Positions 1-64,000 of a stretch of DNA of 64,000 nucleotides are shown here, one piece after another (position 1 is the stretch's first letter; each line of letters starts with the position of its first letter). The notes beneath the pieces were generated by a model that was given only the letters and a program-made list of their open reading frames with translations, was not told where the DNA came from and did no database searches. The stretch spans positions 119,024-183,023 of the IMG/VR virus record IMGVR_UViG_3300030202_003733, one strand, 5' to 3'. The position numbers and the translations under genes are program-made. This stretch comes from a virus.

Positions 1-3000
1 CAGTCTATCGTCTCTCCAGAAATTGTTTGCAAAGTCAGTTCTTTCTCTAATTTTATTAGAATACACATTTTTTTCAGAGGGATAAACGGTTTCCGAGCAC
101 ACTAGCTTAATAAAATTATCTCTGTTATATTTATCCTTCATAATATTATAAGTTAATTTCTTGTCAGAGACGGGTGTATATCTACGTGACAATTCGTCGT
201 TGCTGTACAAAGAAACCACATTTGCATATGAGCTTTTAACAGAGATGGGAACTGAGTTATGCATGATCACTTGCTGGACCGGCTTATACTTGGATATAAC
301 AGGCGATTCTCTATAGTGTAGTATCTTGCCATACCTTGCCGGGGCCTGTACCTCATACGCGGAGCCAGTATCGGAACCCCTTGTATGCCTTGTAATTGTA
401 TCTTCTTGTAAAACAGATACCGTATGGTTGGCAACCAATGCCCTGGCAACAGGGTGCTCCCCTGTCCTAATCTGCTTCCACATGGGGTATCCGTAAGGGC
501 CGTTCCTTTGGAGCATTAAGCCATTAAAAATAGCCACTGTGGCTAGGGCCTCGCTTGTACGCATCCTCTGAACAAAAGCCTCTGCATTAACGGTCGCGCC
601 TTGCCATAGCTTTCCACCTTCATCGCCATGATTAAGATAATAGCCAACATCGTGGTCAAGGACATAGCCAAGTTGATTGTCTGACGCCGTTACAGGGTCC
701 CTTATCCCTAAATTAAGTTTTACAAAAGCAGCAACGGGAGAGTGTTCTCCAAAAGCAATTCCAGTTGCTTCTTTTGGATTGTAAACAAAGACCGCTTGGG
801 GAGCCTGTCTCGTTGTTTTGAAATCGCTCGCGCTTGCAAAAGTAATAGCCGAGCTATAACCAGAAGAAGCAGAGTACTCACCATCGGGGTGAGCATAACC
901 AAGAATCTCTGCGGATTTAGACCCATGAAGATAGTCAGATCCCTTGTTTGCCAAAGCGCCCGTTATCCAAGCATACTGCAAGTCGCTCTGGGGAATAGGC
1001 ATGCTCACAAAGCCATTACTAAACACCGTGCCCGTTGTATAGTTGGCAGGCTGAAAATCTTTTCTGGAGTTGCCGCCAGCATGGGTGTCTGTTTCTTTGT
1101 ACACTATTTGCCTACGAGTGTTTCTATTGGTGTTATGGAAGCTCGCAACGGTCGTAGAACCAGATTTATATCCAAGACTCTCAGCATGTTCTTTAAGGAA
1201 CGTCCTGTTCAGAACCTTTCTTACGGACATATTTCTTGTGTTAAGGTCGTTGTAAGGCGAGTATTGTCCAGACTCAAAGTCCAAGCCAACACCACCAAGT
1301 GCATCTCCTGCGGTTTCGGGGCCTCCCGGAGCCGAGAACCTTTCCACAATAACATGCTCCGACTTATCTCGGGCAACTTTTTCATAATCATTTACTCCGG
1401 AGACAAAAGTTGATACAAGAGCGCCTGTAGTAAAACCCTCAGATTTTATTAAAGTTCTATTGTTCAACGATCTGTCAGAGGACATGACCAGTTCATAATG
1501 TTTTGTAAAGTTGCCTATGCTGCTTACCAACGTACCAGAGACGTGGCGGGTGTGGTCATGTCTATGTTTAATATTTCTGATATTCACCGGTCTTTTTGCC
1601 ACCTCTTCCCTCATAAACATAGCCTTTGGCCTTGTGGGGTTACCCCCATGCGCGGGGTGAAAAAAGCTAACGCCCTCAGTGGGAAGACGAAGATCCCAGG
1701 CTTCGGGGCGATCTGGGAATCCAAATGAATTTACGTTGGCATTGTAAGTAAGGTCATTGTCTGGGCGACCTGGGTTGAGGTTTTGGGTGAGAAATACGTG
1801 TCTGTGTTGGTGGCCCCCAACAAATCTTTCGGTGAATGGTCCCTGCATCCCGTGCTCACCAGAGTCGTACCCGTCAACGTGCAGGTTATCAATTGATGTA
1901 GCCTCATCATTAAGAAGTTGGTGGTAGCCTGTTTGAATGGATTGATTGGACGCTGAGCCCAGCGCTGAGGGGGTGAATGGAAGAATTTTAGATGCTTCTA
2001 GTAAATTTTCGTCGCGGACGCCACCACCTCCGGAATATTTCCTCACCTGTTTTATCTTATACTTCTGTTTTAAATTTGGATTTACTTCATCGTTTACATT
2101 CACGTTATACAATGAGGTTGAATCCTCAGTATATTTATCTGTGACAAATACTAGGCGTTGGTTGGGGGAGTGGTCAAAAGGCAAATTGGCCTTGAAAGCA
2201 AAGGGCTTCTTGCCCTCAGGGAAATTCACACCATTATGGATATAATTTTTTCTTGTATAATTGCCAGGATTTGTAGTGTTATAACCATGGGTATCTGACC
2301 TACCAGTTATTTTCAATGGAACACTGTTGTTTCTTTTTTGATTCTGTCTTGATATGTTCAGCAGGTTCTTCTTGACAGAAGTAACAATATTGCTGACCCC
2401 TGTGTTTAAGCTGGCGTTGTCTCTCTCGGCCCTGTTTTTCCACCAATAAGCGTTGTCTTTCTCACTTGCGCGGCGTCCACCAGTGAAACCAGCAATCGTA
2501 GTTTGGCTTATGTCGTCGGTAATAGTTGTATTGGCAGAGTCTCCTATATGAGCCTGCGTAAGGGTTATGGACTGCTCCCCGTCGTCCTCGTCTGGCACAG
2601 CAGAGACAGTAATTTTACCATTGTGCCCATTCGCGTGTTCTATTGCAGCCTTGAGTTGAACAAGAAAATCGTTTTGTGTTGAAACAGTGCCAGTTGTGTT
2701 GATGGCGACAGCAATTCCCCTTGCCAGTGCTGAGCCTGCTGTGCTCGCGCCTGTGTCTGTCCCAGCCTCTAAAACAGTTCCGGTTGCGACAGTCGTCGCG
2801 TTATCATCAACGATAACATAAGTTAACTCTTGGCCGTCAGCAGAAGTTATAACTATGCTTTCTTTTTCACTCATGCCACAATTAGCGTCTCCATCTGCGA
2901 CAGTAATAGTTGCAGTTGCAAAAGCCGGGCTAACAGTCGGAGCGTGTGCGTATCTCCAGTTCAGGGTGTTGGGGTCTGGATAAAAATAATTTACGCCTTT

Positions 3001-6000
3001 TATCCCAGCCTCGATCGTTCCTTTTTTAAGTTCAAGACCGGGGAACTTATTGTGATATTTACTTCTTTCTAGGGCATGGCTTTCAATAACAGTCCTAACT
3101 TCTCCAGAAGAATTAGCAGATATTGGAACCAACTGATTAAGAAACTCTGACAAGGACGAGTCTAACCATTTATAATATTTAACATACTTGTCAATGTCTG
3201 GGGCGTTAAACTGCTTTTCAAAGAAAAGCTGCCTTAGCTTGCCCATTTCTTTATAATCTTGCCTATATCTGTTGACCGGGTCTCCGATCAAATTATTAAA
3301 ACCTACTATCGTGGAAAATAAATTAATCATCTCCTCGGAGATCGTTTGATACATGCTCTTTTCGATAGCAAAGAAATTGTTTATTGGTCTGCTTGTTCTA
3401 TCAAACTGTTCGTCATCAAACGTAAGAATATTAACTGTATCTGAACTATCTAGAACTTCAGGCAGTCTCTGTCTTGAAGCATAAACAAGCCTCTCATTAA
3501 TGGACCCAGTATTATCTGTCTCGAAACTATAGCCCCTACCCCCAAAATAAGACTGTAAATTAAATTTAGTATTGGCCGCCACTATCGGATATCTGTCACC
3601 CTTTAGCCCATAGGATCCGGGGTGAGCGGTGCTATAAGCTTCGCTACTGCCAGAACTAAAGTCTCTAACTTGAAACTGTCCGTCAGTGTCCGAGCCTGTG
3701 ACATCTGCAAAATTCCAATGAAGCAACAAGGTGTCCATTTCTGGAATATATGAACTACTGATGCCATCCGGGCTATTTATCAAATGATCCTGTTTCTCAC
3801 GGAAAAACGCGGCATTTCTGTAAGGGTTTGGAGTCCCGTATGAAAGTGGATCTTTTGCGTGAGCTAAAATAGTATCATTATCTATGTTATGTTGCCAAAG
3901 TCTAAAAGAAGTTGCCTCAACATCAGAAAATTGTGCGACTGCGCCAGTAAAATTTTCACGGCGGGCACCGACATAATATCGTCTATTAACAGAGATGTAT
4001 CTCGCAGCCGTTGAGGTCGTAGAACTAGTGGTTAGAAGAAACTCATTTTGAACAGCGCCCAGTTTAGTGTTGACACCATAGAATTCAAATTCCATATAAT
4101 TGTCCCCAGTCTTAAAAACGTTGGAGCCTGTGGTGAGCCCAATTTGAGAGGACTTCTGTTTCGGGTTCAGACGCCTAACCGCAAAATTCCATTTAGTATC
4201 ATCATATACATCCTTAAACAAGCTTGTCGTAAGATGGACCGTTACCGAGCCCGCCTGGAGGCTGCTCGTCAGCAAGAAGTAGGCATCTTTAGAGCCAACT
4301 TCAGGGCGGATTGCAAACAATTGCAAACCCCACTCGGATCCATTGCCTATTCCCAACCACTTGAACGCAGCGGGATTCTTCGCGCTCTGCACACCGTGGG
4401 AACCATAGATTGAAGATGTGATAAACGGAGTTATAAAATAATTTTTAGAATTTACTGGGGGTTTCTTGGGGAAAATTACTTCAATTTCTTCAGTGAAATC
4501 AAAGTGCTCTCCCAGATTCGTCGCGCTGCCAGAGACATTCGTAACGGCGTGGCCGTATTCTGATTCCCCCGTCGCAACGGTGTCAGAGGAGGACTGTTGA
4601 ACAACAACCCCAGCGAATCTGTTGGGATGGTTGAAGCTGACATAATTTTTTCTAACAGCAGTATCTTTCCGGTTATCTTCCAATTTATAAGTAACATTAT
4701 CGCCATACATGTTAATTTTGATTAGCTCATCATCGACGCCATAACATCTAATAAGATTTCTAAAAGATTTTTCTGTTCCCTTTGATTTATAAATGTAAGT
4801 CAGATTATTGTAGATATTTTGATAAATTAGATTTTTTATATCACTTAACTCTTCTTCATAGATCCTTTCTCCGTCTTTTGATTTGATTCTAGAGACTATA
4901 TCAGAGTCAACAAAAATTTCCGGTGTCATCATACCCGCATTCTCTAAAAGTTTATTAGAAAACGGATAAGGTTTTAAACTTGAGCTTGTATAGCGTGTAT
5001 CTTTTATATCAGGTATTTCTCGAACTTGTAAATGAAGCTGGTCGAAGTAGCTGGCTATTATCTGGGTGAGATTTAGTATCTCACCCTTCTTTTCTTGATG
5101 GCTATCTTCATCGATTATCCAAGATGGAAGCGTATAATAAATTGATGAGTTGTTTATATAGTCATGAGCACTGCCGGACGATTGAAGTTCTGCGTACAGA
5201 TTGGCAACATCAGCGTGTTCTTTGTATATTATTGGGTCTCTAAATTCTTTAAAGGCCGCGCTCGCAGATACAATAGCGGAACCAGTATTTCTAGAATTGG
5301 GTGCTCCTCCACCATAACCGGAGCCACTAACCCACGCACCATTTGAGATTCGACCCGAATAGTCTAGCACAGATGCGTCAACAGAGCTAGTGCCAGTTAT
5401 ACCCTCATTAAATTTATAGTAAACGCCCAACTCTGCGTTAGCTATGTCCTCGTTGGTTCCACCCCCTACTTGTGTGAACCAATTCGTTCCTATGTCTTTG
5501 CTAGTCCTCTTGGTTTTCCAATATCTAAACTCGTCCAGAGATGCTGACAATTTGCCGTAACCATTAAAATCAGCAGAGGCAGTTGTGTCGGTGACAGTAT
5601 AGGGGGCAGTTTGTATTGCTCCAAGGTATGCCTTCATCGAACCGGTTATCTCGCCCCACTGGTCGACTGACGAGGATGTGGCCGTTTCTTTTAAAACACC
5701 ATTAACATAAAATTTTGCCTCAAACGTGTTGTCTGTCTGCTGGAGAAAAGAGAACGCGTAATGGGTCCAACCAGAGGTCGCTATAGATGCTGTCGTTACG
5801 GAGGAGCTATAACCAAAGGACAAATCCCACACATTCGCGTTTGAGTTGGCCCCAGAGGCTATTTGGATTCTAAATGGATCAGCGTTGTGTCCGGTCGTGC
5901 CATTATTCGCAGTGCCCGACAGGAATATGTTTAACCGACCAAACTGCTCACTACCAGAGGGTTTACCATTCCAAAGATCAAACACGGACTCTTTATAAGA

Positions 6001-6651
6001 ATTAGTTACATCCCATCCTTCCTTATTCATCCAGAACTCTACAGTGACACCCTTAGAAACATCAAATTTTAAGTTAGACTCTCTGGTGCCTTTTCTGTCC
6101 CCTGCAAGGACACCTTCGGTCTCGTATATGTCTGTGTCGTATATGTTAGAAGACGAAAATGCAGAGTGTATTGTTTTGCCCACCATGCCGTTAGAAGCGG
6201 TATGTGGACCTCCCTTCACAACTATATATTCATAATCAGCGGCGGCGGGAGCACCCCATTGTTCATCGTTTGCTAGCGTATTAGCTAAGGAGCCCCATGT
6301 GTCATCACTAAATTTTATGTAACCAGTGGTTCTAGGGTAGCGCTCATTGAACACATATAGGTCTAAGTAAGAGGAGCTATTTAAAAATTGGGTTTTTTCA
6401 AGGTTTGACCCGTCATATGGATATGTTTTATATATTCTCTCCACGGCATCGGTGTAATACTTTTCGGCAGAACCATAAAAAGCAAAATTCGAAGCAGAGG
6501 AGAAATCAACATTTGGTATAAAACGAGATTTTTCTTCAAGCTTTGCCTCAATATTTTTACGAGACTCTGCCTCCAGACCTAGTGTTTGAAGGTCTGTGGA
6601 CTCTAAAACTTTAAACGAACCCGCTTTGTCAAATAAGTTCTTTGTACTCAT
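1..6651 (-). CDS. Giant baseplate wedge protein (T4 gp7 / P2 gpI-like) with LamG-like domain(s); >2217 aa, runs off the left edge
   Basis: ATG at 6651 overlaps the TAA of the upstream gene (MSTKNLFDKAGSFKVLE...). The frame is open where I spot-translated it (1-420, ~2480-2940, ~4740-6651). No minus ORF from this ATG appears in the track, which implies no stop before the edge. Contains a gpI/gp7-type motif NNLTYIYKSKGTEKSFRNLIRCYG (~4740-4810) and LamG motifs VTVEFWMNK...WTHYAFSF...FYVNGVLK...LDEFRYW...YYKFNEG (~5360-6070). Lies downstream of gp25 and gp6. Confidence 0.8.
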   Translation of the reverse strand, partial: MSTKNLFDKAGSFKVLESTDLQTLGLEAESRKNIEAKLEEKSRFIPNVDFSSASNFAFYGSAEKYYTDAVERIYKTYPYDGSNLEKTQFLNSSSYLDLYVFNERYPRTTGYIKFSDDTWGSLANTLANDEQWGAPAAADYEYIVVKGGPHTASNGMVGKTIHSAFSSSNIYDTDIYETEGVLAGDRKGTRESNLKFDVSKGVTVEFWMNKEGWDVTNSYKESVFDLWNGKPSGSEQFGRLNIFLSGTANNGTTGHNADPFRIQIASGANSNANVWDLSFGYSSSVTTASIATSGWTHYAFSFLQQTDNTFEAKFYVNGVLKETATSSSVDQWGEITGSMKAYLGAIQTAPYTVTDTTASADFNGYGKLSASLDEFRYWKTKRTSKDIGTNWFTQVGGGTNEDIANAELGVYYKFNEGITGTSSVDASVLDYSGRISNGAWVSGSGYGGGAPNSRNTGSAIVSASAAFKEFRDPIIYKEHADVANLYAELQSSGSAHDYINNSSIYYTLPSWIIDEDSHQEKKGEILNLTQIIASYFDQLHLQVREIPDIKDTRYTSSSLKPYPFSNKLLENAGMMTPEIFVDSDIVSRIKSKDGERIYEEELSDIKNLIYQNIYNNLTYIYKSKGTEKSFRNLIRCYGVDDELIKINMYGDNVTYKLEDNRKDTAVRKNYVSFNHPNRFAGVVVQQSSSDTVATGESEYGHAVTNVSGSATNLGEHFDFTEEIEVIFPKKPPVNSKNYFITPFITSSIYGSHGVQSAKNPAAFKWLGIGNGSEWGLQLFAIRPEVGSKDAYFLLTSSLQAGSVTVHLTTSLFKDVYDDTKWNFAVRRLNPKQKSSQIGLTTGSNVFKTGDNYMEFEFYGVNTKLGAVQNEFLLTTSSTTSTAARYISVNRRYYVGARRENFTGAVAQFSDVEATSFRLWQHNIDNDTILAHAKDPLSYGTPNPYRNAAFFREKQDHLINSPDGISSSYIPEMDTLLLHWNFADVTGSDTDGQFQVRDFSSGSSEAYSTAHPGSYGLKGDRYPIVAANTKFNLQSYFGGRGYSFETDNTGSINERLVYASRQRLPEVLDSSDTVNILTFDDEQFDRTSRPINNFFAIEKSMYQTISEEMINLFSTIVGFNNLIGDPVNRYRQDYKEMGKLRQLFFEKQFNAPDIDKYVKYYKWLDSSLSEFLNQLVPISANSSGEVRTVIESHALERSKYHNKFPGLELKKGTIEAGIKGVNYFYPDPNTLNWRYAHAPTVSPAFATATITVADGDANCGMSEKESIVITSADGQELTYVIVDDNATTVATGTVLEAGTDTGASTAGSALARGIAVAINTTGTVSTQNDFLVQLKAAIEHANGHNGKITVSAVPDEDDGEQSITLTQAHIGDSANTTITDDISQTTIAGFTGGRRASEKDNAYWWKNRAERDNASLNTGVSNIVTSVKKNLLNISRQNQKRNNSVPLKITGRSDTHGYNTTNPGNYTRKNYIHNGVNFPEGKKPFAFKANLPFDHSPNQRLVFVTDKYTEDSTSLYNVNVNDEVNPNLKQKYKIKQVRKYSGGGGVRDENLLEASKILPFTPSALGSASNQSIQTGYHQLLNDEATSIDNLHVDGYDSGEHGMQGPFTERFVGGHQHRHVFLTQNLNPGRPDNDLTYNANVNSFGFPDRPEAWDLRLPTEGVSFFHPAHGGNPTRPKAMFMREEVAKRPVNIRNIKHRHDHTRHVSGTLVSSIGNFTKHYELVMSSDRSLNNRTLIKSEGFTTGALVSTFVSGVNDYEKVARDKSEHVIVERFSAPGGPETAGDALGGVGLDFESGQYSPYNDLNTRNMSVRKVLNRTFLKEHAESLGYKSGSTTVASFHNTNRNTRRQIVYKETDTHAGGNSRKDFQPANYTTGTVFSNGFVSMPIPQSDLQYAWITGALANKGSDYLHGSKSAEILGYAHPDGEYSASSGYSSAITFASASDFKTTRQAPQAVFVYNPKEATGIAFGEHSPVAAFVKLNLGIRDPVTASDNQLGYVLDHDVGYYLNHGDEGGKLWQGATVNAEAFVQRMRTSEALATVAIFNGLMLQRNGPYGYPMWKQIRTGEHPVARALVANHTVSVLQEDTITRHTRGSDTGSAYEVQAPARYGKILHYRESPVISKYKPVQQVIMHNSVPISVKSSYANVVSLYSNDELSRRYTPVSDKKLTYNIMKDKYNRDNFIKLVCSETVYPSEKNVYSNKIRERTDFANNFWRDDRL

Positions 6652-8309
6652 TACTCAACCCTAAACTTAAATTTTTCCGGTTGCTCAACCCAGCTTCCCA
6701 GGCCCCCGTTGTAATATGAAAATTTTATACCGTATGCATAACCTGGCTCTAGCATATTCATGTCTATATCAAAATAATTACCAGACACATCAAAAGACAT
6801 AACGGTTTCATTGTCATCAGCATATACAGATTTGTTACCTCTGAGATCATTTCTTCTCCTGCTGCCTGTCCCGTGCGATATGACCTCTAAGTCATCTATT
6901 ATTCTATATACCAAGAACGACGCGCTATCCGGGGTAGTCATCTCAACATCAGTGCTCGCCTTAGTGTAAATAGTTGGACTCCAGTCTTTTGTTCTTGTGA
7001 ATGTTCTGAACCTTGCCCTCTCGTTTCGTGAATATGTTGGTTTTAAATTGGTCACAGAGGTTACATAATCCGTAGATGGATTTATATTAAATGAATCAAA
7101 TGTTTTTGGTTTAATTGAGCCGGTTCGAAAAATTGTCGCATTAACACCGCCGATGCCAGCGGTGCCCGCTTTTTCTAAAAGAGGATCTATGCCAACACGT
7201 AATGCACCCGCCGCAACCGAGGAAGTGTACCACACATCAAATAAATTTGTTAAAGTTGTGCCATTAGATGTCCCTGTCAAAGAAACAGAAGCAGTGTATA
7301 TACCTGTGTCTATCCTCGACCCTGTGGCGACTGAAGTCAAGGCATTAGTTGTATTGCTGACGTCGCCGCCAACTGACATAAGAAGGGCCGCTCCCGACAA
7401 TTCTGTGTTTTCAGCGTTACCAGAAAAAATACTAACAAATATTTGCTCTCCATTTGTTGCTATCGTCGGAATATCCCGTAACTGCCCCCTTACATAATTA
7501 TATAAGAACAGGGTGTTTAGATTTTCCTCCAAAGGAACCATAGAAGAACTCAAATAAAAATTATTTCTATCGTCGCGGTAAGAAGAATTCCACCGCGCTT
7601 CGATCACTGGCCTTTTAAAGAAAAACTCGGAGTCTCTACCAAAAAACTTTTTGGTATAAAATGATCTAGCATCCGACGAGTGACTAGACGAAAGCATTAT
7701 CCCAAAACCATAGTTGGGCTTACCAGTGCTACCCGTTACATTTTGCATCCATTGTTCGACAAGCGAAGTGACATCAACTTCAAGATCTTCATTACCAACC
7801 GGGAACGATGCTGTAAAAGACGAAGACACATCATCAGCGCCCCAGTAGTCCCCACCTTGGTTGAGCCATGGTACGCCGGACTGACCATTTGTTGAAGCAC
7901 TGCAATTGATCCAGTTAGAGCCAGTCCCATCGTTTGTTTCGTCCGTGTAACCGTCCATATCGAGCCCATAACCCTCTTCCCAACCAGACTGTACAGGCCT
8001 TAACTCCAATACATAATCTCTAGGTAAAGTTCTGCCGTGCTCGGCGTTAAACATTTTTAGATAAAAACTAACACTTCCGCTCTCAGGCAATGAACCACTG
8101 ACCCTGCTTGAGGATATTGGAGTCATCGGAAAATTTATTAGTATTCTTGATTCTTCAGTAGAAGTTGAGTCAGCCTGGGCGTATATGGAGAACACTTCCA
8201 AAATATCAGACAGCCCCATGTTGGCACCCGTAGCTCTAGTTATTAGATCACTCTTGAATGCATTCGTAATAGTGTTGTCAGCGCTCGCTGTAAACCTTGC
8301 AATACCCAT
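6651..8309 (-). CDS. Baseplate-associated structural protein with N-terminal DNRLRE/CBM96-like domain
   Basis: 552 aa. SRILINF...LKMFNA...LRPVQSGWEEG...SNW...W..QGGD pattern resembles DNRLRE-type domains. Coupled between gp6 and the gp7-like gene. Confidence 0.6.
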   Translation of the reverse strand: MGIARFTASADNTITNAFKSDLITRATGANMGLSDILEVFSIYAQADSTSTEESRILINFPMTPISSSRVSGSLPESGSVSFYLKMFNAEHGRTLPRDYVLELRPVQSGWEEGYGLDMDGYTDETNDGTGSNWINCSASTNGQSGVPWLNQGGDYWGADDVSSSFTASFPVGNEDLEVDVTSLVEQWMQNVTGSTGKPNYGFGIMLSSSHSSDARSFYTKKFFGRDSEFFFKRPVIEARWNSSYRDDRNNFYLSSSMVPLEENLNTLFLYNYVRGQLRDIPTIATNGEQIFVSIFSGNAENTELSGAALLMSVGGDVSNTTNALTSVATGSRIDTGIYTASVSLTGTSNGTTLTNLFDVWYTSSVAAGALRVGIDPLLEKAGTAGIGGVNATIFRTGSIKPKTFDSFNINPSTDYVTSVTNLKPTYSRNERARFRTFTRTKDWSPTIYTKASTDVEMTTPDSASFLVYRIIDDLEVISHGTGSRRRNDLRGNKSVYADDNETVMSFDVSGNYFDIDMNMLEPGYAYGIKFSYYNGGLGSWVEQPEKFKFRVE

Positions 8310-10102
8310 TAACTTACGGCCCCTTTAATGTCGTTATCGGGGAATTTAATTTCTAACACGACGTTTTCTGGGACACTCACATACCTGCCGTCAGCGGACA
8401 TAAGCGTGTCAATGTCCAGTGCTACACTAGCGTAACTACCCCCAGTTTTCTGCACGACTTTAACATTTTTGGTATCTACAACTCCCCTAACCTTATTAAG
8501 TATGCTGTAGACTTCCGATACGTACATCGGCTCTCCTATATACAGTGGTTCGCGATAGCGCTCTCTCAATGCCAATACACAATTGGACAAAACATCAAAA
8601 CGGTTCTCTTGATCACCCACAACAACTTCAAACTCAATACCAATATTTGCTATTTTAGCATCTAAAATATCAATCGTGTCATTAATCATTTTATATTTAG
8701 AAAGCCAAGTTTTTAAATTCTCCTTGATGGTGGTATTGGCACCAGTCAATTTTTTAAATGAATTTTCAGCTATGACATATAAATTTAAATTTCTTTTAAG
8801 TGAATCTGGGTCGCGAACAATCCTACACCGTTTTATAGAACCAAATTTTTCCGGCATGGCGTAGACTGCTGCCTCATAGTCTTGCTGGGTTACTGCCCTG
8901 TTCTGCGTGGCAAAATGATCAATAGTTCTTCTTCTTAGTTCTTCGGCAGTCGGTAAAGAAATATCTCCCACAATTGGTTCGTCGTTAAAACACTCAAGAG
9001 AGGAACGCACTTCACTCATGCTAGCAGGAGCGAGGTTTGTTGTATCCTTAAACGATAAGACAGGACTTGACACTTGCGTAACGGACCCGGCTGCCGCATT
9101 GACATTCCCTGGGTCGTTGGATCTGTAAGTTATGGTAAGGGTTGTGTTCGCGGGGCTGATACCAAATTTGTCTGTTTGAAGTAACTTAGATGGATCAAAC
9201 GACGTGTCGGTTATATAATCTCTACCGTGCATTTCAAAAATCACATTAGTCGGGTCTGCGACAGACGGTGACTGAAGTTCACTAGTGGAGCCATAGCCAA
9301 ACTGCAAGTTAACAGAACCAAGCTCTCTCTCAATGACAAATCTTCTTGGGACGACAACTGGTTTTATTATAGACGGTACCACAGTGCTGTCGGCACCCCT
9401 GTTGGCTACCTCTTGATATACAACGTTTTGTGATAAATAATCCACCTCAAAATACTCGTTACCGTCTGAGTCTATAACCGATATAATATCAGCCACATTT
9501 GGGTCATCGATAAGAATCCTTCTGAATTTTTTAAATGACCCGACCGCAATCTCCTTAACTCTCATGCGCCCAGAGGCTATTTTACCATAACCCCTAATTG
9601 CATATGATGTGGGGACCCCTGTAGAATCGTCTACCCTGGCTACCACAACCTCGTTTGAGGGGTTATCAAAATTAACATCTTCTTCTAAGATAAACCCGTT
9701 GCCTGAAGTGGAAGTAAGTCTAGAGCCTTTCTGTAGGATCGGTATATAATTTGTGTCTGGGCCAAGGCCCGTGGAATTAGCCGGAACTATTACGTAAAAG
9801 GCTGCAAGGCCAAAGGAAGAAGGGCTAGATCTAAACTTGTAGCCCATCTGTCTGCTAAGTCTAACAATATTATCGTATTCAGTTGCAGAATCTAAAAATG
9901 TCTCATTTATATTATAATCTAAATAAAATGACATTATGTCTCCGACATATGCCACCGTATCGAGCATTAAAGAACCAAAAGACGCATCATTAAAATCCCT
10001 AAACGTGTCCGGGTAATACCTTTTAGCGTATTCTACAAGCTCTTGTTTAATGGAATCAAAGTCCCTACTTGTATATTTTATCGGTCTCATCTTCTTAGAC
10101 AT
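8309..10102 (-). CDS. Baseplate wedge protein, T4 gp6 / baseplate J-like
   Basis: 597 aa. YTSRDFDSIKQELVEY...DFNDASFGSLMLDTVAYVGDIMSFYLD N-terminus, NLQFGYG, and QNRAVTQQDYE motif typical of gp6. Confidence 0.9.
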   Translation of the reverse strand: MSKKMRPIKYTSRDFDSIKQELVEYAKRYYPDTFRDFNDASFGSLMLDTVAYVGDIMSFYLDYNINETFLDSATEYDNIVRLSRQMGYKFRSSPSSFGLAAFYVIVPANSTGLGPDTNYIPILQKGSRLTSTSGNGFILEEDVNFDNPSNEVVVARVDDSTGVPTSYAIRGYGKIASGRMRVKEIAVGSFKKFRRILIDDPNVADIISVIDSDGNEYFEVDYLSQNVVYQEVANRGADSTVVPSIIKPVVVPRRFVIERELGSVNLQFGYGSTSELQSPSVADPTNVIFEMHGRDYITDTSFDPSKLLQTDKFGISPANTTLTITYRSNDPGNVNAAAGSVTQVSSPVLSFKDTTNLAPASMSEVRSSLECFNDEPIVGDISLPTAEELRRRTIDHFATQNRAVTQQDYEAAVYAMPEKFGSIKRCRIVRDPDSLKRNLNLYVIAENSFKKLTGANTTIKENLKTWLSKYKMINDTIDILDAKIANIGIEFEVVVGDQENRFDVLSNCVLALRERYREPLYIGEPMYVSEVYSILNKVRGVVDTKNVKVVQKTGGSYASVALDIDTLMSADGRYVSVPENVVLEIKFPDNDIKGAVS

Positions 10103-10127
10103 ACAAACATAATCTCCGCTTCTTCAA

Positions 10128-10135
10128 TAAATAGT
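10128..10135 (-). promoter_or_regulatory. Putative phage late promoter core ACTATTTA upstream of gp6
   Basis: Exact ACTATTTA on the minus strand in the 45-bp intergenic gap. The same motif recurs upstream of other genes. Confidence 0.55.
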
Positions 10136-10147
10136 ATTATATATGAA

Positions 10148-10534
10148 TTAATTGCCGATAGGCAGTTCTAATATTTCTGTAGACATTAGAGGTTTAATAA
10201 AATAAACAATTCTAAGACGAATTGTATCTGACGGGTCAGCGTCAACGACATTTGGTGTTGAAAAGCTTATATCGCGAATCTGAATATATGGTAGATACTT
10301 GCTGGTCTGTTCCTCTATGGTTGATTTTATAAGATCATACGTCTCTGGCGAATTGTTCTCAAACAAGAAACCTAGAATACCGACACCAAAATTAACGTCC
10401 ATGATGCGCTCACCAGGATTAGTTAAAATCAGCATTTTAAAATTTTGCGCTGCTACCTCTTTTAAGTTTTTAGTCAAAGCATACCCATCATTGGGATCTC
10501 TTACCAGAGGTAATTTTGGTGATAAACCTGCCAT
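10148..10534 (-). CDS. Baseplate protein gp25 / GPW-like
   Basis: 128 aa. QNFKMLILTNPGERIMDVNFGVGILGFLFE...IEEQTSKYLPYIQI is the GPW_gp25 signature. Adjacent to gp6. Confidence 0.9.
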   Translation of the reverse strand: MAGLSPKLPLVRDPNDGYALTKNLKEVAAQNFKMLILTNPGERIMDVNFGVGILGFLFENNSPETYDLIKSTIEEQTSKYLPYIQIRDISFSTPNVVDADPSDTIRLRIVYFIKPLMSTEILELPIGN

Positions 10535-10538
10535 TATT

Positions 10539-13500
10539 CTACTCCTTACATGGTGGCGGCCTCAATGACCTCCACATCCACCATTTAATTTTCATACCCT
10601 CATTGCTTTTTACCCTAGAATTTCTTGCAAAATCCTCCCCAGGGGAGTCAAGATCTTCGTCTACAAAGTCAAAGTTGCCAACATTAAGTGCTGTCTTAAA
10701 TATCTGCTTGGAAGAATATTTACTCTCTTTAAATACATTAGTTCTTTCCCAATTCCTAAAGCCTTTTTTAAAACCAATTTTTGTACCACCCTCTTTAAAC
10801 CACCCATCGCCATATCTGTCACCGTATGAATAGTCACCATTATACTCAAGTTCACCAGCATCAACTAACTCCCTAGTTGGGCCGCCTCTGCCAATGGACG
10901 GCAAGAAAGCACGCAAACAAAAGACTGTAACAACAGACAGTATCCTCTCCAGTGGGAAACAATATTTAAATAGCATCTTGTACTCTGGCTCTTCTATAAT
11001 TTGGCAGATCAAATCAGGGAGGTAATTTGTTTGATACGAATTTATTTCGTCTATAACTTCCTCAAATGTAAGAGACATATCTATGGGTTTTTCTGTTGAT
11101 ACCAAAGGTGTCAGATACCTCGTGGTAACTGAGAAGGCCTTGTTTTCGTTGGCGTATGCCTCGTTAACTGAGACGCCTCCTATACCAGTCTCTGCTAGAT
11201 CAGTAGCAGTTGGAATATATGAAATTCTTAGCCCCATACTTAAGTTTTGAAAAATAGCGGACGCTTCGTCATCCGACAAACCAGAAATGTATGTTTCAAA
11301 CTCATCTAGGTTTACAACTTTTTTTAATTTACTATCTCTGTCGGGGGAACCGGCAAAATCCTCGACAAGAATATATTTCTCCAAAACAAAAGGCCAGTCT
11401 TCAAAACTGTCTCCTTCTCTTAGATAAGGATTTGTTTCGTTCGTGTCCCTAGATACGTGGATTGGTCCGCCCGAAGGAACACTTTCATAAATCCAATTAT
11501 CGTTTCCAAAAAATACATCAACCATGTTAGAAAGCGGAGGCGAAGTTTTTTCAATAAACATCTCAGACGCCCTCTCTAATTCATCAGAGACATACCTTCT
11601 CAAGAGTATTTTTGCATTGGCAATCACATCATCATCGTCAAGAAACTCGTATAAATTGTCTTTTTTGGCTTCTATTAAAGATCTTGGATCCGAACCACGG
11701 GTGGACACCGGGGGCTCCCATTCGTCCCTTACCTTGTTAAACAGAAATAATCTTGCTTCTTTTTCAAGTGGGGTCTCATCTTGTATCTCACCGATATCTA
11801 TTCTCTTTTGATATATTTGAACCGCCATCTCTAAAAAGGACAACATATACCTTCTGTTTCGAGGGAATGGGACGTTGTATTTTTTGCCCCTCCCAATATC
11901 AATCATAGACTCAACCATATCTTCTACGACATATGAAGAAAATACATCGGAATACATATCTCCAAATTTAGGCCTAAACAGGGAGAATGTACTTAGACCT
12001 TTTAGCATGGCCTCCAACAAATAAACTCTAATAGTTGCATTTATACTCCCCTCAATTGCGGCGACCTGGGAGCCTCTTAGCATCCTGTCGAACGGCTCTT
12101 CAATAATTTTATATTTTGGAGAGTCAAGTTGGAATCTATCGTCATCTTTAACTTTTTTAAATAATTCGTCACATCTGTTTTTTATTTCTATAAAGTTGCC
12201 AAGTGAGCTTCCTGTGGTAGTCGGGTCGTCACAGGAGTGTATCTCAGGCACAAGTTCTTGTGAGAGTTTGAGCCACCCAGTATATTTTGGATCCTGTATA
12301 TAGAATGGTGGGTTATCCGTTGTTCCCCCGTATTCATTTACAGCTTGGTCTAGTGTCAAACCTAAATCGTTATCTTGGTGGAAATAAACAATTTTTGGTA
12401 GAGCGTCGTCCTTGGGCATCCCTGTCTCAGTATCTATAGCACCTTTATATCCAAAGGTAAAAGCTTTTCTATTTGTAGATACTTTTTCTACTATCCGACT
12501 AAAAAATCCATCGTTAATAGTGTTAAAAACAGAAGACTCAAAATGTGGTCTAATGTCTTCAGAAAATCCCACACCCGCTGTTTCAGAGGCATCCTGCCAC
12601 AACTCGGTTATGTATTGGCCCCAAACGTGAGATGGGTTTGAAACGTTATATAGGGATGTTATTAAATCGGAAGTTGGTTGATCAATAAAGTCTGCTGATC
12701 GATATGTTAATTCAGAACCGTAGACTCTATCATCGGTGATTCTTATACGACACCTGTTATCTAATACATCATCCCCAGCCCACCAATCATATTTAACTGT
12801 AAAGTCGTACAAGTCGCTGCTTTCTTCGTCCTCAGAGCGGTAATCATTATATTTCATAACCATAGCAAATGTATCAGCTTTATTAAATGATTTGTTGAGA
12901 CATTGTTGTCCCCACTCTGGGTCCATCTCATCTTGTAGGTGTCCAGCTACCTTATCAGGGAATCCACCCACAGCAGGTGGCTGACCTACAATATCTGGTG
13001 CATCGTCGGCGTCGTCTGCTGGACCCCCTGCAATGCCATACGGATTGAGAAAATACGGGATAGTCCAAAAAGCCCTCTCATTGTTTCTAATAAGCTTCCA
13101 CTCGTCTCTAGGGGGGTTGATCCTAGTCCCCCTGGAACCATAAATATTCAACAAACCGGGGCCAAGAAAGCGTTCGAAGTTTGTGTGTTGTGTCAAGCCT
13201 CTTCCACGAGAATCAGCTAACACCATGTTTATAAATCCATCAGGGCCAACAAGATCTTGTGTGAACTGAAAATCCATTACGCCAAATAAACTTGTAAAAA
13301 TCCTTGAAGCCATATCTGCTGCAATTGGATCTATGTACGGCAATAAGCCTTGTTGGTTGGGGTCTTCCGGGTCGTCTAGGATGTCCGGGAAGAACTCAGA
13401 CAGATCACCCTGCCCCTGTAGGAAGTTGGCTAGTGCCTCTAGCTCCTCACCCAGCCTGTCTCTTAAACTACAAAGCTGATCCTGTATACATTCCTCAGAC

Positions 13501-16500
13501 ACTCCCTTCTCCCTTAATAGGGCTGCCCTGGTGTCGCTGAATGTTTGGAGGAGGCCCAGATCGTCACAAAGAGAATCGGCGATTGGCAATTCAAAAGCAT
13601 CCACTGTGCAGAGGACATCTAAATTCATAAACGCACCCATTGCAGCGAAGAAGGACAATACAGATTCGTCGTCGGGGAAACACTCAGCAAGCGGTGCGGT
13701 CATGGGATCGGCAGAAATAGTTTCTCTTACAATCTTAAGGGCTGTTGGGGAAGCCTTGCCTTGGATAAGATCTAGCAACTCACACTGTGTTATGACAGCC
13801 GATATATTATCTATCATGCGACCAACCATATCCGGTGTTGCCTCAATACAGCCAATAGTAGATATAATATCGGTCATCGCTGCATTCGCCTCTTCCTCAG
13901 AAATATCTCCACCTTCACAAAGTGAAGAAACCAGAATATCCCTAAGATCAGCAGGATCTTGACTTCTATCCTTACAAATCTCCTCAACAATTAACCTTAA
14001 TATGGTTTGTAGGATGACTATAACAAGGCGAATCATAAGCTCCTCAAGGATCAACATAAGATTTTTCCACAACAATCGGCTCCAATCAGCCGTTTTAAGT
14101 TTAGGAAAATCAGGCATAGTGAGGGCTATTTTTAATTTACAGATGTCTGTTTTTAACTGTGGTAATTTAATGAAGTCTTTAAGCGGGGGTGAGAATAGTG
14201 GTGGTACCGGACAGAATTTATCAATTTTTTGTATTGCTGCAATGGCGATACCAACGCCTGGAAATGTTTCTAGTGTTTCTAGAAATGGCTCTATCAATAT
14301 ATCAGCCTGGGTATCAAGCAGGTTCACCACAGCTTCCTTAAGGTTTCCGAAGTCGCCTGGGTTGGGGTAGCCGGTATCAACAGTGCCCACTCTTTCGGCT
14401 GTGCTTGGCGGAGCGCCCAAAGCTATGTTCTTGCCCTCTTTGCTACTATAACTTGTCGGGTATAACGGGGGCGGAGGCGGAATGTCGTCGACCGTTTTTT
14501 GTATTATTGCCTGTAAGAGTGGCATTGCTTGTGGGTAAAAGTCTTTTACCGCTCCTATTATTAAATCTTGTATTTCAGGAGGAAGCTCAGACAGCCATTC
14601 TATAAATGCATCTTCATCCATGCCCCTAAGTGCGGATTTTAAAACGATTGTTATAGCGTCCTCGTACCCAAGAGCGTTCAAGATACAATCTACCACAGAC
14701 TTAATAAGCTCAACCCATCCACACCAACCCATCTGGTCTAGTAAATGAGTGTAGAGTTGTCTGAGATCGTCTAGTTGACCTCTTACAAACATCTCTGGGA
14801 GTTCCTCGATAAATCTATCGCTAGCGAGATATTCCTTGAGAGACATATCAACAATCCTGCTGACTATTTTATCCTTCTCTGCATCTTCGAGTATTTTCCC
14901 ATCTACCAAAAGACATGGATTTTTATTAAACTCGGCAGCTATGGCATCACGAAGAGAGTTCATCGCGTTCTTCATAAACTTTTCGTTAGGCACAAAATCC
15001 ACACTGGTCTGGCAGGAGCCCTCGGCTGAATCGATGCCGTCACCACCTTCCTCAGTGGGGGCTGTGGGGTCTGGCCCATACACAACCTCGGGTAGCGCTG
15101 GGTAATAGTGTCTGGTGTAAAATTCTAACCAAGGCATGGGATTTCTTGCCATGACATCCCTGTTCATAATCGGAAGCTGCCATACAAACGCCATAGTTTG
15201 CTGCATTGTTATTGGCGGCCTTATTTTAAGACCGGGCAGGCCTTTGGTTAGTTCCTCCGGAAGGCATCCCTTTTCCCTAACTTTTATAAATTTTAATGAT
15301 AGGTCGGGGTTAAATCTTATCTCTAGTTTATCGACGATTGAAATTGGATAACCGTTCTCTTTAACAAATAAGCGAAGCTCTTTTTCAAATGATTTAAGCC
15401 TTTTAACTTCTTTAATTAAATCAAAATTTGGTATATAAGCCCCCTGCTCATAGGCCCAAGCGGAGTATGTTTTTTCATGGGCCAACATAGACTCAGAAAC
15501 TTTTACTATCATGTCTGTAAATTGGCCCATATCAAACACAACAAACTTTTCTCCAGTGTCTAAATCAATTTCAGGATTAGTTTGAACGGCTCTCATGACT
15601 GGGTTCTCAGGAATTCTATTAAACTCCTCCGCGTCCACTGTGACGAGTATCCTTGTGGCTATTAAGGGTTGTGGGGGCATGTAGTAGTCGTCCACACGAG
15701 CCGAGCCAACAAACACAAGCCCTTGTCTAGTCAGGCCCGTGCTGCCCTCCTGAAGCGAGGCCTCAGTACCAATTTCAGTTGCGCTTAACTCAGAATCATA
15801 AAACTCAACAAAATCTACCTTATCATAGAATTTTTTTATTTTTCCTACGCCCTCACCAATAAATGAATTTAAATATTCTTCCGAACAATCAGTTGTGGCA
15901 CCGTCCCCTTTTGCTTCGACAACCGCACAATAAAGACATCTCCTTGGATCAAAAAATATGTCATTTACTTCTCTTGTTGTCCAATTCGGCAAAAACACAG
16001 ACTCTTGTTCAACACAAGTATCTATAGTACTTTCAGTTGATGTAAATAATTGTTCCTCGTCACAATCAGCAGTATTTATTCCTGCTGCAACCAGAGTGTC
16101 CCCAAGTATATCTTCTTCAGTTGGTTCTTCGAGGCCTTCTAGGACCTCATCTCCATACCAATATAATGAATCATTTGCAGTCGCCCTAGTTATATAATTA
16201 CCTCTCGCCTCATACCACGCCACAACAGGTTCCTCGACATCGTATAAATTATCACGCAAAGTAAAAGACCATGTTGGATCAAAGAAAGCTTCGTATACCC
16301 GCCTCTCTAAATCATCTAAATAGTCCTGGGCGATTTCAACAGCCTCTTGCCAGTACTCAGTTCTCTCCTCGCTTCCAGGAAGTTGTCCGGTTGCAACTTT
16401 AAGAAGGTAATTCGACTGGCCTTCTAGGAGCATGGTAACAACGCCTTGCTGCTCAGAAATCGCTATAAGTATATCTGTTCTTAATTGTTCAGGGCCACTT

Positions 16501-17147
16501 CTTTCACCGCCCAGACCGACCGGGAAAATACCAACCGGATATAGCCGCCCGCCTCGCTGCTTACGCGTTCCAGCGCCAGCGACCATTATCACTCCATCTT
16601 CTAGGGGCCAGGACTTTTCTGTTCTGTCGAGATACCCACCCCAAGATCTTGGAGGATCAGCGGCATCAAAAGCTTGTGTTGCTCGCGGATCGATACCATA
16701 AAATGGGCCACCATCCTGATATGACTCTTCGCTTCCCATCCCCCACTCTAAAAATCCATAAGTAAAAGCATTTATGCGTGTGGCGATGCTCGGGTCGCGA
16801 TCTGGATCTAGAAACCCGCAACCAAAAGAATTAGGGTCGCTCAAGACTGCGTGATCGTAGGGTGCAAAATCTGTGAAAACATCACACGGATATAATTCTT
16901 CTATCGGGTCGTCGAGTACATCGTCGCCACCACTTCCGCCACCTCCACCACCTCCACCGGAAGGAGGGTCAACGAGAAGTTCGGGGACACACTCTCCCAA
17001 CACGCAGACATAACCATCAGCACAATCGCTACTATCACTGCAAGGTGAGCCGCCGCCTGCTCCATCTACACCACCGAGGCCACCGTCACCGGTGTCTTCG
17101 CCTTCCTCGGTCGCGTCTTCTGCTGGGCCTGAGTCTATACCATTCAT
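10539..17147 (-). CDS. Very large acidic, Cys-rich hypothetical protein (probable virion protein)
   Basis: 2202-aa ORF between the spike genes and gp25. N-terminal Gly/acidic linkers flank a CSDSSDCADGYVCVLGEC module. No catalytic motif recognised. Confidence 0.75.
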   Translation of the reverse strand: MNGIDSGPAEDATEEGEDTGDGGLGGVDGAGGGSPCSDSSDCADGYVCVLGECVPELLVDPPSGGGGGGGGSGGDDVLDDPIEELYPCDVFTDFAPYDHAVLSDPNSFGCGFLDPDRDPSIATRINAFTYGFLEWGMGSEESYQDGGPFYGIDPRATQAFDAADPPRSWGGYLDRTEKSWPLEDGVIMVAGAGTRKQRGGRLYPVGIFPVGLGGERSGPEQLRTDILIAISEQQGVVTMLLEGQSNYLLKVATGQLPGSEERTEYWQEAVEIAQDYLDDLERRVYEAFFDPTWSFTLRDNLYDVEEPVVAWYEARGNYITRATANDSLYWYGDEVLEGLEEPTEEDILGDTLVAAGINTADCDEEQLFTSTESTIDTCVEQESVFLPNWTTREVNDIFFDPRRCLYCAVVEAKGDGATTDCSEEYLNSFIGEGVGKIKKFYDKVDFVEFYDSELSATEIGTEASLQEGSTGLTRQGLVFVGSARVDDYYMPPQPLIATRILVTVDAEEFNRIPENPVMRAVQTNPEIDLDTGEKFVVFDMGQFTDMIVKVSESMLAHEKTYSAWAYEQGAYIPNFDLIKEVKRLKSFEKELRLFVKENGYPISIVDKLEIRFNPDLSLKFIKVREKGCLPEELTKGLPGLKIRPPITMQQTMAFVWQLPIMNRDVMARNPMPWLEFYTRHYYPALPEVVYGPDPTAPTEEGGDGIDSAEGSCQTSVDFVPNEKFMKNAMNSLRDAIAAEFNKNPCLLVDGKILEDAEKDKIVSRIVDMSLKEYLASDRFIEELPEMFVRGQLDDLRQLYTHLLDQMGWCGWVELIKSVVDCILNALGYEDAITIVLKSALRGMDEDAFIEWLSELPPEIQDLIIGAVKDFYPQAMPLLQAIIQKTVDDIPPPPPLYPTSYSSKEGKNIALGAPPSTAERVGTVDTGYPNPGDFGNLKEAVVNLLDTQADILIEPFLETLETFPGVGIAIAAIQKIDKFCPVPPLFSPPLKDFIKLPQLKTDICKLKIALTMPDFPKLKTADWSRLLWKNLMLILEELMIRLVIVILQTILRLIVEEICKDRSQDPADLRDILVSSLCEGGDISEEEANAAMTDIISTIGCIEATPDMVGRMIDNISAVITQCELLDLIQGKASPTALKIVRETISADPMTAPLAECFPDDESVLSFFAAMGAFMNLDVLCTVDAFELPIADSLCDDLGLLQTFSDTRAALLREKGVSEECIQDQLCSLRDRLGEELEALANFLQGQGDLSEFFPDILDDPEDPNQQGLLPYIDPIAADMASRIFTSLFGVMDFQFTQDLVGPDGFINMVLADSRGRGLTQHTNFERFLGPGLLNIYGSRGTRINPPRDEWKLIRNNERAFWTIPYFLNPYGIAGGPADDADDAPDIVGQPPAVGGFPDKVAGHLQDEMDPEWGQQCLNKSFNKADTFAMVMKYNDYRSEDEESSDLYDFTVKYDWWAGDDVLDNRCRIRITDDRVYGSELTYRSADFIDQPTSDLITSLYNVSNPSHVWGQYITELWQDASETAGVGFSEDIRPHFESSVFNTINDGFFSRIVEKVSTNRKAFTFGYKGAIDTETGMPKDDALPKIVYFHQDNDLGLTLDQAVNEYGGTTDNPPFYIQDPKYTGWLKLSQELVPEIHSCDDPTTTGSSLGNFIEIKNRCDELFKKVKDDDRFQLDSPKYKIIEEPFDRMLRGSQVAAIEGSINATIRVYLLEAMLKGLSTFSLFRPKFGDMYSDVFSSYVVEDMVESMIDIGRGKKYNVPFPRNRRYMLSFLEMAVQIYQKRIDIGEIQDETPLEKEARLFLFNKVRDEWEPPVSTRGSDPRSLIEAKKDNLYEFLDDDDVIANAKILLRRYVSDELERASEMFIEKTSPPLSNMVDVFFGNDNWIYESVPSGGPIHVSRDTNETNPYLREGDSFEDWPFVLEKYILVEDFAGSPDRDSKLKKVVNLDEFETYISGLSDDEASAIFQNLSMGLRISYIPTATDLAETGIGGVSVNEAYANENKAFSVTTRYLTPLVSTEKPIDMSLTFEEVIDEINSYQTNYLPDLICQIIEEPEYKMLFKYCFPLERILSVVTVFCLRAFLPSIGRGGPTRELVDAGELEYNGDYSYGDRYGDGWFKEGGTKIGFKKGFRNWERTNVFKESKYSSKQIFKTALNVGNFDFVDEDLDSPGEDFARNSRVKSNEGMKIKWWMWRSLRPPPCKE

Positions 17148-17161
17148 CCGTCATTAACTCC

Positions 17162-18151
17162 TTAATTTGACCTATTGTGGCGCGAGCCAATCCACCGGCC
17201 ACCGCTTGGTTTCATATATTTATTAACCACAGAAAGCTGGTTTGCTTTAAAGACATGAAGCTGTGTCTTAACTAGAGCTAAATCGTTTATTAATGTATTA
17301 AAACTTTTTATAATTAAGTTTGGATCTGGGGCTGTCGGGGACCCGAATCCTGGGGCTATGTGAGTGTGGAATCCTATGTAGCTAAAGAGGTCCATGCTGT
17401 AAGTAACAAAGTTATCAATGATGCCTGCTAGCTGACCTATAAGACCGTCAGCGGGATCAGCAACCTCCACAAGACAATCTGCAAGTTCAAAGGCCTTCGT
17501 GATCGGCTGAAGCCTCATCTGTGTCACAGGGGCTCCATCCACTAAATAATTATCAACATTGTCATCATTACCCGCTATAAGATCAATACCATAAATAGTA
17601 CTTATATCACCGCCTTGAGAGTTAGAATCACCAACAGGGGAAGTAGTTAATTTTATACCCTCTCTGCCAACAATTCTAATCGCATCTGCCTTCATGCCTA
17701 TGGCTGACCTAGCCTTAGAGAGGCCAACAGTGCCCCTTGGCAAACCCAGATAACCATCTATGTCTGCCTTTTGACTTATATAAATTCGCGCTGCGTCAGA
17801 TATAAAGTTAGGGTTTGCAAAAGTGTCTGTGTCTGCACCAGCTCCCATCCTTCCGACCACCATATCGATCATGCCCGCTTGGGTGTGTCCATCTCCGCCA
17901 TAGCCACTTGCCCTACTGCCAAACCTATCCCTACCGAAAACAATCCATTGATTGTTTTCATGACTTATAACCTTTTCGCACTCTGCTCTGTTCAAACGCG
18001 GAATTGGCTCAGTGAGCTTTGTACAATAATAGCCCTGTTTACCAATTGAAGCTTCAACCTCTTTAGCAGCCTTGTTCCACGCTCTGCTTAGCTTTTTATT
18101 AAGTTTTTTGTGGTCTCTAGACTCATTATTTTTACCTATTCCTAATGGCAT
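17162..18151 (-). CDS. Baseplate central spike (gp5/gpV-like beta-helix part) with C-terminal HxH metal motif
   Basis: 329 aa. Short beta-repeat segments (IYISQKADID, IGMKADAIRIVGREGIKL) and FHTHIAPGFGSPTAP, resembling the HxH tip of P2 gpV / phi92 gp138. Baseplate context. Confidence 0.65.
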   Translation of the reverse strand: MPLGIGKNNESRDHKKLNKKLSRAWNKAAKEVEASIGKQGYYCTKLTEPIPRLNRAECEKVISHENNQWIVFGRDRFGSRASGYGGDGHTQAGMIDMVVGRMGAGADTDTFANPNFISDAARIYISQKADIDGYLGLPRGTVGLSKARSAIGMKADAIRIVGREGIKLTTSPVGDSNSQGGDISTIYGIDLIAGNDDNVDNYLVDGAPVTQMRLQPITKAFELADCLVEVADPADGLIGQLAGIIDNFVTYSMDLFSYIGFHTHIAPGFGSPTAPDPNLIIKSFNTLINDLALVKTQLHVFKANQLSVVNKYMKPSGGRWIGSRHNRSN

Positions 18152-18163
18152 ATATCTTATCCT

Positions 18164-18808
18164 TTACCCGTTACTACCAAGCGGTTGTGCGGTATTTTCA
18201 GATTTTGAAAATAAATCTTTCGCAGGCTCGCAGATACTTCTAGATGACCCTATGGCTTTTCGCAAAAATTTTAAATATTTACCGAAAACCATATTTTTTT
18301 GATCTTCAAAATCAACCTCAATTTTATCGCCGGGATTGGGGAACACCATGTCGGGACTTTCAGCATAAAAGACAGGGTACATGGCATATATCATCCTGTC
18401 TTGAATACCCTTTTCAGTCTTAAGAGCCTCTGGGTCAGTGATGCAAGGGACGGGCAGGTCAGGGAATAAGCCGTGAGGTTTTGCTATGACCTTTATTATG
18501 GGTCTGGGGTCTGCTGCTCTACAGAACTTGCCCATCATTGGCACAGTCCCGGTTGGATCCACATAGGATAGTAGACATGTGGCCTGATAGGGCCCCTCCT
18601 TTAAACCAGCCTTGAGGGCATCCGAGTATACTTTCTCGATAGCCATCTTGACGGTGTCTAAAGTTCCGGCTGAACCGGGGTCAAGTTTTAAACCAAACCT
18701 TTCAAAATTGATATTTTGAAAATTTTCTAAATCTACATCATTTAATATAGTAGTCAGGTCATCGCTTAAATCAGCCATCGTCTGCCGCCTCCTGTTGAAT
18801 GAGGTCAA
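18164..18808 (-). CDS. Putative gp5 N-terminal OB-fold-like baseplate hub protein
   Basis: 214 aa. PNPGDKIEVDFEDQKNMVFGKY resembles the P-x-x-G-x-x-V-x-V-x-F motif of gp5/VgrG OB folds. Directly upstream of the spike-like gene. Confidence 0.45.
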   Translation of the reverse strand: MTSFNRRRQTMADLSDDLTTILNDVDLENFQNINFERFGLKLDPGSAGTLDTVKMAIEKVYSDALKAGLKEGPYQATCLLSYVDPTGTVPMMGKFCRAADPRPIIKVIAKPHGLFPDLPVPCITDPEALKTEKGIQDRMIYAMYPVFYAESPDMVFPNPGDKIEVDFEDQKNMVFGKYLKFLRKAIGSSRSICEPAKDLFSKSENTAQPLGSNG

Positions 18809-19085
18809 ACAACTCTTCCCTGTCCTGCGACGACAGTATCTCCGACTCGTTTTGTTTTTTATGAATTATATTACTAACTTTCACTAATTGTTCATTCGAG
18901 CGCTGCAATGTTTCGACATACTTAGAAGCTATGAGCCCCACTTCTTTGTGATGCTCCTCGCTTCTTGCTATATAAGACATAACATCATCGAGAAGCTGTC
19001 TTGTAATGGAGCGGTCGCTTTCTATGTTGCTGATTGCTTTTTCTAAATAGTGATCTAATTTTTTCATATGTCGCCTTGATTCCAT
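18771..19085 (-). CDS. Hypothetical helical protein
   Basis: 104-aa ORF overlapping both neighbours in the operon. Confidence 0.7.
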   Translation of the reverse strand: MESRRHMKKLDHYLEKAISNIESDRSITRQLLDDVMSYIARSEEHHKEVGLIASKYVETLQRSNEQLVKVSNIIHKKQNESEILSSQDREELFDLIQQEAADDG

Positions 19086-19765
19086 TTAAACCTAAAGGAC
19101 CTGTACTTAAGCCTAATTTTATTTAAGTTATTTACAACTTGTTTTGTGTTTAAGCCAGTGGCCTCTCTAATATATAAGTAAATAGCTTTCTTGTTAAAAA
19201 TTTCTATTTTATCACTTGCATCCATCAGGTCCTTGACGGCATTGAGAACCTTCAATTCATTAACCTTCATAGAACCTGTGTCCCAGCTTTCTATCTCATA
19301 CCAGAGCGAAGACCAGAATTCATTTTTTTCTCTGTCCTCGTCATAAAGATTAAAAGTAGCTAGATATTTTATCTCCAAATCTTTTGGAACATCCTCTAGT
19401 TCTACTTCTCTCTTGGTCTTTTGATTATTCTTTTTGACCTTGTGGATAAACCAATTCTTAGTTATAACACTAAAATATGAAAAAGCCTTCGACCCCTTTG
19501 AGGGATCAAATTTTTCAAGAATGGTAGTCAGCCATATCTTGCACTCCTCCCTGAGGGAATCAATATTTGGCAAGTTTGTAAATTTATACGTAAAAACAAT
19601 TTTATCAACCAGTTCACTAAACGCCGGTTCTATATGTTCAACATACAACTGGGTCCTTTCTCTAGGGTCCATGGAGGAGTTGTACCTTATAATGGCACCT
19701 TCAGTTACAGAAGTAAAATAACTTTTCCCCTTTTTTCTACGCCGTCTCCGAGTCGCCATCGTCAT
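19064..19765 (-). CDS. Phage late-transcription sigma factor (T4 gp55-like)
   Basis: 233 aa. KFDPSKGSKAFSYFSVITKNWFI matches the sigma region 2 / gp55 FDP..S..F.YF..I..N.F motif. Basic N-terminus. Confidence 0.75.
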   Translation of the reverse strand: MTMATRRRRRKKGKSYFTSVTEGAIIRYNSSMDPRERTQLYVEHIEPAFSELVDKIVFTYKFTNLPNIDSLREECKIWLTTILEKFDPSKGSKAFSYFSVITKNWFIHKVKKNNQKTKREVELEDVPKDLEIKYLATFNLYDEDREKNEFWSSLWYEIESWDTGSMKVNELKVLNAVKDLMDASDKIEIFNKKAIYLYIREATGLNTKQVVNNLNKIRLKYRSFRFKWNQGDI

Positions 19766-20054
19766 CCTCCTCTATTTCTTCTTCAACCTCGGTCAACAAG
19801 AGGATTGACTCATAATCATCAAATAATTCTGCTAGACCCCTTGCGTGTCTCAGTAGAGCCTTCAGTGTTTCGTCCCCATAAAACATCTCCAGCCCATACA
19901 CTTTATTTAAATGATTTCCAAACTTAAGCACTTCATCATATAAGTCATTTAGATTCTCAGAAATATATAATAAATTAGACAAAAGTTTTCTTGTATACCA
20001 GAACAAGAAAATATTTAGCGAAAAAGATACAGCCAATAAAAAGTATTCTACCAT
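19737..20054 (-). CDS. Small membrane-anchored hypothetical protein
   Basis: 105 aa. N-terminal hydrophobic helix YFLLAVSFSLNIFLFWY and an acidic tail. Confidence 0.7.
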   Translation of the reverse strand: MVEYFLLAVSFSLNIFLFWYTRKLLSNLLYISENLNDLYDEVLKFGNHLNKVYGLEMFYGDETLKALLRHARGLAELFDDYESILLLTEVEEEIEEDDDGDSETA

Positions 20055-20320
20055 TAAATTTTATGCCCCTTCTTAAGCGTCTGCTTTTCTTTTTTGATCT
20101 CTCCCCTTGTGTCCTCTATAAATTCCTTTACAAGGTCCCCAGGGCTACCTCCACCCTGGGGGGCATCAGACTTAGTCGTAAATATAGCCGGCTCTCTAGC
20201 AAGCGAACCATAGGTGCTACAAGCCGAACATTTATCGTCGGCTCCCAGAATAGAAGTCATAGAGTGAACATAAGTTTGAGTCGCCATACATTCAAGGCAC
20301 CTATAAATGTATCTAGGCAC
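20054..20320 (-). CDS. FmdB-family zinc-ribbon protein
   Basis: GTG start at 20320 gives MPRYIYRCLEC...KCSAC, the FmdB MPxYxYxCxxC...CxxC pattern. Confidence 0.8.
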   Translation of the reverse strand: MPRYIYRCLECMATQTYVHSMTSILGADDKCSACSTYGSLAREPAIFTTKSDAPQGGGSPGDLVKEFIEDTRGEIKKEKQTLKKGHKI

Positions 20321-20558
20321 CGGAATTCCTATCTGCGTCTGCAATCATATCTGCTACCCATGAGTCGGCCTCATCTGTCTCAGGTTTATCATCAAACTTT
20401 ATGATCGGAGGGTTTTTAATAATCAGACCCTGATCGGAGTTTTCTATAACAAAACTTTTTAAAACAGGTACAATGTCTGTTTGTTCCATGAGTGACCTTT
20501 GAAGGGCCATCATTACGGCTCCAAGAGCCTGGTCTGATAAGTGATACGTCGATTTCAT
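20313..20558 (-). CDS. Hypothetical protein
   Basis: 81-aa ORF with an AGGAG RBS, in operon. Confidence 0.7.
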   Translation of the reverse strand: MKSTYHLSDQALGAVMMALQRSLMEQTDIVPVLKSFVIENSDQGLIIKNPPIIKFDDKPETDEADSWVADMIADADRNSGA

Positions 20559-20570
20559 TTTATTTCTCCT

Positions 20571-21542
20571 TTACCATCTAAAACGAATTTTGCAATCATT
20601 AACAATTTTATCAATTTCTTGATCAAATATTTTTTTAGGCTTCCAGCCTAAATCTCTAAGTTTTTTATCATCTATTGAATACCTGACGTCTTGCCCTTTC
20701 CTGATGTAAGAGAAATCCAGAAGATCTAAGTATTCGCTATATTCTTCCTCGTGGTTGCCGTTGAAAAATGAATTTATTATTTTTCTTGTTGTGTCTATAT
20801 TTTTTTGTTCAAAGCCGCCCGCTACATTAAATATTTCGTTTACGACACCAGATTCAATTATTTTAATTACAGCTTGTGCTGTGTCTTCCACATGAAGCCA
20901 ATTCCTATAAGGTTCGCCATGATCGTGTAACCTAATTTTTCTCCCCCTTTGAAGCTGTTTAACAACAAGAGGAATAAGTTTTTCTGGGTATTGGCCCACG
21001 CCGTAGTTATTTGTCGGTCGCAGGATTACATAGTCTAAGCCATAAGTTCTTGCCCAGGCATTTATCAACATGTCAGCAGAAGCTTTAGAGGCCGAGTAGG
21101 GGTTGCTAGGTAGCAGAGAAGCGCTTTCATCATGCGAGCCTTCCTCAATGTCCCCATAAACCTCATCGGTACTAAAATGAAATAAGACCGGTTTCTTGGT
21201 AACATTTTTTGGTTTATGTTTTAAAATATCCAGTAGGTTTTTTACGCCGACGATATTACTCTTAATAAAGTCACTACTGTCTATAATACTGTTACCAACA
21301 TGTGTCTCCGCAGCAACGTTAATTATATAATCGCAATCAGGTATGTGTTTTATATCGGCTATATCTGCGTTTAGAAAAGTAAAATTGTAAGTATTGGGCA
21401 TACGCTCCAGGAACGACATATAATTGCAAGCAGCGTATGTCTTACTGTCTATACCATAAACCTTCCACCCTTTTTTTAAACAAGCCTTGGTGACCTCAGA
21501 GCCGATAAAACCAAGACAACCAGTTACAACTACAAGCTTCAT
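20571..21542 (-). CDS. rfbB: dTDP-glucose 4,6-dehydratase
   Basis: VTGCLGFIGS, AAETHVGNS, STDEVYGD, NPYSASKAS, NNYGVGQYPEKLIP and GEPYRNWLHVED. Confidence 0.9.
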   Translation of the reverse strand: MKLVVVTGCLGFIGSEVTKACLKKGWKVYGIDSKTYAACNYMSFLERMPNTYNFTFLNADIADIKHIPDCDYIINVAAETHVGNSIIDSSDFIKSNIVGVKNLLDILKHKPKNVTKKPVLFHFSTDEVYGDIEEGSHDESASLLPSNPYSASKASADMLINAWARTYGLDYVILRPTNNYGVGQYPEKLIPLVVKQLQRGRKIRLHDHGEPYRNWLHVEDTAQAVIKIIESGVVNEIFNVAGGFEQKNIDTTRKIINSFFNGNHEEEYSEYLDLLDFSYIRKGQDVRYSIDDKKLRDLGWKPKKIFDQEIDKIVNDCKIRFRW

Positions 21543-22894
21543 TTTTTAAACTCCTCAAAAAAATTATCTACTGTTGTTTTGATGTAATTGATCTTTTCAT
21601 CCGTAAGCCCCAAATATGTACCAAGAAACACTGAGCCCTTTGTGGCTAGGTCTGCATTGGGGAATTTAGATTTTAGATCACTGTAATTAGAGGCAAAAGA
21701 TTTATAAGCCGGATGATAGAGAGCATTACCTGTAAAATAGGCTCTTGTTTGGATCTTATTTGCCTCCATATAGTTAACAAATTCTTGCCTACTAAATGGG
21801 GCCGTAGGCTTTACAATTAATAAAAACCCAAACCAACAGGGGTCTGATTTTTCGGTTGCCTCTGGCAGCAAGAAATAATCATTATATTTTTTGAATATGT
21901 TATATATCTTTTCAAAATTATCTCTGCGAGCTTGTTCCATCCTGGGAAGTTTTTTAAGTTGGGTCAGGCCTAGCGCTGCTTGCATATCTATGGGCTTGAG
22001 ATTGTATCCAACTTCATCAAACACATACCTATGGTCATAAGTTATCTCTTGACATCCCGGTAGCCAGTTCTTGAATCTGTCGCCACATGCAGTGCCTCCA
22101 GTTACGTCCCCTGGCTTTTTAACATTACAATAACAAGCGCGACCCCAATCTCTAAAACTAGCTAGGGACATTTTTAGTCTAGCCTTATCAGTTGCCACAA
22201 AACCACCTTCACCCATTGTCATATGGTGGGCAGGATAAAAAGAGCACGTTGACATGACTCCGAAGGAGCCTAGTTTTTTACCATCGTAAAACGAACCCAA
22301 CGCATCACATGCATCTTCAAGAAATATCAGATCATATTTGTCTACAATAGCCATTAATCGATCCATATCCGGCGGATTACCCAAAACATGAGCGAACATG
22401 ATCGCCTTAATTTCTTTATTTTTATCGTTAGATAAGACTTCCTCAACCGCGTTTAGATCGATATTTAAGCTAGGCATTTCGACATCCACAAATACCGGTA
22501 CCAAGTTGTTTTGTATTATTGGGTTGATAGTTGTAGGGAAACACACAACGGGTGTAATAACCTTGTCGCCATCTTTTAGGCGGTATTTCTCCGGAGTTTT
22601 GTTTTCCGATTTTAAACATGAGACCATTAATAAGTTAGCAGAACTGCCAGAGTTAGTTAAAATTCCCTGCCTCTTACCAAGGTATCTCGGAAATAAAAAT
22701 TCAAATTCAGCCGCATTCTTACCAAACACAAGCCATTCACTTAGTAAGGACTCTATAGCTCTTTGATATTCTTCGGCATCATAGCTTGGACCAGAGTATT
22801 TGACCCAGTCACCAGGAGACCATGTATCCCCAAGCCTTTTGTCATCGATATACTCGCCGACCAAGTCTAATATCTGTTTTAATTTACCTTCCAT
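21539..22894 (-). CDS. rfbH: CDP-4-keto-6-deoxyglucose 3-dehydratase (E1, RfbH/DdhC)
   Basis: NSGSSANLL, EDACDALGS, SFYPAHHMTMGEGG (His at the Schiff-base position), RDWGRACYC...C Fe-S cysteines and YDHRYVFDEVGYNLKP. Confidence 0.9.
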   Translation of the reverse strand: MEGKLKQILDLVGEYIDDKRLGDTWSPGDWVKYSGPSYDAEEYQRAIESLLSEWLVFGKNAAEFEFLFPRYLGKRQGILTNSGSSANLLMVSCLKSENKTPEKYRLKDGDKVITPVVCFPTTINPIIQNNLVPVFVDVEMPSLNIDLNAVEEVLSNDKNKEIKAIMFAHVLGNPPDMDRLMAIVDKYDLIFLEDACDALGSFYDGKKLGSFGVMSTCSFYPAHHMTMGEGGFVATDKARLKMSLASFRDWGRACYCNVKKPGDVTGGTACGDRFKNWLPGCQEITYDHRYVFDEVGYNLKPIDMQAALGLTQLKKLPRMEQARRDNFEKIYNIFKKYNDYFLLPEATEKSDPCWFGFLLIVKPTAPFSRQEFVNYMEANKIQTRAYFTGNALYHPAYKSFASNYSDLKSKFPNADLATKGSVFLGTYLGLTDEKINYIKTTVDNFFEEFKK

Positions 22895-23285
22895 CTTGGG
22901 TTCCTTTTAATACACTAGTTGTAGAATATCCGACTAATCTTTTAAAATATAACTTATTATCAACTAAATGGCCACCAATTATTTTTTTATTTTTCCAATC
23001 ATCCCCAACAACCATCACCTGGGGTTTTGCTAGCTCTATCTGGGCTTCCAGCTCATTATCTGTACCAAAGCACACAACCTCATCGATATATTTTATAGAC
23101 TGCAAAAGAAATATTCTGTCTTCCAGTTTATTCACAGGCCTGGAGTCCCCTTTACTTTTAGATACTCTATCGTCCTCGTCTACTCCAACCACTAGATAGT
23201 CCCCTTGTGATTTCGCATATTTAAATAACTCAATATGACCCCTATGAAGAACGTCGAAGCAACCGTTTACCCATACTTTTTTCAT
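22884..23285 (-). CDS. hldC: HldC/RfaE domain II-like sugar-1-phosphate nucleotidyltransferase
   Basis: Start at 23285 (ATGA overlap). VWVNGCFDVLHRGHIELFKYAKSQGDYLVVGVDED...KGDSRPVN...YSTT. Confidence 0.85.
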   Translation of the reverse strand: MKKVWVNGCFDVLHRGHIELFKYAKSQGDYLVVGVDEDDRVSKSKGDSRPVNKLEDRIFLLQSIKYIDEVVCFGTDNELEAQIELAKPQVMVVGDDWKNKKIIGGHLVDNKLYFKRLVGYSTTSVLKGTQDGR

Positions 23286-24016
23286 AGAGTACTGACTCCT
23301 CTCTTTTGGACTACCACTGTAGCGCAATTGTTGGCATGTTCAATCGCTTGTTCTATATTACCTTTCTCTAAGAACTTTACAACCAAGCCAGAGATAAACG
23401 TATCACCAGCCCCAGAAGAGTCTTTCATTTCTACACTCTTAACCGGATAAGTCGTACCTTTAAATAAACACCCACCCTCGCCAAGAGTTATAATAAGTTT
23501 TTCCATCATTTCGTCGCTAACTGTATGCCTTGTTTTATTTAATTCATAAATATTTATTTTTATATACAAAGCATTCTTGCACCAATCTCCAAGTGTTTTC
23601 TTTGTATCCAAAAAGACGCATTTGTGTGAATCACATATTTTTTTAATTACCTCTTCGGATATAAAACCCTTGTTGTAGTCTGATATAATTACTGCGTCAT
23701 AGTCGTTTATGTTTCTTAGTCCATAAGTGTCTATTTTGGTATACCCGTCGCCCTCAAAATCAACTCTAATAAACATTTGATTTCTCTTCTCGTCAACGTA
23801 TCTAACTTTTTCAATCAACTCCCATTTAGAATTTGTTATGATATCACAATCTACAGACATTGAACTAATATTATTATGCACATTCATTGCCATTCCACCA
23901 TTTTCAGTTTTGTGCGTAGGATTAAACACTGGGACTGGTGCCTCCGGACACAGCCTGTGGCACGAACCATAGTGAAAAACGTCTTTGCAACTTTCCCCTA
24001 TAACCAATACTCTCAT
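23282..24016 (-). CDS. hldA: HldA/RfaE domain I-like PfkB sugar kinase
   Basis: VLVIGESCKDVF.YG...RLCPEAPVPV, GGMAMNV, SDYNKG and DSSGAGDTF. Confidence 0.85.
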   Translation of the reverse strand: MRVLVIGESCKDVFHYGSCHRLCPEAPVPVFNPTHKTENGGMAMNVHNNISSMSVDCDIITNSKWELIEKVRYVDEKRNQMFIRVDFEGDGYTKIDTYGLRNINDYDAVIISDYNKGFISEEVIKKICDSHKCVFLDTKKTLGDWCKNALYIKINIYELNKTRHTVSDEMMEKLIITLGEGGCLFKGTTYPVKSVEMKDSSGAGDTFISGLVVKFLEKGNIEQAIEHANNCATVVVQKRGVSTL

Positions 24017-24017
24017 T

Positions 24018-25178
24018 TTAACCCCTTATCAAATCGCATATAAAATCTATTTCGTGAGCCTCCAACTCAGGATAGTTTGGAACAAAAAAACCACAAGAAT
24101 GTATTTTATTACTCATCTCGTCATCAAATCTTCCATATCTCTCCACCCAAAAAGGGTGTAATCCAAGGTTACCAGCACTAAAAATTCTTGTTTCAACGCC
24201 ATTTTCTACAAGACGAGATACAATTTCTTTTCTGTGTTCAATATTGTCAGCGATAGCGCCAAAAGATATGGAAACGGGGTTGTTGTCTCCCCAGTCCTGG
24301 AAACTCACCACGCCAGAAAGGTTTTCCGCGTATCTTTTATGGTTCCTATTCCTAAGAGCTTTAATCTCCTCTGCGCGGTCAATCTGCCTAAGTCCTAGAA
24401 AAGCCTGTAGATCCGTGGACCTCAGATTGAAACCAGGCACAAAAAATGTGAATGGCTTATGAAAATCATCAACATTGTTTTTTTCTATGAGATGATCATA
24501 AGATTCTTGATCCAAATCCTTGCCCCAACCGTGACTTCGCAGCATTAAAAGCATATCATATAATTCTTTATCGTTCGTGTTTACCATGCCACCCTCGATA
24601 GTTGACAACTGGTGACCGAAATAGAATGAAAATGATGACATATCTCCGATTGTACCAACCATAGAGCCATCAGAGTACGAAGCGCCAAGAGCAGCACACG
24701 CATCCTCTAGTAGACAAAAGCCATACTTTTCTTTTAATTCAAGCATTCTTTTTTTATAATGAGGAACTCCAAGAACTTGAACAAAAATAACAGCGTCAGG
24801 TTTTTCTTTCTTGCAAACCTCTTCCAATTGATCTAAATCAATACCGTATGTTTTAGGATCCGCGCCGACCATGATTGGAGTTAACCCTAGTTGGATAGCT
24901 GGGGATATTGTGGTCACCCAGCCAACTGATGGGACGACAATTTTCTTGTTTTCTATCCTCCCCGACATCATAGCAGTGGCCACCATAAGCAAGTTAGCAG
25001 AGGAGCCAGAATTGTTAAAAACAGCGTGTTTTGTGCCAATAAATTCAGCCCATTTGTCCTCTACATCCCAGGTGAGATTTCCCTTTGTGAGCCTGGGGTA
25101 TGTCTTTAACCAGTCACAAAGCGCGTTAATATCTTCATCATTAATTGTTTCTTTAGCTAATGGATATTTAATATTCAT
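24018..25178 (-). CDS. DegT/DnrJ-family PLP enzyme, ColD-like sugar 3-dehydratase
   Basis: NSGSSANLL, EDACAALGA and SFSFYFGHQLSTIEGG (His rather than Lys). FFVPGFNLRSTDLQA. Lacks the RfbH Fe-S cysteines. Confidence 0.8.
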   Translation of the reverse strand: MNIKYPLAKETINDEDINALCDWLKTYPRLTKGNLTWDVEDKWAEFIGTKHAVFNNSGSSANLLMVATAMMSGRIENKKIVVPSVGWVTTISPAIQLGLTPIMVGADPKTYGIDLDQLEEVCKKEKPDAVIFVQVLGVPHYKKRMLELKEKYGFCLLEDACAALGASYSDGSMVGTIGDMSSFSFYFGHQLSTIEGGMVNTNDKELYDMLLMLRSHGWGKDLDQESYDHLIEKNNVDDFHKPFTFFVPGFNLRSTDLQAFLGLRQIDRAEEIKALRNRNHKRYAENLSGVVSFQDWGDNNPVSISFGAIADNIEHRKEIVSRLVENGVETRIFSAGNLGLHPFWVERYGRFDDEMSNKIHSCGFFVPNYPELEAHEIDFICDLIRG

Positions 25179-25714
25179 AGTCTAACCTCCTTTAATTTAA
25201 TTCCATGTTTATCTCTGTCCGACAATATTGGTGATTTTATAGCCCAATCCACGCCAAGATCGGGGTCATCCCACGCAACTGTCACTTGATTTTCCGGGCC
25301 GTTATATTCCTTTGACCATTTATAGTAAAATACGCACTTATCTGATAGACATAAATGTGCATTCACACACCCGGCTGGGACTACTACGACCGTAGGCTCG
25401 TTGTCCGAAACCAGATAAGTTTGTACATTCCCATATGTCTCTGAGCCTTTTCTCGTGTCCGCGACTGCAAACTGAAACTGCCCGCTCAAACACGAGACCA
25501 ATTTTGCCGTGTAGGGATCGCCGTGGAACCCTCTAAGAACTCCGAATCTTGAGATAGTAATTTTATCGGCAACAAACTTATGGTCGCAAAATTCATCTTC
25601 TCTTTCAGAATATAATGTCCATATTTCACCCCTAAAGTCTTGAAATGTATCTAAGGTTATCTTGCATAAACCATTTATTTTGTCAGAGTGATCATATCTT
25701 TTAATAACATTCAT
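25175..25714 (-). CDS. rfbC: dTDP-4-dehydrorhamnose 3,5-epimerase family
   Basis: FQDFRGEIW, SRFGVLRGFHG, KLVSCLSG, VPAGCVNAH and WDDPDLGVDW. Confidence 0.85.
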   Translation of the reverse strand: MNVIKRYDHSDKINGLCKITLDTFQDFRGEIWTLYSEREDEFCDHKFVADKITISRFGVLRGFHGDPYTAKLVSCLSGQFQFAVADTRKGSETYGNVQTYLVSDNEPTVVVVPAGCVNAHLCLSDKCVFYYKWSKEYNGPENQVTVAWDDPDLGVDWAIKSPILSDRDKHGIKLKEVRL

Positions 25715-26688
25715 CCTAGCTCCTTACAAAATTCAACAACCTTGCCGCATATATCATCAGAGGATAATCCATTATTATCAATATGGTGGTCCCTATTGCC
25801 ATTTTCAAAAATATATCTTTCCGGGAGTCCGATTCTAAGAACATCTTTCTTTAAACCAGCATCTGACAGGGCCTCTAGGACCGAAGAGCCGAATCCGCCA
25901 GATAATGTTTGTTCTTCTACTGTGACAATAACGTCATATTCTTTCACCGTATTGTGGAACAATTTAGTATTTATAGGCTTTATTCTCCACATATCCACAA
26001 CAGATACCTCATAACCCCCAAAACTTAAAGCCTTCTGCGCCTCGCACACCCTGCCTAGCATATAACCACTAGACAGAATACATATTTTAAGTTTATCAGG
26101 GTTTCTTGGCTCGGAAAGTCCGGGTTTGGCGATCCGAATACCAGTTTTTATAGCGTGGCTCCCAGAAAGCCAAGAGGGGTAGGCTGACTCCATAACCTCG
26201 GCGTGTTTCCTCTCAAGTCTTATGTACCTAAGTTTTGGTTCTTCGCACGTTAAATTAACCAGATCTTTGACCATGGTGTTGTTGCTAGGAGAATATATCT
26301 CTATACCGCACAAGGATTTCATATATGCCATGTCCTCGTTGGGACAATGTGCAGGGCCTGCTGGCGAGTATCCGAGGGCGACACCATTTCCCAAGATTGT
26401 AATAGGATTATCAGCCATAGCACAAGAATATCTAATTTGCTCAAAGCATCTGGCTACCCAGCAGGCCATGAAATATACATAGGCCTTTTTACCATTAGCT
26501 GCCAGACCGGCTGCAAAGTTTATGGCGTTCTGTTCCGAAATGCCAGCGGCGAAAAATTGCTCCGGTAAATCGCTTCTCCAGCGGTCCAAGGATGGAGCAC
26601 CCATATCAACTGATATTAGACAAATATCTTTATCCAATTTCGCTCGTTCAAAAAGGTTAGAAATAAATGTATCTCTTTGTGACATCAT
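25711..26688 (-). CDS. Transketolase-like protein, C-terminal (pyrimidine-binding) subunit
   Basis: FFAAGISEQNAINFAAGLA, RCFEQIR, AGPAH, YIRLERK and VTVEEQTLSGGFGSSV. Confidence 0.9.
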   Translation of the reverse strand: MMSQRDTFISNLFERAKLDKDICLISVDMGAPSLDRWRSDLPEQFFAAGISEQNAINFAAGLAANGKKAYVYFMACWVARCFEQIRYSCAMADNPITILGNGVALGYSPAGPAHCPNEDMAYMKSLCGIEIYSPSNNTMVKDLVNLTCEEPKLRYIRLERKHAEVMESAYPSWLSGSHAIKTGIRIAKPGLSEPRNPDKLKICILSSGYMLGRVCEAQKALSFGGYEVSVVDMWRIKPINTKLFHNTVKEYDVIVTVEEQTLSGGFGSSVLEALSDAGLKKDVLRIGLPERYIFENGNRDHHIDNNGLSSDDICGKVVEFCKELG

Positions 26689-27446
26689 GATAGCTCCTCC
26701 AATCCCTTTTTAAGCAGTTCTTCCTCTTTAGGGATTATAGTGTGATATTGCCACACACCTTCCATATAGCTTACTCCCTTACCTTTAATAGTGTCTGCTA
26801 TGGTAACGGTGGGCTTGTCGCTAATTTTAAGGGTGTTGGCCAGATCATCAAAATCATGGCCGTTCACCACCCTGGTCTCAAAGCCAAAACTCTCAAACTT
26901 GTCTTTAAGGGGCTCTAGACCAAGCAATTCTTCAGTTTCTCCCAAGATTCCCATTTTATTTCTATCGATTATCAAGTGGATATTATTAATATTGTGATGA
27001 GCAATAAACATAAGACTTTCCCAAACAGATCCTTCGTATAACTCCGCGTCACCTAACAAAACATAAACGTTTTTATCGTTACCGTATGCTAAGCCCGCAG
27101 CATATCCTATTCCGTTTCCAAGTGAACCACCAACAAAACTACATCCGGGGATCGATTGGTCAGCGTGCAGCCTAAGAATGCCCTCTGGGGTGCAATATTT
27201 TTCTAGTTCTTCCGCTTCGACAAAACCCAGATCAACCAATATCGGGTATACAGCAGGCGAGCCATGCCCCTTGCTATAGATAACAACATCTTTGTTGGGG
27301 TCAAAATCAGTTTTTTTATCAAAATAAAGCGAAACTAATATATCCACACACGAAAGGCAGCTAGCTAGATGCCCTGCTCCCGACCTAGTTTTAAACTCAA
27401 AAACTCTTCTTCTCACTGATTTTGCTATTGTTTCTAGTTCGCTCAT
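26685..27446 (-). CDS. Transketolase-like protein, N-terminal (TPP-binding) subunit
   Basis: GHLASCLSCVDIL, YSKGHGSP, GGSLGNG, LGDAELYEGSVWE...DRN and DTIKGKGVSYME. Confidence 0.9.
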   Translation of the reverse strand: MSELETIAKSVRRRVFEFKTRSGAGHLASCLSCVDILVSLYFDKKTDFDPNKDVVIYSKGHGSPAVYPILVDLGFVEAEELEKYCTPEGILRLHADQSIPGCSFVGGSLGNGIGYAAGLAYGNDKNVYVLLGDAELYEGSVWESLMFIAHHNINNIHLIIDRNKMGILGETEELLGLEPLKDKFESFGFETRVVNGHDFDDLANTLKISDKPTVTIADTIKGKGVSYMEGVWQYHTIIPKEEELLKKGLEELS

Positions 27447-28990
27447 TAATCCCCCAATATTTTTCTTTTTAATTTTATTTTTGTCATTTCCAAAATATCT
27501 TCCCTTGCTTTTTTTCCGCTCTTATCTTCTATAAGTTGCAAGAATGGCTCGTATGTATGGTATTTTGTCCAAGCCTCATCTCTAAACTTTAATATTTCTG
27601 CCGGCGATAAATCCTCCGTTGGAAGAGGCAATGTTTCGTATGAGTGAAAAGAGTAACCAACGTAATCATCGGGAAGGGCCAGCCCATCATCTAGAGCATC
27701 TCTATATAGCCTACTTCCAGGCAATGCCATAGCTGCATACATATTCCAACCTCTAGTACATAATTCCATGCTTAGGTCTAGTGTTTTCTGCATCGACTCG
27801 TGAGTGTCTCCCGGTAGGCCTACTAGGTAATTGGCCATTATGTCTATGTCGGCGTCGTGTACCATATCAATTATGTAATTGATATCCACGTCCTTGAATT
27901 TGCCCTTAGAGGCCTCCAAACGAACCTTAAGGTCACCACTTTCTATACCAAGGCACAACCATTTAATGCCAGCTTCTCTTATCAACTTTAGATTCTCGGG
28001 TCTTTTCACTGTGTCTACTCTAGAGTAGGCCCACATATTTAGGAATTCCCCATAGCCCCTTTCTTTTATCATATTACACAATGGTACATAATACTTTCTA
28101 TTTAATAAAAACATTTCATCGCTGATCCTTAGAGTCTTCACACCTAAGGCAACCAATTTATCTATTTCTTTAATAATGAGTTCAGGGGACCAAAACCTCA
28201 TCCCAGAGTAATTTGATGCAACACCAATTGGTTGATTGTCGTTTCTGTTTACCACGTTAATCATACAGAAGGAGCATTTAAACATACAGCCAAGAGAGGT
28301 GTATATTGCCGCATATGGGGCTCTGTCCTCTTCAATATAATTTGCGTGCCACATAGGAGATCTGTAAAGATCCAGAGGCTGCTCTTTATATGGTAAAAGA
28401 TCCCAAGCATACCCAGGTAGGTCTATATCCATCCTGTTCTGGGGCACGGGCCTCTCGGGAGGAGTCAAGAACGGAACTCCGTTCTGCTTAAACCCTATAC
28501 CTTTAATCTTTTCTAGATTCTCATGAGCAAAATTATCACAAGACAATAAACTCCACAGAGCATAGACTCCATCATTGGTTAGAATCATATCAATGCTATC
28601 TTCTTTTTCTAAGGTTTCATAAGGAAGGGCAGACATATGTGAGCCCACAAAACATATTGGGTTTCTCACTCCGTAATTCTTTACAGCCTTGGACAACCGA
28701 ACTGCTCCACTCATGTTCACAGTTCCGGCATTTACATTTTGTCCATAAACAACAAAGCACACAAGCCTGGGGTTCAGCTTGGCTATCCTTTCGGCACTTT
28801 CTTGGTCGCTTAAATTCTCAGCAGTGGTGTCCATAATAGCCACGTTGTAACCCACAGATCTGCACGACTGTGCCAACAATAGACACCACGTTGGCGTTTC
28901 TATTGCTGAATATTTGTTTGAGAGGCCCTGATATATTTTACCACTGTTATTCGGCCTAACGAATAATACATCTAAGGTTTTGTTGTTCAA
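27446..28990 (-). CDS. Cobalamin-dependent radical SAM enzyme
   Basis: TTG start at 28990 after AGGAG. N-terminal B12-binding-type region (PTWCLLLAQ, VGSHMSALP), TSLGCMFKCSFC (CxxxCxxC), DEMF and GIESG. Confidence 0.9.
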   Translation of the reverse strand: MNNKTLDVLFVRPNNSGKIYQGLSNKYSAIETPTWCLLLAQSCRSVGYNVAIMDTTAENLSDQESAERIAKLNPRLVCFVVYGQNVNAGTVNMSGAVRLSKAVKNYGVRNPICFVGSHMSALPYETLEKEDSIDMILTNDGVYALWSLLSCDNFAHENLEKIKGIGFKQNGVPFLTPPERPVPQNRMDIDLPGYAWDLLPYKEQPLDLYRSPMWHANYIEEDRAPYAAIYTSLGCMFKCSFCMINVVNRNDNQPIGVASNYSGMRFWSPELIIKEIDKLVALGVKTLRISDEMFLLNRKYYVPLCNMIKERGYGEFLNMWAYSRVDTVKRPENLKLIREAGIKWLCLGIESGDLKVRLEASKGKFKDVDINYIIDMVHDADIDIMANYLVGLPGDTHESMQKTLDLSMELCTRGWNMYAAMALPGSRLYRDALDDGLALPDDYVGYSFHSYETLPLPTEDLSPAEILKFRDEAWTKYHTYEPFLQLIEDKSGKKAREDILEMTKIKLKRKILGD

Positions 28991-29001
28991 AATAAAACTC
29001 C

Positions 29002-29931
29002 TTAATAGTTCGCATACCAAGGCGATTCAATAATACTATACGCCTTTATAAGCTGCTCAATACCAACATCAAGATTGTATTGGCAGTCAAAACCTTTATC
29101 ATAAAATTTTTGACTGCTCACAATATAATCTCTCTTATCGAGGTCCTGGGTAAACTCTGCGAAAATAACCTCTAGAGGAACATGTTGTTTAATTTTCTCT
29201 GATAACTGTAGTTTGTTCATATTAAGAGCGTCGTTCCCAACATTATAAGTTTCGTTTTTACAGTGCTCCCAATTATCGATTACAAACTTAAAGGCCCTGC
29301 ACACGTCGTGCAGGTGAACATAATTTCTCATGTATTTGTGTTCGTATAAAACTAAGATCTTCTCCCTAAGTGCCTTCAAAACAAAATTATTAACCAATAA
29401 ATCCGTTCTCATCCTAGAGGATGGCCCATAGACCGTAGCCAGTCTAAAGGTTACATGATTTTCAACATTTTGATATTCTTCCTCAGCAGCCACTTTGGTC
29501 ACGCCGTAGAGGGATATTGGTTTGAGGGGAGATTCTTCGGTACAAAATTTGCCGCTCTCTCCTACACCATATCCTGAGTTGGTGCAGGGGTATATAACCT
29601 TTTGGTCACTGCGCTTGTTTTGGGCAATCCAGCGGTTAACCTCGTGGTTTACCTCGGTTGCTTCGCGTGGATTATCTCTACATAGCGGAAATCCGACTAG
29701 GGCAGCGAGTGGAATTATAATGTCCGCTTCTTCAACATATTTTTGTAGATGATTTATATTACGGACATCGCCTTTAACAAAAAAGAAGTTTGGGTTAGTC
29801 GTATACCGCAACAGGGAATCGGGCCCAAACATAAGCTTATCATAAACGGTGACCTTGTGGCCATCATCAAGAAAATATTGGGCGAGTTCGCTGCCGATGT
29901 ACCCAGCGCCTCCAGTTATCAGTATGTTCAT
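29002..29931 (-). CDS. NAD-dependent sugar epimerase/dehydratase
   Basis: ITGGAGYIGS, PLAALVGFPLC, YGVTK, FRLATVYGPSSRMRTDLLVN and DKRDYIVS. Confidence 0.9.
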   Translation of the reverse strand: MNILITGGAGYIGSELAQYFLDDGHKVTVYDKLMFGPDSLLRYTTNPNFFFVKGDVRNINHLQKYVEEADIIIPLAALVGFPLCRDNPREATEVNHEVNRWIAQNKRSDQKVIYPCTNSGYGVGESGKFCTEESPLKPISLYGVTKVAAEEEYQNVENHVTFRLATVYGPSSRMRTDLLVNNFVLKALREKILVLYEHKYMRNYVHLHDVCRAFKFVIDNWEHCKNETYNVGNDALNMNKLQLSEKIKQHVPLEVIFAEFTQDLDKRDYIVSSQKFYDKGFDCQYNLDVGIEQLIKAYSIIESPWYANY

Positions 29932-30218
29932 ATGGAGATCCTCCCAAGCAGTATATCTTTAAACATTAACCAATCACATAATTTTGCCTTTAAAGGGGAA
30001 GAAAAAGCCGCAGGGGTGTTCTTCTCATAAAAGTAATGACCAGCCCATGCAAATGGGTAAATTATAAATGGTACAATAGGTATAAACCACCAATACCATT
30101 TATATAGTATTGCAATCGTAAATATTATTGTAACCCATTGCCCCATAAAATGCAAGCGTCTACAATATTTATTTTGGTGCAAAGATAAATAATACCTATA
30201 ATATTCTTTAATTGTCAT
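29928..30218 (-). CDS. DUF962/Mpo1-like membrane protein
   Basis: Start at 30218. YLSLHQNKYCRRLHFMG...AWAGHYFYEKNTPAAF. Confidence 0.8.
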   Translation of the reverse strand: MTIKEYYRYYLSLHQNKYCRRLHFMGQWVTIIFTIAILYKWYWWFIPIVPFIIYPFAWAGHYFYEKNTPAAFSSPLKAKLCDWLMFKDILLGRISI

Positions 30219-30615
30219 CCCAGCTAATCTCCCAATCCTTAAACTCAGCCGCCAGACAATCAATTTTATAATCCTTGCGACCACCGACAACTTCTTGTAT
30301 TTTATTTTTTGCCGTGTTGCGTATGCCATTGAGTCCATGGGTTAATTCAAGATTGTTACCATCTTTTATACCTTTTCTATAGTTTGATTCATTGTGCCAT
30401 ATATGCAAGTTCATTTGTGATAAAACAACGACTGACCTTATGAAGTTTGCATCTATACCTTCCGAGTCAGGAAGAAGCAAATTAATGTCATGGCATATTT
30501 CTTCTATCTCTTTGGCGTATTCCTCTTTGTGGTCTGGTATAAATACCTCTTTGAGTTGCGCGATGGTGAGTCTATCGATAAGTTCAGACAAGGTTGGTAA
30601 ATATTTCCTAAGCAT
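30208..30615 (-). CDS. Hypothetical helical protein
   Basis: 135 aa in operon. LPTLSELIDRLTIAQLKE...RNTAKNKI. Confidence 0.75.
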   Translation of the reverse strand: MLRKYLPTLSELIDRLTIAQLKEVFIPDHKEEYAKEIEEICHDINLLLPDSEGIDANFIRSVVVLSQMNLHIWHNESNYRKGIKDGNNLELTHGLNGIRNTAKNKIQEVVGGRKDYKIDCLAAEFKDWEISWDDN

Positions 30616-31522
30616 TATCTTGGCCTCCCTGTATAGACGCCATTATCGCGCCAATAACATTGTCATCCAATTGTGTATGATTAACAGCTAAATGATAATT
30701 TTCTTCCACATATGGAAGCATTTGTTTATATTTTTCAAAAGACAGGCTTTTTAAAATATCATAAAGCTCTGTGGGCGAATTGAATCTAAGGACACCCTTC
30801 TCATTAAAGTAATCACCTAAATTTTCACATCCCCAAAATATAGGGACTGTACCACATCTAAAAGCATCAATAAGGGTTTCAGTAAAGTAATTATTATTTT
30901 TTGCATTCATTACGGTTATACTAAAGCAGTAATCTTTTAAACACAAATATTTATCTTTTTTATCGAACTCTTTAAATGCACTTCCCCAAAAATCCACCTC
31001 AACCTTATCTTTAATTAAATTTGTTATTATGTGCCTAAGCTGGTGGCCTGGGGCCCAGTTTTTATTTGAAGCTATGTGGGACAGTAATTTGTTTTTCTGA
31101 TATAGTTTGGCCTTCTCATCGGATATCCATGTGCTACCAGTTGATATTTTTACATACTTTGGCCCTCTAGCTAGCAGCCCTTCATCATGAGTTACAATAA
31201 GATCAAAATCATCCTCAAGTGATAAAATAAATTTGTACGCAAACGGGTGTATTTGTTTGCATTCATGCAGAAAAGCAACTTTGTAATCACTCTCCACTTG
31301 TTTTACTAGTGGGGACATAATGTCTTTATCAGTAAAAACAGTTATTCTTTGCTTCTCATCTGGGAGAACTGCTGGGGATATGGCGCAGTCCTGCGCCCCT
31401 CCGTAGTATTTCCAATTTACACTTGTAGGTGCAATAGCAGCACCAGTGAGACTCCAGTTATCTCCTATTTTATTTAACGGCGTCATTAGACTGTCATAAA
31501 GAGCAACTTCAACCTTCTCCAT
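30608..31522 (-). CDS. GT10 (alpha-1,3-fucosyltransferase-like) glycosyltransferase
   Basis: YCFSITVMNAKNNNYFTETLIDAFRCGTVPIFWG resembles the GT10 motif Y.F....EN....Y.TEK...A...G.VP...G. Confidence 0.7.
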   Translation of the reverse strand: MEKVEVALYDSLMTPLNKIGDNWSLTGAAIAPTSVNWKYYGGAQDCAISPAVLPDEKQRITVFTDKDIMSPLVKQVESDYKVAFLHECKQIHPFAYKFILSLEDDFDLIVTHDEGLLARGPKYVKISTGSTWISDEKAKLYQKNKLLSHIASNKNWAPGHQLRHIITNLIKDKVEVDFWGSAFKEFDKKDKYLCLKDYCFSITVMNAKNNNYFTETLIDAFRCGTVPIFWGCENLGDYFNEKGVLRFNSPTELYDILKSLSFEKYKQMLPYVEENYHLAVNHTQLDDNVIGAIMASIQGGQDNA

Positions 31523-31814
31523 TAAAGAAATCCTCCGTATTTATCGCCTTATCACAAATAAATAAATCATAATGTGGTTTACCAACCTTTACCTCTGTAT
31601 GTTTAACTCCCCACTCCACCAATTGGCTCTTGGTTAGCGGTAGATAATCTACCATTGATACAGAACCTCTAGCAGTCCAGTAAGTAACTGTGTGGCCTTG
31701 ATCATACAATTTATTCATTTTTTCGATGTTTTCTTTTATCGGAATTGCATCAGCGTAATTTCTTTGCCCTTCATATTTGCAAATGGTTTCATCTATGTCA
31801 ACATAATATATCAT
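31509..31814 (-). CDS. Small HAD-superfamily phosphatase
   Basis: YYVDIDETIC (DxD), YWTARG and GKPHYDLFICDK. Confidence 0.8.
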   Translation of the reverse strand: MIYYVDIDETICKYEGQRNYADAIPIKENIEKMNKLYDQGHTVTYWTARGSVSMVDYLPLTKSQLVEWGVKHTEVKVGKPHYDLFICDKAINTEDFFNGEG

Positions 31815-32179
31815 TAGTCCCCCTTTAGGATTCTGTAGCTGTCGCTGTCAAAGTGCTGGGTAGAGAATTCGAATAGCTCCGTGTCCTCTAGGGCCTCCAT
31901 TTGATGACGCAGGCCTCTAAAAACGTGGAAGTTGTCGCCCTTGGTCAAAACTCTCTCTGCGGCCCTGCTTAAATCGTCTCCAGTCGAGTATCTCACTAAC
32001 ATTTTACCCGACTGAATATAGAATACTTCATCTTTTAATTTGTGATAGTGCCAAGAACACTTCTTACCTTTTACGAAATAAAGAAGTTTACCACAATACT
32101 CATCACAATTAACAATCCACTTCTCAAAACCCCAGCCTTTTGGCACAAAATTCATGGGTAGCTGAATATCACTTACCAT
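31814..32179 (-). CDS. Cupin (sugar isomerase-like)
   Basis: VPKGWGFEKWI...YCGKLL...SWHYHKLKDEVFY...HQM..LE..ELFEFST. Confidence 0.85.
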   Translation of the reverse strand: MVSDIQLPMNFVPKGWGFEKWIVNCDEYCGKLLYFVKGKKCSWHYHKLKDEVFYIQSGKMLVRYSTGDDLSRAAERVLTKGDNFHVFRGLRHQMEALEDTELFEFSTQHFDSDSYRILKGD

Positions 32180-32991
32180 ATTGTTTTACCCCCATCAATT
32201 ATAAGATTGGTGCCAGTCATATAACTACTCGCGTCAGAGCACAAGAAAGCAATCGCCCCCTTATATTCATCAATATCTGCCATCCTTCCCATGGGAATAA
32301 TATTGGATAATTTTTCAACAAAGTCTTCAGGGTGGTTGTTGTATACTCCCGTAGGACTAAGACAATTAACTCTAATCCCCCTTTTTGCAAAATAAACAGC
32401 CAGATATTTAGTCATACCAATAATTGCCCACTTTGCGGCTGAGTATGTGACGGGTTTGACATTTTGCGCCTCCTCGGCAACACCATCTTTTCTATAGATC
32501 CTCTGATCCGGGGCGATAACACCGAGATCGGAAGAAATATTTAAAATTACGCCGCCGCCTGTAGCCAGCATTTTATTAGCCACCGCTTGAGAACAGAAAA
32601 AAGTTCCATTTATGGCGGCGTCAATACCCTCAAACCAATATTCTTTTGTCATTGTTTCAAATCTGCTAGTAGGTGACAGGCCATCCTCTTTCTTCACCTT
32701 GGGGTCTTTTGCCGCATTATTAATTAATATGTCAATCTTGTCATAACAATCCAAAACTTTTTGGATTGATTCAGGATCAGTAACATTCATGTGATGCCAA
32801 GTAGCAGAACCATCCCCATACTTTGAGTTTAGGTTATTCGCTTTTTCCAAAGCTCTATCAACATGGTGATCTGTTATAATAACATTACCGCCAAATTCAA
32901 TTATTGCCTCGGCATGCTTTGGGCCTAAAAGCCCGCCTGCGCCGGTTATGAGAGCTGTTTTGCCCTCTAGATTAAAAATATCACGCCCCAT
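32173..32991 (-). CDS. SDR oxidoreductase (PtmA-like)
   Basis: Start MGRDIFNLEGK at 32991. TGAGGLLG, LINNAA, YSAAK and RVNCLSPTG. Confidence 0.9.
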   Translation of the reverse strand: MGRDIFNLEGKTALITGAGGLLGPKHAEAIIEFGGNVIITDHHVDRALEKANNLNSKYGDGSATWHHMNVTDPESIQKVLDCYDKIDILINNAAKDPKVKKEDGLSPTSRFETMTKEYWFEGIDAAINGTFFCSQAVANKMLATGGGVILNISSDLGVIAPDQRIYRKDGVAEEAQNVKPVTYSAAKWAIIGMTKYLAVYFAKRGIRVNCLSPTGVYNNHPEDFVEKLSNIIPMGRMADIDEYKGAIAFLCSDASSYMTGTNLIIDGGKTIW

Positions 32992-33757
32992 TATACATCT
33001 CCTGTAAAATGTCTCTATGTCTAAGAACAGTGGGGACCTCCTCTCCGGATGGACCCCTAGCTGTTTGTAGAGTATATAAGTTGTTATAACCAAGTTCTTT
33101 AAGTATGGCAAATATTAACTTAAAATTTGTTTCCCCTTTCCCTGGGGGGTATGACATACTGCCGCCATGTCGGATTCTATCTTTAAGATGAACATTGTTA
33201 ATCTTATCAAAAATAAAATCAATATAATTCTCATGATTTACAAACATGCTTGTCATATTACCGGTATCGTAAGTTGCGTAAAACTTATCCGAGGCTTCAA
33301 GAACTTCCATAAGGGGTCGAGCAGCCATTTCTGCCTCAAAAGAAAATTTTAAACTAGGAAATCTGTTCGATATTGATAATATATTTTTTTTGAAATACAT
33401 TCTTAATTCGTCATCCACCAACGAACTTTGCTCTAATAATGGTATAGTAACAAAGTCGATGTCGTGTCTTACGGCAGCATCGCATATAGGAATAAGATTA
33501 CTCTCCAAAAAAGGTAGAGTGAAAATTCTTTTATCAACAAGATTGTCAGCACATATTGAACTAATTGGTAAATCTTGCTTATTAAAATTTAAATTTAATA
33601 TTGGATTTGTTGAAAAGGAGTTTTTTGTTACAATCCATTCAATATGATTAAAATTATGTTGCTGTAGTAAATCGAATTCCCTTCTCCATTGCATAGGGGT
33701 GTCTTGGAACCCTTCCAGCGGCGGCGAGAATCTGCCTTGAATAATTCCTAGATCCAT
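32981..33757 (-). CDS. Xylose-isomerase-like TIM barrel (sugar-phosphate isomerase/epimerase)
   Basis: LGIIQGRFSP, IEW, FEAE, YDTGN, HLKDR, GKGETNF and TLQTAR. Confidence 0.85.
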   Translation of the reverse strand: MDLGIIQGRFSPPLEGFQDTPMQWRREFDLLQQHNFNHIEWIVTKNSFSTNPILNLNFNKQDLPISSICADNLVDKRIFTLPFLESNLIPICDAAVRHDIDFVTIPLLEQSSLVDDELRMYFKKNILSISNRFPSLKFSFEAEMAARPLMEVLEASDKFYATYDTGNMTSMFVNHENYIDFIFDKINNVHLKDRIRHGGSMSYPPGKGETNFKLIFAILKELGYNNLYTLQTARGPSGEEVPTVLRHRDILQEMYNGA

Positions 33758-34192
33758 TTATAACTCCTCAACAATTTCTAAAAACACTCCGCCAAGTGCC
33801 TTGGGGGTTCGTGTAAAAAACACCTTTACCTTCCCTCCGGGAGGTTCTAGGGGCAAATTTACATTAATACAACCACTATTTTGAAGCTGTGTGAACAACT
33901 CCTCGGCGTCTGAGACCGTGAACGCTGCGTGGGAGCAACCAAAATCTGTCAGTTTCCAGAAAGATTCTTCAAAAACTTGAGGCAAATCATAAAACTTTAG
34001 CAACTCCAGTAAACCGCCCTTAGAGTCGGCCAATTTAACTGTCCGTACCTTAGCTCCCGGTACACCGAGCATAGTACTAATATACGAGCCCTCCTCAAGC
34101 ATATCCTTTGTTACAACCAAATTAAAATTTTTACTATAAAAATTTATGGATTGGTCGATATCATCTACAACTATACCAGTGTGTCTAATCAT
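33758..34192 (-). CDS. VOC/glyoxalase-family protein
   Basis: IRHTGIVVDD, LELLKF, HAAFTV and FLEIVE. Confidence 0.85.
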   Translation of the reverse strand: MIRHTGIVVDDIDQSINFYSKNFNLVVTKDMLEEGSYISTMLGVPGAKVRTVKLADSKGGLLELLKFYDLPQVFEESFWKLTDFGCSHAAFTVSDAEELFTQLQNSGCINVNLPLEPPGGKVKVFFTRTPKALGGVFLEIVEEL

Positions 34193-34895
34193 TTTGTTTA
34201 CTCACATATGCCAGCAACATAACTTCGTTCGAAAATCTAATAAATTTATTAATTGAGTTAGGTAACCAAGATCTCTTAAAAGGTCTAAACGGAATAGGAA
34301 AAATAGATATAATCTTTGGTATAATTTTTAGTATAGAATTCCTCCAGACAAAAGGCAATTGATAAAAATATTCTACTTTTACATCTTGAAATCCTGACAT
34401 TTTCAGGGCCTCTTCTAACGAGTGTCTGGTGAAGGGTGTGACGTGCGTGTGGTCTATGTAAAACGGCCCCCAATAGCTATGCTCCCAACTTGGTGTCATT
34501 ATTACAGCTTTACCTCCGGGCAATAAAACTCTGTGTGCCTCACTCATAAGATTCAAGGGGTTGTTCATATGTTCTATGACAGATTTACTAAAAACAAAAT
34601 TTATTGACCCATCCTTAAAAGGTAGTTTATCAATTTCCAAATCAGCCTTGTGTATTTCATAATCACTATCAGCAGGGCTAATATCTACGCCCATGGCTTC
34701 AAATCCTAAATTAGAAAAAACGTTTAAAAATTCACCATCGCCACAGCCAATATCTAAAATTTCTAAACCTAAACCCTTGGGTCCAAAAAAGTTTTTAGTT
34801 AAAAACACACCAAGTTTGCTTGGATAATCAGAGTCTCTTTTTCCGTAAGTGAACTCAAGGTATTTCTTATCTTTTAGAATATCTTTAGATGCCAT
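34185..34895 (-). CDS. Class I SAM-dependent methyltransferase
   Basis: Start MASKDILK at 34895. ILDIGCGDG, FSKSVIEH, RVLLPGG and DHTHVTPFT. Confidence 0.9.
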   Translation of the reverse strand: MASKDILKDKKYLEFTYGKRDSDYPSKLGVFLTKNFFGPKGLGLEILDIGCGDGEFLNVFSNLGFEAMGVDISPADSDYEIHKADLEIDKLPFKDGSINFVFSKSVIEHMNNPLNLMSEAHRVLLPGGKAVIMTPSWEHSYWGPFYIDHTHVTPFTRHSLEEALKMSGFQDVKVEYFYQLPFVWRNSILKIIPKIISIFPIPFRPFKRSWLPNSINKFIRFSNEVMLLAYVSKQND

Positions 34896-36147
34896 CGTTC
34901 TCTTGCTCCAGACATGTTTTAACAACAAGTGCAGATTCAACAATCGCATCCTTTGAAATTGTAAGCGGGGGCCCAAATTTGATTGAGTTTCTACCAGTAT
35001 ACACAGGTAGAACGCCGTTTTGAATACATCTCTTGGCTACATTTGTTGCTGTCTCTGTGTCATGAAAAATAACGCCCGCAACCATCCCACGACAATTTAC
35101 ATCAGCAACAAGTGGTGACTCTAGTAGTTCTTCAAAATAACTTTCAAATACAGGTATTTTGTCTTGTAAATCTTTTTGAAATTTGTCGCTTGTTAAAAAA
35201 TTAATATTTGCCAATGAAGCGGCAGAACACAATGCATTTCCAGCATGTGTTCCCCCAACAACTGCTTTTTTATCAACATCTATAATCTCTTTGGTTCCCA
35301 GTAAGGCAGACATGGGTAATGAGGAAGATATCCCCTTGGCCAAACATATAAGGTCTGGCTTTATGTCGCTTGTGTAGGACATGTATCCGTATAGAGTACC
35401 CATCCTATAAAAACCAGCCTGTATTTCATCAAAACAAATCAATATACCGTGTTCTTTGGCAAAATCATAAAGGTCACGAATATATTGGTCCGGGTACATT
35501 AAAGCTCCCCAACCTTGGTATGTTTCAAGAAAAAAAGCAGCTATATCTTTAGGGTCTGGCAGAGCCGTGGGGTCGAAAACACAGTTTTTAGTCGGAAAGT
35601 CTATAAATTTGATACTTTCATCCTTAAAACCACACCACTCAGTTGTGGTTTCATCACCACAAAGTAAATCAGACCCAAGTGTCCTGCCATGATAGCTACC
35701 CCTGAATGATATTGTATATTTTCTATCATTCTTCGCGGCCCAAAATTTAATTAATTTTATTGCTATGTCTGTTACTTCTGAACCAGAGTTTAACAAAACT
35801 GCCTTTTCAAAGTGATCAGGCGATATTTCCAACAATCTATCAATAAAATCTGCCTTAGCTTGGTTGTTATAAAGGAAGGAAAACCACATATCCTTGTTAA
35901 GTTGTTGTTGAATAGCACTTTTGATCTCTGGGTTTGCATGTCCAGCGTTAGCCACAAATATCCCCGCTGTCATATCGATGTATTTATTACCGTAAGTGTC
36001 CCAGACACTAAAATCTTTAGCTCTTTCCCAATCTATAAGCTGCTGGCTCAGCGCTACTGACTCCCGGTCGCTTTTCTTTTTTGATAGCGTAGTTGGCGCA
36101 AACATCACCTTGCTAAGTATGTCTCTATTATTTGTCTTTATCATCAA
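34885..36147 (-). CDS. Class III PLP-dependent aminotransferase
   Basis: YIDMTAG, SGSEV, SYHGRT, FDEIQAGFYRMG and LAKGISSSLP. Confidence 0.9.
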   Translation of the reverse strand: MMIKTNNRDILSKVMFAPTTLSKKKSDRESVALSQQLIDWERAKDFSVWDTYGNKYIDMTAGIFVANAGHANPEIKSAIQQQLNKDMWFSFLYNNQAKADFIDRLLEISPDHFEKAVLLNSGSEVTDIAIKLIKFWAAKNDRKYTISFRGSYHGRTLGSDLLCGDETTTEWCGFKDESIKFIDFPTKNCVFDPTALPDPKDIAAFFLETYQGWGALMYPDQYIRDLYDFAKEHGILICFDEIQAGFYRMGTLYGYMSYTSDIKPDLICLAKGISSSLPMSALLGTKEIIDVDKKAVVGGTHAGNALCSAASLANINFLTSDKFQKDLQDKIPVFESYFEELLESPLVADVNCRGMVAGVIFHDTETATNVAKRCIQNGVLPVYTGRNSIKFGPPLTISKDAIVESALVVKTCLEQENDGI

Positions 36148-36929
36148 GTAATCCCCCTCGACATCCAGTCTGACATGTCGCTAGTTTTTAGTAAATACCT
36201 CAGAACATCAGGTGGAGACCCGCTTCTCATCATTGCTTGTATTGTATCTAATTGGTAACCGGTGTCTATTTCCAATGTATAATCAGTTACTAAAGGAAAT
36301 ACTTTACTACCAAATGCCTGTCCGTGAGCGGACAAAGTTTCTGGTTTTACTAAATCGATGTAGCCATTCGGCTGATATGCTTTTGGGAAGACTTGTCGAG
36401 GAAGATTTGTGTAATTTTTATTCCCGTTAAAATCCTCAAAAAATCCCTTAAAGTATTTTTGTCCTAATTTTAAACACTTGTACGGGGACTCTGGAAGCTC
36501 GTGTGCAGACCTAGCTGCCGTAGACTCGGCGTACTCAGCGCTGTTTTGATATAAATCTATGTAATCATCTATTTTTTTTGGATCTCTAATCGGTGTGGTG
36601 GGCCTAATAAAGGCTATACACTCTTCCTCCCCTCCCCCTTCATAGTAGCCCTGCTTTGTCAAAAAATGATTAATAACATCAAAATCGGTGGATGTGTCGG
36701 TTGCATATCTTGCGGGTCTCATAAATGGAACTTCAGCACCATATTTTATTGCTTCCCTTGCTATTTCATCACTATCCGTAGATACAACTATCCTATCTAT
36801 TCTTTTTGACATTTTACAGGCAGCTATGGAATACGCTATTAGCGGAAACCCTACCACCTTTGCGATATTCTTTCTAGGGACGCCCTTGCTGCCGCCCCGT
36901 GCAGGAATAAGGGCTGTTATTCCGGCCAC
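36144..36929 (-). CDS. neuA: CMP-nonulosonate synthetase (acylneuraminate cytidylyltransferase)
   Basis: IPARGGSKGVPRKNI, VSTDS, PFMRP, RPTTPIR, RQVFPKAYQPNG and EIDT. Confidence 0.9.
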   Translation of the reverse strand: MAGITALIPARGGSKGVPRKNIAKVVGFPLIAYSIAACKMSKRIDRIVVSTDSDEIAREAIKYGAEVPFMRPARYATDTSTDFDVINHFLTKQGYYEGGGEEECIAFIRPTTPIRDPKKIDDYIDLYQNSAEYAESTAARSAHELPESPYKCLKLGQKYFKGFFEDFNGNKNYTNLPRQVFPKAYQPNGYIDLVKPETLSAHGQAFGSKVFPLVTDYTLEIDTGYQLDTIQAMMRSGSPPDVLRYLLKTSDMSDWMSRGIT

Positions 36930-37756
36930 TGATGATTCCTAAGTTTATCTCTGACCGGAACTTCCGACTCTTGCACAGTCTTTGTGGGGCTGCCAAGGGA
37001 CAGTTCTACTGTCCTAATATCTTTAACCAGTCTCGTTAGATCATCTAATTCAATAGACGCAGGCTGGTCCGAGCCATACATGGTTTTATCAAGTGTAATG
37101 TGCCTCTCGATACAGGTAGCGCCCATGGCGGCTGCCGAGACGGATACAATACGGCCAGTCTCATGGCCACTATAACCAGCGGCACACTTAAATACATCCC
37201 TAAGCGTCCACATAGCCCTTAAGTTAGCGGCCTCATTCTTCATAGGATAAGTGCTATTACAATGCATTAATGTAAATGGACAATCGTGATGATTAAATGT
37301 GTTTACAACACGCTCAATTTCTTCCATAGTGCTCATGCCTGTGGAAATAAATGTGTGCCTGCCTTCCCTAGCAATTTCCTCAACCAGTTCCTTATATGTT
37401 AGAAGCGCCGAAGCGATCTTGTTGTGTTTCAGATTGTACTGCTTTAAAAAGTCTTGACTTTTTAAATCCCAAGCAGAGGCAAACCAATCGATTCCCACCG
37501 CTTTACAATACCGATCAATTTCATCATATTCTTGCTTTCCAAATTCGAGCCCAAGTTTTTGCTCTCTATTGGTTGTCCCCCAGGGGCTTTCTCTCGGTCT
37601 GTCCAAATCAGCTTTCGTATAGACTTTTTCTACACACCTCTTTTGAAATTTAACAGCGTCACAGCCTGCTCTGACCGCACCATCAATCATCTTCTTAGCG
37701 ATGTCTAAATCGCCATTATGGTTAATACCAATTTCTGCTATAATATAAACACTCAT
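36917..37756 (-). CDS. neuB: Nonulosonate (NeuB-family) synthase, short form without C-terminal SAF domain
   Basis: IIAEIGINHNGD, DAVKFQKR, KIASA, ISTGMST, HCNSTYP, YSGHE and ERHITLD. Confidence 0.92.
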   Translation of the reverse strand: MSVYIIAEIGINHNGDLDIAKKMIDGAVRAGCDAVKFQKRCVEKVYTKADLDRPRESPWGTTNREQKLGLEFGKQEYDEIDRYCKAVGIDWFASAWDLKSQDFLKQYNLKHNKIASALLTYKELVEEIAREGRHTFISTGMSTMEEIERVVNTFNHHDCPFTLMHCNSTYPMKNEAANLRAMWTLRDVFKCAAGYSGHETGRIVSVSAAAMGATCIERHITLDKTMYGSDQPASIELDDLTRLVKDIRTVELSLGSPTKTVQESEVPVRDKLRNHQWPE

Positions 37757-37771
37757 AATAACTCCTAATGT

Positions 37772-37800
37772 ATACTAACTCTTAACAACAATAATGTCAA
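37772..37800 (-). promoter_or_regulatory. Sigma70-type promoter upstream of neuB
   Basis: TTGACA (37800-37795), 17 nt, TAGTAT (37777-37772), followed by AGGAG and the ATG. Confidence 0.65.
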
Positions 37801-38726
37801 GGCAATTCTCCTTTTACAAAAACATCGTGCCAAGAGCTTCTGTCTAAATTGATAATTTCAATATCAAGCTTCTCGGCACTCTCCTTTATAATTTTCATAT
37901 CGTCTAATATAAAATCCCTAAAAACGTGCTTCCAGTGGCCAACGTTTGGAAAATTTATTGGTAAATTAGCGTCTGTATTTGCATAACCAACACTATAATC
38001 AAGGTCCATTCCGGTAATATATATTGGGTTACAACCCATATGTATTGCTAACATAATAGCAAACATACCCACTGTTTGACCTGGGCCTGCGTGTTTGTTG
38101 TGCCCTGATATCTCCTGTAGGTGTTCTTGAAGGGTTTTATTTATAAAATGATCACAACAATCACCGTGTGACCTCCAAGCGGGAGCTATGTGGCCATGCA
38201 CTTGGGCAACCACGGGGTGTACTCCGTGTGTATTTGGTCGGCTCCACATTTGTGGATTGTTACCATAATCTCTATAGTCTAAATTTTTGTGGTTATCATA
38301 ATGATGTTTAAAATTTTTAAGTATCTGTGAGCACTTGTGTTTCTTAAAATGTTTTGTATCGTAAGGCAAATAATCACATTTTAAATGTTTTTCTATAAAA
38401 TCAAATTTCGTCAAGTCCGCTGTTGCGTTGTACAGCAGGGGAACATTGTATTTATTAAATACGTTCTTTGGATACCCACGAGAGTTCCATATATGATTTT
38501 CTGTAATTGAATTTTTAATTGTAAATTCGCCGTTAGAAACAACCCAGTAATCAGGTTTTTCAGTAAAAAAACTGTACCACTCGTTCACAGAAAATCTTAA
38601 TAACTTTTCTTCTCTTTGTAGTTTTTCTATACGGTCCTTAGAAAAATTTAAACTAGGGCCATGACAAGCCACGACACATGGTTTGTCCTTATGAGAATTA
38701 CGAATTGTATCAAGTTCTATTTTCAT
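37797..38726 (-). CDS. DUF115/Maf-like (motility-associated factor) glycosyltransferase
   Basis: VACHGPSL, FSVNE, PDYWV and AIHMGCNPIYITGMDLDY resemble the Maf/DUF115 pattern. Next to neuB/neuA. Confidence 0.65.
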   Translation of the reverse strand: MKIELDTIRNSHKDKPCVVACHGPSLNFSKDRIEKLQREEKLLRFSVNEWYSFFTEKPDYWVVSNGEFTIKNSITENHIWNSRGYPKNVFNKYNVPLLYNATADLTKFDFIEKHLKCDYLPYDTKHFKKHKCSQILKNFKHHYDNHKNLDYRDYGNNPQMWSRPNTHGVHPVVAQVHGHIAPAWRSHGDCCDHFINKTLQEHLQEISGHNKHAGPGQTVGMFAIMLAIHMGCNPIYITGMDLDYSVGYANTDANLPINFPNVGHWKHVFRDFILDDMKIIKESAEKLDIEIINLDRSSWHDVFVKGELP

Positions 38727-39226
38727 ACTTTTAAAATTAAATCCACATACTTAGCTGAAATTTTTTCGCCGGGAACAGAGAAGCTTCGAACTAAACCAGA
38801 GTAGCCCACGTATCCTAATATGGCTTTAGCAGCGTCCTGGACAGATATGAGTTCCATAACTCCGCTAGGTTTGACCGAGCCTTCAGAGAGGCCTTTTATG
38901 ACTGATTTGTGTGATATAAAAGTGGGAAGTCTTACGACTATGGACTTTAAAGAATTGGCCAGTAAATATGACTCTGCTGTGTGCTTATAATATGTATAAT
39001 ATGTTTCTTTTGTGGAACTAGTTGAAACAAATATAATTTTTTTATTTTTATGTTTCTCAACAAACTTCACAAATCTATCGTACTCTTTTTTCTGTGAGCT
39101 TTCCGCTTTATTTGATACATTCCAAGTATGATAAATATAAACTTCGTCATCACAGGCAATAGAGTCTAAAATTAAAGCCAGAGAATTCCCTAGCTGACCC
39201 CTGCCCCCTACAAGCGTGACACTCAC
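38723..39226 (-). CDS. Short Rossmann-fold sugar epimerase/reductase-like protein
   Basis: LVGGRGQLG, IIFVST, YxxxK (YTYYK) and VVRLP. Truncated relative to RmlD-type enzymes. Confidence 0.65.
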   Translation of the reverse strand: MSVTLVGGRGQLGNSLALILDSIACDDEVYIYHTWNVSNKAESSQKKEYDRFVKFVEKHKNKKIIFVSTSSTKETYYTYYKHTAESYLLANSLKSIVVRLPTFISHKSVIKGLSEGSVKPSGVMELISVQDAAKAILGYVGYSGLVRSFSVPGEKISAKYVDLILKV

Positions 39227-39975
39227 AACTCTTCCAGCGGGCTACATCTTTTCATCCCCCTAATTCTTTGTTCCGTTGCGAGTTGTGTTGCGTGATCTAC
39301 CTTATCAACATTTAATGGGTTGTCGCGATTATATACATAAAGAACTTTATTTATAAAATGACTTTTATGTCCCGCAAGTTCAAATAAGGGGTAAGTCCAA
39401 GCTAGGTCCCACGCGTACATAAAATGATGTTCTCTGTCGCCGGACTCTACAAAACACTCGTCACTAAGGCTATCCCAAAGTCCATATTTAAAAGTCTGTA
39501 AATGCGAAGTTGTCCATGGTGCTTCTCTAATACAGTTATTATCGATTACATAATCTGGAACTTTTTTAGAAAATTTGCCAACGATACCAGACGGGTATTC
39601 TACATAACTGCCGTAAGTCATCCAACAAGAGTGTTTGATATATTCTTCATTCAATATTTTAAGTGAATCTTTTGTGGCAAGCCAATCATCACCATGTAGC
39701 ACAACGACAACATCCTCTTTACTGGGTGCAGTTGTTGAGAGTGCGCTGCGTATGTTCTCAAATGGGTATTTTTTTTCAGTGTTTTCTATTAAAAGAAATC
39801 TATCGTCGCCGTCAATTGTTTTTTTTATAATCTCCACCGATTCATCAGTAGATAAATCGTCAATAAGAATACACTGGAAATTTTTATAGCTCTGATGTTT
39901 AACACTCAATAACGTTTTTCTGATCCATTTATCGACATTATAGAAAGGTATGACCACTTTAAAATGATTAGACAC
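39223..39975 (-). CDS. GT2 glycosyltransferase
   Basis: VVIPFYN, LIDDLSTD and LHGDDW. Confidence 0.85.
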   Translation of the reverse strand: MSNHFKVVIPFYNVDKWIRKTLLSVKHQSYKNFQCILIDDLSTDESVEIIKKTIDGDDRFLLIENTEKKYPFENIRSALSTTAPSKEDVVVVLHGDDWLATKDSLKILNEEYIKHSCWMTYGSYVEYPSGIVGKFSKKVPDYVIDNNCIREAPWTTSHLQTFKYGLWDSLSDECFVESGDREHHFMYAWDLAWTYPLFELAGHKSHFINKVLYVYNRDNPLNVDKVDHATQLATEQRIRGMKRCSPLEEL

Positions 39976-40801
39976 CTAGTGCCTCCAACACCATAATTGG
40001 TATTTCGTCTCTTTTGTTTTCCATCAAATCTATCAAAGCCTCGCCCTTGTTGACAAACCAAGATTCGCCTGCGGCTCCTACTAAACTATTTGTTACTACT
40101 TTCATATTCATCATCCTTGCCTCCACAACTATCCTTGAGAGAGTCTCGGGCGTTTTAGGAAAGAAAACTAGTGTTTCATTAGCACCAAGCTTTTCTAAAA
40201 ATTGGTCATGTTCACAGGGCATTATTAATTCGTATTCTATTTTTTTTTCCGTACAATACTGCTTAGAGTGTTCTGTACCTTTGTGCAATATATTAGAATA
40301 CATAATGGAACTGCGACCAGATTTAGTGTTTTTAGACAAAAGACGTAATGTATCTAAAGTTTCTTTCGCCCACAAGTTGCCGCCAACACTAATAATATTG
40401 TTCATTTTTAAATTTTTCTTAACTATATTGGCATGAAAATCCGATTGGCAAAAAACAGCTTTTGCTGTTTTATAAAACTCATAATTAATAATCGCTTTGT
40501 TCGGAGCCTTAAAATCTTTATAAGCAGCAGGGTTTCTATTGCGTAAATATTTGTGATCATGTTCATAAATAATATATTTTTTTCTTTGAATCGCACTTTT
40601 GTTTTGTTCAGATAAATTTATAAAGTTAGAAACTATAATAGCATCACTGCTTAAAATATTGTATTCGCTAACCAAGTGGCTGTTCACACATAAAACTTCA
40701 TGTCCTTTACTACGCAGTAAATCAATTAGAACTGAGTTGTTCAGTTCTCCGCCACCGTTAACTTGGTCTGCAAAGAAATCTGCTATGAAATGAATTTTCA
40801 C
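39968..40801 (-). CDS. GT-B fold (GT4-like) glycosyltransferase
   Basis: GGGELN N-terminus and FFPKTPETLSRIVVEARM, a GT4-like E-x7-E motif. Confidence 0.7.
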   Translation of the reverse strand: MKIHFIADFFADQVNGGGELNNSVLIDLLRSKGHEVLCVNSHLVSEYNILSSDAIIVSNFINLSEQNKSAIQRKKYIIYEHDHKYLRNRNPAAYKDFKAPNKAIINYEFYKTAKAVFCQSDFHANIVKKNLKMNNIISVGGNLWAKETLDTLRLLSKNTKSGRSSIMYSNILHKGTEHSKQYCTEKKIEYELIMPCEHDQFLEKLGANETLVFFPKTPETLSRIVVEARMMNMKVVTNSLVGAAGESWFVNKGEALIDLMENKRDEIPIMVLEALGV

Positions 40802-42063
40802 TCAAATACCTGCTCAGAGTTTTCTAGCTCGGAGAGCCAACTTTCCATTTCAATAAAATCAGGGCCACACATTGAGTTTGCAAATAATTCATATTGCTTC
40901 TCCGGAGCGAATTCGACACAAACGTGTTTATAGAGTTTTTTAGCCATAGACTTATATTTTTTATAGTTATTTCTAACCTCACGCAGTCTCATTTTATAAC
41001 TACCCCCGTCAGGATAGCACCACTGAGATCCTTCGACCAGAACATTCTCCCAAATCACCTCTTTTTGGATTGGGGCTATATTATATTTAACCTTAGAAAA
41101 CATGGCCTTTTTCTTCCTGCCCTTGTCTGGGGCGTATAGGAAATCCACTTGCCCACCCCAGTCTGTTGTTATAATCGGAAGTTCGTTGTAGGCAGCCTCA
41201 AAAATTGGAAGCCCAAAACCTTCGCCGTGTGTTAAAGAGATTAGTGCCTTTATTTTGGGGTGTCTATAAAGGCCAGTCATTTCTTCGTTGGTCATATCAC
41301 CATGTAATAAATAAATCTTGCACTTTCTATCCCCATCTTTATACTCGTTTAGAATATTTGCAAGCCTACCTGTTGTGTAATTTTTATCCATGAGACAATT
41401 TTTCATAGAAAAAGTCTTTATTACAAGACCAACTTCTTGATCATAGTTTTCCTCAATGAACCACCTAATGGTATTCTCTAGATTTTTTCTCGGACCCCAT
41501 TGAGCAACTACAAGATAATTAAAGTCGTACTCAAAATCAATATCAAGATCGGCGGGCTCATATGTCCGCGTTGGGTAGTTTACAACATCTATCGGTGTTT
41601 CCAACTTAAGTTCCACAGGCATGTTTGTGTTAGGGTTTGTACCTGTGTATGACGAATTTTCAAATCCCCACTTTGTATGGTTTGATATTGCTATAATTCG
41701 GTCCATCATATTGCACTTTTCTAGCCATAAAGGCGAAACCCTTGTAGTTTCCACTCCTGCTGTATAGCCAATATTTATCGGAGCCATTTGTTCCCATTCT
41801 TGTGGAATAGTTATCTGTAAGGAAATATCAAATTGACCGCCTTGTGATGCATAGATCCCTGTCGCCTTAATCCTCTCGTCTATCCACCTTCTTTCCTCAG
41901 TGTCATCACTAATCCAATTGCTACGACCCCACCCAACAGGGATTATATACACATCAAACCTGGAGTCTTCGAAGTGACGAAGAGAACGTAGAGCAAATCT
42001 AGCTTGGACTCCATAACCGGTTTGTGAAAGGACCGGACCCCTGACTAATACCTTTTTTTTCAT
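40798..42063 (-). CDS. GT4 glycosyltransferase
   Basis: Start MKKKVLVRGP at 42063 (ATGA overlap). SQTGYG, WGPRKN and THGEGFGLPIFEA. Confidence 0.88.
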   Translation of the reverse strand: MKKKVLVRGPVLSQTGYGVQARFALRSLRHFEDSRFDVYIIPVGWGRSNWISDDTEERRWIDERIKATGIYASQGGQFDISLQITIPQEWEQMAPINIGYTAGVETTRVSPLWLEKCNMMDRIIAISNHTKWGFENSSYTGTNPNTNMPVELKLETPIDVVNYPTRTYEPADLDIDFEYDFNYLVVAQWGPRKNLENTIRWFIEENYDQEVGLVIKTFSMKNCLMDKNYTTGRLANILNEYKDGDRKCKIYLLHGDMTNEEMTGLYRHPKIKALISLTHGEGFGLPIFEAAYNELPIITTDWGGQVDFLYAPDKGRKKKAMFSKVKYNIAPIQKEVIWENVLVEGSQWCYPDGGSYKMRLREVRNNYKKYKSMAKKLYKHVCVEFAPEKQYELFANSMCGPDFIEMESWLSELENSEQVFE

Positions 42064-43307
42064 TTCATCTCCAAACAGTCCCAAGCACTGTAATGTTTTC
42101 GGTTTGCCCAGGAACCATATTTTTCATGTACATTCAACATTAGATCCGTCCACCTCTTTTCGAAATCATCAAAACTATAATTTGCTTTTATGTGTTCTTT
42201 GCCCAGTTTAGAAAGCTTATTTCTCTCTTTCTTGCTCATTTTGTACATTTTATGAAGAGCGTCCAAGAAATCTTTTTTACCAACTCGATCCTCGTTTATA
42301 TACGGAACCTGTTGTGAGCCTATAACCACCTTCGAAGCTGGCTCTATCCCAATTCCAAACCACTTTTCGCCGTCAGTGACCTGCTCTTGTAAGCCACCAG
42401 TCATATTAACAATGATTGGGGTACCACAACTAAGAGACTCTAGTGTGGCCAAACCAAAGCCCTCAGCGTCAGAAATATTAATAGTACATTCAGCCGCATT
42501 ATAAAGTCTACCCAAGTGTTCGGGCGCTAATTTTTGCGACGAGATCAATATGCTTTTCGAATTTAACACATTAATTAATTGTGGTAAATCTTGCCCATGC
42601 TGGTCTCTAGGGTCTGTGTGCATAATGAGTTTTACTTTGTCTTCACCAACCTCTTTGGCAAATTCATCAAACCACCAAAGTACCGTTCCAGATAATTTTC
42701 TTCTTGCGTTGCGGTTGTTCCAGAAAAATATAAATTCATCCCCCATATTATGTTCTTTTTTAAATTCATCAATCTCTTTTTTAGGGATTTGATGAAAGAA
42801 ATCTTCATTAACGGCATGAGGGATGTGATGAAGATCTACCTCCGGGGCCACTTCTTTGACAATATTATTTGTGACCTTTGATATGGATACAATCACATCG
42901 TTGGATAGATAAAATTGCCTGTTAAAGTGCGGTGCTGGGTAATTATCCCATACATGGTAGTATACCATTGGGACATTTTTTCTAATCTCATTATCCATTT
43001 CCCATAACCAAGGGAAAAATCTAGGATCCGTCATAAACCATAAAATGTCTGGTTTTTCGTTCCAGATAACAGAGCGAACGATTTCTTGATTTCCATAACC
43101 ATCAACTGGGAAGATAACAAAATCTTGCCCATACGGGTCAACATGAACAGGTTGATAATTATCGTGTTTAACCGCGCCTCCTAAACACCGAAAGGAAAAT
43201 TTTCCTGTTTTTAGTAGCGCCTCTATCATATATTTAGTTTGTGTCCCCACACCGGAAGGCGATAGGGGGTGGTCCGCAATGACTAAGACCTTTATTTTTT
43301 TATCCAT
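42060..43307 (-). CDS. GT4 glycosyltransferase
   Basis: PSGVG, NRNARRK and SDAEGFGLATLESLSCGTPII. Confidence 0.88.
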   Translation of the reverse strand: MDKKIKVLVIADHPLSPSGVGTQTKYMIEALLKTGKFSFRCLGGAVKHDNYQPVHVDPYGQDFVIFPVDGYGNQEIVRSVIWNEKPDILWFMTDPRFFPWLWEMDNEIRKNVPMVYYHVWDNYPAPHFNRQFYLSNDVIVSISKVTNNIVKEVAPEVDLHHIPHAVNEDFFHQIPKKEIDEFKKEHNMGDEFIFFWNNRNARRKLSGTVLWWFDEFAKEVGEDKVKLIMHTDPRDQHGQDLPQLINVLNSKSILISSQKLAPEHLGRLYNAAECTINISDAEGFGLATLESLSCGTPIIVNMTGGLQEQVTDGEKWFGIGIEPASKVVIGSQQVPYINEDRVGKKDFLDALHKMYKMSKKERNKLSKLGKEHIKANYSFDDFEKRWTDLMLNVHEKYGSWANRKHYSAWDCLEMK

Positions 43308-43314
43308 TGTTTCC

Positions 43315-44097
43315 TCATGTACAATGCTCTGTATTTTTGAACGGACAATACAGGCAAGACAGTCTATTTTTTATAGACACTCCATTTTGTATATTATACA
43401 ACGCTTGATCTAAAAAGTCAAGTGAATTTTTTGTTTTTCTTTCTCCGCTAGTTACCCTGAACAACTCGATTCTATCTTTTTTAGCTGTTCTCTTTATCAA
43501 ACCAAAGTGTGTTGATACACACCTAGTGTCTATACCGAGGTGTTTGGCATAAAAATATTTATAATATACCAACTGCCTAGTGAGGAGCGTATTATTTTTC
43601 TTACGAGCATTCCACCCCCAAGTGCAAGTTTTCCAATCTATGACGTGGTAATGGCCTTTTCCATCTTTAAGGATAAGATCAATATATCCTTTAAAGTTGT
43701 AGTCCTCAATTTCTGTTTCTAGGATTGGGTGCATTAATGCAAATTCCGTGTCAACCAACGACCAACCATCTTTGTCTTTGAAATAAGCATCTAGCGCAGG
43801 AATCACCGATTCAAAAACTCCATTTACTTGTTGCCTCATTTCTTCCGCTAAGGAACTATCCAAATCAATCGAGTTATCTTTTAATTCTTCATTAAATCTT
43901 AAGTGAAAATACGCATACGGATCCGCTGTGACCTGCTCGTTATTCTGTAGAATATTCTCTGCCGTATCGTGAACAGCAGTGCCAAATGCAGAATACTCAT
44001 TACCAGTTCTGGAGTCTAGCTTATCAAGGTAAATAAGCTTATGCCTCCACGGGCATTCGGCCCAGTTTTTTAATTCTGAAAAAGAAATATGTGGCAA
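43315..44097 (-). CDS. PD-(D/E)XK nuclease (Cas4/RecB-like)
   Basis: ISFSELKNWAECP, FGTAVH, FKGYIDLI, VIDWKT and terminal CLYCPF...C Fe-S cysteines. Confidence 0.88.
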   Translation of the reverse strand: MPHISFSELKNWAECPWRHKLIYLDKLDSRTGNEYSAFGTAVHDTAENILQNNEQVTADPYAYFHLRFNEELKDNSIDLDSSLAEEMRQQVNGVFESVIPALDAYFKDKDGWSLVDTEFALMHPILETEIEDYNFKGYIDLILKDGKGHYHVIDWKTCTWGWNARKKNNTLLTRQLVYYKYFYAKHLGIDTRCVSTHFGLIKRTAKKDRIELFRVTSGERKTKNSLDFLDQALYNIQNGVSIKNRLSCLYCPFKNTEHCT

Positions 44098-44108
44098 AAA
44101 CCCCCCAA

Positions 44109-44405
44109 TTATTTTTTGTTGGTTTTGGCACTTTTCCGTGGTGCCTTCTGTGGTGTAACTCGTTTTTGCTGCGTTGGCAAATTAAAAATCCACCGACCGC
44201 GTATTCTGTTTGCCTTTCTGTCAGAAACAATATCAGGACGCTCTACACACTCACCTACTTTAACATCTCTCTTCTTTAATTCATTCAAAATATCACTAGT
44301 ATCACAAATGGTTACCTTTTCGCCCTTGTGACGGACAGCCAGTTCTACGTCTAAAATTATTTTTTCTTCATCGTGCTCTATATCAAATCTTTTATAATTA
44401 ATCAT
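44109..44405 (-). CDS. Hypothetical protein
   Basis: 98 aa in operon, with a basic tail. Confidence 0.65.
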   Translation of the reverse strand: MINYKRFDIEHDEEKIILDVELAVRHKGEKVTICDTSDILNELKKRDVKVGECVERPDIVSDRKANRIRGRWIFNLPTQQKRVTPQKAPRKSAKTNKK

Positions 44406-45084
44406 TTTGCGCTATTTCCTCTATTTTAGTGAATACAATAGGGCAGAATTTTTTAAGTATCGCTTTCTGTTCTAAGAAATAGTTCTCAAAACCTTCTGCC
44501 CAATATTCTCTAATTGATGTAATCCCATAGGGTGTCATAAATAAACCCATGGACAAATTAACTAGTCTCGGGTATCCAATATCTTCGTATAAGAAATTAT
44601 CAAATTCCTTAGAGTACTCTGGATTTGCAAATAAATGCCTGTCACATTGAATCCCATGACTAGTGAGTATATTGTATAAGGCTTCGCGCTTGGACAAGAA
44701 TTCCCTTTCTAAGTTGCCGTCAGCATATATTTCATAGCCATACTTTCCCTCCAACGTATGAGCTATTTCATGAATTATATCGTCCACTGCGTCTTCGACA
44801 TCGTCTTGATCACTCGTAATGTATATTACACCGTCTTTGGTCAGAGCATTTATTTGTCTTTCTTCAAATTCCGGTATATGTCCGATTGAGACATAGTCAA
44901 ACTCAGACATTAAATAATAGGGGATTAGGGAACTAACAGTGTCCAATATGGTGTAAATATCAACATTTTGAGCTTTCTCATCTGCAACATAAACCTCTAT
45001 TCCGGAGACTTTTATAAAACTCCCCTTAGAAATATTTTTTGAACCAAGAGATTCATTTAAATAATTTATAAGTTGGTCACTCAT
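44398..45084 (-). CDS. Putative zincin-like metallopeptidase
   Basis: IIHEIAH (HExxH) plus a downstream REYWAEGF glutamate motif. Confidence 0.6.
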   Translation of the reverse strand: MSDQLINYLNESLGSKNISKGSFIKVSGIEVYVADEKAQNVDIYTILDTVSSLIPYYLMSEFDYVSIGHIPEFEERQINALTKDGVIYITSDQDDVEDAVDDIIHEIAHTLEGKYGYEIYADGNLEREFLSKREALYNILTSHGIQCDRHLFANPEYSKEFDNFLYEDIGYPRLVNLSMGLFMTPYGITSIREYWAEGFENYFLEQKAILKKFCPIVFTKIEEIAQND

Positions 45085-45349
45085 CTTCCTGATTCTTCAT
45101 TTTCTGGAAGGCCTTTTCGCCTTCCTCTACATCTACAAGAGCCTGATGATATCCTCGAACCCAATTTTCCTCGGCCACTGCCATAACGAGTTCCGGGAAG
45201 TCTTTAGCGACCGCCTCAATTACCATTTCAACGGTAACATTATTATCTTTTGGCTCAAGCATATCCCCAGCATGATTTATAAGAAAGTTTTTTAAATCAT
45301 TATCTTTCTCTACACTCTGCTCCAATACAGGGCTTTTTCCTAAATCCAT
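45077..45349 (-). CDS. Hypothetical protein
   Basis: 90 aa with a GAGGTG RBS. AEENWVRGYHQALVD. Confidence 0.7.
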   Translation of the reverse strand: MDLGKSPVLEQSVEKDNDLKNFLINHAGDMLEPKDNNVTVEMVIEAVAKDFPELVMAVAEENWVRGYHQALVDVEEGEKAFQKMKNQEDE

Positions 45350-45357
45350 ATTTCACC

Positions 45358-46713
45358 TCATAAAATTTTAGCTGCGAGACTCGCAACTTGTGATCTTTCA
45401 CCCTTCTTAAGGGTGACATGGCCTGAAAGGCCATGGTTTTTCATTTTCTCAACAGCGTGTGTTAAGCCAGAAGACATCTCATTAACATAAATATTATCTA
45501 TCTGCTCAATATCTCCGGTGAGCACAATTTTTGTCCCTTCACCAACACGAGTAAGAATTGTTTTTACTTCGTGGGGAGTAAGATTTTGAGCCTCATCTAC
45601 AACAATATATGCATTTGCTATTGATCTTCCTCTTATATACGTCAATGCTTCAATCTCAATTAACCCGCGTTCCATATAATCATCTAGTGTAACTTGATCA
45701 TCGCCGGTTAGAAATTTTAGGTTATCTTGCACCGGAGCTAGCCAAGGTGCCATTTTCTCTTGCATGGTGCCCGGCAAGAATCCTATATCCCTGCCCATTG
45801 GCATCACGGGTCTAGACACAACAAGACGTTTATAAGGGCTGCCAAACCCTTTATTGTTTTTAATTTTTTCCTTAATATTCCTGTTTAGTAACACCTGCTC
45901 CAGGCCAGCAGCTATAGCAATTAAAGTTTTGCCCGAGCCTGCTTTTCCAATAAGAGACACAACCTGAACATCCGGGTCCATAAGGAGATCCAACGCAAAC
46001 ATCTGCTCCTTATTCCTTGCCTTAACACCCCATACACCATCTTTTTGTTCGTTTACTTTGGTTAAGCTAGAATTATAACCTTCAAATCTTGACAGTGCTG
46101 TTTTCTTATCGTTGGAACTGGACACGAGCATAACAAATTGGTTCGGGCAGAGGCCTGGGTGGTCCTCCTTATCTAGGGTGACTGGCCCGTCATTATAAAA
46201 TAGGTCTATCGTCTGATCATCGACCAGACAGGTAGCCAACCCAGAATATAAATCAGATTCCTTTTTAATCGCCTGGTTCTCGGTGTAGTCTTCACTTGAA
46301 ACACCTATAGAATCACATATGACCCTCATATTAATATCGCGGCTGACTAAGATCGTTTTCCTATTACTGGAGGCTAGCTCCTCGCTCAGGGCTGTAGATA
46401 TTATCATATGATCCGCTACACTCGGGTCTAGATCCCCAGGTAATTTGTTCGCAGAGTGCTTTGCTATACTTAAAACACCCTTACCTTTGGCAATACGAAC
46501 ACCATTTTGTAAAGCCCCTTTTGAACGAAGATCATCTAGCTCCCGAATAATTTTTCTGGCATTTGCGCCGGCGCTATCCTGTCTCTTCTTATGTTTGTCT
46601 ATTTCTTCTAGAACTTTAAGTGGCAATATTATATCATTGTTGCCGTAATTAAAGATGCAATTTGCATCCGTTAAACATACGCTTGTGTCTAGAATGTAGT
46701 TTTTCTTGGCCAT
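45358..46713 (-). CDS. phoH: PIN-PhoH (PhoH2/YlaK-type) protein
   Basis: PIN: YILDTSV...VLEEID...DHMII...SRDINMR. PhoH: RNKEQ, GKAGSGKT, DIGFLPG, YIRGRS, DEAQN and LTGDIEQID. Confidence 0.95.
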   Translation of the reverse strand: MAKKNYILDTSVCLTDANCIFNYGNNDIILPLKVLEEIDKHKKRQDSAGANARKIIRELDDLRSKGALQNGVRIAKGKGVLSIAKHSANKLPGDLDPSVADHMIISTALSEELASSNRKTILVSRDINMRVICDSIGVSSEDYTENQAIKKESDLYSGLATCLVDDQTIDLFYNDGPVTLDKEDHPGLCPNQFVMLVSSSNDKKTALSRFEGYNSSLTKVNEQKDGVWGVKARNKEQMFALDLLMDPDVQVVSLIGKAGSGKTLIAIAAGLEQVLLNRNIKEKIKNNKGFGSPYKRLVVSRPVMPMGRDIGFLPGTMQEKMAPWLAPVQDNLKFLTGDDQVTLDDYMERGLIEIEALTYIRGRSIANAYIVVDEAQNLTPHEVKTILTRVGEGTKIVLTGDIEQIDNIYVNEMSSGLTHAVEKMKNHGLSGHVTLKKGERSQVASLAAKIL

Positions 46714-46728
46714 TAAAACTTATTCCTT

Positions 46729-46768
46729 AAAAAAAGTGAGGCACCTGTGTTTAAAGACCTTGTGCCTC
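46729..46768 (-). terminator. Hairpin plus U7 in the phoH leader (terminator/attenuator-like)
   Basis: Minus strand GAGGCAC...GTGCCTC stem followed by ACTTTTTTT, ending about 15 nt before the phoH ATG. Confidence 0.45.
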
Positions 46769-46821
46769 CCTGCGGTCGGGGGGGTTCTTTATAAAAAGTT
46801 ATTTCTTTGCCAAGAGTCTTA

Positions 46822-46850
46822 TATATACCACGCTTGTGTATATTTGTCAA
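46822..46850 (-). promoter_or_regulatory. Possible sigma70-type promoter upstream of phoH
   Basis: TTGACA (46850-46845), 17 nt ending in TGG, then TATATA (imperfect -10). Bracketed by an AGAGTCTT/AAGACTCT inverted repeat. Confidence 0.45.
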
Positions 46851-46869
46851 GACTCTACCGACAAAAATA

Positions 46870-47058
46870 TTATTTTTTTCCATCAATCCTCTCTTCATAG
46901 CAATCCAATAGATCAAGAACTTCGGCTACATCAAGCAACTCGGTTTCTGTGATTAATGCAAAAAGAGTTAAGACAAATGCGGATGTGGCTGCACCGAACG
47001 CCACTCCAGATAAAAATACAGATTGTTTTCTAATAAAAATGATTAATTTTTTAATCAT
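46870..47058 (-). CDS. Small membrane hypothetical protein
   Basis: 62 aa with one hydrophobic helix, preceded by the ACTAATTA motif. Confidence 0.6.
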   Translation of the reverse strand: MIKKLIIFIRKQSVFLSGVAFGAATSAFVLTLFALITETELLDVAEVLDLLDCYEERIDGKK

Positions 47059-47075
47059 ATCACACTCACTAATAT

Positions 47076-47083
47076 TAATTAGT
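47076..47083 (-). promoter_or_regulatory. Putative late promoter core ACTAATTA
   Basis: Lies in the 32-bp intergenic gap, about 18 nt upstream of the ATG at 47058. Confidence 0.5.
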
Positions 47084-47090
47084 TCTCCTA

Positions 47091-47459
47091 TTAAGAATCG
47101 TTATATTCTTTCAACAAAAGGTGTGTGTAGTGTTTTTGGTCGCGGGCAGTTTTTATTCGATGGCAGTTGGCACACCTGACCTCACATTTGGCCGCTTCTT
47201 CTAGAATACTATCCCAGCTATATTCCTTTCTGAGCAAGGAACTGACATTATATTTTTTATTATTTAAATGGTCAAAATCAAGCACTCTCGGGTCTGATTC
47301 TCCACAATCAACACACGGGTGACTTTTATAAAATTCCATCATCTTTCTTTTTATTTGTTCACGCCTAGCTTTCCTCGCTGGCTCGTTATAACTGCTGGTT
47401 GACAAAGAATCCCCCTGGTTCTGGTCACCGTAACACATTGAGCAGAAAAAAACAACCAA
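47091..47459 (-). CDS. HNH endonuclease-like protein
   Basis: CVDCGE...DFDH...KCEVRCANCHRIKT. Exact start uncertain. Confidence 0.8.
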   Translation of the reverse strand: MVVFFCSMCYGDQNQGDSLSTSSYNEPARKARREQIKRKMMEFYKSHPCVDCGESDPRVLDFDHLNNKKYNVSSLLRKEYSWDSILEEAAKCEVRCANCHRIKTARDQKHYTHLLLKEYNDS

Positions 47460-48245
47460 CTAACCAACAAACGCTCTTTCATAAGCATATTCTTTGAGTT
47501 GTCTTCCAGAACTGTGACTCATATTGTATTCGGCTAATATATCACCAATATCCTTAACCACGGGTAATGAACCACATATCATCACCCGGTCGGAATCAGG
47601 GTTTAAGAGTGGTATGTTTAAATCATTAAATAATTTTTTATTTTTAATCAATTCTGTTATTCGACCGTATTTTACTTTCTCGGATAAATCCTTTTCTTGT
47701 GTTGTAGTTTGATAGCACACCAGTTTAGTTAACGCATGTTCGCCACATAAAGGATCTCGATGTATTAACTTCATTAGATCTGTTCCATAGGCTAAGTCCT
47801 CCAATTGTCGACATGTGTGTGTCAATACTATTTGGTCAAACCCTTCGTATGTGTCTGGGTCTCTCAAAATGCTAGCAAAAGGAGCTATTCCGGTGCCTGT
47901 AGAAAACAAGAACAAACGTTTTCCAGGAAGAATATCCCAAGGTGTGAGATTGCCCACTGCTTTAGCGCCCAACAATATATTATCATTTACTTTTATATGC
48001 TGTAATTTTGACGTTAGGGGGCCGTCTGGTATTTTAATGGAGTAGAACTCCAACTCTTCGTCAAAAGGGCCGCTAGCTATGGAGTAGGCCCTCATAAGAG
48101 GTTCATTATTTACCTCAAGCCCAAGCATGATAAACTGACCTGGTTTGAATCGAAGTGTCTCGGGGCGTGTGATCTTAAATGAAAAAAGACTATCTGTGTA
48201 GTGTCTCACACCAGTTACTTTTTCTACACTCGATGGCTTTGCCAT
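47460..48245 (-). CDS. fpr: Ferredoxin(flavodoxin)-NADP+ reductase
   Basis: RFKPGQF, RAYSIAS, LEFYSIKIPDGPLTSKLQ, FSTGTGIAPF, VMICGS and terminal ERAFVG. Confidence 0.95.
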   Translation of the reverse strand: MAKPSSVEKVTGVRHYTDSLFSFKITRPETLRFKPGQFIMLGLEVNNEPLMRAYSIASGPFDEELEFYSIKIPDGPLTSKLQHIKVNDNILLGAKAVGNLTPWDILPGKRLFLFSTGTGIAPFASILRDPDTYEGFDQIVLTHTCRQLEDLAYGTDLMKLIHRDPLCGEHALTKLVCYQTTTQEKDLSEKVKYGRITELIKNKKLFNDLNIPLLNPDSDRVMICGSLPVVKDIGDILAEYNMSHSSGRQLKEYAYERAFVG

Positions 48246-48267
48246 ATAAACTCCGTTTATTAAAAAA

Positions 48268-48618
48268 TGGAGACGGCGGGAGTTGAACCCGCGTCCGGAA
48301 CAATTTTCAATTCAAGTCATTCACAGGCTTGTCTGATTAACCCAACCAGAGGGGCTGCTACAAAAAACCCGCTTCCTATGTAGCCTCAGAAGTCCACCCA
48401 CTGTAAGTGGGGTAACCATTGTGATTTTTTTATTTTCGCAGGAATCAACCTGTTATCTTAGGTTGGGTATCAAGGTCCTAAGAAACCCCGCGATTATGCC
48501 GCTAAGGCAAGTTCGAAGTGATTATTGTTATTGGCAATTATCAAATGGTTTGATTTTAAAGTCTCACGACTGCCTGCACTATCCTCTTCTATTCCCCCGT
48601 CGAATCCTGAACGTCCCC
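48268..48618 (-). ncRNA. ssrA: tmRNA (tag reading frame ANNNNHFELALAA*)
   Basis: 5' GGGGACG...GGATTCGAC; 3' T-arm GCGGGTTCAACTCCCGC and CGTCTCCA. The acceptor stem has a G3:U pair. Resume codon GCC at 48535 follows TTTGATAATT, with TAA at 48496-48494. CCA end is not encoded. Confidence 0.95.
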
Positions 48619-48622
48619 GTAA

Positions 48623-48778
48623 CTAAGCCATGCTCAATGTTGTAACAACCACACCAAAAGCATCAGCAATTTTAAAATATACACCACCCCACGCAGTCAT
48701 AATAAGACCAAACATAACACTGGAAATCATGCCGTACTCGATGGCTGTAGCACCTTCTTCATTATTGATAAAATTCAT
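48623..48778 (-). CDS. flp: Flp/Fap (type IVb/Tad) pilin-like protein
   Basis: MNFINNEEG|ATAIEYGMISSVMFGLIM... has the prepilin G cleavage site, E+5/Y+6 and a hydrophobic helix. GGAGG RBS. Confidence 0.85.
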   Translation of the reverse strand: MNFINNEEGATAIEYGMISSVMFGLIMTAWGGVYFKIADAFGVVVTTLSMA

Positions 48779-48806
48779 ATCTAAACCCTCCCTTAGGTTA
48801 GTCATC

Positions 48807-48814
48807 TAAGTAGC
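48807..48814 (-). promoter_or_regulatory. Variant late promoter-like motif GCTACTTA upstream of the pilin-tmRNA-fpr unit
   Basis: Matches the CTAHTTA core and lies in an intergenic gap. Confidence 0.35.
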
Positions 48815-48836
48815 CTGTGGTATATTCAAAAGCAAT

Positions 48837-49043
48837 TTATTTATTGAAGTATTTTCTTATGTTTTTAAACCAAAATAAATCAAATATAAAATATAAAATA
48901 GTTGATATAATATTAAGAATAATAACCAATTCTATTGATTTTAGATATTGACCAATATACCAATATGTTATAAAAAAACTAATTGGAATAGCTATAGTAA
49001 ATCTCCAAATTAGTGATTTTATTAAAGCTTCTTTTCTTGTCAT
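48837..49043 (-). CDS. Small membrane protein (DUF2061-like)
   Basis: KSLIWRF...LYFIFDLFW, two hydrophobic helices, GGAGG RBS. Confidence 0.6.
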   Translation of the reverse strand: MTRKEALIKSLIWRFTIAIPISFFITYWYIGQYLKSIELVIILNIISTILYFIFDLFWFKNIRKYFNK

Positions 49044-49058
49044 CCTCCCCCCTTCAAG

Positions 49059-49087
49059 AAAATAGCTCTATATGTCAAGTCTGTCAA
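49059..49087 (-). promoter_or_regulatory. Possible sigma70-type promoter with tandem TTGACA
   Basis: TTGACA at 49087-49082 and again at 49078-49073. TATTTT lies 17 nt after the first copy. Confidence 0.35.
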
Positions 49088-49434
49088 GGCTGTTTTTTTG
49101 TAAAAAATGATTCAATGTCATATTTTTTCATCAATTTTCCGAAATCAACAGGCTTAAGTCCCAAAAATCTCATAGCTTCACCCTTTGTTTTAGTGGCAGA
49201 CACAGCGTATTTTAGCACTGACTCTTTTATGATATGGTTTAAGCTGTGCCAAATGGGCAAACCATACAACCTGTTACCAACAGATCGTGATGATATCTCT
49301 AATTTTAAAGCTATTATCTCTTCCAACGATAGGTTACTCAGCATCATTTCTAATCTATCGTCAGATTTGTTCTCTTTTCTGAGGGTTTTAGAAACATTAT
49401 AATGTTTGGTGGTTGACCTTCTGTTATTATTCAC
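49084..49434 (-). CDS. Protein with C-terminal Fis-like helix-turn-helix
   Basis: KESVLKYAVSATKTKGEAMRFLGLKPVDFGKLMKKYDI resembles the HTH_8 pattern. Confidence 0.55.
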   Translation of the reverse strand: MNNNRRSTTKHYNVSKTLRKENKSDDRLEMMLSNLSLEEIIALKLEISSRSVGNRLYGLPIWHSLNHIIKESVLKYAVSATKTKGEAMRFLGLKPVDFGKLMKKYDIESFFTKKQP

Positions 49435-50990
49435 TTCTTGCTCTTTCCTCTGTTGCTAGTATAAGGCTCGGCTAGATCTCCCCGCCTTCTTAGATTCAGA
49501 GGTCCAGGAACACCCAGAGAAAGCTGGGGGACTGCTGTGCCCAAGTGATCATGCTGCCTCCCAGTAGTTGCTGGGGAGTAGTTTTTAATCACATAATCAT
49601 CTCCCACAAGGTCGTCAGACAATTTCTGTGGAAACAGATCCTTGGATCCTCCAACGTCACTAACCATAATCATACTAACAGAAGATCCATCATCCACTTT
49701 AGCACCATAATTATTAACAATAAAGTTTATAGCGTCTCCAGCTTTTAACCTTAGAATTAAACATATGCAATTTGACTGCGTATCTTGAGCGGAATCCTTC
49801 CAGTGTTGATGTGTAAAATGTGTAGAACCATTTATGGTAATTTTTAAATCACTCAATGAATTAGCAGCACCGGTCCCAGCCGCCGTACTGCCCAAAACAA
49901 GAGTCACCAGGTAATCTCCAGCGCTGTCAACCGTTAATGAACCGTCAGCAGCGGTATGGGTTACACCTGTAGCTGTGACTCGATCTGTCAAATTAAGACT
50001 GCTATAGTTATCCTCATCAAAGATAGCTTTATCCCCAGAATCTGTCGCCAATACAGTACTATCGGTCTGCACAGATCCACAGAAAAAAGCCCTTGGGTCT
50101 ACACCGTTATTTGATATATCAATAAAAGAAAAAGACGTTCCTGCCTCAAGCTCAAACTCCCGAGCAGTGGAGGAGGATTGGTCGCGCTGAACAGTGGCGT
50201 ACTCATCATCTTCGACTTCGGCTATCAATGAATATGTGCTGCATACCGGAGTTCTCGCCACAGTGGAACCAGCGGTTAAGTCATCGATAGATGAGCCATC
50301 AATTGTTAATTTATGCTGGAGATCAAATATCGTGGCCTCATCTCCTTCATGAATCATTGTTGAAAAATATAAAAACTTCCTTGTAGCGGAAGGACTGAAC
50401 CGCCCGTTTGTATTGTCATAAACAACGCCATTTACTTTTGAGGCAACCACGCCACCTTCGTTGCTTCCGCCAGATGTGTGAAATAAAGCATAATTATCAA
50501 GAGTGTCTTGAACATCAGCTTTTGTAGTATAAATTGCGCTAGAATAATGGCCTTTTGTCTTTAAAGCGGTAAAATAACACCCTAACGCCGTAAAACTAGT
50601 AGCGTCGGAGCCCTCATGTGTACATGTGATAATATCGCCAGCCTCTATTGTTGCTATGATATGTATGATACACTGCTCAGGTTCAAAGTCGTCTAGCAAT
50701 AAGAGTGGCTCGTGTTCAACGATATTTGTGCCATTTTGTTTTATACGCAATGCGGCGGTTTTATCATCAGCACCTACACCACAGTTTGCAGCAAAAACAA
50801 GAAAGTAGTCGCCCTCACCGTGGAAGGTTATTTCTCCAGTGCTACTATCATAGGATATATCAGGACTCCCAACTTGATCAAAATCATAAGAACTATGATT
50901 ATCCTGATCAAAAATATTTTTTTCACCGGTTCCAGCCGTGGAGGCCGATTTTGTGAAAACAGAAAAATATGAGTGATAGTCTAAAGCCAT
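49431..50990 (-). CDS. Probable structural protein with three tandem C1q/TNF-like beta-sandwich repeats
   Basis: Three ~140-aa repeats: YDSSTGEITF..EGDYFL...AGDIIT; YDNTNGRF...EDDEYAT; HTAADGSLTV.SAGDYLV...KAGDAIN. Confidence 0.55.
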   Translation of the reverse strand: MALDYHSYFSVFTKSASTAGTGEKNIFDQDNHSSYDFDQVGSPDISYDSSTGEITFHGEGDYFLVFAANCGVGADDKTAALRIKQNGTNIVEHEPLLLLDDFEPEQCIIHIIATIEAGDIITCTHEGSDATSFTALGCYFTALKTKGHYSSAIYTTKADVQDTLDNYALFHTSGGSNEGGVVASKVNGVVYDNTNGRFSPSATRKFLYFSTMIHEGDEATIFDLQHKLTIDGSSIDDLTAGSTVARTPVCSTYSLIAEVEDDEYATVQRDQSSSTAREFELEAGTSFSFIDISNNGVDPRAFFCGSVQTDSTVLATDSGDKAIFDEDNYSSLNLTDRVTATGVTHTAADGSLTVDSAGDYLVTLVLGSTAAGTGAANSLSDLKITINGSTHFTHQHWKDSAQDTQSNCICLILRLKAGDAINFIVNNYGAKVDDGSSVSMIMVSDVGGSKDLFPQKLSDDLVGDDYVIKNYSPATTGRQHDHLGTAVPQLSLGVPGPLNLRRRGDLAEPYTSNRGKSKK

Positions 50991-50999
50991 TGCCGCCTC

Positions 51000-51803
51000 C
51001 TATATTTCTGGGAGTTCCTCGACTCCCGGCACATTGTCCAACTCCGCTTTTTCGCCAGGTGTGGAATATTCGGCAGGAGTCTCTGGTTCTTCCTCGGGGG
51101 CCGGTGATAGCTCTTCTTCAAAACGATCAAAATATAACTTAAAGTTTAGTAAAAGAAAATCTTTAAATACTTGTCTCTCTGATTGATTATCCATGGCTGC
51201 AACTTTACTGTCTGCATCAAGTTTAGAGTATTCATTTTCAATTTGATTTTTAATTTGTTGAAAAGTTGTATAAGCAGCATTACGACCGGTTTTATCTAAT
51301 TCACTATCATCCAATCCAAGAGCAAATTCTTCCTCTGGTGGTAGCTCATCGTCTTCAGCAGGTTCGTCATCGTCGTATATATCAATAAATCCTGGGGTGT
51401 CCTCGTCCCCAATATTTAAATCGATATCTTCACTTAAACCTTTTTTATCCGAAAGGACAGAATCAGGATCTGCGTCGAGGGTTCTTATTAAATTTTCTAT
51501 TGCATTTAATATATGCTTTCTAAAAGACACTCTTTGGTCTTGTGATGTCGTTAATTCTTTATAATCCTCTTCCACACTAGGAACAATTTTTTTTAATAGG
51601 TCTTTAAGAAAATTTACAGCCGTTATATCATAAGGTGCGGTTGGGCTACCGCCAATCGCTATAGCTTCATTGATGCGTCCCCTGATATATCTTCGCAGGA
51701 TGTTTTCGTTAATTTTTCGCTCACGAATAGATTTTAAGATGCTGTGCTGGACAGCTTTTCTAAATCTTATTTCTTCTAATAATTCAAACCTATTTATCGG
51801 CAT
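51000..51803 (-). CDS. Acidic hypothetical protein (probable head/internal protein)
   Basis: Start MPINRFELLEE at 51803 with an AGAGG RBS. ILRRYIRGRINE motif and Asp/Glu-rich linkers. Confidence 0.7.
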   Translation of the reverse strand: MPINRFELLEEIRFRKAVQHSILKSIRERKINENILRRYIRGRINEAIAIGGSPTAPYDITAVNFLKDLLKKIVPSVEEDYKELTTSQDQRVSFRKHILNAIENLIRTLDADPDSVLSDKKGLSEDIDLNIGDEDTPGFIDIYDDDEPAEDDELPPEEEFALGLDDSELDKTGRNAAYTTFQQIKNQIENEYSKLDADSKVAAMDNQSERQVFKDFLLLNFKLYFDRFEEELSPAPEEEPETPAEYSTPGEKAELDNVPGVEELPEI

Positions 51804-52113
51804 TTTTATTTTTCCTCTTTTTAGCTGGTCGTGCCGGTGATATTGCCACGGCCCCACCTGCCATGGTGGACATCTCTTCAAGAACGTTTAGCTTTTCCTC
51901 TAAAACAGTCACTCTTTCTTGGAGCTTTCTATGTTTTTTCCTAATTTCTCTCAAGTGTGACTTAGCAACCTCGACCATGTTTTTGTCTCTCTGAGACCCA
52001 GGCCGGAGTTTACTCAGAGCCTCTCCCAAGGATTGAATATACGCCATTGTGGAGGGTGTTTTTTTCTCCTCCCCCAAAAGAAACTGCCTAGTCATTTTGT
52101 TTAAATCAATCAT
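51790..52113 (-). CDS. Hypothetical coiled-coil protein
   Basis: 107 aa. LQERVTVLEEKLNVLEE coiled coil, then EEMSTMAGGAV. Confidence 0.7.
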   Translation of the reverse strand: MIDLNKMTRQFLLGEEKKTPSTMAYIQSLGEALSKLRPGSQRDKNMVEVAKSHLREIRKKHRKLQERVTVLEEKLNVLEEMSTMAGGAVAISPARPAKKRKNKNADK

Positions 52114-52119
52114 ATTTAT

Positions 52120-52863
52120 TTACCCGTTGTTAACAATTGTTTCTATATAAGCTTTAAGTTCGGACATGGTTTTGTCTTTTTCCTCTTCGCTTCCTAAATT
52201 CACAACCGTCCCGCCATCATCAGCAGGCTGTGCTGCTTCTGGGGCGTACTCCGACGCTGCTTGTTCTAAACTCTCAACATCATCACCCTTGGTGGGCTCC
52301 TTGCCAGACGTGAACAGACCTAACGCTCCCATCATATAGGGGACTGCCTCTGTAAAACGAGAATCCTTACTAGCTAATTGTTTAACTGTGGAATCTATAA
52401 GTGGTTTTTTTGCTTGGAGAGTGGCTCTTAATTTATTAGCTTCTTTGCCACCTTTTGCTACATATCCCGTTAATCTAGCTACTTGAGCAGCATATTTACC
52501 CGCTTTTGGGATTAAATCACCAATAAATGGCGCAACGGCACCCGCCAAGGAAGCGGCACTAAGAAGCGCAAACAAATAAGCAAAAGTTGCCTCGTAGCCA
52601 TCCCCCTCCGCTCTGAGCCTTTCGGCCTCTTGAACATACCAAATAGCATTGGCAATATCTGCCGCCTCCCCTAATTCAGGGACAATCCCAACCACGTCAA
52701 GAGCAATATGGCCAAGCTCTGAGCCGACACCCTCTTCAATATCCTCTTCAAAACAATGATCTTCGTCGATATCTCTGCTTGTCCCGCAATGAGCTTCAGA
52801 GAGGGCAAACTTCTCCATGAGAAGCCTATTAATTTCCTTGTTTTTCCATTCATGAATTTTCAT
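52120..52863 (-). CDS. Protein with pre-toxin TG (PT-TG)-like domain
   Basis: HIALDVVGIVPELGEAADIANAIWYVQE...ALLSAASLAGAVAPFIGD matches the PT-TG pattern H..LD..G..P..G...D..N...Y. Confidence 0.65.
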   Translation of the reverse strand: MKIHEWKNKEINRLLMEKFALSEAHCGTSRDIDEDHCFEEDIEEGVGSELGHIALDVVGIVPELGEAADIANAIWYVQEAERLRAEGDGYEATFAYLFALLSAASLAGAVAPFIGDLIPKAGKYAAQVARLTGYVAKGGKEANKLRATLQAKKPLIDSTVKQLASKDSRFTEAVPYMMGALGLFTSGKEPTKGDDVESLEQAASEYAPEAAQPADDGGTVVNLGSEEEKDKTMSELKAYIETIVNNG

Positions 52864-52903
52864 TGCAATATTTCCTCGTATAGCGTGTATTATTAAATAG
52901 AAT

Positions 52904-54322
52904 TTAGTTTTCTTTATTGCCTATATTAAATTTTTCCATCAAAAGACGTTTAACCTCTTGATTCTTCCATTCTTTTATGGAAGATGTGGTCTTTCTGATA
53001 ATATATCTTATGCGATTGCCATTTATAAGACCGGGATTATTTCTACCCTTGGCACTTATTTTATTTTTTGCAAATGTATCTGATAAATTGCCCCCACAAA
53101 CTTCATTATTACCAATGTATATGTCACAATGGTATTTTCCGTAATTAGATGGAATATAACAAACAATATCGTTTGGCTCATAACTATAATTTAGCTCTTC
53201 TGGGGTGAATAACTGGTACCCGTTGGCCCCACTTCTTCTATTTTTTCTAGCACGAATCATATAATCTGTATGACTAGCACTCCTGGGGAAATCATTGTCG
53301 GATCGGAAACACCAAGATATGGCCACTGCGCTCCATGGTGTTCGAGAACTAAAACTATTTGCATTCTCTGGCGTTACTTGATTCCACCCACACCACCTCC
53401 ACATAGCCGCTAAACGCTCAGCTAATTCTGGGTCATCCTCCTTCCTACCTCCCCAAATGGCCAACTCCGCCACCGCGTCCCGTGAAGGATTCCCCGTACT
53501 AGTGAGTATATTAGAGTCCAAAGACAGCTCAGAGCCTAGATCCTCGACACTTTCGGGCCCACGGAACGCCATGTCACCAGATACTGGCTGCCATGTGCCA
53601 TCAAATTTCTTATAGAAACGACTTTTGGAGTATATCCTGTTTTTTTCTGACTCGGACATTTTTTCCCATTGTTCTACAGGAGGTATACTTAGATTGAGAC
53701 CTACGTCGATCATATCAGGCTTATTTCCAATTTTACTTTTATTATTCTTATAGATTAGCGGCCACTTGTGGACATTTCCATAAAATTTACCGGATATACT
53801 TGATAAAGTGTCCCCAGATTCGACTTCATACTGTTGATTTTCTATTTCCTTGATAATAGACTCGGAGGTGACATACATTTGATAATTATCTTTATATCTT
53901 TTCTTATAATCATCCTCCCAATCCCGAAAACACATATTTCCTAATAAATAAGCCTCTTTCTCCATCTTTCTTAAGTGCGGATCCTTTTGAGCATACTGAT
54001 CGCCGCCTAAACCACCGCTAAAATCAAATTGACCTTTGCAGTTCTGCATGTGATGTACTAATTCATGAGATAATGACCTCAAAACATCTTTAGGGTGTCG
54101 ATTATCCACATAAACAACTATAATTTCTGTTTGTGGGTCGTAATGAGCCGTTTTTCCAAGTAATTTATACGCATTTTCCTTATCCGAAGAAAAATGTATG
54201 GTCGGAGGCCTATTAAAACCTATTCTTTTCTTTGCGAATGGTAAAAAATCATTAATAAGAGGCTTTAACTTAACAAAATTTTGATCCGACTTGTTGATTA
54301 TATTAAATCTCACTTGTGACAC
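52904..54322 (-). CDS. Modular protein: zincin-like HExxH + LysM + DUF2272/CHAP-like domain
   Basis: LRSLSHELVHH; YEVESGDTLSSISGKFYG...LNLSIP (LysM); PWSAVAISW...H...DIVC...HCDI...GGNLSD (DUF2272-like). Confidence 0.75.
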   Translation of the reverse strand: MSQVRFNIINKSDQNFVKLKPLINDFLPFAKKRIGFNRPPTIHFSSDKENAYKLLGKTAHYDPQTEIIVVYVDNRHPKDVLRSLSHELVHHMQNCKGQFDFSGGLGGDQYAQKDPHLRKMEKEAYLLGNMCFRDWEDDYKKRYKDNYQMYVTSESIIKEIENQQYEVESGDTLSSISGKFYGNVHKWPLIYKNNKSKIGNKPDMIDVGLNLSIPPVEQWEKMSESEKNRIYSKSRFYKKFDGTWQPVSGDMAFRGPESVEDLGSELSLDSNILTSTGNPSRDAVAELAIWGGRKEDDPELAERLAAMWRWCGWNQVTPENANSFSSRTPWSAVAISWCFRSDNDFPRSASHTDYMIRARKNRRSGANGYQLFTPEELNYSYEPNDIVCYIPSNYGKYHCDIYIGNNEVCGGNLSDTFAKNKISAKGRNNPGLINGNRIRYIIRKTTSSIKEWKNQEVKRLLMEKFNIGNKEN

Positions 54323-54339
54323 CTACAAAGAATACACTA

Positions 54340-54347
54340 TAAATAGT
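54340..54347 (-). promoter_or_regulatory. Putative late promoter core ACTATTTA
   Basis: Intergenic, about 18 nt upstream of the GTG at 54322. Confidence 0.55.
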
Positions 54348-54356
54348 CTGGTAATA

Positions 54357-54608
54357 TCAGAATACCTCTAGGTTTTTTACACTAGAAACAACAGAAAGTG
54401 AAGATAACAAAAATTCATAGTGCTGTTTGTCGGCCAAAGAATTGACTTTTGCCACTAAAACGTCGCGATTACCCATCTTTTTTTTAAAAATTCTCACTAT
54501 TAGACCAATATTTTCACCTTTACCCAACGCGCTCCATGAAACTAAATCACCAACGCTAAACAAATGTTGATATTCGTGACCAAAAACGGTGTTATCAGTC
54601 TTCATCAT
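54357..54608 (-). CDS. Small SH3/KOW-like hypothetical protein
   Basis: FSVGDLVSW...IGLIVRIF beta pattern. Confidence 0.6.
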   Translation of the reverse strand: MMKTDNTVFGHEYQHLFSVGDLVSWSALGKGENIGLIVRIFKKKMGNRDVLVAKVNSLADKQHYEFLLSSLSVVSSVKNLEVF

Positions 54609-54903
54609 CCCTTGCGTCTATTAGTTGTCTCTCAAGTTTAGCTTTTTCATATGAAACAGCCTTTATTAGGTCATCCATAAGATCGAATATTGTTCTCTTA
54701 AGGACAATGATATCAACTGCCCCAGAATTTAAATCGCTTACTATACCATCAGACAAACCCTGTACTAGATTTATAATTTTATCCATAGTATGAAGGTATG
54801 GCTGCATGGCTAACGTGTGTTTATCTCCATGGTAGGCCATTGTGTCATATATTTCTTTTATTTCTTGTTCAATAAGCTTATCAATTTTATCAATTGTCTT
54901 CAT
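54595..54903 (-). CDS. Hypothetical helical protein
   Basis: 102 aa. N-terminus MKTIDKIDKLIEQEIKE. Confidence 0.7.
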   Translation of the reverse strand: MKTIDKIDKLIEQEIKEIYDTMAYHGDKHTLAMQPYLHTMDKIINLVQGLSDGIVSDLNSGAVDIIVLKRTIFDLMDDLIKAVSYEKAKLERQLIDARDDED

Positions 54904-54907
54904 TTTA

Positions 54908-55516
54908 TTATATCTCCACTATTTTTTCTGCGATTGTGAGAATTGTATCTTGCACATCAAATTGGTCTTTAAAATCAGGCGCTAAATTGACACCATCTAA
55001 AGAAATGTTTGCCTCTTTGGATAAATTTTCTAATTTTTTTATGCTTCTCTTAGCGGCAACAGCCGGAGAAGCTGGATATTTACTAAAAAGTCTGGTTTCA
55101 TTTAGTTCACCCGCGCCGTAACGAAGGTCTTTAGTCAGACCGGACCCTGACTTTACAAAATTCTTCTTGAATCTTCTGACAGCTTCAGTTTCAACACCCT
55201 TTACGCTCGTCGTTTCTGGGTCTTCTATTGTGTCGAGTTCTTTTTCTATATCACCAACAGTGTCTTCGACATCTTCTATCTTCTCTTTTTCGCTTTTCGC
55301 AACCTTTTTGGGTTGTTTTTCTTGAGGATCTTTCTTTTTAACCTTGTCTTTTGTTTTTTTGACCGGAATATCCATCTCCCCAGCGATCATCTTCTCCATA
55401 TTAGCACTAGTAAACTTGCTATTACTAGAAGAGTAGACTTTATTCTTATCAATACCTTGTTCTTCAGCCTTTTCCAAAACTTTTTGGTAAAGCTGCTGTT
55501 TAGTTAGTTTTTTTTT
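54908..55516 (-). CDS. Charged hypothetical protein; 5' end entangled with an A10 run (frameshift candidate)
   Basis: The track ORF starts at TTG 55477, but the frame is open to the A10 run (KKKLTKQQLYQKVLEKAEE) with an in-frame TGA just upstream of it. Confidence 0.6.
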   Translation of the reverse strand, partial: KKKLTKQQLYQKVLEKAEEQGIDKNKVYSSSNSKFTSANMEKMIAGEMDIPVKKTKDKVKKKDPQEKQPKKVAKSEKEKIEDVEDTVGDIEKELDTIEDPETTSVKGVETEAVRRFKKNFVKSGSGLTKDLRYGAGELNETRLFSKYPASPAVAAKRSIKKLENLSKEANISLDGVNLAPDFKDQFDVQDTILTIAEKIVEI

Positions 55517-56277
55517 TGGTCGTCCTCATCTTCAGGAGACTCTTCGGGCGCACTTTCAGGCTCAGGCTCAGGCTCTGGAGGGGCCTCTGGCTCATTACCC
55601 ACCGCAGCCGCAGCAGTTGCCGCAGCAGCGCCGCCTACCTCGGGGCTAAAAAACCTTCTAAGTTTGCTTCCTTTCGGAAAAAGTTCTGCTACAGCATTAC
55701 AAATAGTTTCTCTAAGTTCATTCGCAAGAGCCTCCACAACACGAGCACTTTTGACAGCTTCACTAAACTGGTCAATCATAATCACGCCCCATGAGGTATT
55801 TTTATCGGCCCCAAGCTGTGTAGGTAGAGTTTTTGCGGCTAAGAATACAGAGGCCTGTGCAATGGCTTCTGCAATTTCTTGACAAGCAGATTCCTCACCT
55901 CTCCAAATTTGTAAAAGTTCACGAAATTCTATTTCTGCTACGAAAGCAGCAACAGCCGCCCTAACATCCGGATTTTTTATACCCAACATGCCGACAAGCT
56001 TACCAAAAAACCAACGTTTTAAACCATTTAAGACACCCTCGTATGTGCGCCCTGGGCCACCTGCTGTCATACCAAGAAGGCCTGCAATGGTTGAACTAAG
56101 AGATTCATTCATAAGTGACAAACGATCAGTAAAATCCTCTATACTACTAGATTCTGATAACAAAGAAACCAAAATCCTATCTTCTTTGGTTATATTGCTT
56201 CTCATATTTTCAATTATAATCTGATTTCTAATTTCGCTTGATATCAAACTACGCAAATTTTCTTCGGTGAGTATCAT
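55504..56277 (-). CDS. Hypothetical protein (probable internal/virion protein)
   Basis: 257 aa. N-terminus MILTEENLRSLISSEIRNQIIIE, helical core, Ala/Pro/Glu-rich tail. Confidence 0.75.
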   Translation of the reverse strand: MILTEENLRSLISSEIRNQIIIENMRSNITKEDRILVSLLSESSSIEDFTDRLSLMNESLSSTIAGLLGMTAGGPGRTYEGVLNGLKRWFFGKLVGMLGIKNPDVRAAVAAFVAEIEFRELLQIWRGEESACQEIAEAIAQASVFLAAKTLPTQLGADKNTSWGVIMIDQFSEAVKSARVVEALANELRETICNAVAELFPKGSKLRRFFSPEVGGAAAATAAAAVGNEPEAPPEPEPEPESAPEESPEDEDDQKKN

Positions 56278-56299
56278 AATATTCTTCCTTCTAATATAT

Positions 56300-56307
56300 T
56301 AAATAGT
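56300..56307 (-). promoter_or_regulatory. Putative late promoter core ACTATTTA
   Basis: Intergenic, adjacent to the palindrome AGTAATTAATTACT (56305-56318). Confidence 0.55.
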
Positions 56308-56313
56308 AATTAA

Positions 56314-57021
56314 TTACTTGTATTCCATATAAAATGGAAATTTATCAAGAATGCCAAAAACAGCTATTACATGCTTACACACCTTGTTAATTCTATTGGG
56401 GTCTCTGACCACTGGGTCGGATGCTGTGCCTGCGGGGGTCTGGTACTGATAATTCCCAGCCTTTGCGTTGTATTCGGGTCCACCCCACTTAAAAAATGGA
56501 CAGGTACATGAGACTTGTATGTCCGCCCTGTTAATATCTCTTAGATTGCCTCTTTTTAAGCCTTTTAAAGTTGTTATATACGAGCTTTTAGAGTTTGGTG
56601 GACATTTTTTATCGCCCTGTGCTCTACATCCCGGCACATTAAATTTCCACAAGCCTTGATCAGGTCGAGCATACACTAGCCTTATCCTGGGGGATCTATC
56701 TGGGTTTTCTATTTCTTGATCATATGGGTCGTTATTAGACGGCGACGGTGCTCCTCGGCCCACAATCACAGGGTTTGTAACACTACGAACGTCAGAATAG
56801 GTAGCCTCATTTAATAAAACACCCCTTCGAAGAAGTATTCTATTAGTTTGGGACTCAATATCGTAAAATTCATTTTCACATAAAGTGGTCAAAGAATTTT
56901 TTAAATTTTCAAATAAAAATCTTGGCATATCATGACCGTTACATACCCCACACGAATCAGAGTGATGTTCGTGTGGGGTATGTATAAAGTTTTTCCATGA
57001 ATTTAATTCTTTGTTTTGCAT
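56314..57021 (-). CDS. SWIM zinc-finger protein
   Basis: QVSCTCPFFKWGG...NKVCKHVIAV (CxC...CxH). Start is MQNKELNSWKNFI at 57021, or GTG at 57036. Confidence 0.75.
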   Translation of the reverse strand: MQNKELNSWKNFIHTPHEHHSDSCGVCNGHDMPRFLFENLKNSLTTLCENEFYDIESQTNRILLRRGVLLNEATYSDVRSVTNPVIVGRGAPSPSNNDPYDQEIENPDRSPRIRLVYARPDQGLWKFNVPGCRAQGDKKCPPNSKSSYITTLKGLKRGNLRDINRADIQVSCTCPFFKWGGPEYNAKAGNYQYQTPAGTASDPVVRDPNRINKVCKHVIAVFGILDKFPFYMEYK

Positions 57022-57028
57022 TTTCTTA

Positions 57029-57433
57029 TTATACACCTGTTTTAAAAATTTGAAAAGTATATTTCATAGTTTCTGAGTTTTGAAGCAATTCTTCCCTATA
57101 CCGGCCAGTCTTCTGTAGATCATCTATGTCGTGGCCCCTACTCCTTGCATTAGAAAGAGCCTTCTTCATTGCCACTGATTTATCTATGGAGGTCCCCACA
57201 CCGATTAACTCACCAGGTTCTTGTTCTGGGGCTGGCTCTTCGGATGGTTTCTTTTTCTTATGAAACAACTCTTGCATATCATCACTTGATGCGAGTGCTC
57301 GCTCTAAATCTAGCTTATGCTTCTTCCCCTCCGGGGTGTCGTCCCAGGTGCTCATAACAGCCTGAACTCGCTGTTGGAAGTCGTCTATCTCCTCAGCATC
57401 TCTTACTTCTTTAATTAATTTAATTTTAATCAT
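57029..57433 (-). CDS. Hypothetical protein
   Basis: 134 aa. N-terminus MIKIKLIKE. Confidence 0.7.
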   Translation of the reverse strand: MIKIKLIKEVRDAEEIDDFQQRVQAVMSTWDDTPEGKKHKLDLERALASSDDMQELFHKKKKPSEEPAPEQEPGELIGVGTSIDKSVAMKKALSNARSRGHDIDDLQKTGRYREELLQNSETMKYTFQIFKTGV

Positions 57434-58146
57434 TATTTATCTCCCGAAAATCCTGATAACCCTGTACTATTTAGGTGGAGTTCACCAAAACCGCCCCCTC
57501 CAGCCTTTCTTTTCATTCTTTGTCCTTCCACTAAAGAATATGAAATCTTTAAAGATGGACTACCAAGAAGTGACCCTGGGGCTATAATTGCAATCTCGTT
57601 ACTTCTTGATGACGGCGTTGTACCATCAACATCTAATTTTGATAACAAAAATATATTAAAATGACCCTTTTCCCTTATTACCTCATGCAAATGCTCTCTT
57701 AACCTGCCCTGAATTTTAATTTTGTTTACTCTACTAGCCCTTAGTGCTACAGCCCCAGGGTTTCCTATCTGACCCCAGTCATTGAATTCACGACGATCAC
57801 CCGTGCCGGTGGTTGTAATCGCTTTTGTATCAGCAAAAAGCATAATTTCATCGCCGGACCTGTCGCTGACTGTAATCGAACTAGGAAATAGAGACAATTC
57901 TGCATCTTCTAAGCGGAACCCCTGCTGAGGAATATCAAGACTGGTAAGATCAAAATTAAGATAGGCCCTAGCGCATGAAAAAGACCCATCACGATTAACA
58001 TTGGCCTTTATAATAAGCCCACTCCTTGACGAGTCGCAGGTAGTACTACTAACTACAGTTCTCCAAGCATCTCGCCGCCCCCCGTCTAAGGTGTAAGTAA
58101 AGTTGCCGGTACCACCTTCCGACCGCCCTGAATGTAATCTACCCAT
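57433..58146 (-). CDS. Beta-rich protein (DNRLRE-like fold), paralogue of the upstream gene
   Basis: RAYLNFDLTSLDIP...LEDAELSL and C-terminal KRKAGGGGFGE. Confidence 0.6.
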   Translation of the reverse strand: MGRLHSGRSEGGTGNFTYTLDGGRRDAWRTVVSSTTCDSSRSGLIIKANVNRDGSFSCARAYLNFDLTSLDIPQQGFRLEDAELSLFPSSITVSDRSGDEIMLFADTKAITTTGTGDRREFNDWGQIGNPGAVALRASRVNKIKIQGRLREHLHEVIREKGHFNIFLLSKLDVDGTTPSSRSNEIAIIAPGSLLGSPSLKISYSLVEGQRMKRKAGGGGFGELHLNSTGLSGFSGDK

Positions 58147-58167
58147 TTATTTTTTCCTTTCATAATT

Positions 58168-58944
58168 TTACCTCTCACCCGCAAATCCTGACATAGAGGT
58201 TGAAGGAACATTGGTTTCACCAAATCCACCGCCCCCTGCTTTTCTTTTGACTCTTATACCGGGCTTTCGCTCAAACCCAATAATAAATAACTCGGGGTTT
58301 TGGGCTGAAGCATGCGCCGTTGCAGCCAATCTTATTCGGTTAAGCCCAGTAGGGTCGTCCTGATTGGCATGATCATAATCTAATTTTGGCAATAGTGCGA
58401 TACCAATGTGGCCTGTAGCCCCTGTATCACCACCGGCTGCTCTACGTAAACGATTTTGCAGAACTGTTCTTAAATTTCCGTCTATAACAACGTCCGCGAC
58501 GGAGCCATTATCACCCAATACGGTTTCGGTTACGCTGGCAATGTTAAGATTTACTGCGTCATAATCCCCGACAACAAGAGAATCATCAGCTTGGCGATCT
58601 ACATTTGCTAAGAAAGGCTTTAAGGTTCTTCCTATGTCCCCGTCGTCGCCAGCGTTACTTGCTACTGTCCTTATGCGTACAAAAGCGTGTCTAACAACAA
58701 AATTAGTTGAAACTTTTGGATCCATATCAAGATCAAAAAATAAAAACCCTCGGCCATTAATCCACCCCGAGTGGGTTTTGCGGGTGATCAGCGATATCGT
58801 CTCGGTGTCTGGCCCGTCCGAAGTATTGCTGCCATCAATGCTCGCATCACCAACTATATCCACCCAATCGCCCGATGTAGCAGATTTACTAATTTGGCCA
58901 TCATTTTCCACATCGGCTGAACATCGTTTAAAATTTCTTGGCAT
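58168..58944 (-). CDS. Beta-rich protein (DNRLRE-like fold), paralogue of the downstream gene
   Basis: RGFLFFDLD...VRHAFVRI and C-terminal KRKAGGGGFGE. Confidence 0.6.
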   Translation of the reverse strand: MPRNFKRCSADVENDGQISKSATSGDWVDIVGDASIDGSNTSDGPDTETISLITRKTHSGWINGRGFLFFDLDMDPKVSTNFVVRHAFVRIRTVASNAGDDGDIGRTLKPFLANVDRQADDSLVVGDYDAVNLNIASVTETVLGDNGSVADVVIDGNLRTVLQNRLRRAAGGDTGATGHIGIALLPKLDYDHANQDDPTGLNRIRLAATAHASAQNPELFIIGFERKPGIRVKRKAGGGGFGETNVPSTSMSGFAGER

Positions 58945-58969
58945 AGAGTAAATACCTCATAATGTATAA

Positions 58970-59004
58970 TAATTAGTTCTTTGTCTTGTAAAACAAACTA
59001 ATTA
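58970..59004. promoter_or_regulatory. Divergent promoter pair (ACTAATTA on each strand, inverted repeat)
   Basis: TAATTAGT at 58970-58977 and ACTAATTA at 58997-59004 lie exactly at the switch from minus to plus transcription. Confidence 0.6.
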
Positions 59005-59034
59005 AATTGGATATTTGTTTGTGGAGTGTGGTAT

Positions 59035-59910
59035 ATGAGTTTGTTATTAAAAGAATGGAAGACCTTTACTGAAAATAATAAAAACGCAGACTCTACCGCG
59101 ATGTGGAATGCAAAAAGAATAGAACAGTTAGCTAAAGCTGGGAATTGGCGCGACTGGAGTGAAGTATATCTAAAATTCTCACTAGAATGGGATTACAACA
59201 ATGTGGACCAGACAGAAGAGCTAGAAGAAGTAATAAGCAAGATAGAACCAATGTCCAACAACAAGGTGGTAAGACTTCTCGGCGTAGGGACACAGGGAGT
59301 GGTATTTGAACTCGATAACGGGCATGCATTAAAACTTTTTCGTAGAGGGTACTTAAGTTATGGCAACGTAGAGGGGGAAATGAATTTTTATTCCTCATCA
59401 AAGGAAAAACTTTTCACAAAAAAAGGCAAGCTTCACACACTCCCAGTGTACGATTACGGCAAAACAGACGATGGTTTATATTGGGTTGAAATGGCCAAAT
59501 TGGTTCCACTGGACCATTATGCGGAAATGACTGGTAGAGAAGATCCAACTGGGCTCATGACACTGATAGTTGAATATCTGATTGAATTTGAGGATATGGA
59601 AACTGATGGGGATGGCTACCTGCACGACGATGAAGAAGATCGTCAGGATTATGAAAATAAACGCAAGATACACATGCAATCAATAAAAAAACAAGCCGAA
59701 AAAGCACAACTTACTTTAAGAGAACTGGGGTCACTAATCGATACAATTAAATCAGTGTATGATGAATATGGCGAGTCATATGTGTTAGATTTACACTCAG
59801 GAAATATGGGTGTGTTAGAAACATCAACCTTTAGGCACGGTGCGGCTCACGATAAGAAAAGAATAATGGACCCAACAAGAACACCTCGTTTTGTTCTTTT
59901 TGACCCATAG
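59035..59910 (+). CDS. Atypical protein-kinase-like fold protein with N-terminal W-motif tag
   Basis: MSLLLKEWKTFTE; LGVGTQGVVF, ALKL, VEM, DLHSGN and FVLFDP. Confidence 0.7.
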   Translation: MSLLLKEWKTFTENNKNADSTAMWNAKRIEQLAKAGNWRDWSEVYLKFSLEWDYNNVDQTEELEEVISKIEPMSNNKVVRLLGVGTQGVVFELDNGHALKLFRRGYLSYGNVEGEMNFYSSSKEKLFTKKGKLHTLPVYDYGKTDDGLYWVEMAKLVPLDHYAEMTGREDPTGLMTLIVEYLIEFEDMETDGDGYLHDDEEDRQDYENKRKIHMQSIKKQAEKAQLTLRELGSLIDTIKSVYDEYGESYVLDLHSGNMGVLETSTFRHGAAHDKKRIMDPTRTPRFVLFDP

Positions 59911-59922
59911 GATACAACAAAA

Positions 59923-60597
59923 ATGAAATTAATAATGGAAAACTGGAGAGGATTTATAAAAGAGAAGCTCGCGCTAAAGCCAGGCCCAAGGGGCTGGGAC
60001 TTGTATGCGAACCTTGTCACAGAGGCCTATATGAAAGCTCCTGTTTTTGAAGATCGCGCTGCGCCGGCGTGGGAAGCCCTAATACCTTTTATAGATAAAA
60101 TGTATAAGCAGATACAAACTCGTATCGATATTGAACCTGTAGATTATCACCCTTATGATGTGGGTTTAGATGTTGATGTCACAGGTGCTGACAGGATGAG
60201 ACAGTCCGTTGAGGATACGGGCAAACTTCTAGTGTCAAAGTCAGACGCCGAGCACCCCATATTTGATGAAGAGACTAATGTTAAATTTAGAGCCGTACAC
60301 GATTATATGACTCACATACAGCCAAAAATACCGGCGGGTTTCACATCTGCCAAAAAACAAGGGTCAATTCATCAGGAACTTCGTGCTTATAATATACATG
60401 CCAAGACTGTCCCTAAAGCTGCAATACCTGCATTGTTTACCGAAGTGGTTGGGCAAGTATGCACTTTCTATGTAACCGGAAAATTTCAAGAGCAGAAAGT
60501 GTGCATCTTAGACGGTTTTGATTATATTAATGTTGGTGTTGTTGACGGATATAATATAGTTAACAAGGAGCTTATTAAAAATGAAACTCCTGCTTGA
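59923..60597 (+). CDS. Hypothetical protein with FRAVHD motif and N-terminal W-motif tag
   Basis: MKLIMENWRGFIKE; FRAVHDYMTH...ELRAY..H...TEVVGQ...G.F.EQK. Confidence 0.75.
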   Translation: MKLIMENWRGFIKEKLALKPGPRGWDLYANLVTEAYMKAPVFEDRAAPAWEALIPFIDKMYKQIQTRIDIEPVDYHPYDVGLDVDVTGADRMRQSVEDTGKLLVSKSDAEHPIFDEETNVKFRAVHDYMTHIQPKIPAGFTSAKKQGSIHQELRAYNIHAKTVPKAAIPALFTEVVGQVCTFYVTGKFQEQKVCILDGFDYINVGVVDGYNIVNKELIKNETPA

Positions 60598-61015
60598 AAC
60601 ATGGCGTAAATATTTAAATGAGGAGAAGGTTGATCCTCAAATGAAAAAATATCTTGACGATCACCCCTATATGGAACCTGACGGCCTCCAAGAAGAACCA
60701 AAAAAAGGAACAGGGAAGAAACCAAAGGGATCCGGAAGGCGTCTTTACACGGACGAAGACCCAAGTGATACGGTATCGGTTAAATTTTCTACTGTTCAGG
60801 ATATTAAAGACACCCTATCTAAATCTTCATTCAAGGCAAAATCTCACAAACGCCAGTCGCAAATAATTAATCTTATCCACCAAAGAGCACGCGCAGCCTA
60901 TCAGAATGCCAAAGATCCAAAAGTAAAAGCTAGGCTTAAAAAATCTTTTGAGTACGCTAAAAAAAGAAAAGAGGCCTCCAAAGCCAAAACCAAACGGATG
61001 AATAAAAACAAATGA
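60581..61015 (+). CDS. Basic hypothetical protein with N-terminal W-motif tag
   Basis: MKLLLETWRKYLNE; RRLYTDEDPSDTVSVKF and a Lys/Arg-rich C-half. Confidence 0.75.
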   Translation: MKLLLETWRKYLNEEKVDPQMKKYLDDHPYMEPDGLQEEPKKGTGKKPKGSGRRLYTDEDPSDTVSVKFSTVQDIKDTLSKSSFKAKSHKRQSQIINLIHQRARAAYQNAKDPKVKARLKKSFEYAKKRKEASKAKTKRMNKNK

Positions 61016-61521
61016 AACTTCTACTTGAAAACTGGAAAAAGTATTTACATGAAGCTTCTGTTGGGTCTGACCTGGCAAAGTCAATCGAATACACAGCTTT
61101 TTTTCTAGATCCTCAGCACGAGGGAACAAAAAAATTAAAAGATATGATCCCTGGGGGTTGGAAGGAATACGCTGATCACATGACAATGATACCCCCGACA
61201 GATATGAAGCAAAGGGTATCCCCTAGTCAACTTGGCAAAGGCTGCATCAAAGTGGTTGGGATTGCAAAAGATGATAGGGTTATGGCTGGTCTAATTGAAT
61301 TTACGGATGAATTTATGCTTTACTCAAAAAATAAGATATCACATATTACAATTGCAACAAGCAAAAAACCATTGCTCGGAACAAAAGACATAGGTTCCTC
61401 TCACTACTCTCCGGCCCTCTCAAATGAATTTACAATGGATGATTTTGAGGATATAGAGCCTATAGAAGTGTGCGGTGAGGTAAAAGAAAAAATGCGCCAA
61501 AGCCCAGAGGACAAAGAATAA
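61012..61521 (+). CDS. 2H phosphoesterase with N-terminal W-motif tag
   Basis: MKLLLENWKKYLHE; two HxT motifs (DHMTM and SHITIA), W before the first motif, and SNEF near the C-terminus. Confidence 0.75.
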   Translation: MKLLLENWKKYLHEASVGSDLAKSIEYTAFFLDPQHEGTKKLKDMIPGGWKEYADHMTMIPPTDMKQRVSPSQLGKGCIKVVGIAKDDRVMAGLIEFTDEFMLYSKNKISHITIATSKKPLLGTKDIGSSHYSPALSNEFTMDDFEDIEPIEVCGEVKEKMRQSPEDKE

Positions 61522-62363
61522 TGAACAAATTATTTAAAAACTGGCGTGGGTATATTTTTGAGCAACAAGGTTCGTGGCTTGAAGATCTTAAGAAAGACCC
61601 CGGCGCGGTCTTAGATGAGACAAAATTTAAAGAGGTGGGTACCGGCGCATTCCGAACAGCATACAAACCAATTGGAGTCGATGGTTATATTATTAAAGTC
61701 ATTCAAAACCCTAGAGATACATTTATGAATACTAAAGATGTAGAACTATCAAAAAAGTACCCCGATATAATCCCAAAAACATACGCCCATGGTCCATGCT
61801 ATGAAAAAGATGGACAACAAAAGTGTGGTTACGAATGGATTATAATGGAAGAGGTTAAACCAATTGAGCTACAAGATAAAAATCTTTTTATAGAAATGAT
61901 GAAGGTCAACTTTCCCGAAATAATAAATTTTTTAGTCACAGATGAAAAAGGAAAAAAAGTTTTGGAGAGATATATGGCTACTAGGGCTTTCTATATCATG
62001 GCTATTTGGGAATTAATTGTAGAAAGTATAAATCACGGCAGCCTCAAATACGGAGAATATTCTAGTGAGCAGAGGGCTAAAATCGAAGATGAACCCGAGT
62101 CTGTGCCACCAGGAACTCTAGACATACCCGATATGCCTATGATGGGAGAGCCAGGGAGTGAAGATGTTTCCTTTGTAAATTGGAAAGATATTCAAGAAAT
62201 ATACAAGAAAATCTTTGATATTGGGATGAACAATAACGTTTACAGGCAACTATTTAAACTAGTTACTGTAGACGAGGCCGATATGTTTGACATAGGGCCA
62301 GGAAATATTGCTATCGACGATAAATCAAACTTTAAAGTATTAGACACATCAATATTTAATTAA
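61521..62363 (+). CDS. Atypical protein-kinase-like fold protein with N-terminal W-motif tag
   Basis: MNKLFKNWRGYIFE; VGTGAFRTAY, IIKV, IIMEEV, DIGPGN and KVLD. Confidence 0.7.
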   Translation: MNKLFKNWRGYIFEQQGSWLEDLKKDPGAVLDETKFKEVGTGAFRTAYKPIGVDGYIIKVIQNPRDTFMNTKDVELSKKYPDIIPKTYAHGPCYEKDGQQKCGYEWIIMEEVKPIELQDKNLFIEMMKVNFPEIINFLVTDEKGKKVLERYMATRAFYIMAIWELIVESINHGSLKYGEYSSEQRAKIEDEPESVPPGTLDIPDMPMMGEPGSEDVSFVNWKDIQEIYKKIFDIGMNNNVYRQLFKLVTVDEADMFDIGPGNIAIDDKSNFKVLDTSIFN

Positions 62364-62373
62364 GGAAAATAAA

Positions 62374-63486
62374 ATGAGCTTAACATTTAATCTAAATTCT
62401 CTTGAAGAGAAAAAGAAAAAAAAGAAGAAAAAAAAGAAGAGTGGCGGTAAGAAAGATGCCTGCTATCACAAGGTCAAGTCACGATACAAAGTTTGGCCAT
62501 CGGCATACGCGTCAGGCGCTTTAGTCAAGTGTAGAAAAGTCGGTGCAAAGAACTGGGGTAGCAAAACTACCAAGGAAGAACTGGAGCTTTATGAAGGCAA
62601 AGAGAGCCTCGAAGCAAAAATTCGTGATGTCCTTATCAAAGAGGGTGGTGCTGCTGGTATGAAAGCCCTCAAGGAACAAACCAAACACACAGAAAAAGAA
62701 ATCAAAGATGCAATCGAAGGTATGAAGGATGTAGTGCAACACGAACATGGTGATTACTATTTGGTAGAAGATAAAACTATCGATGAAGAGAACTTACACA
62801 AGTGGTTTAAAGATGGCGGTTGGAAGCAAGCCGGTGGAAAACACGATGGGAAACCTTGTGCCCGGCAACCCGGCCAAAAGACAACACCGAAATGCGTTTC
62901 CAGGTCAAAGTTTAAAAGCATGTCCAAGAAGCAGCGTGACAACGCAGCACGTAGGAAAAGAAAAAAAGATCCAAACCAACCGAAGAAAACTGGCGCTGCC
63001 AAACCAACTAATGTAAAGACAGACCCACAAAAAGAAAACCTTATCAAAAGGCTGGCAGATGAATTAATCAATGAAATGATTGAACAAGAACTGTCCGAGG
63101 TCTTCTCAGAAAAAAATATGGTTGAAGAATACCAAATGACTGAAGCTACCTACGAGGACGGCAGCCCAGTGGAAGAAGACTTTGGATTTTACGAAAATTT
63201 AGAGTCTTTGGAGGAAGCGGAATACCAAGGTCGCAAAGTAAAATTAAATAAGATAATGCGTGGTGATGTTAAAAAGTTTAAAGTTTTTGTTAAGGATCCT
63301 AAAACAAAAAATGTCAAAAAGGTTAATTTTGGCCACGGTGGTACAAGTGCAAAGAAGAAGGGTGAAAAAACTATGAAGATTCGTAAAAGTAATCCAAAGG
63401 CTCGTAAATCTTTCCGTGCTCGCCATAACTGCGACAACCCAGGTCCTAAGACGAAAGCTCGGTATTGGTCTTGCAGGAAATGGTAA
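62374..63486 (+). CDS. Modular basic protein (cyanophage-type internal protein modules separated by acidic spacers)
   Basis: Poly-Lys + KKDACYHKVKSRYKVWPSAYASGALVKCRK; ENLHKWF...KPC...PKC; EAEYQGRKVKLNK...RKSFRARHNC...ARYWSCRKW. Confidence 0.8.
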   Translation: MSLTFNLNSLEEKKKKKKKKKKSGGKKDACYHKVKSRYKVWPSAYASGALVKCRKVGAKNWGSKTTKEELELYEGKESLEAKIRDVLIKEGGAAGMKALKEQTKHTEKEIKDAIEGMKDVVQHEHGDYYLVEDKTIDEENLHKWFKDGGWKQAGGKHDGKPCARQPGQKTTPKCVSRSKFKSMSKKQRDNAARRKRKKDPNQPKKTGAAKPTNVKTDPQKENLIKRLADELINEMIEQELSEVFSEKNMVEEYQMTEATYEDGSPVEEDFGFYENLESLEEAEYQGRKVKLNKIMRGDVKKFKVFVKDPKTKNVKKVNFGHGGTSAKKKGEKTMKIRKSNPKARKSFRARHNCDNPGPKTKARYWSCRKW

Positions 63487-64000
63487 ATGAAGCTTCTACT
63501 TGAAAAATGGCGAGGATATATAAACGAAATATCATTTGACGCTGTTAGTGCGTTTGAATTTGACGATCGCCAATGGGAACACAAAGCATACGTATATAGA
63601 TTTTCTGATCATGAAGATCAAACCTATGAAGTAAAGTTCAATCCAATGGATAGAGGTAGCATCATTAGTTGGGATATTGATTATAAGGTAGAAGGTGGCG
63701 AATACTATGAATTAACGGGCAAAAATATAGTTGTGAAAGTAATGGCCACAGTAGCCCAGATTGTAATGGACTTTATTAAAAGACCCGATCGCCCAGTTGA
63801 ACAACAAAAAAGAATTTTTTACTTTTCTGGGGCAATCGGACCTGGTGAGACCGACGCGTTCGCGGGTATATCTGCTGGGAAAAGAACTAGGCTTTACACA
63901 CACATGCTTATGAAGATGCTCCCGGCAGGGTGGGATATGTCAGTAGATTCTAAAACACCAAATGCTATTTGGTTTTTTAACGAAAAAGAACTCGGCAATC
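63487..64000 (+). CDS. Hypothetical protein with N-terminal W-motif tag; runs off the right edge
   Basis: ATG immediately after the upstream TAA: MKLLLEKWRGYINEISFDAV...ELTGKNIVVKVMATV...RTRLY. Open to the window end and absent from the ORF track. Confidence 0.75.
   Translation, partial: MKLLLEKWRGYINEISFDAVSAFEFDDRQWEHKAYVYRFSDHEDQTYEVKFNPMDRGSIISWDIDYKVEGGEYYELTGKNIVVKVMATVAQIVMDFIKRPDRPVEQQKRIFYFSGAIGPGETDAFAGISAGKRTRLYTHMLMKMLPAGWDMSVDSKTPNAIWFFNEKELGN

Follow-up and report, generated by a model that had tools for sequence, protein, structure and literature searches.

The window analysed here, a 64,000-nt stretch of a viral genome, closes with an array of seven plus-strand genes (59035-64000). 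Five of them, at 59923, 60581, 61012, 61521 and 63487, begin with strong copies of the N-terminal consensus MKLL[LFIVM]ENW[RK]x[YF][LI]xE, and a sixth begins with a weaker one. The array and the intergenic region in front of it contain the following features.

58970..59004, both strands: divergent intergenic region in which ACTAATTA, a candidate late-promoter element, occurs twice
58997-59004, plus strand: ACTAATTA copy 1, 30 nt 5' of the ATG at 59035
58977-58970, minus strand: ACTAATTA copy 2, 25 nt 5' of the minus-strand gene starting at 58944
59035..59910, plus strand: tagged gene 1, 291 aa, protein-kinase-like body, weak tag MSLLLKEWKTFTE at 59035-59073
59923..60597, plus strand: tagged gene 2, 224 aa, tag MKLIMENWRGFIKE at 59923-59964
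60581..61015, plus strand: tagged gene 3, 144 aa, basic body (pI ~10), tag MKLLLETWRKYLNE at 60581-60622
61012..61521, plus strand: tagged gene 4, 169 aa, 2H phosphoesterase body, tag MKLLLENWKKYLHE at 61012-61053
61521..62363, plus strand: tagged gene 5, 280 aa, tag MNKLFKNWRGYIFE at 61521-61562
62374..63486, plus strand: untagged gene (ORF) within the array, 370 aa, very basic, with a run of ten Lys
63487..64000, plus strand: tagged gene 6, 212 aa in total, ending at genome position 224 past the circular junction, tag MKLLLEKWRGYINE at 63487-63528

The initial annotation held that six of the seven genes share a 14-mer. All six N-termini are present at these positions, but the copy at 59035 is degenerate and has 13 residues, with the tag profile still matching it at an E value of 1.4e-5. 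The seventh gene (62374-63486) carries no tag.

The bodies behind the tags differ widely. Two kinase folds had been proposed, of which the first, in gene 1, is backed by a match to the T7 gp0.7-type protein kinases of phrog_15752 (E 3.1e-6), whereas for the second, in gene 5, only motifs and weak fold matches to a low-confidence model (pLDDT 60) were found. The top fold matches of that model are all protein kinases or aminoglycoside phosphotransferases (E ≥0.008), and on these motifs and matches the gene 5 body is probably an atypical kinase; just three homologues were found, and the one with 48% identity has a canonical MKLLLENWRKYL. The earlier assignment of gene 4 to the 2H phosphoesterases holds, with PF08302 (tRNA_lig_CPD) matched at an E value of 8.8e-7 and 29.1 bits, above the cut-off of 23, and with two HxT motifs in the translation. 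No family match was obtained for gene 3 in Pfam and PHROG profile searches. Gene 2 has invariant His/Asp/Glu residues (FRAVHDYMTH), and its domain shares 30% identity with a portion of gp205 from Rhodococcus phage E3, a protein annotated as a 'structural protein'. Its AF2 model has an overall pLDDT of 82, with residues 1-13 below 50, and comparison with PDB structures gave no significant match (best Foldseek E value 0.84). Assignment of gene 2 to an ArdC metalloprotease domain or a zincin-like fold was rejected, the best VIA-align Z score of 3.7 lying below a meaningful level. The 370-aa untagged protein is built of modules common to cyanophage and pelagiphage proteins, with matches to phrog_727 and others, and tblastn matches were found in 383 phage records, some of them annotated as 'structural protein'. 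PADLOC returned nothing useful for ten array proteins (nine tagged proteins and the untagged basic one). Most of the tagged cargo is acidic and some is small and basic; besides the kinase-like proteins, the 2H phosphoesterase and the small basic proteins, it includes an NT5C-type nucleotidase.

The tagged array runs on beyond the end of the window because the contig is circular, its ends overlapping by 98 nt, and further tagged starts in this continuation lie at genome positions 208, 2114, 2428, 2875, 6094 and 6833. The minus strand adds three more (35095, 36509 and ~35286). Six tagged genes, as first described, is the count for the window, but genome-wide there are 14 tagged genes and a tagged 46-codon mini-ORF (14-15 proteins). 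When the 183-kb genome is translated in all six frames, nine occurrences of the core W[KR]x[FY][LIMVFT]xE are found, eight of these at the ATG of a long ORF, against a chance expectation of ~1 estimated from composition. With a position matrix, 13 ORF starts score 16.8 or higher and the best internal site scores 8.3. Chance is no explanation for this distribution. No within-genome pair was detected among the 14 tagged proteins by BLASTP at 1e-4, and conservation in their alignment is limited to the first 14 columns, which bears out the earlier statement that nothing is shared after the tag; the description of a portable N-terminal tag on unrelated cargo likewise fits the 14 ORF starts and the mini-ORF.

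In ~1 Mb of related contigs 218 complete ORFs begin with the tag; they occupy 124 loci and fall into 114 families. The tag is present in at least 118 viral stretches in IMG/VR. Among 185,579 prokaryote genomes it was found in six stretches, all on contigs of metagenome-assembled genomes of 16 kb or less, and it is essentially phage-only. Its carriers form an uncultured, marine, T4-related clade with a portal protein ~40% identical to those of the nearest cultured relatives. No tag carrier was found among the cultured phages of the GenBank phage set, and the tag is missing from Microcystis phage Mel-JY01, which by its portal protein is the nearest cultured relative; a tblastn search of GenBank phages with a 21-residue tag query returned nothing at E ≤10, the query being too short. 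In five genomes the 43 tagged proteins fall into 34 families, so strongly does the cargo set differ between related phages, and the 'swappable' cargo of the initial annotation is an apt description. Pfam matches in the cargo include Pkinase, Zeta_toxin, PolyA_pol and GNAT, but for >90% of the tagged cargo families Pfam gave no match.

The peptide itself is under selection, as judged from synonymous variation among the tag copies of this genome, from their unrelated upstream DNA and ribosome-binding regions, and from the point at which conservation ends. Across 229 distinct tags Glu6 is conserved at ~100%, Trp8 at 99%, Tyr/Phe11 at 95%, Leu/Ile12 at 93% and Glu14 at 92%, and conservation drops sharply from residue 15, directly after Glu14. 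Glu is absent from position 14 in ~8% of tags, about half of which (3% of all) have Glu at position 15, and the residue that follows the Glu is variable and often acidic. Among homologues of gene 2 the tag core is kept in 105 of 120, at 50-60% identity. In the good AF2 model of this 224-aa protein the tag forms a helix at the N-terminus that is modelled with low confidence and does not pack against the body.

The closest counterpart of the tag is the capsid targeting sequence (CTS) of T4, in which residues 4 and 7 of the leader serve targeting and residues 8 and 10 processing, and the prohead protease gp21 cleaves after L/I-x-E (PMC9026906). T4 IPII and IPIII begin with MKTYQEFIAE and IPI with MKTFKEFTS. 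When the sequences are anchored on the final Glu, position counting places Trp8, Tyr/Phe11, Leu/Ile12 and Glu14 on T4 Tyr4, Phe7, Ile8 and Glu10, with aromatic residues at the two targeting positions and the gp21 motif at the end of the tag. Our literature search found no published description of the tag, and the capsid targeting sequence papers that it retrieved were T4 reviews.

The gp21-type protease that such a signal calls for is encoded at genome positions 85085-85690, with the Peptidase_S77 match at 85172-85603 (PF03420, E 8.2e-27; phrog_207, E 2.8e-51), within a T4-like head module, and is present in six of six tag-bearing viral genomes that are at least 90% complete. All other T4 core genes, too, are found together with the protease, and the link between protease and tag is therefore not specific to the protease. 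The propeptide of the major capsid protein can be aligned with the T4 gp23 propeptide; it ends in ELLRE|AS, where T4 has FLTE|AE. Between the protease and major capsid genes, in the position of gp22, lies a gene for a 415-aa acidic protein, a scaffold candidate, that is rich in [LIV]xE sites and has no family match. A 132-aa protein is a further candidate for a core component. In one relative (G013), two genes with the W-core are inserted beside the protease gene, one on each side.

A motif in front of the array bears on when it may be expressed. ACTA[AT]TTA, the motif of ACTAATTA, is 22-fold enriched in upstream intergenic DNA and lies 17-43 nt 5' of the tail sheath, tail tube, adaptor and baseplate wedge genes as well as 5' of the first tagged gene of the array. 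In relatives it is also found, strand-specifically, 5' of the first gene of tagged arrays. It is a candidate late promoter, and the tagged genes would accordingly be candidates for late expression. There is no enrichment of the T4 late motif TATAAATA (6 occurrences versus 6.3 expected), and scans for sigma-70 promoters and terminators gave results at or below shuffle level.

The best reading of these data is that the tag is a T4-type capsid targeting sequence that directs head loading and is then removed, to which we give a probability of roughly 0.65. The 14-residue leader would bind the assembling prohead core, by which the protein behind it would become enclosed in the head; the gp21-family protease would cut after the final Glu of the tag (L/I-x-E), and the mature cargo would stay beside the DNA inside the head and pass into the host on infection. 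Because the tag matches the T4 signal at its key positions, it is probable that the particle carries the tagged proteins and delivers them together with its DNA. Several observations count against a capsid targeting sequence: within the 224-aa family the tag is conserved as much as the enzyme body and no more, the cargo is mostly acidic where T4 IPII and IPIII are basic, ~8% of the tags lack Glu at position 14, the residue after the Glu is variable and often acidic instead of small as in IPII/IPIII, gp23 and gp24 of T4, the protease is not singled out among the T4 core genes, and the tag is absent from the cultured phages of the GenBank phage set.

It is unlikely that the tag is instead a docking helix for a partner outside the core (a phage or host hub protein, a chaperone or a membrane) that gathers accessory proteins without encapsidating them. 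The tag is short and, as modelled, amphipathic and unpacked on its cargo, as a docking helix could be, and many of the cargo enzymes (nucleotidase, phosphoesterase, kinases) look ordinary and could act in the infected cell. Docking leaves unexplained, however, why the tag ends in a protease motif, with conservation stopping exactly at its Glu, why the conserved residues are the four positions mapped in T4, and why W-core genes flank the protease gene in a relative, and a conserved untagged partner gene is not evident within the arrays.

Less probable still is a version in which the tag loads its cargo and is clipped, but the cargo works or is degraded inside the head, in scaffolding, DNA condensation or size control, rather than being injected as effectors. 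T4 gp67, gp68 and gp22 are assembly factors that are tagged or processed, and most of the fragments leave the head (PMC9026906); part of the cargo here is small and basic. Against this stand the turnover of cargo between relatives and the enzymes within it (kinases, zeta-toxin-like kinases, nucleotidyltransferases, the 2H phosphoesterase), and because of these two properties accessory effectors fit better than assembly parts. T4 IPI, IPIII and Alt also provide a precedent for host-directed function (PMC3012670; PMC9391042).

It is very improbable that a dedicated enzyme recognises or modifies the leader in the manner of RiPP-like systems. The general architecture of one short conserved leader on many unrelated bodies is the same, and the genome has one radical-SAM gene, but this sole gene (PF04055, genome 146796-147326) lies in a sugar operon of a glycan island, at a distance of ~31 kb from the array, the arrays contain no recurrent modifying enzyme, and the tag has no conserved Cys, Ser or Thr target positions. 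A shared start that reflects expression needs or recent recombination of a 5' cassette, with a functionless peptide, is scarcely credible: highly expressed phage genes often have Lys as their second codon and early codons rich in A, but the leaders differ at synonymous sites behind unrelated ribosome-binding regions, Trp, Tyr/Phe, Leu/Ile and Glu are fixed in position across >200 distinct genes, and within one family the tag residues are kept down to ~50% body identity.

If the tag acts like the T4 capsid targeting sequence, each tagged gene becomes a candidate for encoding a protein that is delivered along with the DNA, the class to which the T4 anti-restriction and host-takeover factors IPI, IPIII and Alt belong. 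We suggest, tentatively and with rather less confidence than in head loading itself, that the W-tag serves as an address label by which the injected proteome of T4-like phages in a widespread, uncultured ocean clade can be read from sequence; the tag may also bind the scaffold by imitating the LL-x-K-W...LLE helix of the major capsid propeptide. Were the address label real, metagenomes alone would suffice to list the effectors that act in the first minutes of infection, and the candidates would comprise at least 114 families, among them protein kinases, zeta-toxin-like kinases, nucleotidyltransferases, acetyltransferases and a 2H phosphoesterase. The clade has no cultured member and >90% of the cargo families are without a Pfam match, and the tag is therefore a simple selector for screens of anti-defence and host-takeover functions. 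It would also be a second, sequence-divergent capsid targeting sequence beside that of T4, which could show what the prohead core recognises, and it may serve as a packaging tag in phage engineering.

Compared with known systems, the tag most resembles the T4 leader. Both are short N-terminal leaders on otherwise unrelated proteins, with an aromatic-x-x-aromatic-aliphatic-x-Glu core that ends in L/I-x-E, and both occur with a gp21-family protease in a T4-like head module; as with the T4 ip genes, the cargo genes lie outside the head module, on the strand opposite to the structural genes. The tag described here is longer (14 residues versus 10), has an extra, nearly invariant MKLL-x-EN before the Trp, and is carried by 14-15 genes per genome versus 3-4 in T4; its cargo is mostly acidic and much of it enzyme-like. 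RiPP-like and radical-SAM-linked leaders similarly join one conserved leader to many unrelated bodies, whereas here a linked maturase gene is lacking and the leader, which matches the T4 signal, has a head-protease site at its end. In the giant phages phiKZ and SPN3US processing likewise takes place at a short motif ending in Glu, but their propeptides are long and are not known to be one short portable tag. Many of their head and ejection proteins are packaged after removal of propeptides by prohead proteases (PMC5694885, PMC10052503). The internal-protein loci of T-even phages are polymorphic and encode diverse defence-countering proteins that share only the capsid targeting sequence (Rao and Black 2010, PMC3012670). 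The same arrangement of a constant tag with cargo that varies from phage to phage is found here, in a different lineage and on a different scale, with at least 114 cargo families in the ~1 Mb sampled.

Seven closely spaced plus-strand genes appear in the ORF list for window 57000-64000, six of which the initial annotation had described as starting with nearly the same 14-mer. Five of these genes carry strong copies of this Glu-terminated leader (the tag), and the copy at 59035 is a weaker 13-mer.

Plus-strand genes of the array, from the ORF list (window coordinates)
59035, plus strand: weaker 13-mer tag, MSLLLKEWKTFTE, also recovered by the tag profile
59923, plus strand: strong tag, MKLIMENWRGFIKE
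60581, plus strand: strong tag, MKLLLETWRKYLNE
61012, plus strand: strong tag, MKLLLENWKKYLHE
61521, plus strand: strong tag, MNKLFKNWRGYIFE
62374-63486, plus strand: untagged gene, 370 aa, strongly basic
63487, plus strand: strong tag, MKLLLEKWRGYINE

The untagged protein contains a run of ten Lys and is a mosaic of short modules that recur across cyanophages, pelagiphages, and roseophages, in hundreds of records, some of which carry the annotation "structural protein." The viral contig is 183,023 bp long, and its final 64 kb make up the window. Its two ends repeat 98 nt (window 63903-64000 equals genome 1-98, differing at the last base), which implies a circular or permuted genome in which the array runs on at the other end. 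IMG/VR lists the record as linear and 81% complete, whereas the end repeat indicates a complete circular or permuted genome.

Across the whole genome, the core W[KR]x[FY][LIMVFT]xE occurs at nine sites in six-frame translation, against a chance expectation of about one estimated from composition, and eight of the nine sites coincide with the ATG of a long ORF. A position matrix placed 13 ORF starts at 16.8 to 44.4, compared with 8.3 for the top internal site. The profile of the 14-mer that had been proposed as a check recovered 15 places here, among them the weak 59035 copy and a 46-codon mini-ORF, and 8, 11, and 15 places in three complete relatives, mostly in arrays. The shared tag is confirmed, and its extent is larger than first described. 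The mini-ORF (genome ~35149-35286, minus strand, in stretch L003 of this genome) starts MKDLMQSWQTFLNE, lies immediately upstream of a tagged 417-aa gene at 35095, and represents a remnant or else a tiny cargo protein. The proteins were said to share nothing past the tag, and indeed BLASTP at a cut-off of 1e-4 found no similarity among the bodies of the 14 tagged proteins of the genome.

Within the genome's leaders, the Leu codons (TTA, CTC, CTT, and CTA) and Arg codons (CGT, AGA, CGA, and CGC) of the tag vary, and the 40 nt upstream of each leader are unrelated between tagged genes. Neither recent copying of a 5' cassette nor a shared translation-initiation region therefore accounts for the identity of the tags. 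Among 229 distinct tags from related contigs, K2 (97%), L4 (92%), E6 (~100%), N7 (93%), W8 (99%), Y/F11 (95%), L/I12 (93%), and E14 (92%) predominate, frequencies biased somewhat upward because the loci were collected with a consensus-based pattern; from residue 15 onward, every residue is at 25% or below. For the 224-aa cargo (window 59923-60597), the tag core is kept in 105 of the 120 best homologues, reaching ~50% identity, and mean column conservation in the family is about equal in the tag (0.77) and the enzyme body (0.72).

Searched as a degenerate DNA pattern with an estimated chance expectation far below one, the tag matched at least 118 IMG/VR stretches and only 6 stretches among 185,579 prokaryote genomes, all 6 on MAG contigs no longer than 16 kb; 4 of these stretches bear two tags. 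Peptidase_S77 was found in all six tag-bearing viral contigs at least 90% complete, drawn from 25 over 60 kb, the rest of which are fragments.

Family matches were obtained for few cargo proteins, including the 2H phosphoesterase already named in the initial annotation; the remaining tagged proteins of the genome had no family match.

Family matches of tagged proteins in this genome
T7 gp0.7-type kinase family: 3e-6
2H phosphoesterase: 8.8e-7, above cut-off
NT5C-type nucleotidase: phrog_2643, 1.4e-17
DUF5591: family match
Genome 6094-6828, plus strand (stretch L002 of this genome), 244 aa: sub-threshold S-adenosylmethionine lyase, PF23780, 1.3e-4, 22.4 bits against a cut-off of 28

If the PF23780 match is real, the cargo would include a T3-type anti-restriction activity. 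The 43 tagged proteins of five genomes fall into 34 families, 5 of them common to more than one genome; 124 loci (~1.03 Mb) yielded 251 tags heading 218 complete ORFs in 114 families. Pfam matches were seen in only ~10 of 113 family representatives (Pkinase, Zeta_toxin/AAA_33, PolyA_pol, GNAT, DUF192, PGDYG, and HAD_SAK_1). The 224-aa cargo gave a good AF2 model (pLDDT 82, pTM 0.80), which places residues 1-13 (pLDDT <50) in a short helix apart from the globular body, and a search with this model returned no significant structural match. Rhodococcus phage E3 gp205, annotated "structural protein," includes a region that shares 30% identity with the cargo's domain (E 3e-13).

The head module is T4-like, in the order large terminase, portal, three small genes (two with no family match, the third outside the scan), Peptidase_S77 (gp21-family) prohead protease, 132-aa protein, 156-aa protein, S21-like protein, acidic 415-aa protein with many [LIV]xE sites, and gp23-type major capsid protein. 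This order is shared with Microcystis phage Mel-JY01, which, with Flavobacterium phage immuto, has the closest cultured portal (41 and 39% identity, respectively). The S21 homologue (genome 83871-84176, minus strand; L006:7871-8176 in a stretch of this genome) matches phrog_21469 at 7.9e-9, and RpsU is annotated at the equivalent place in Mel-JY01. The major capsid propeptide aligns with that of T4 gp23 and ends ELLRE/AS (T4, FLTE/AE), which is consistent with an unchanged L/I-x-E protease specificity. In the relative G013, two lineage-specific genes with the W-tag core are inserted directly next to the protease gene, one per side (L133:14477-15025 and L133:15980-17050, in a stretch of G013). 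The N-terminus of one is MKLLLEHWNRYLQEE; in the other, ATWRTFLNE occupies residues 15-23. The present genome has no counterpart of either.

Among the 8-mers of 75 upstream intergenic regions, ACTAATTA was enriched 22-fold. ACTA[AT]TTA lies 17-43 nt ahead of the tail sheath, tail tube, head-tail adaptor-like, and baseplate wedge genes and 30 nt ahead of the gene that opens the tagged array, and the divergent minus-strand gene has its own mirror copy (window 58970-59004); 16 of its 38 genomic copies fall in the upstream intergenic DNA, which totals 9.8 kb. The tagged arrays of relatives also have it ahead of their first gene, with strand specificity (7:0, 5:1, 0:8, 0:5, and 5:0). We read it as the lineage's candidate late-promoter element.

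A second helical leader (M-I-V/L-T-K-S-D-I-E..II.EE-like) occurs at the N-terminus of several further proteins, one being the 132-aa protein that adjoins the protease.

Proteins with the second leader (the first seven encoded on the minus strand)
Window 55504-56277
Genome 99999-101786
Genome 10164-11378
Genome 9670-10167
Genome 96267-98222
Genome 73126-73455
Genome 84690-85088
Genome 101799-104018: 739 aa, second leader followed by YKRYLNE, the W-tag core with Tyr for Trp

Near the array, the protein at window 56314-57036 (minus strand) starts with a tag-core look-alike lacking the final Glu (MQNKELNSWKNFIHT), and in the body a SWIM zinc finger matches weakly, slightly under cut-off. The adjacent paralogues at window 57433-58146 and 58168-58944 (both minus strand) share the C-terminal motif KRKAGGGGFGE...SGF[SA]G[DE][KR] and have no family match.

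In T4, residues 1-10 of IPIII suffice for head incorporation, with targeting mostly through residues 4 and 7 and processing through residues 8 and 10, and gp21 cleaves after L/I-x-E (PMC9026906). N-termini in the T4 record are MKTYQEFIAE (IPII and IPIII), MKTFKEFTSTTTPVSTITE (IPI), and MAKINELLRE (gp24). When residues are numbered backward from the Glu, Y4, F7, I8, and E10 of T4 correspond to W8, Y/F11, L/I12, and E14, which are among the tag's most conserved positions. The best reading of these sequences, to which we give odds of roughly two in three, is the mechanism first proposed: the tag would direct the following protein into the head, as the T4 capsid targeting sequence does, a gp21-family protease would remove it after the final Glu, and the cargo would be delivered into the host at infection. 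Loading into the head without injection is possible. Docking of the tag, as a helix, to another partner is also possible, but would leave unexplained why the tag ends in a protease-type site and breaks off so sharply after Glu14, and why it matches the residues used for targeting in T4. A radical-SAM-linked leader is not supported, the sole radical-SAM gene lying in a glycan island ~31 kb from the array.

The major capsid N-terminus (genome 82400-82522, minus strand) carries a propeptide motif, LLGKWEKTGLLEG (T4, LLNKWKPLLEG), that resembles the tag's LLLENWRKYLNE with different spacing; speculatively, the tag may imitate a helix that binds the scaffold. T-even internal proteins are a varied defence-countering set with only the targeting sequence in common (PMC3012670), and IPIII is required on one E. 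coli strain (PMC9391042). Head loading through the tag would be of a kind already known from the T4 targeting sequence and its internal proteins. Unlike the T4 sequence, the present tag is extended by four residues N-terminally and adds a near-invariant Glu-Asn ahead of the Trp; what is new is the lineage, this longer tag with its Trp, and how large the cargo set is and how much it turns over.
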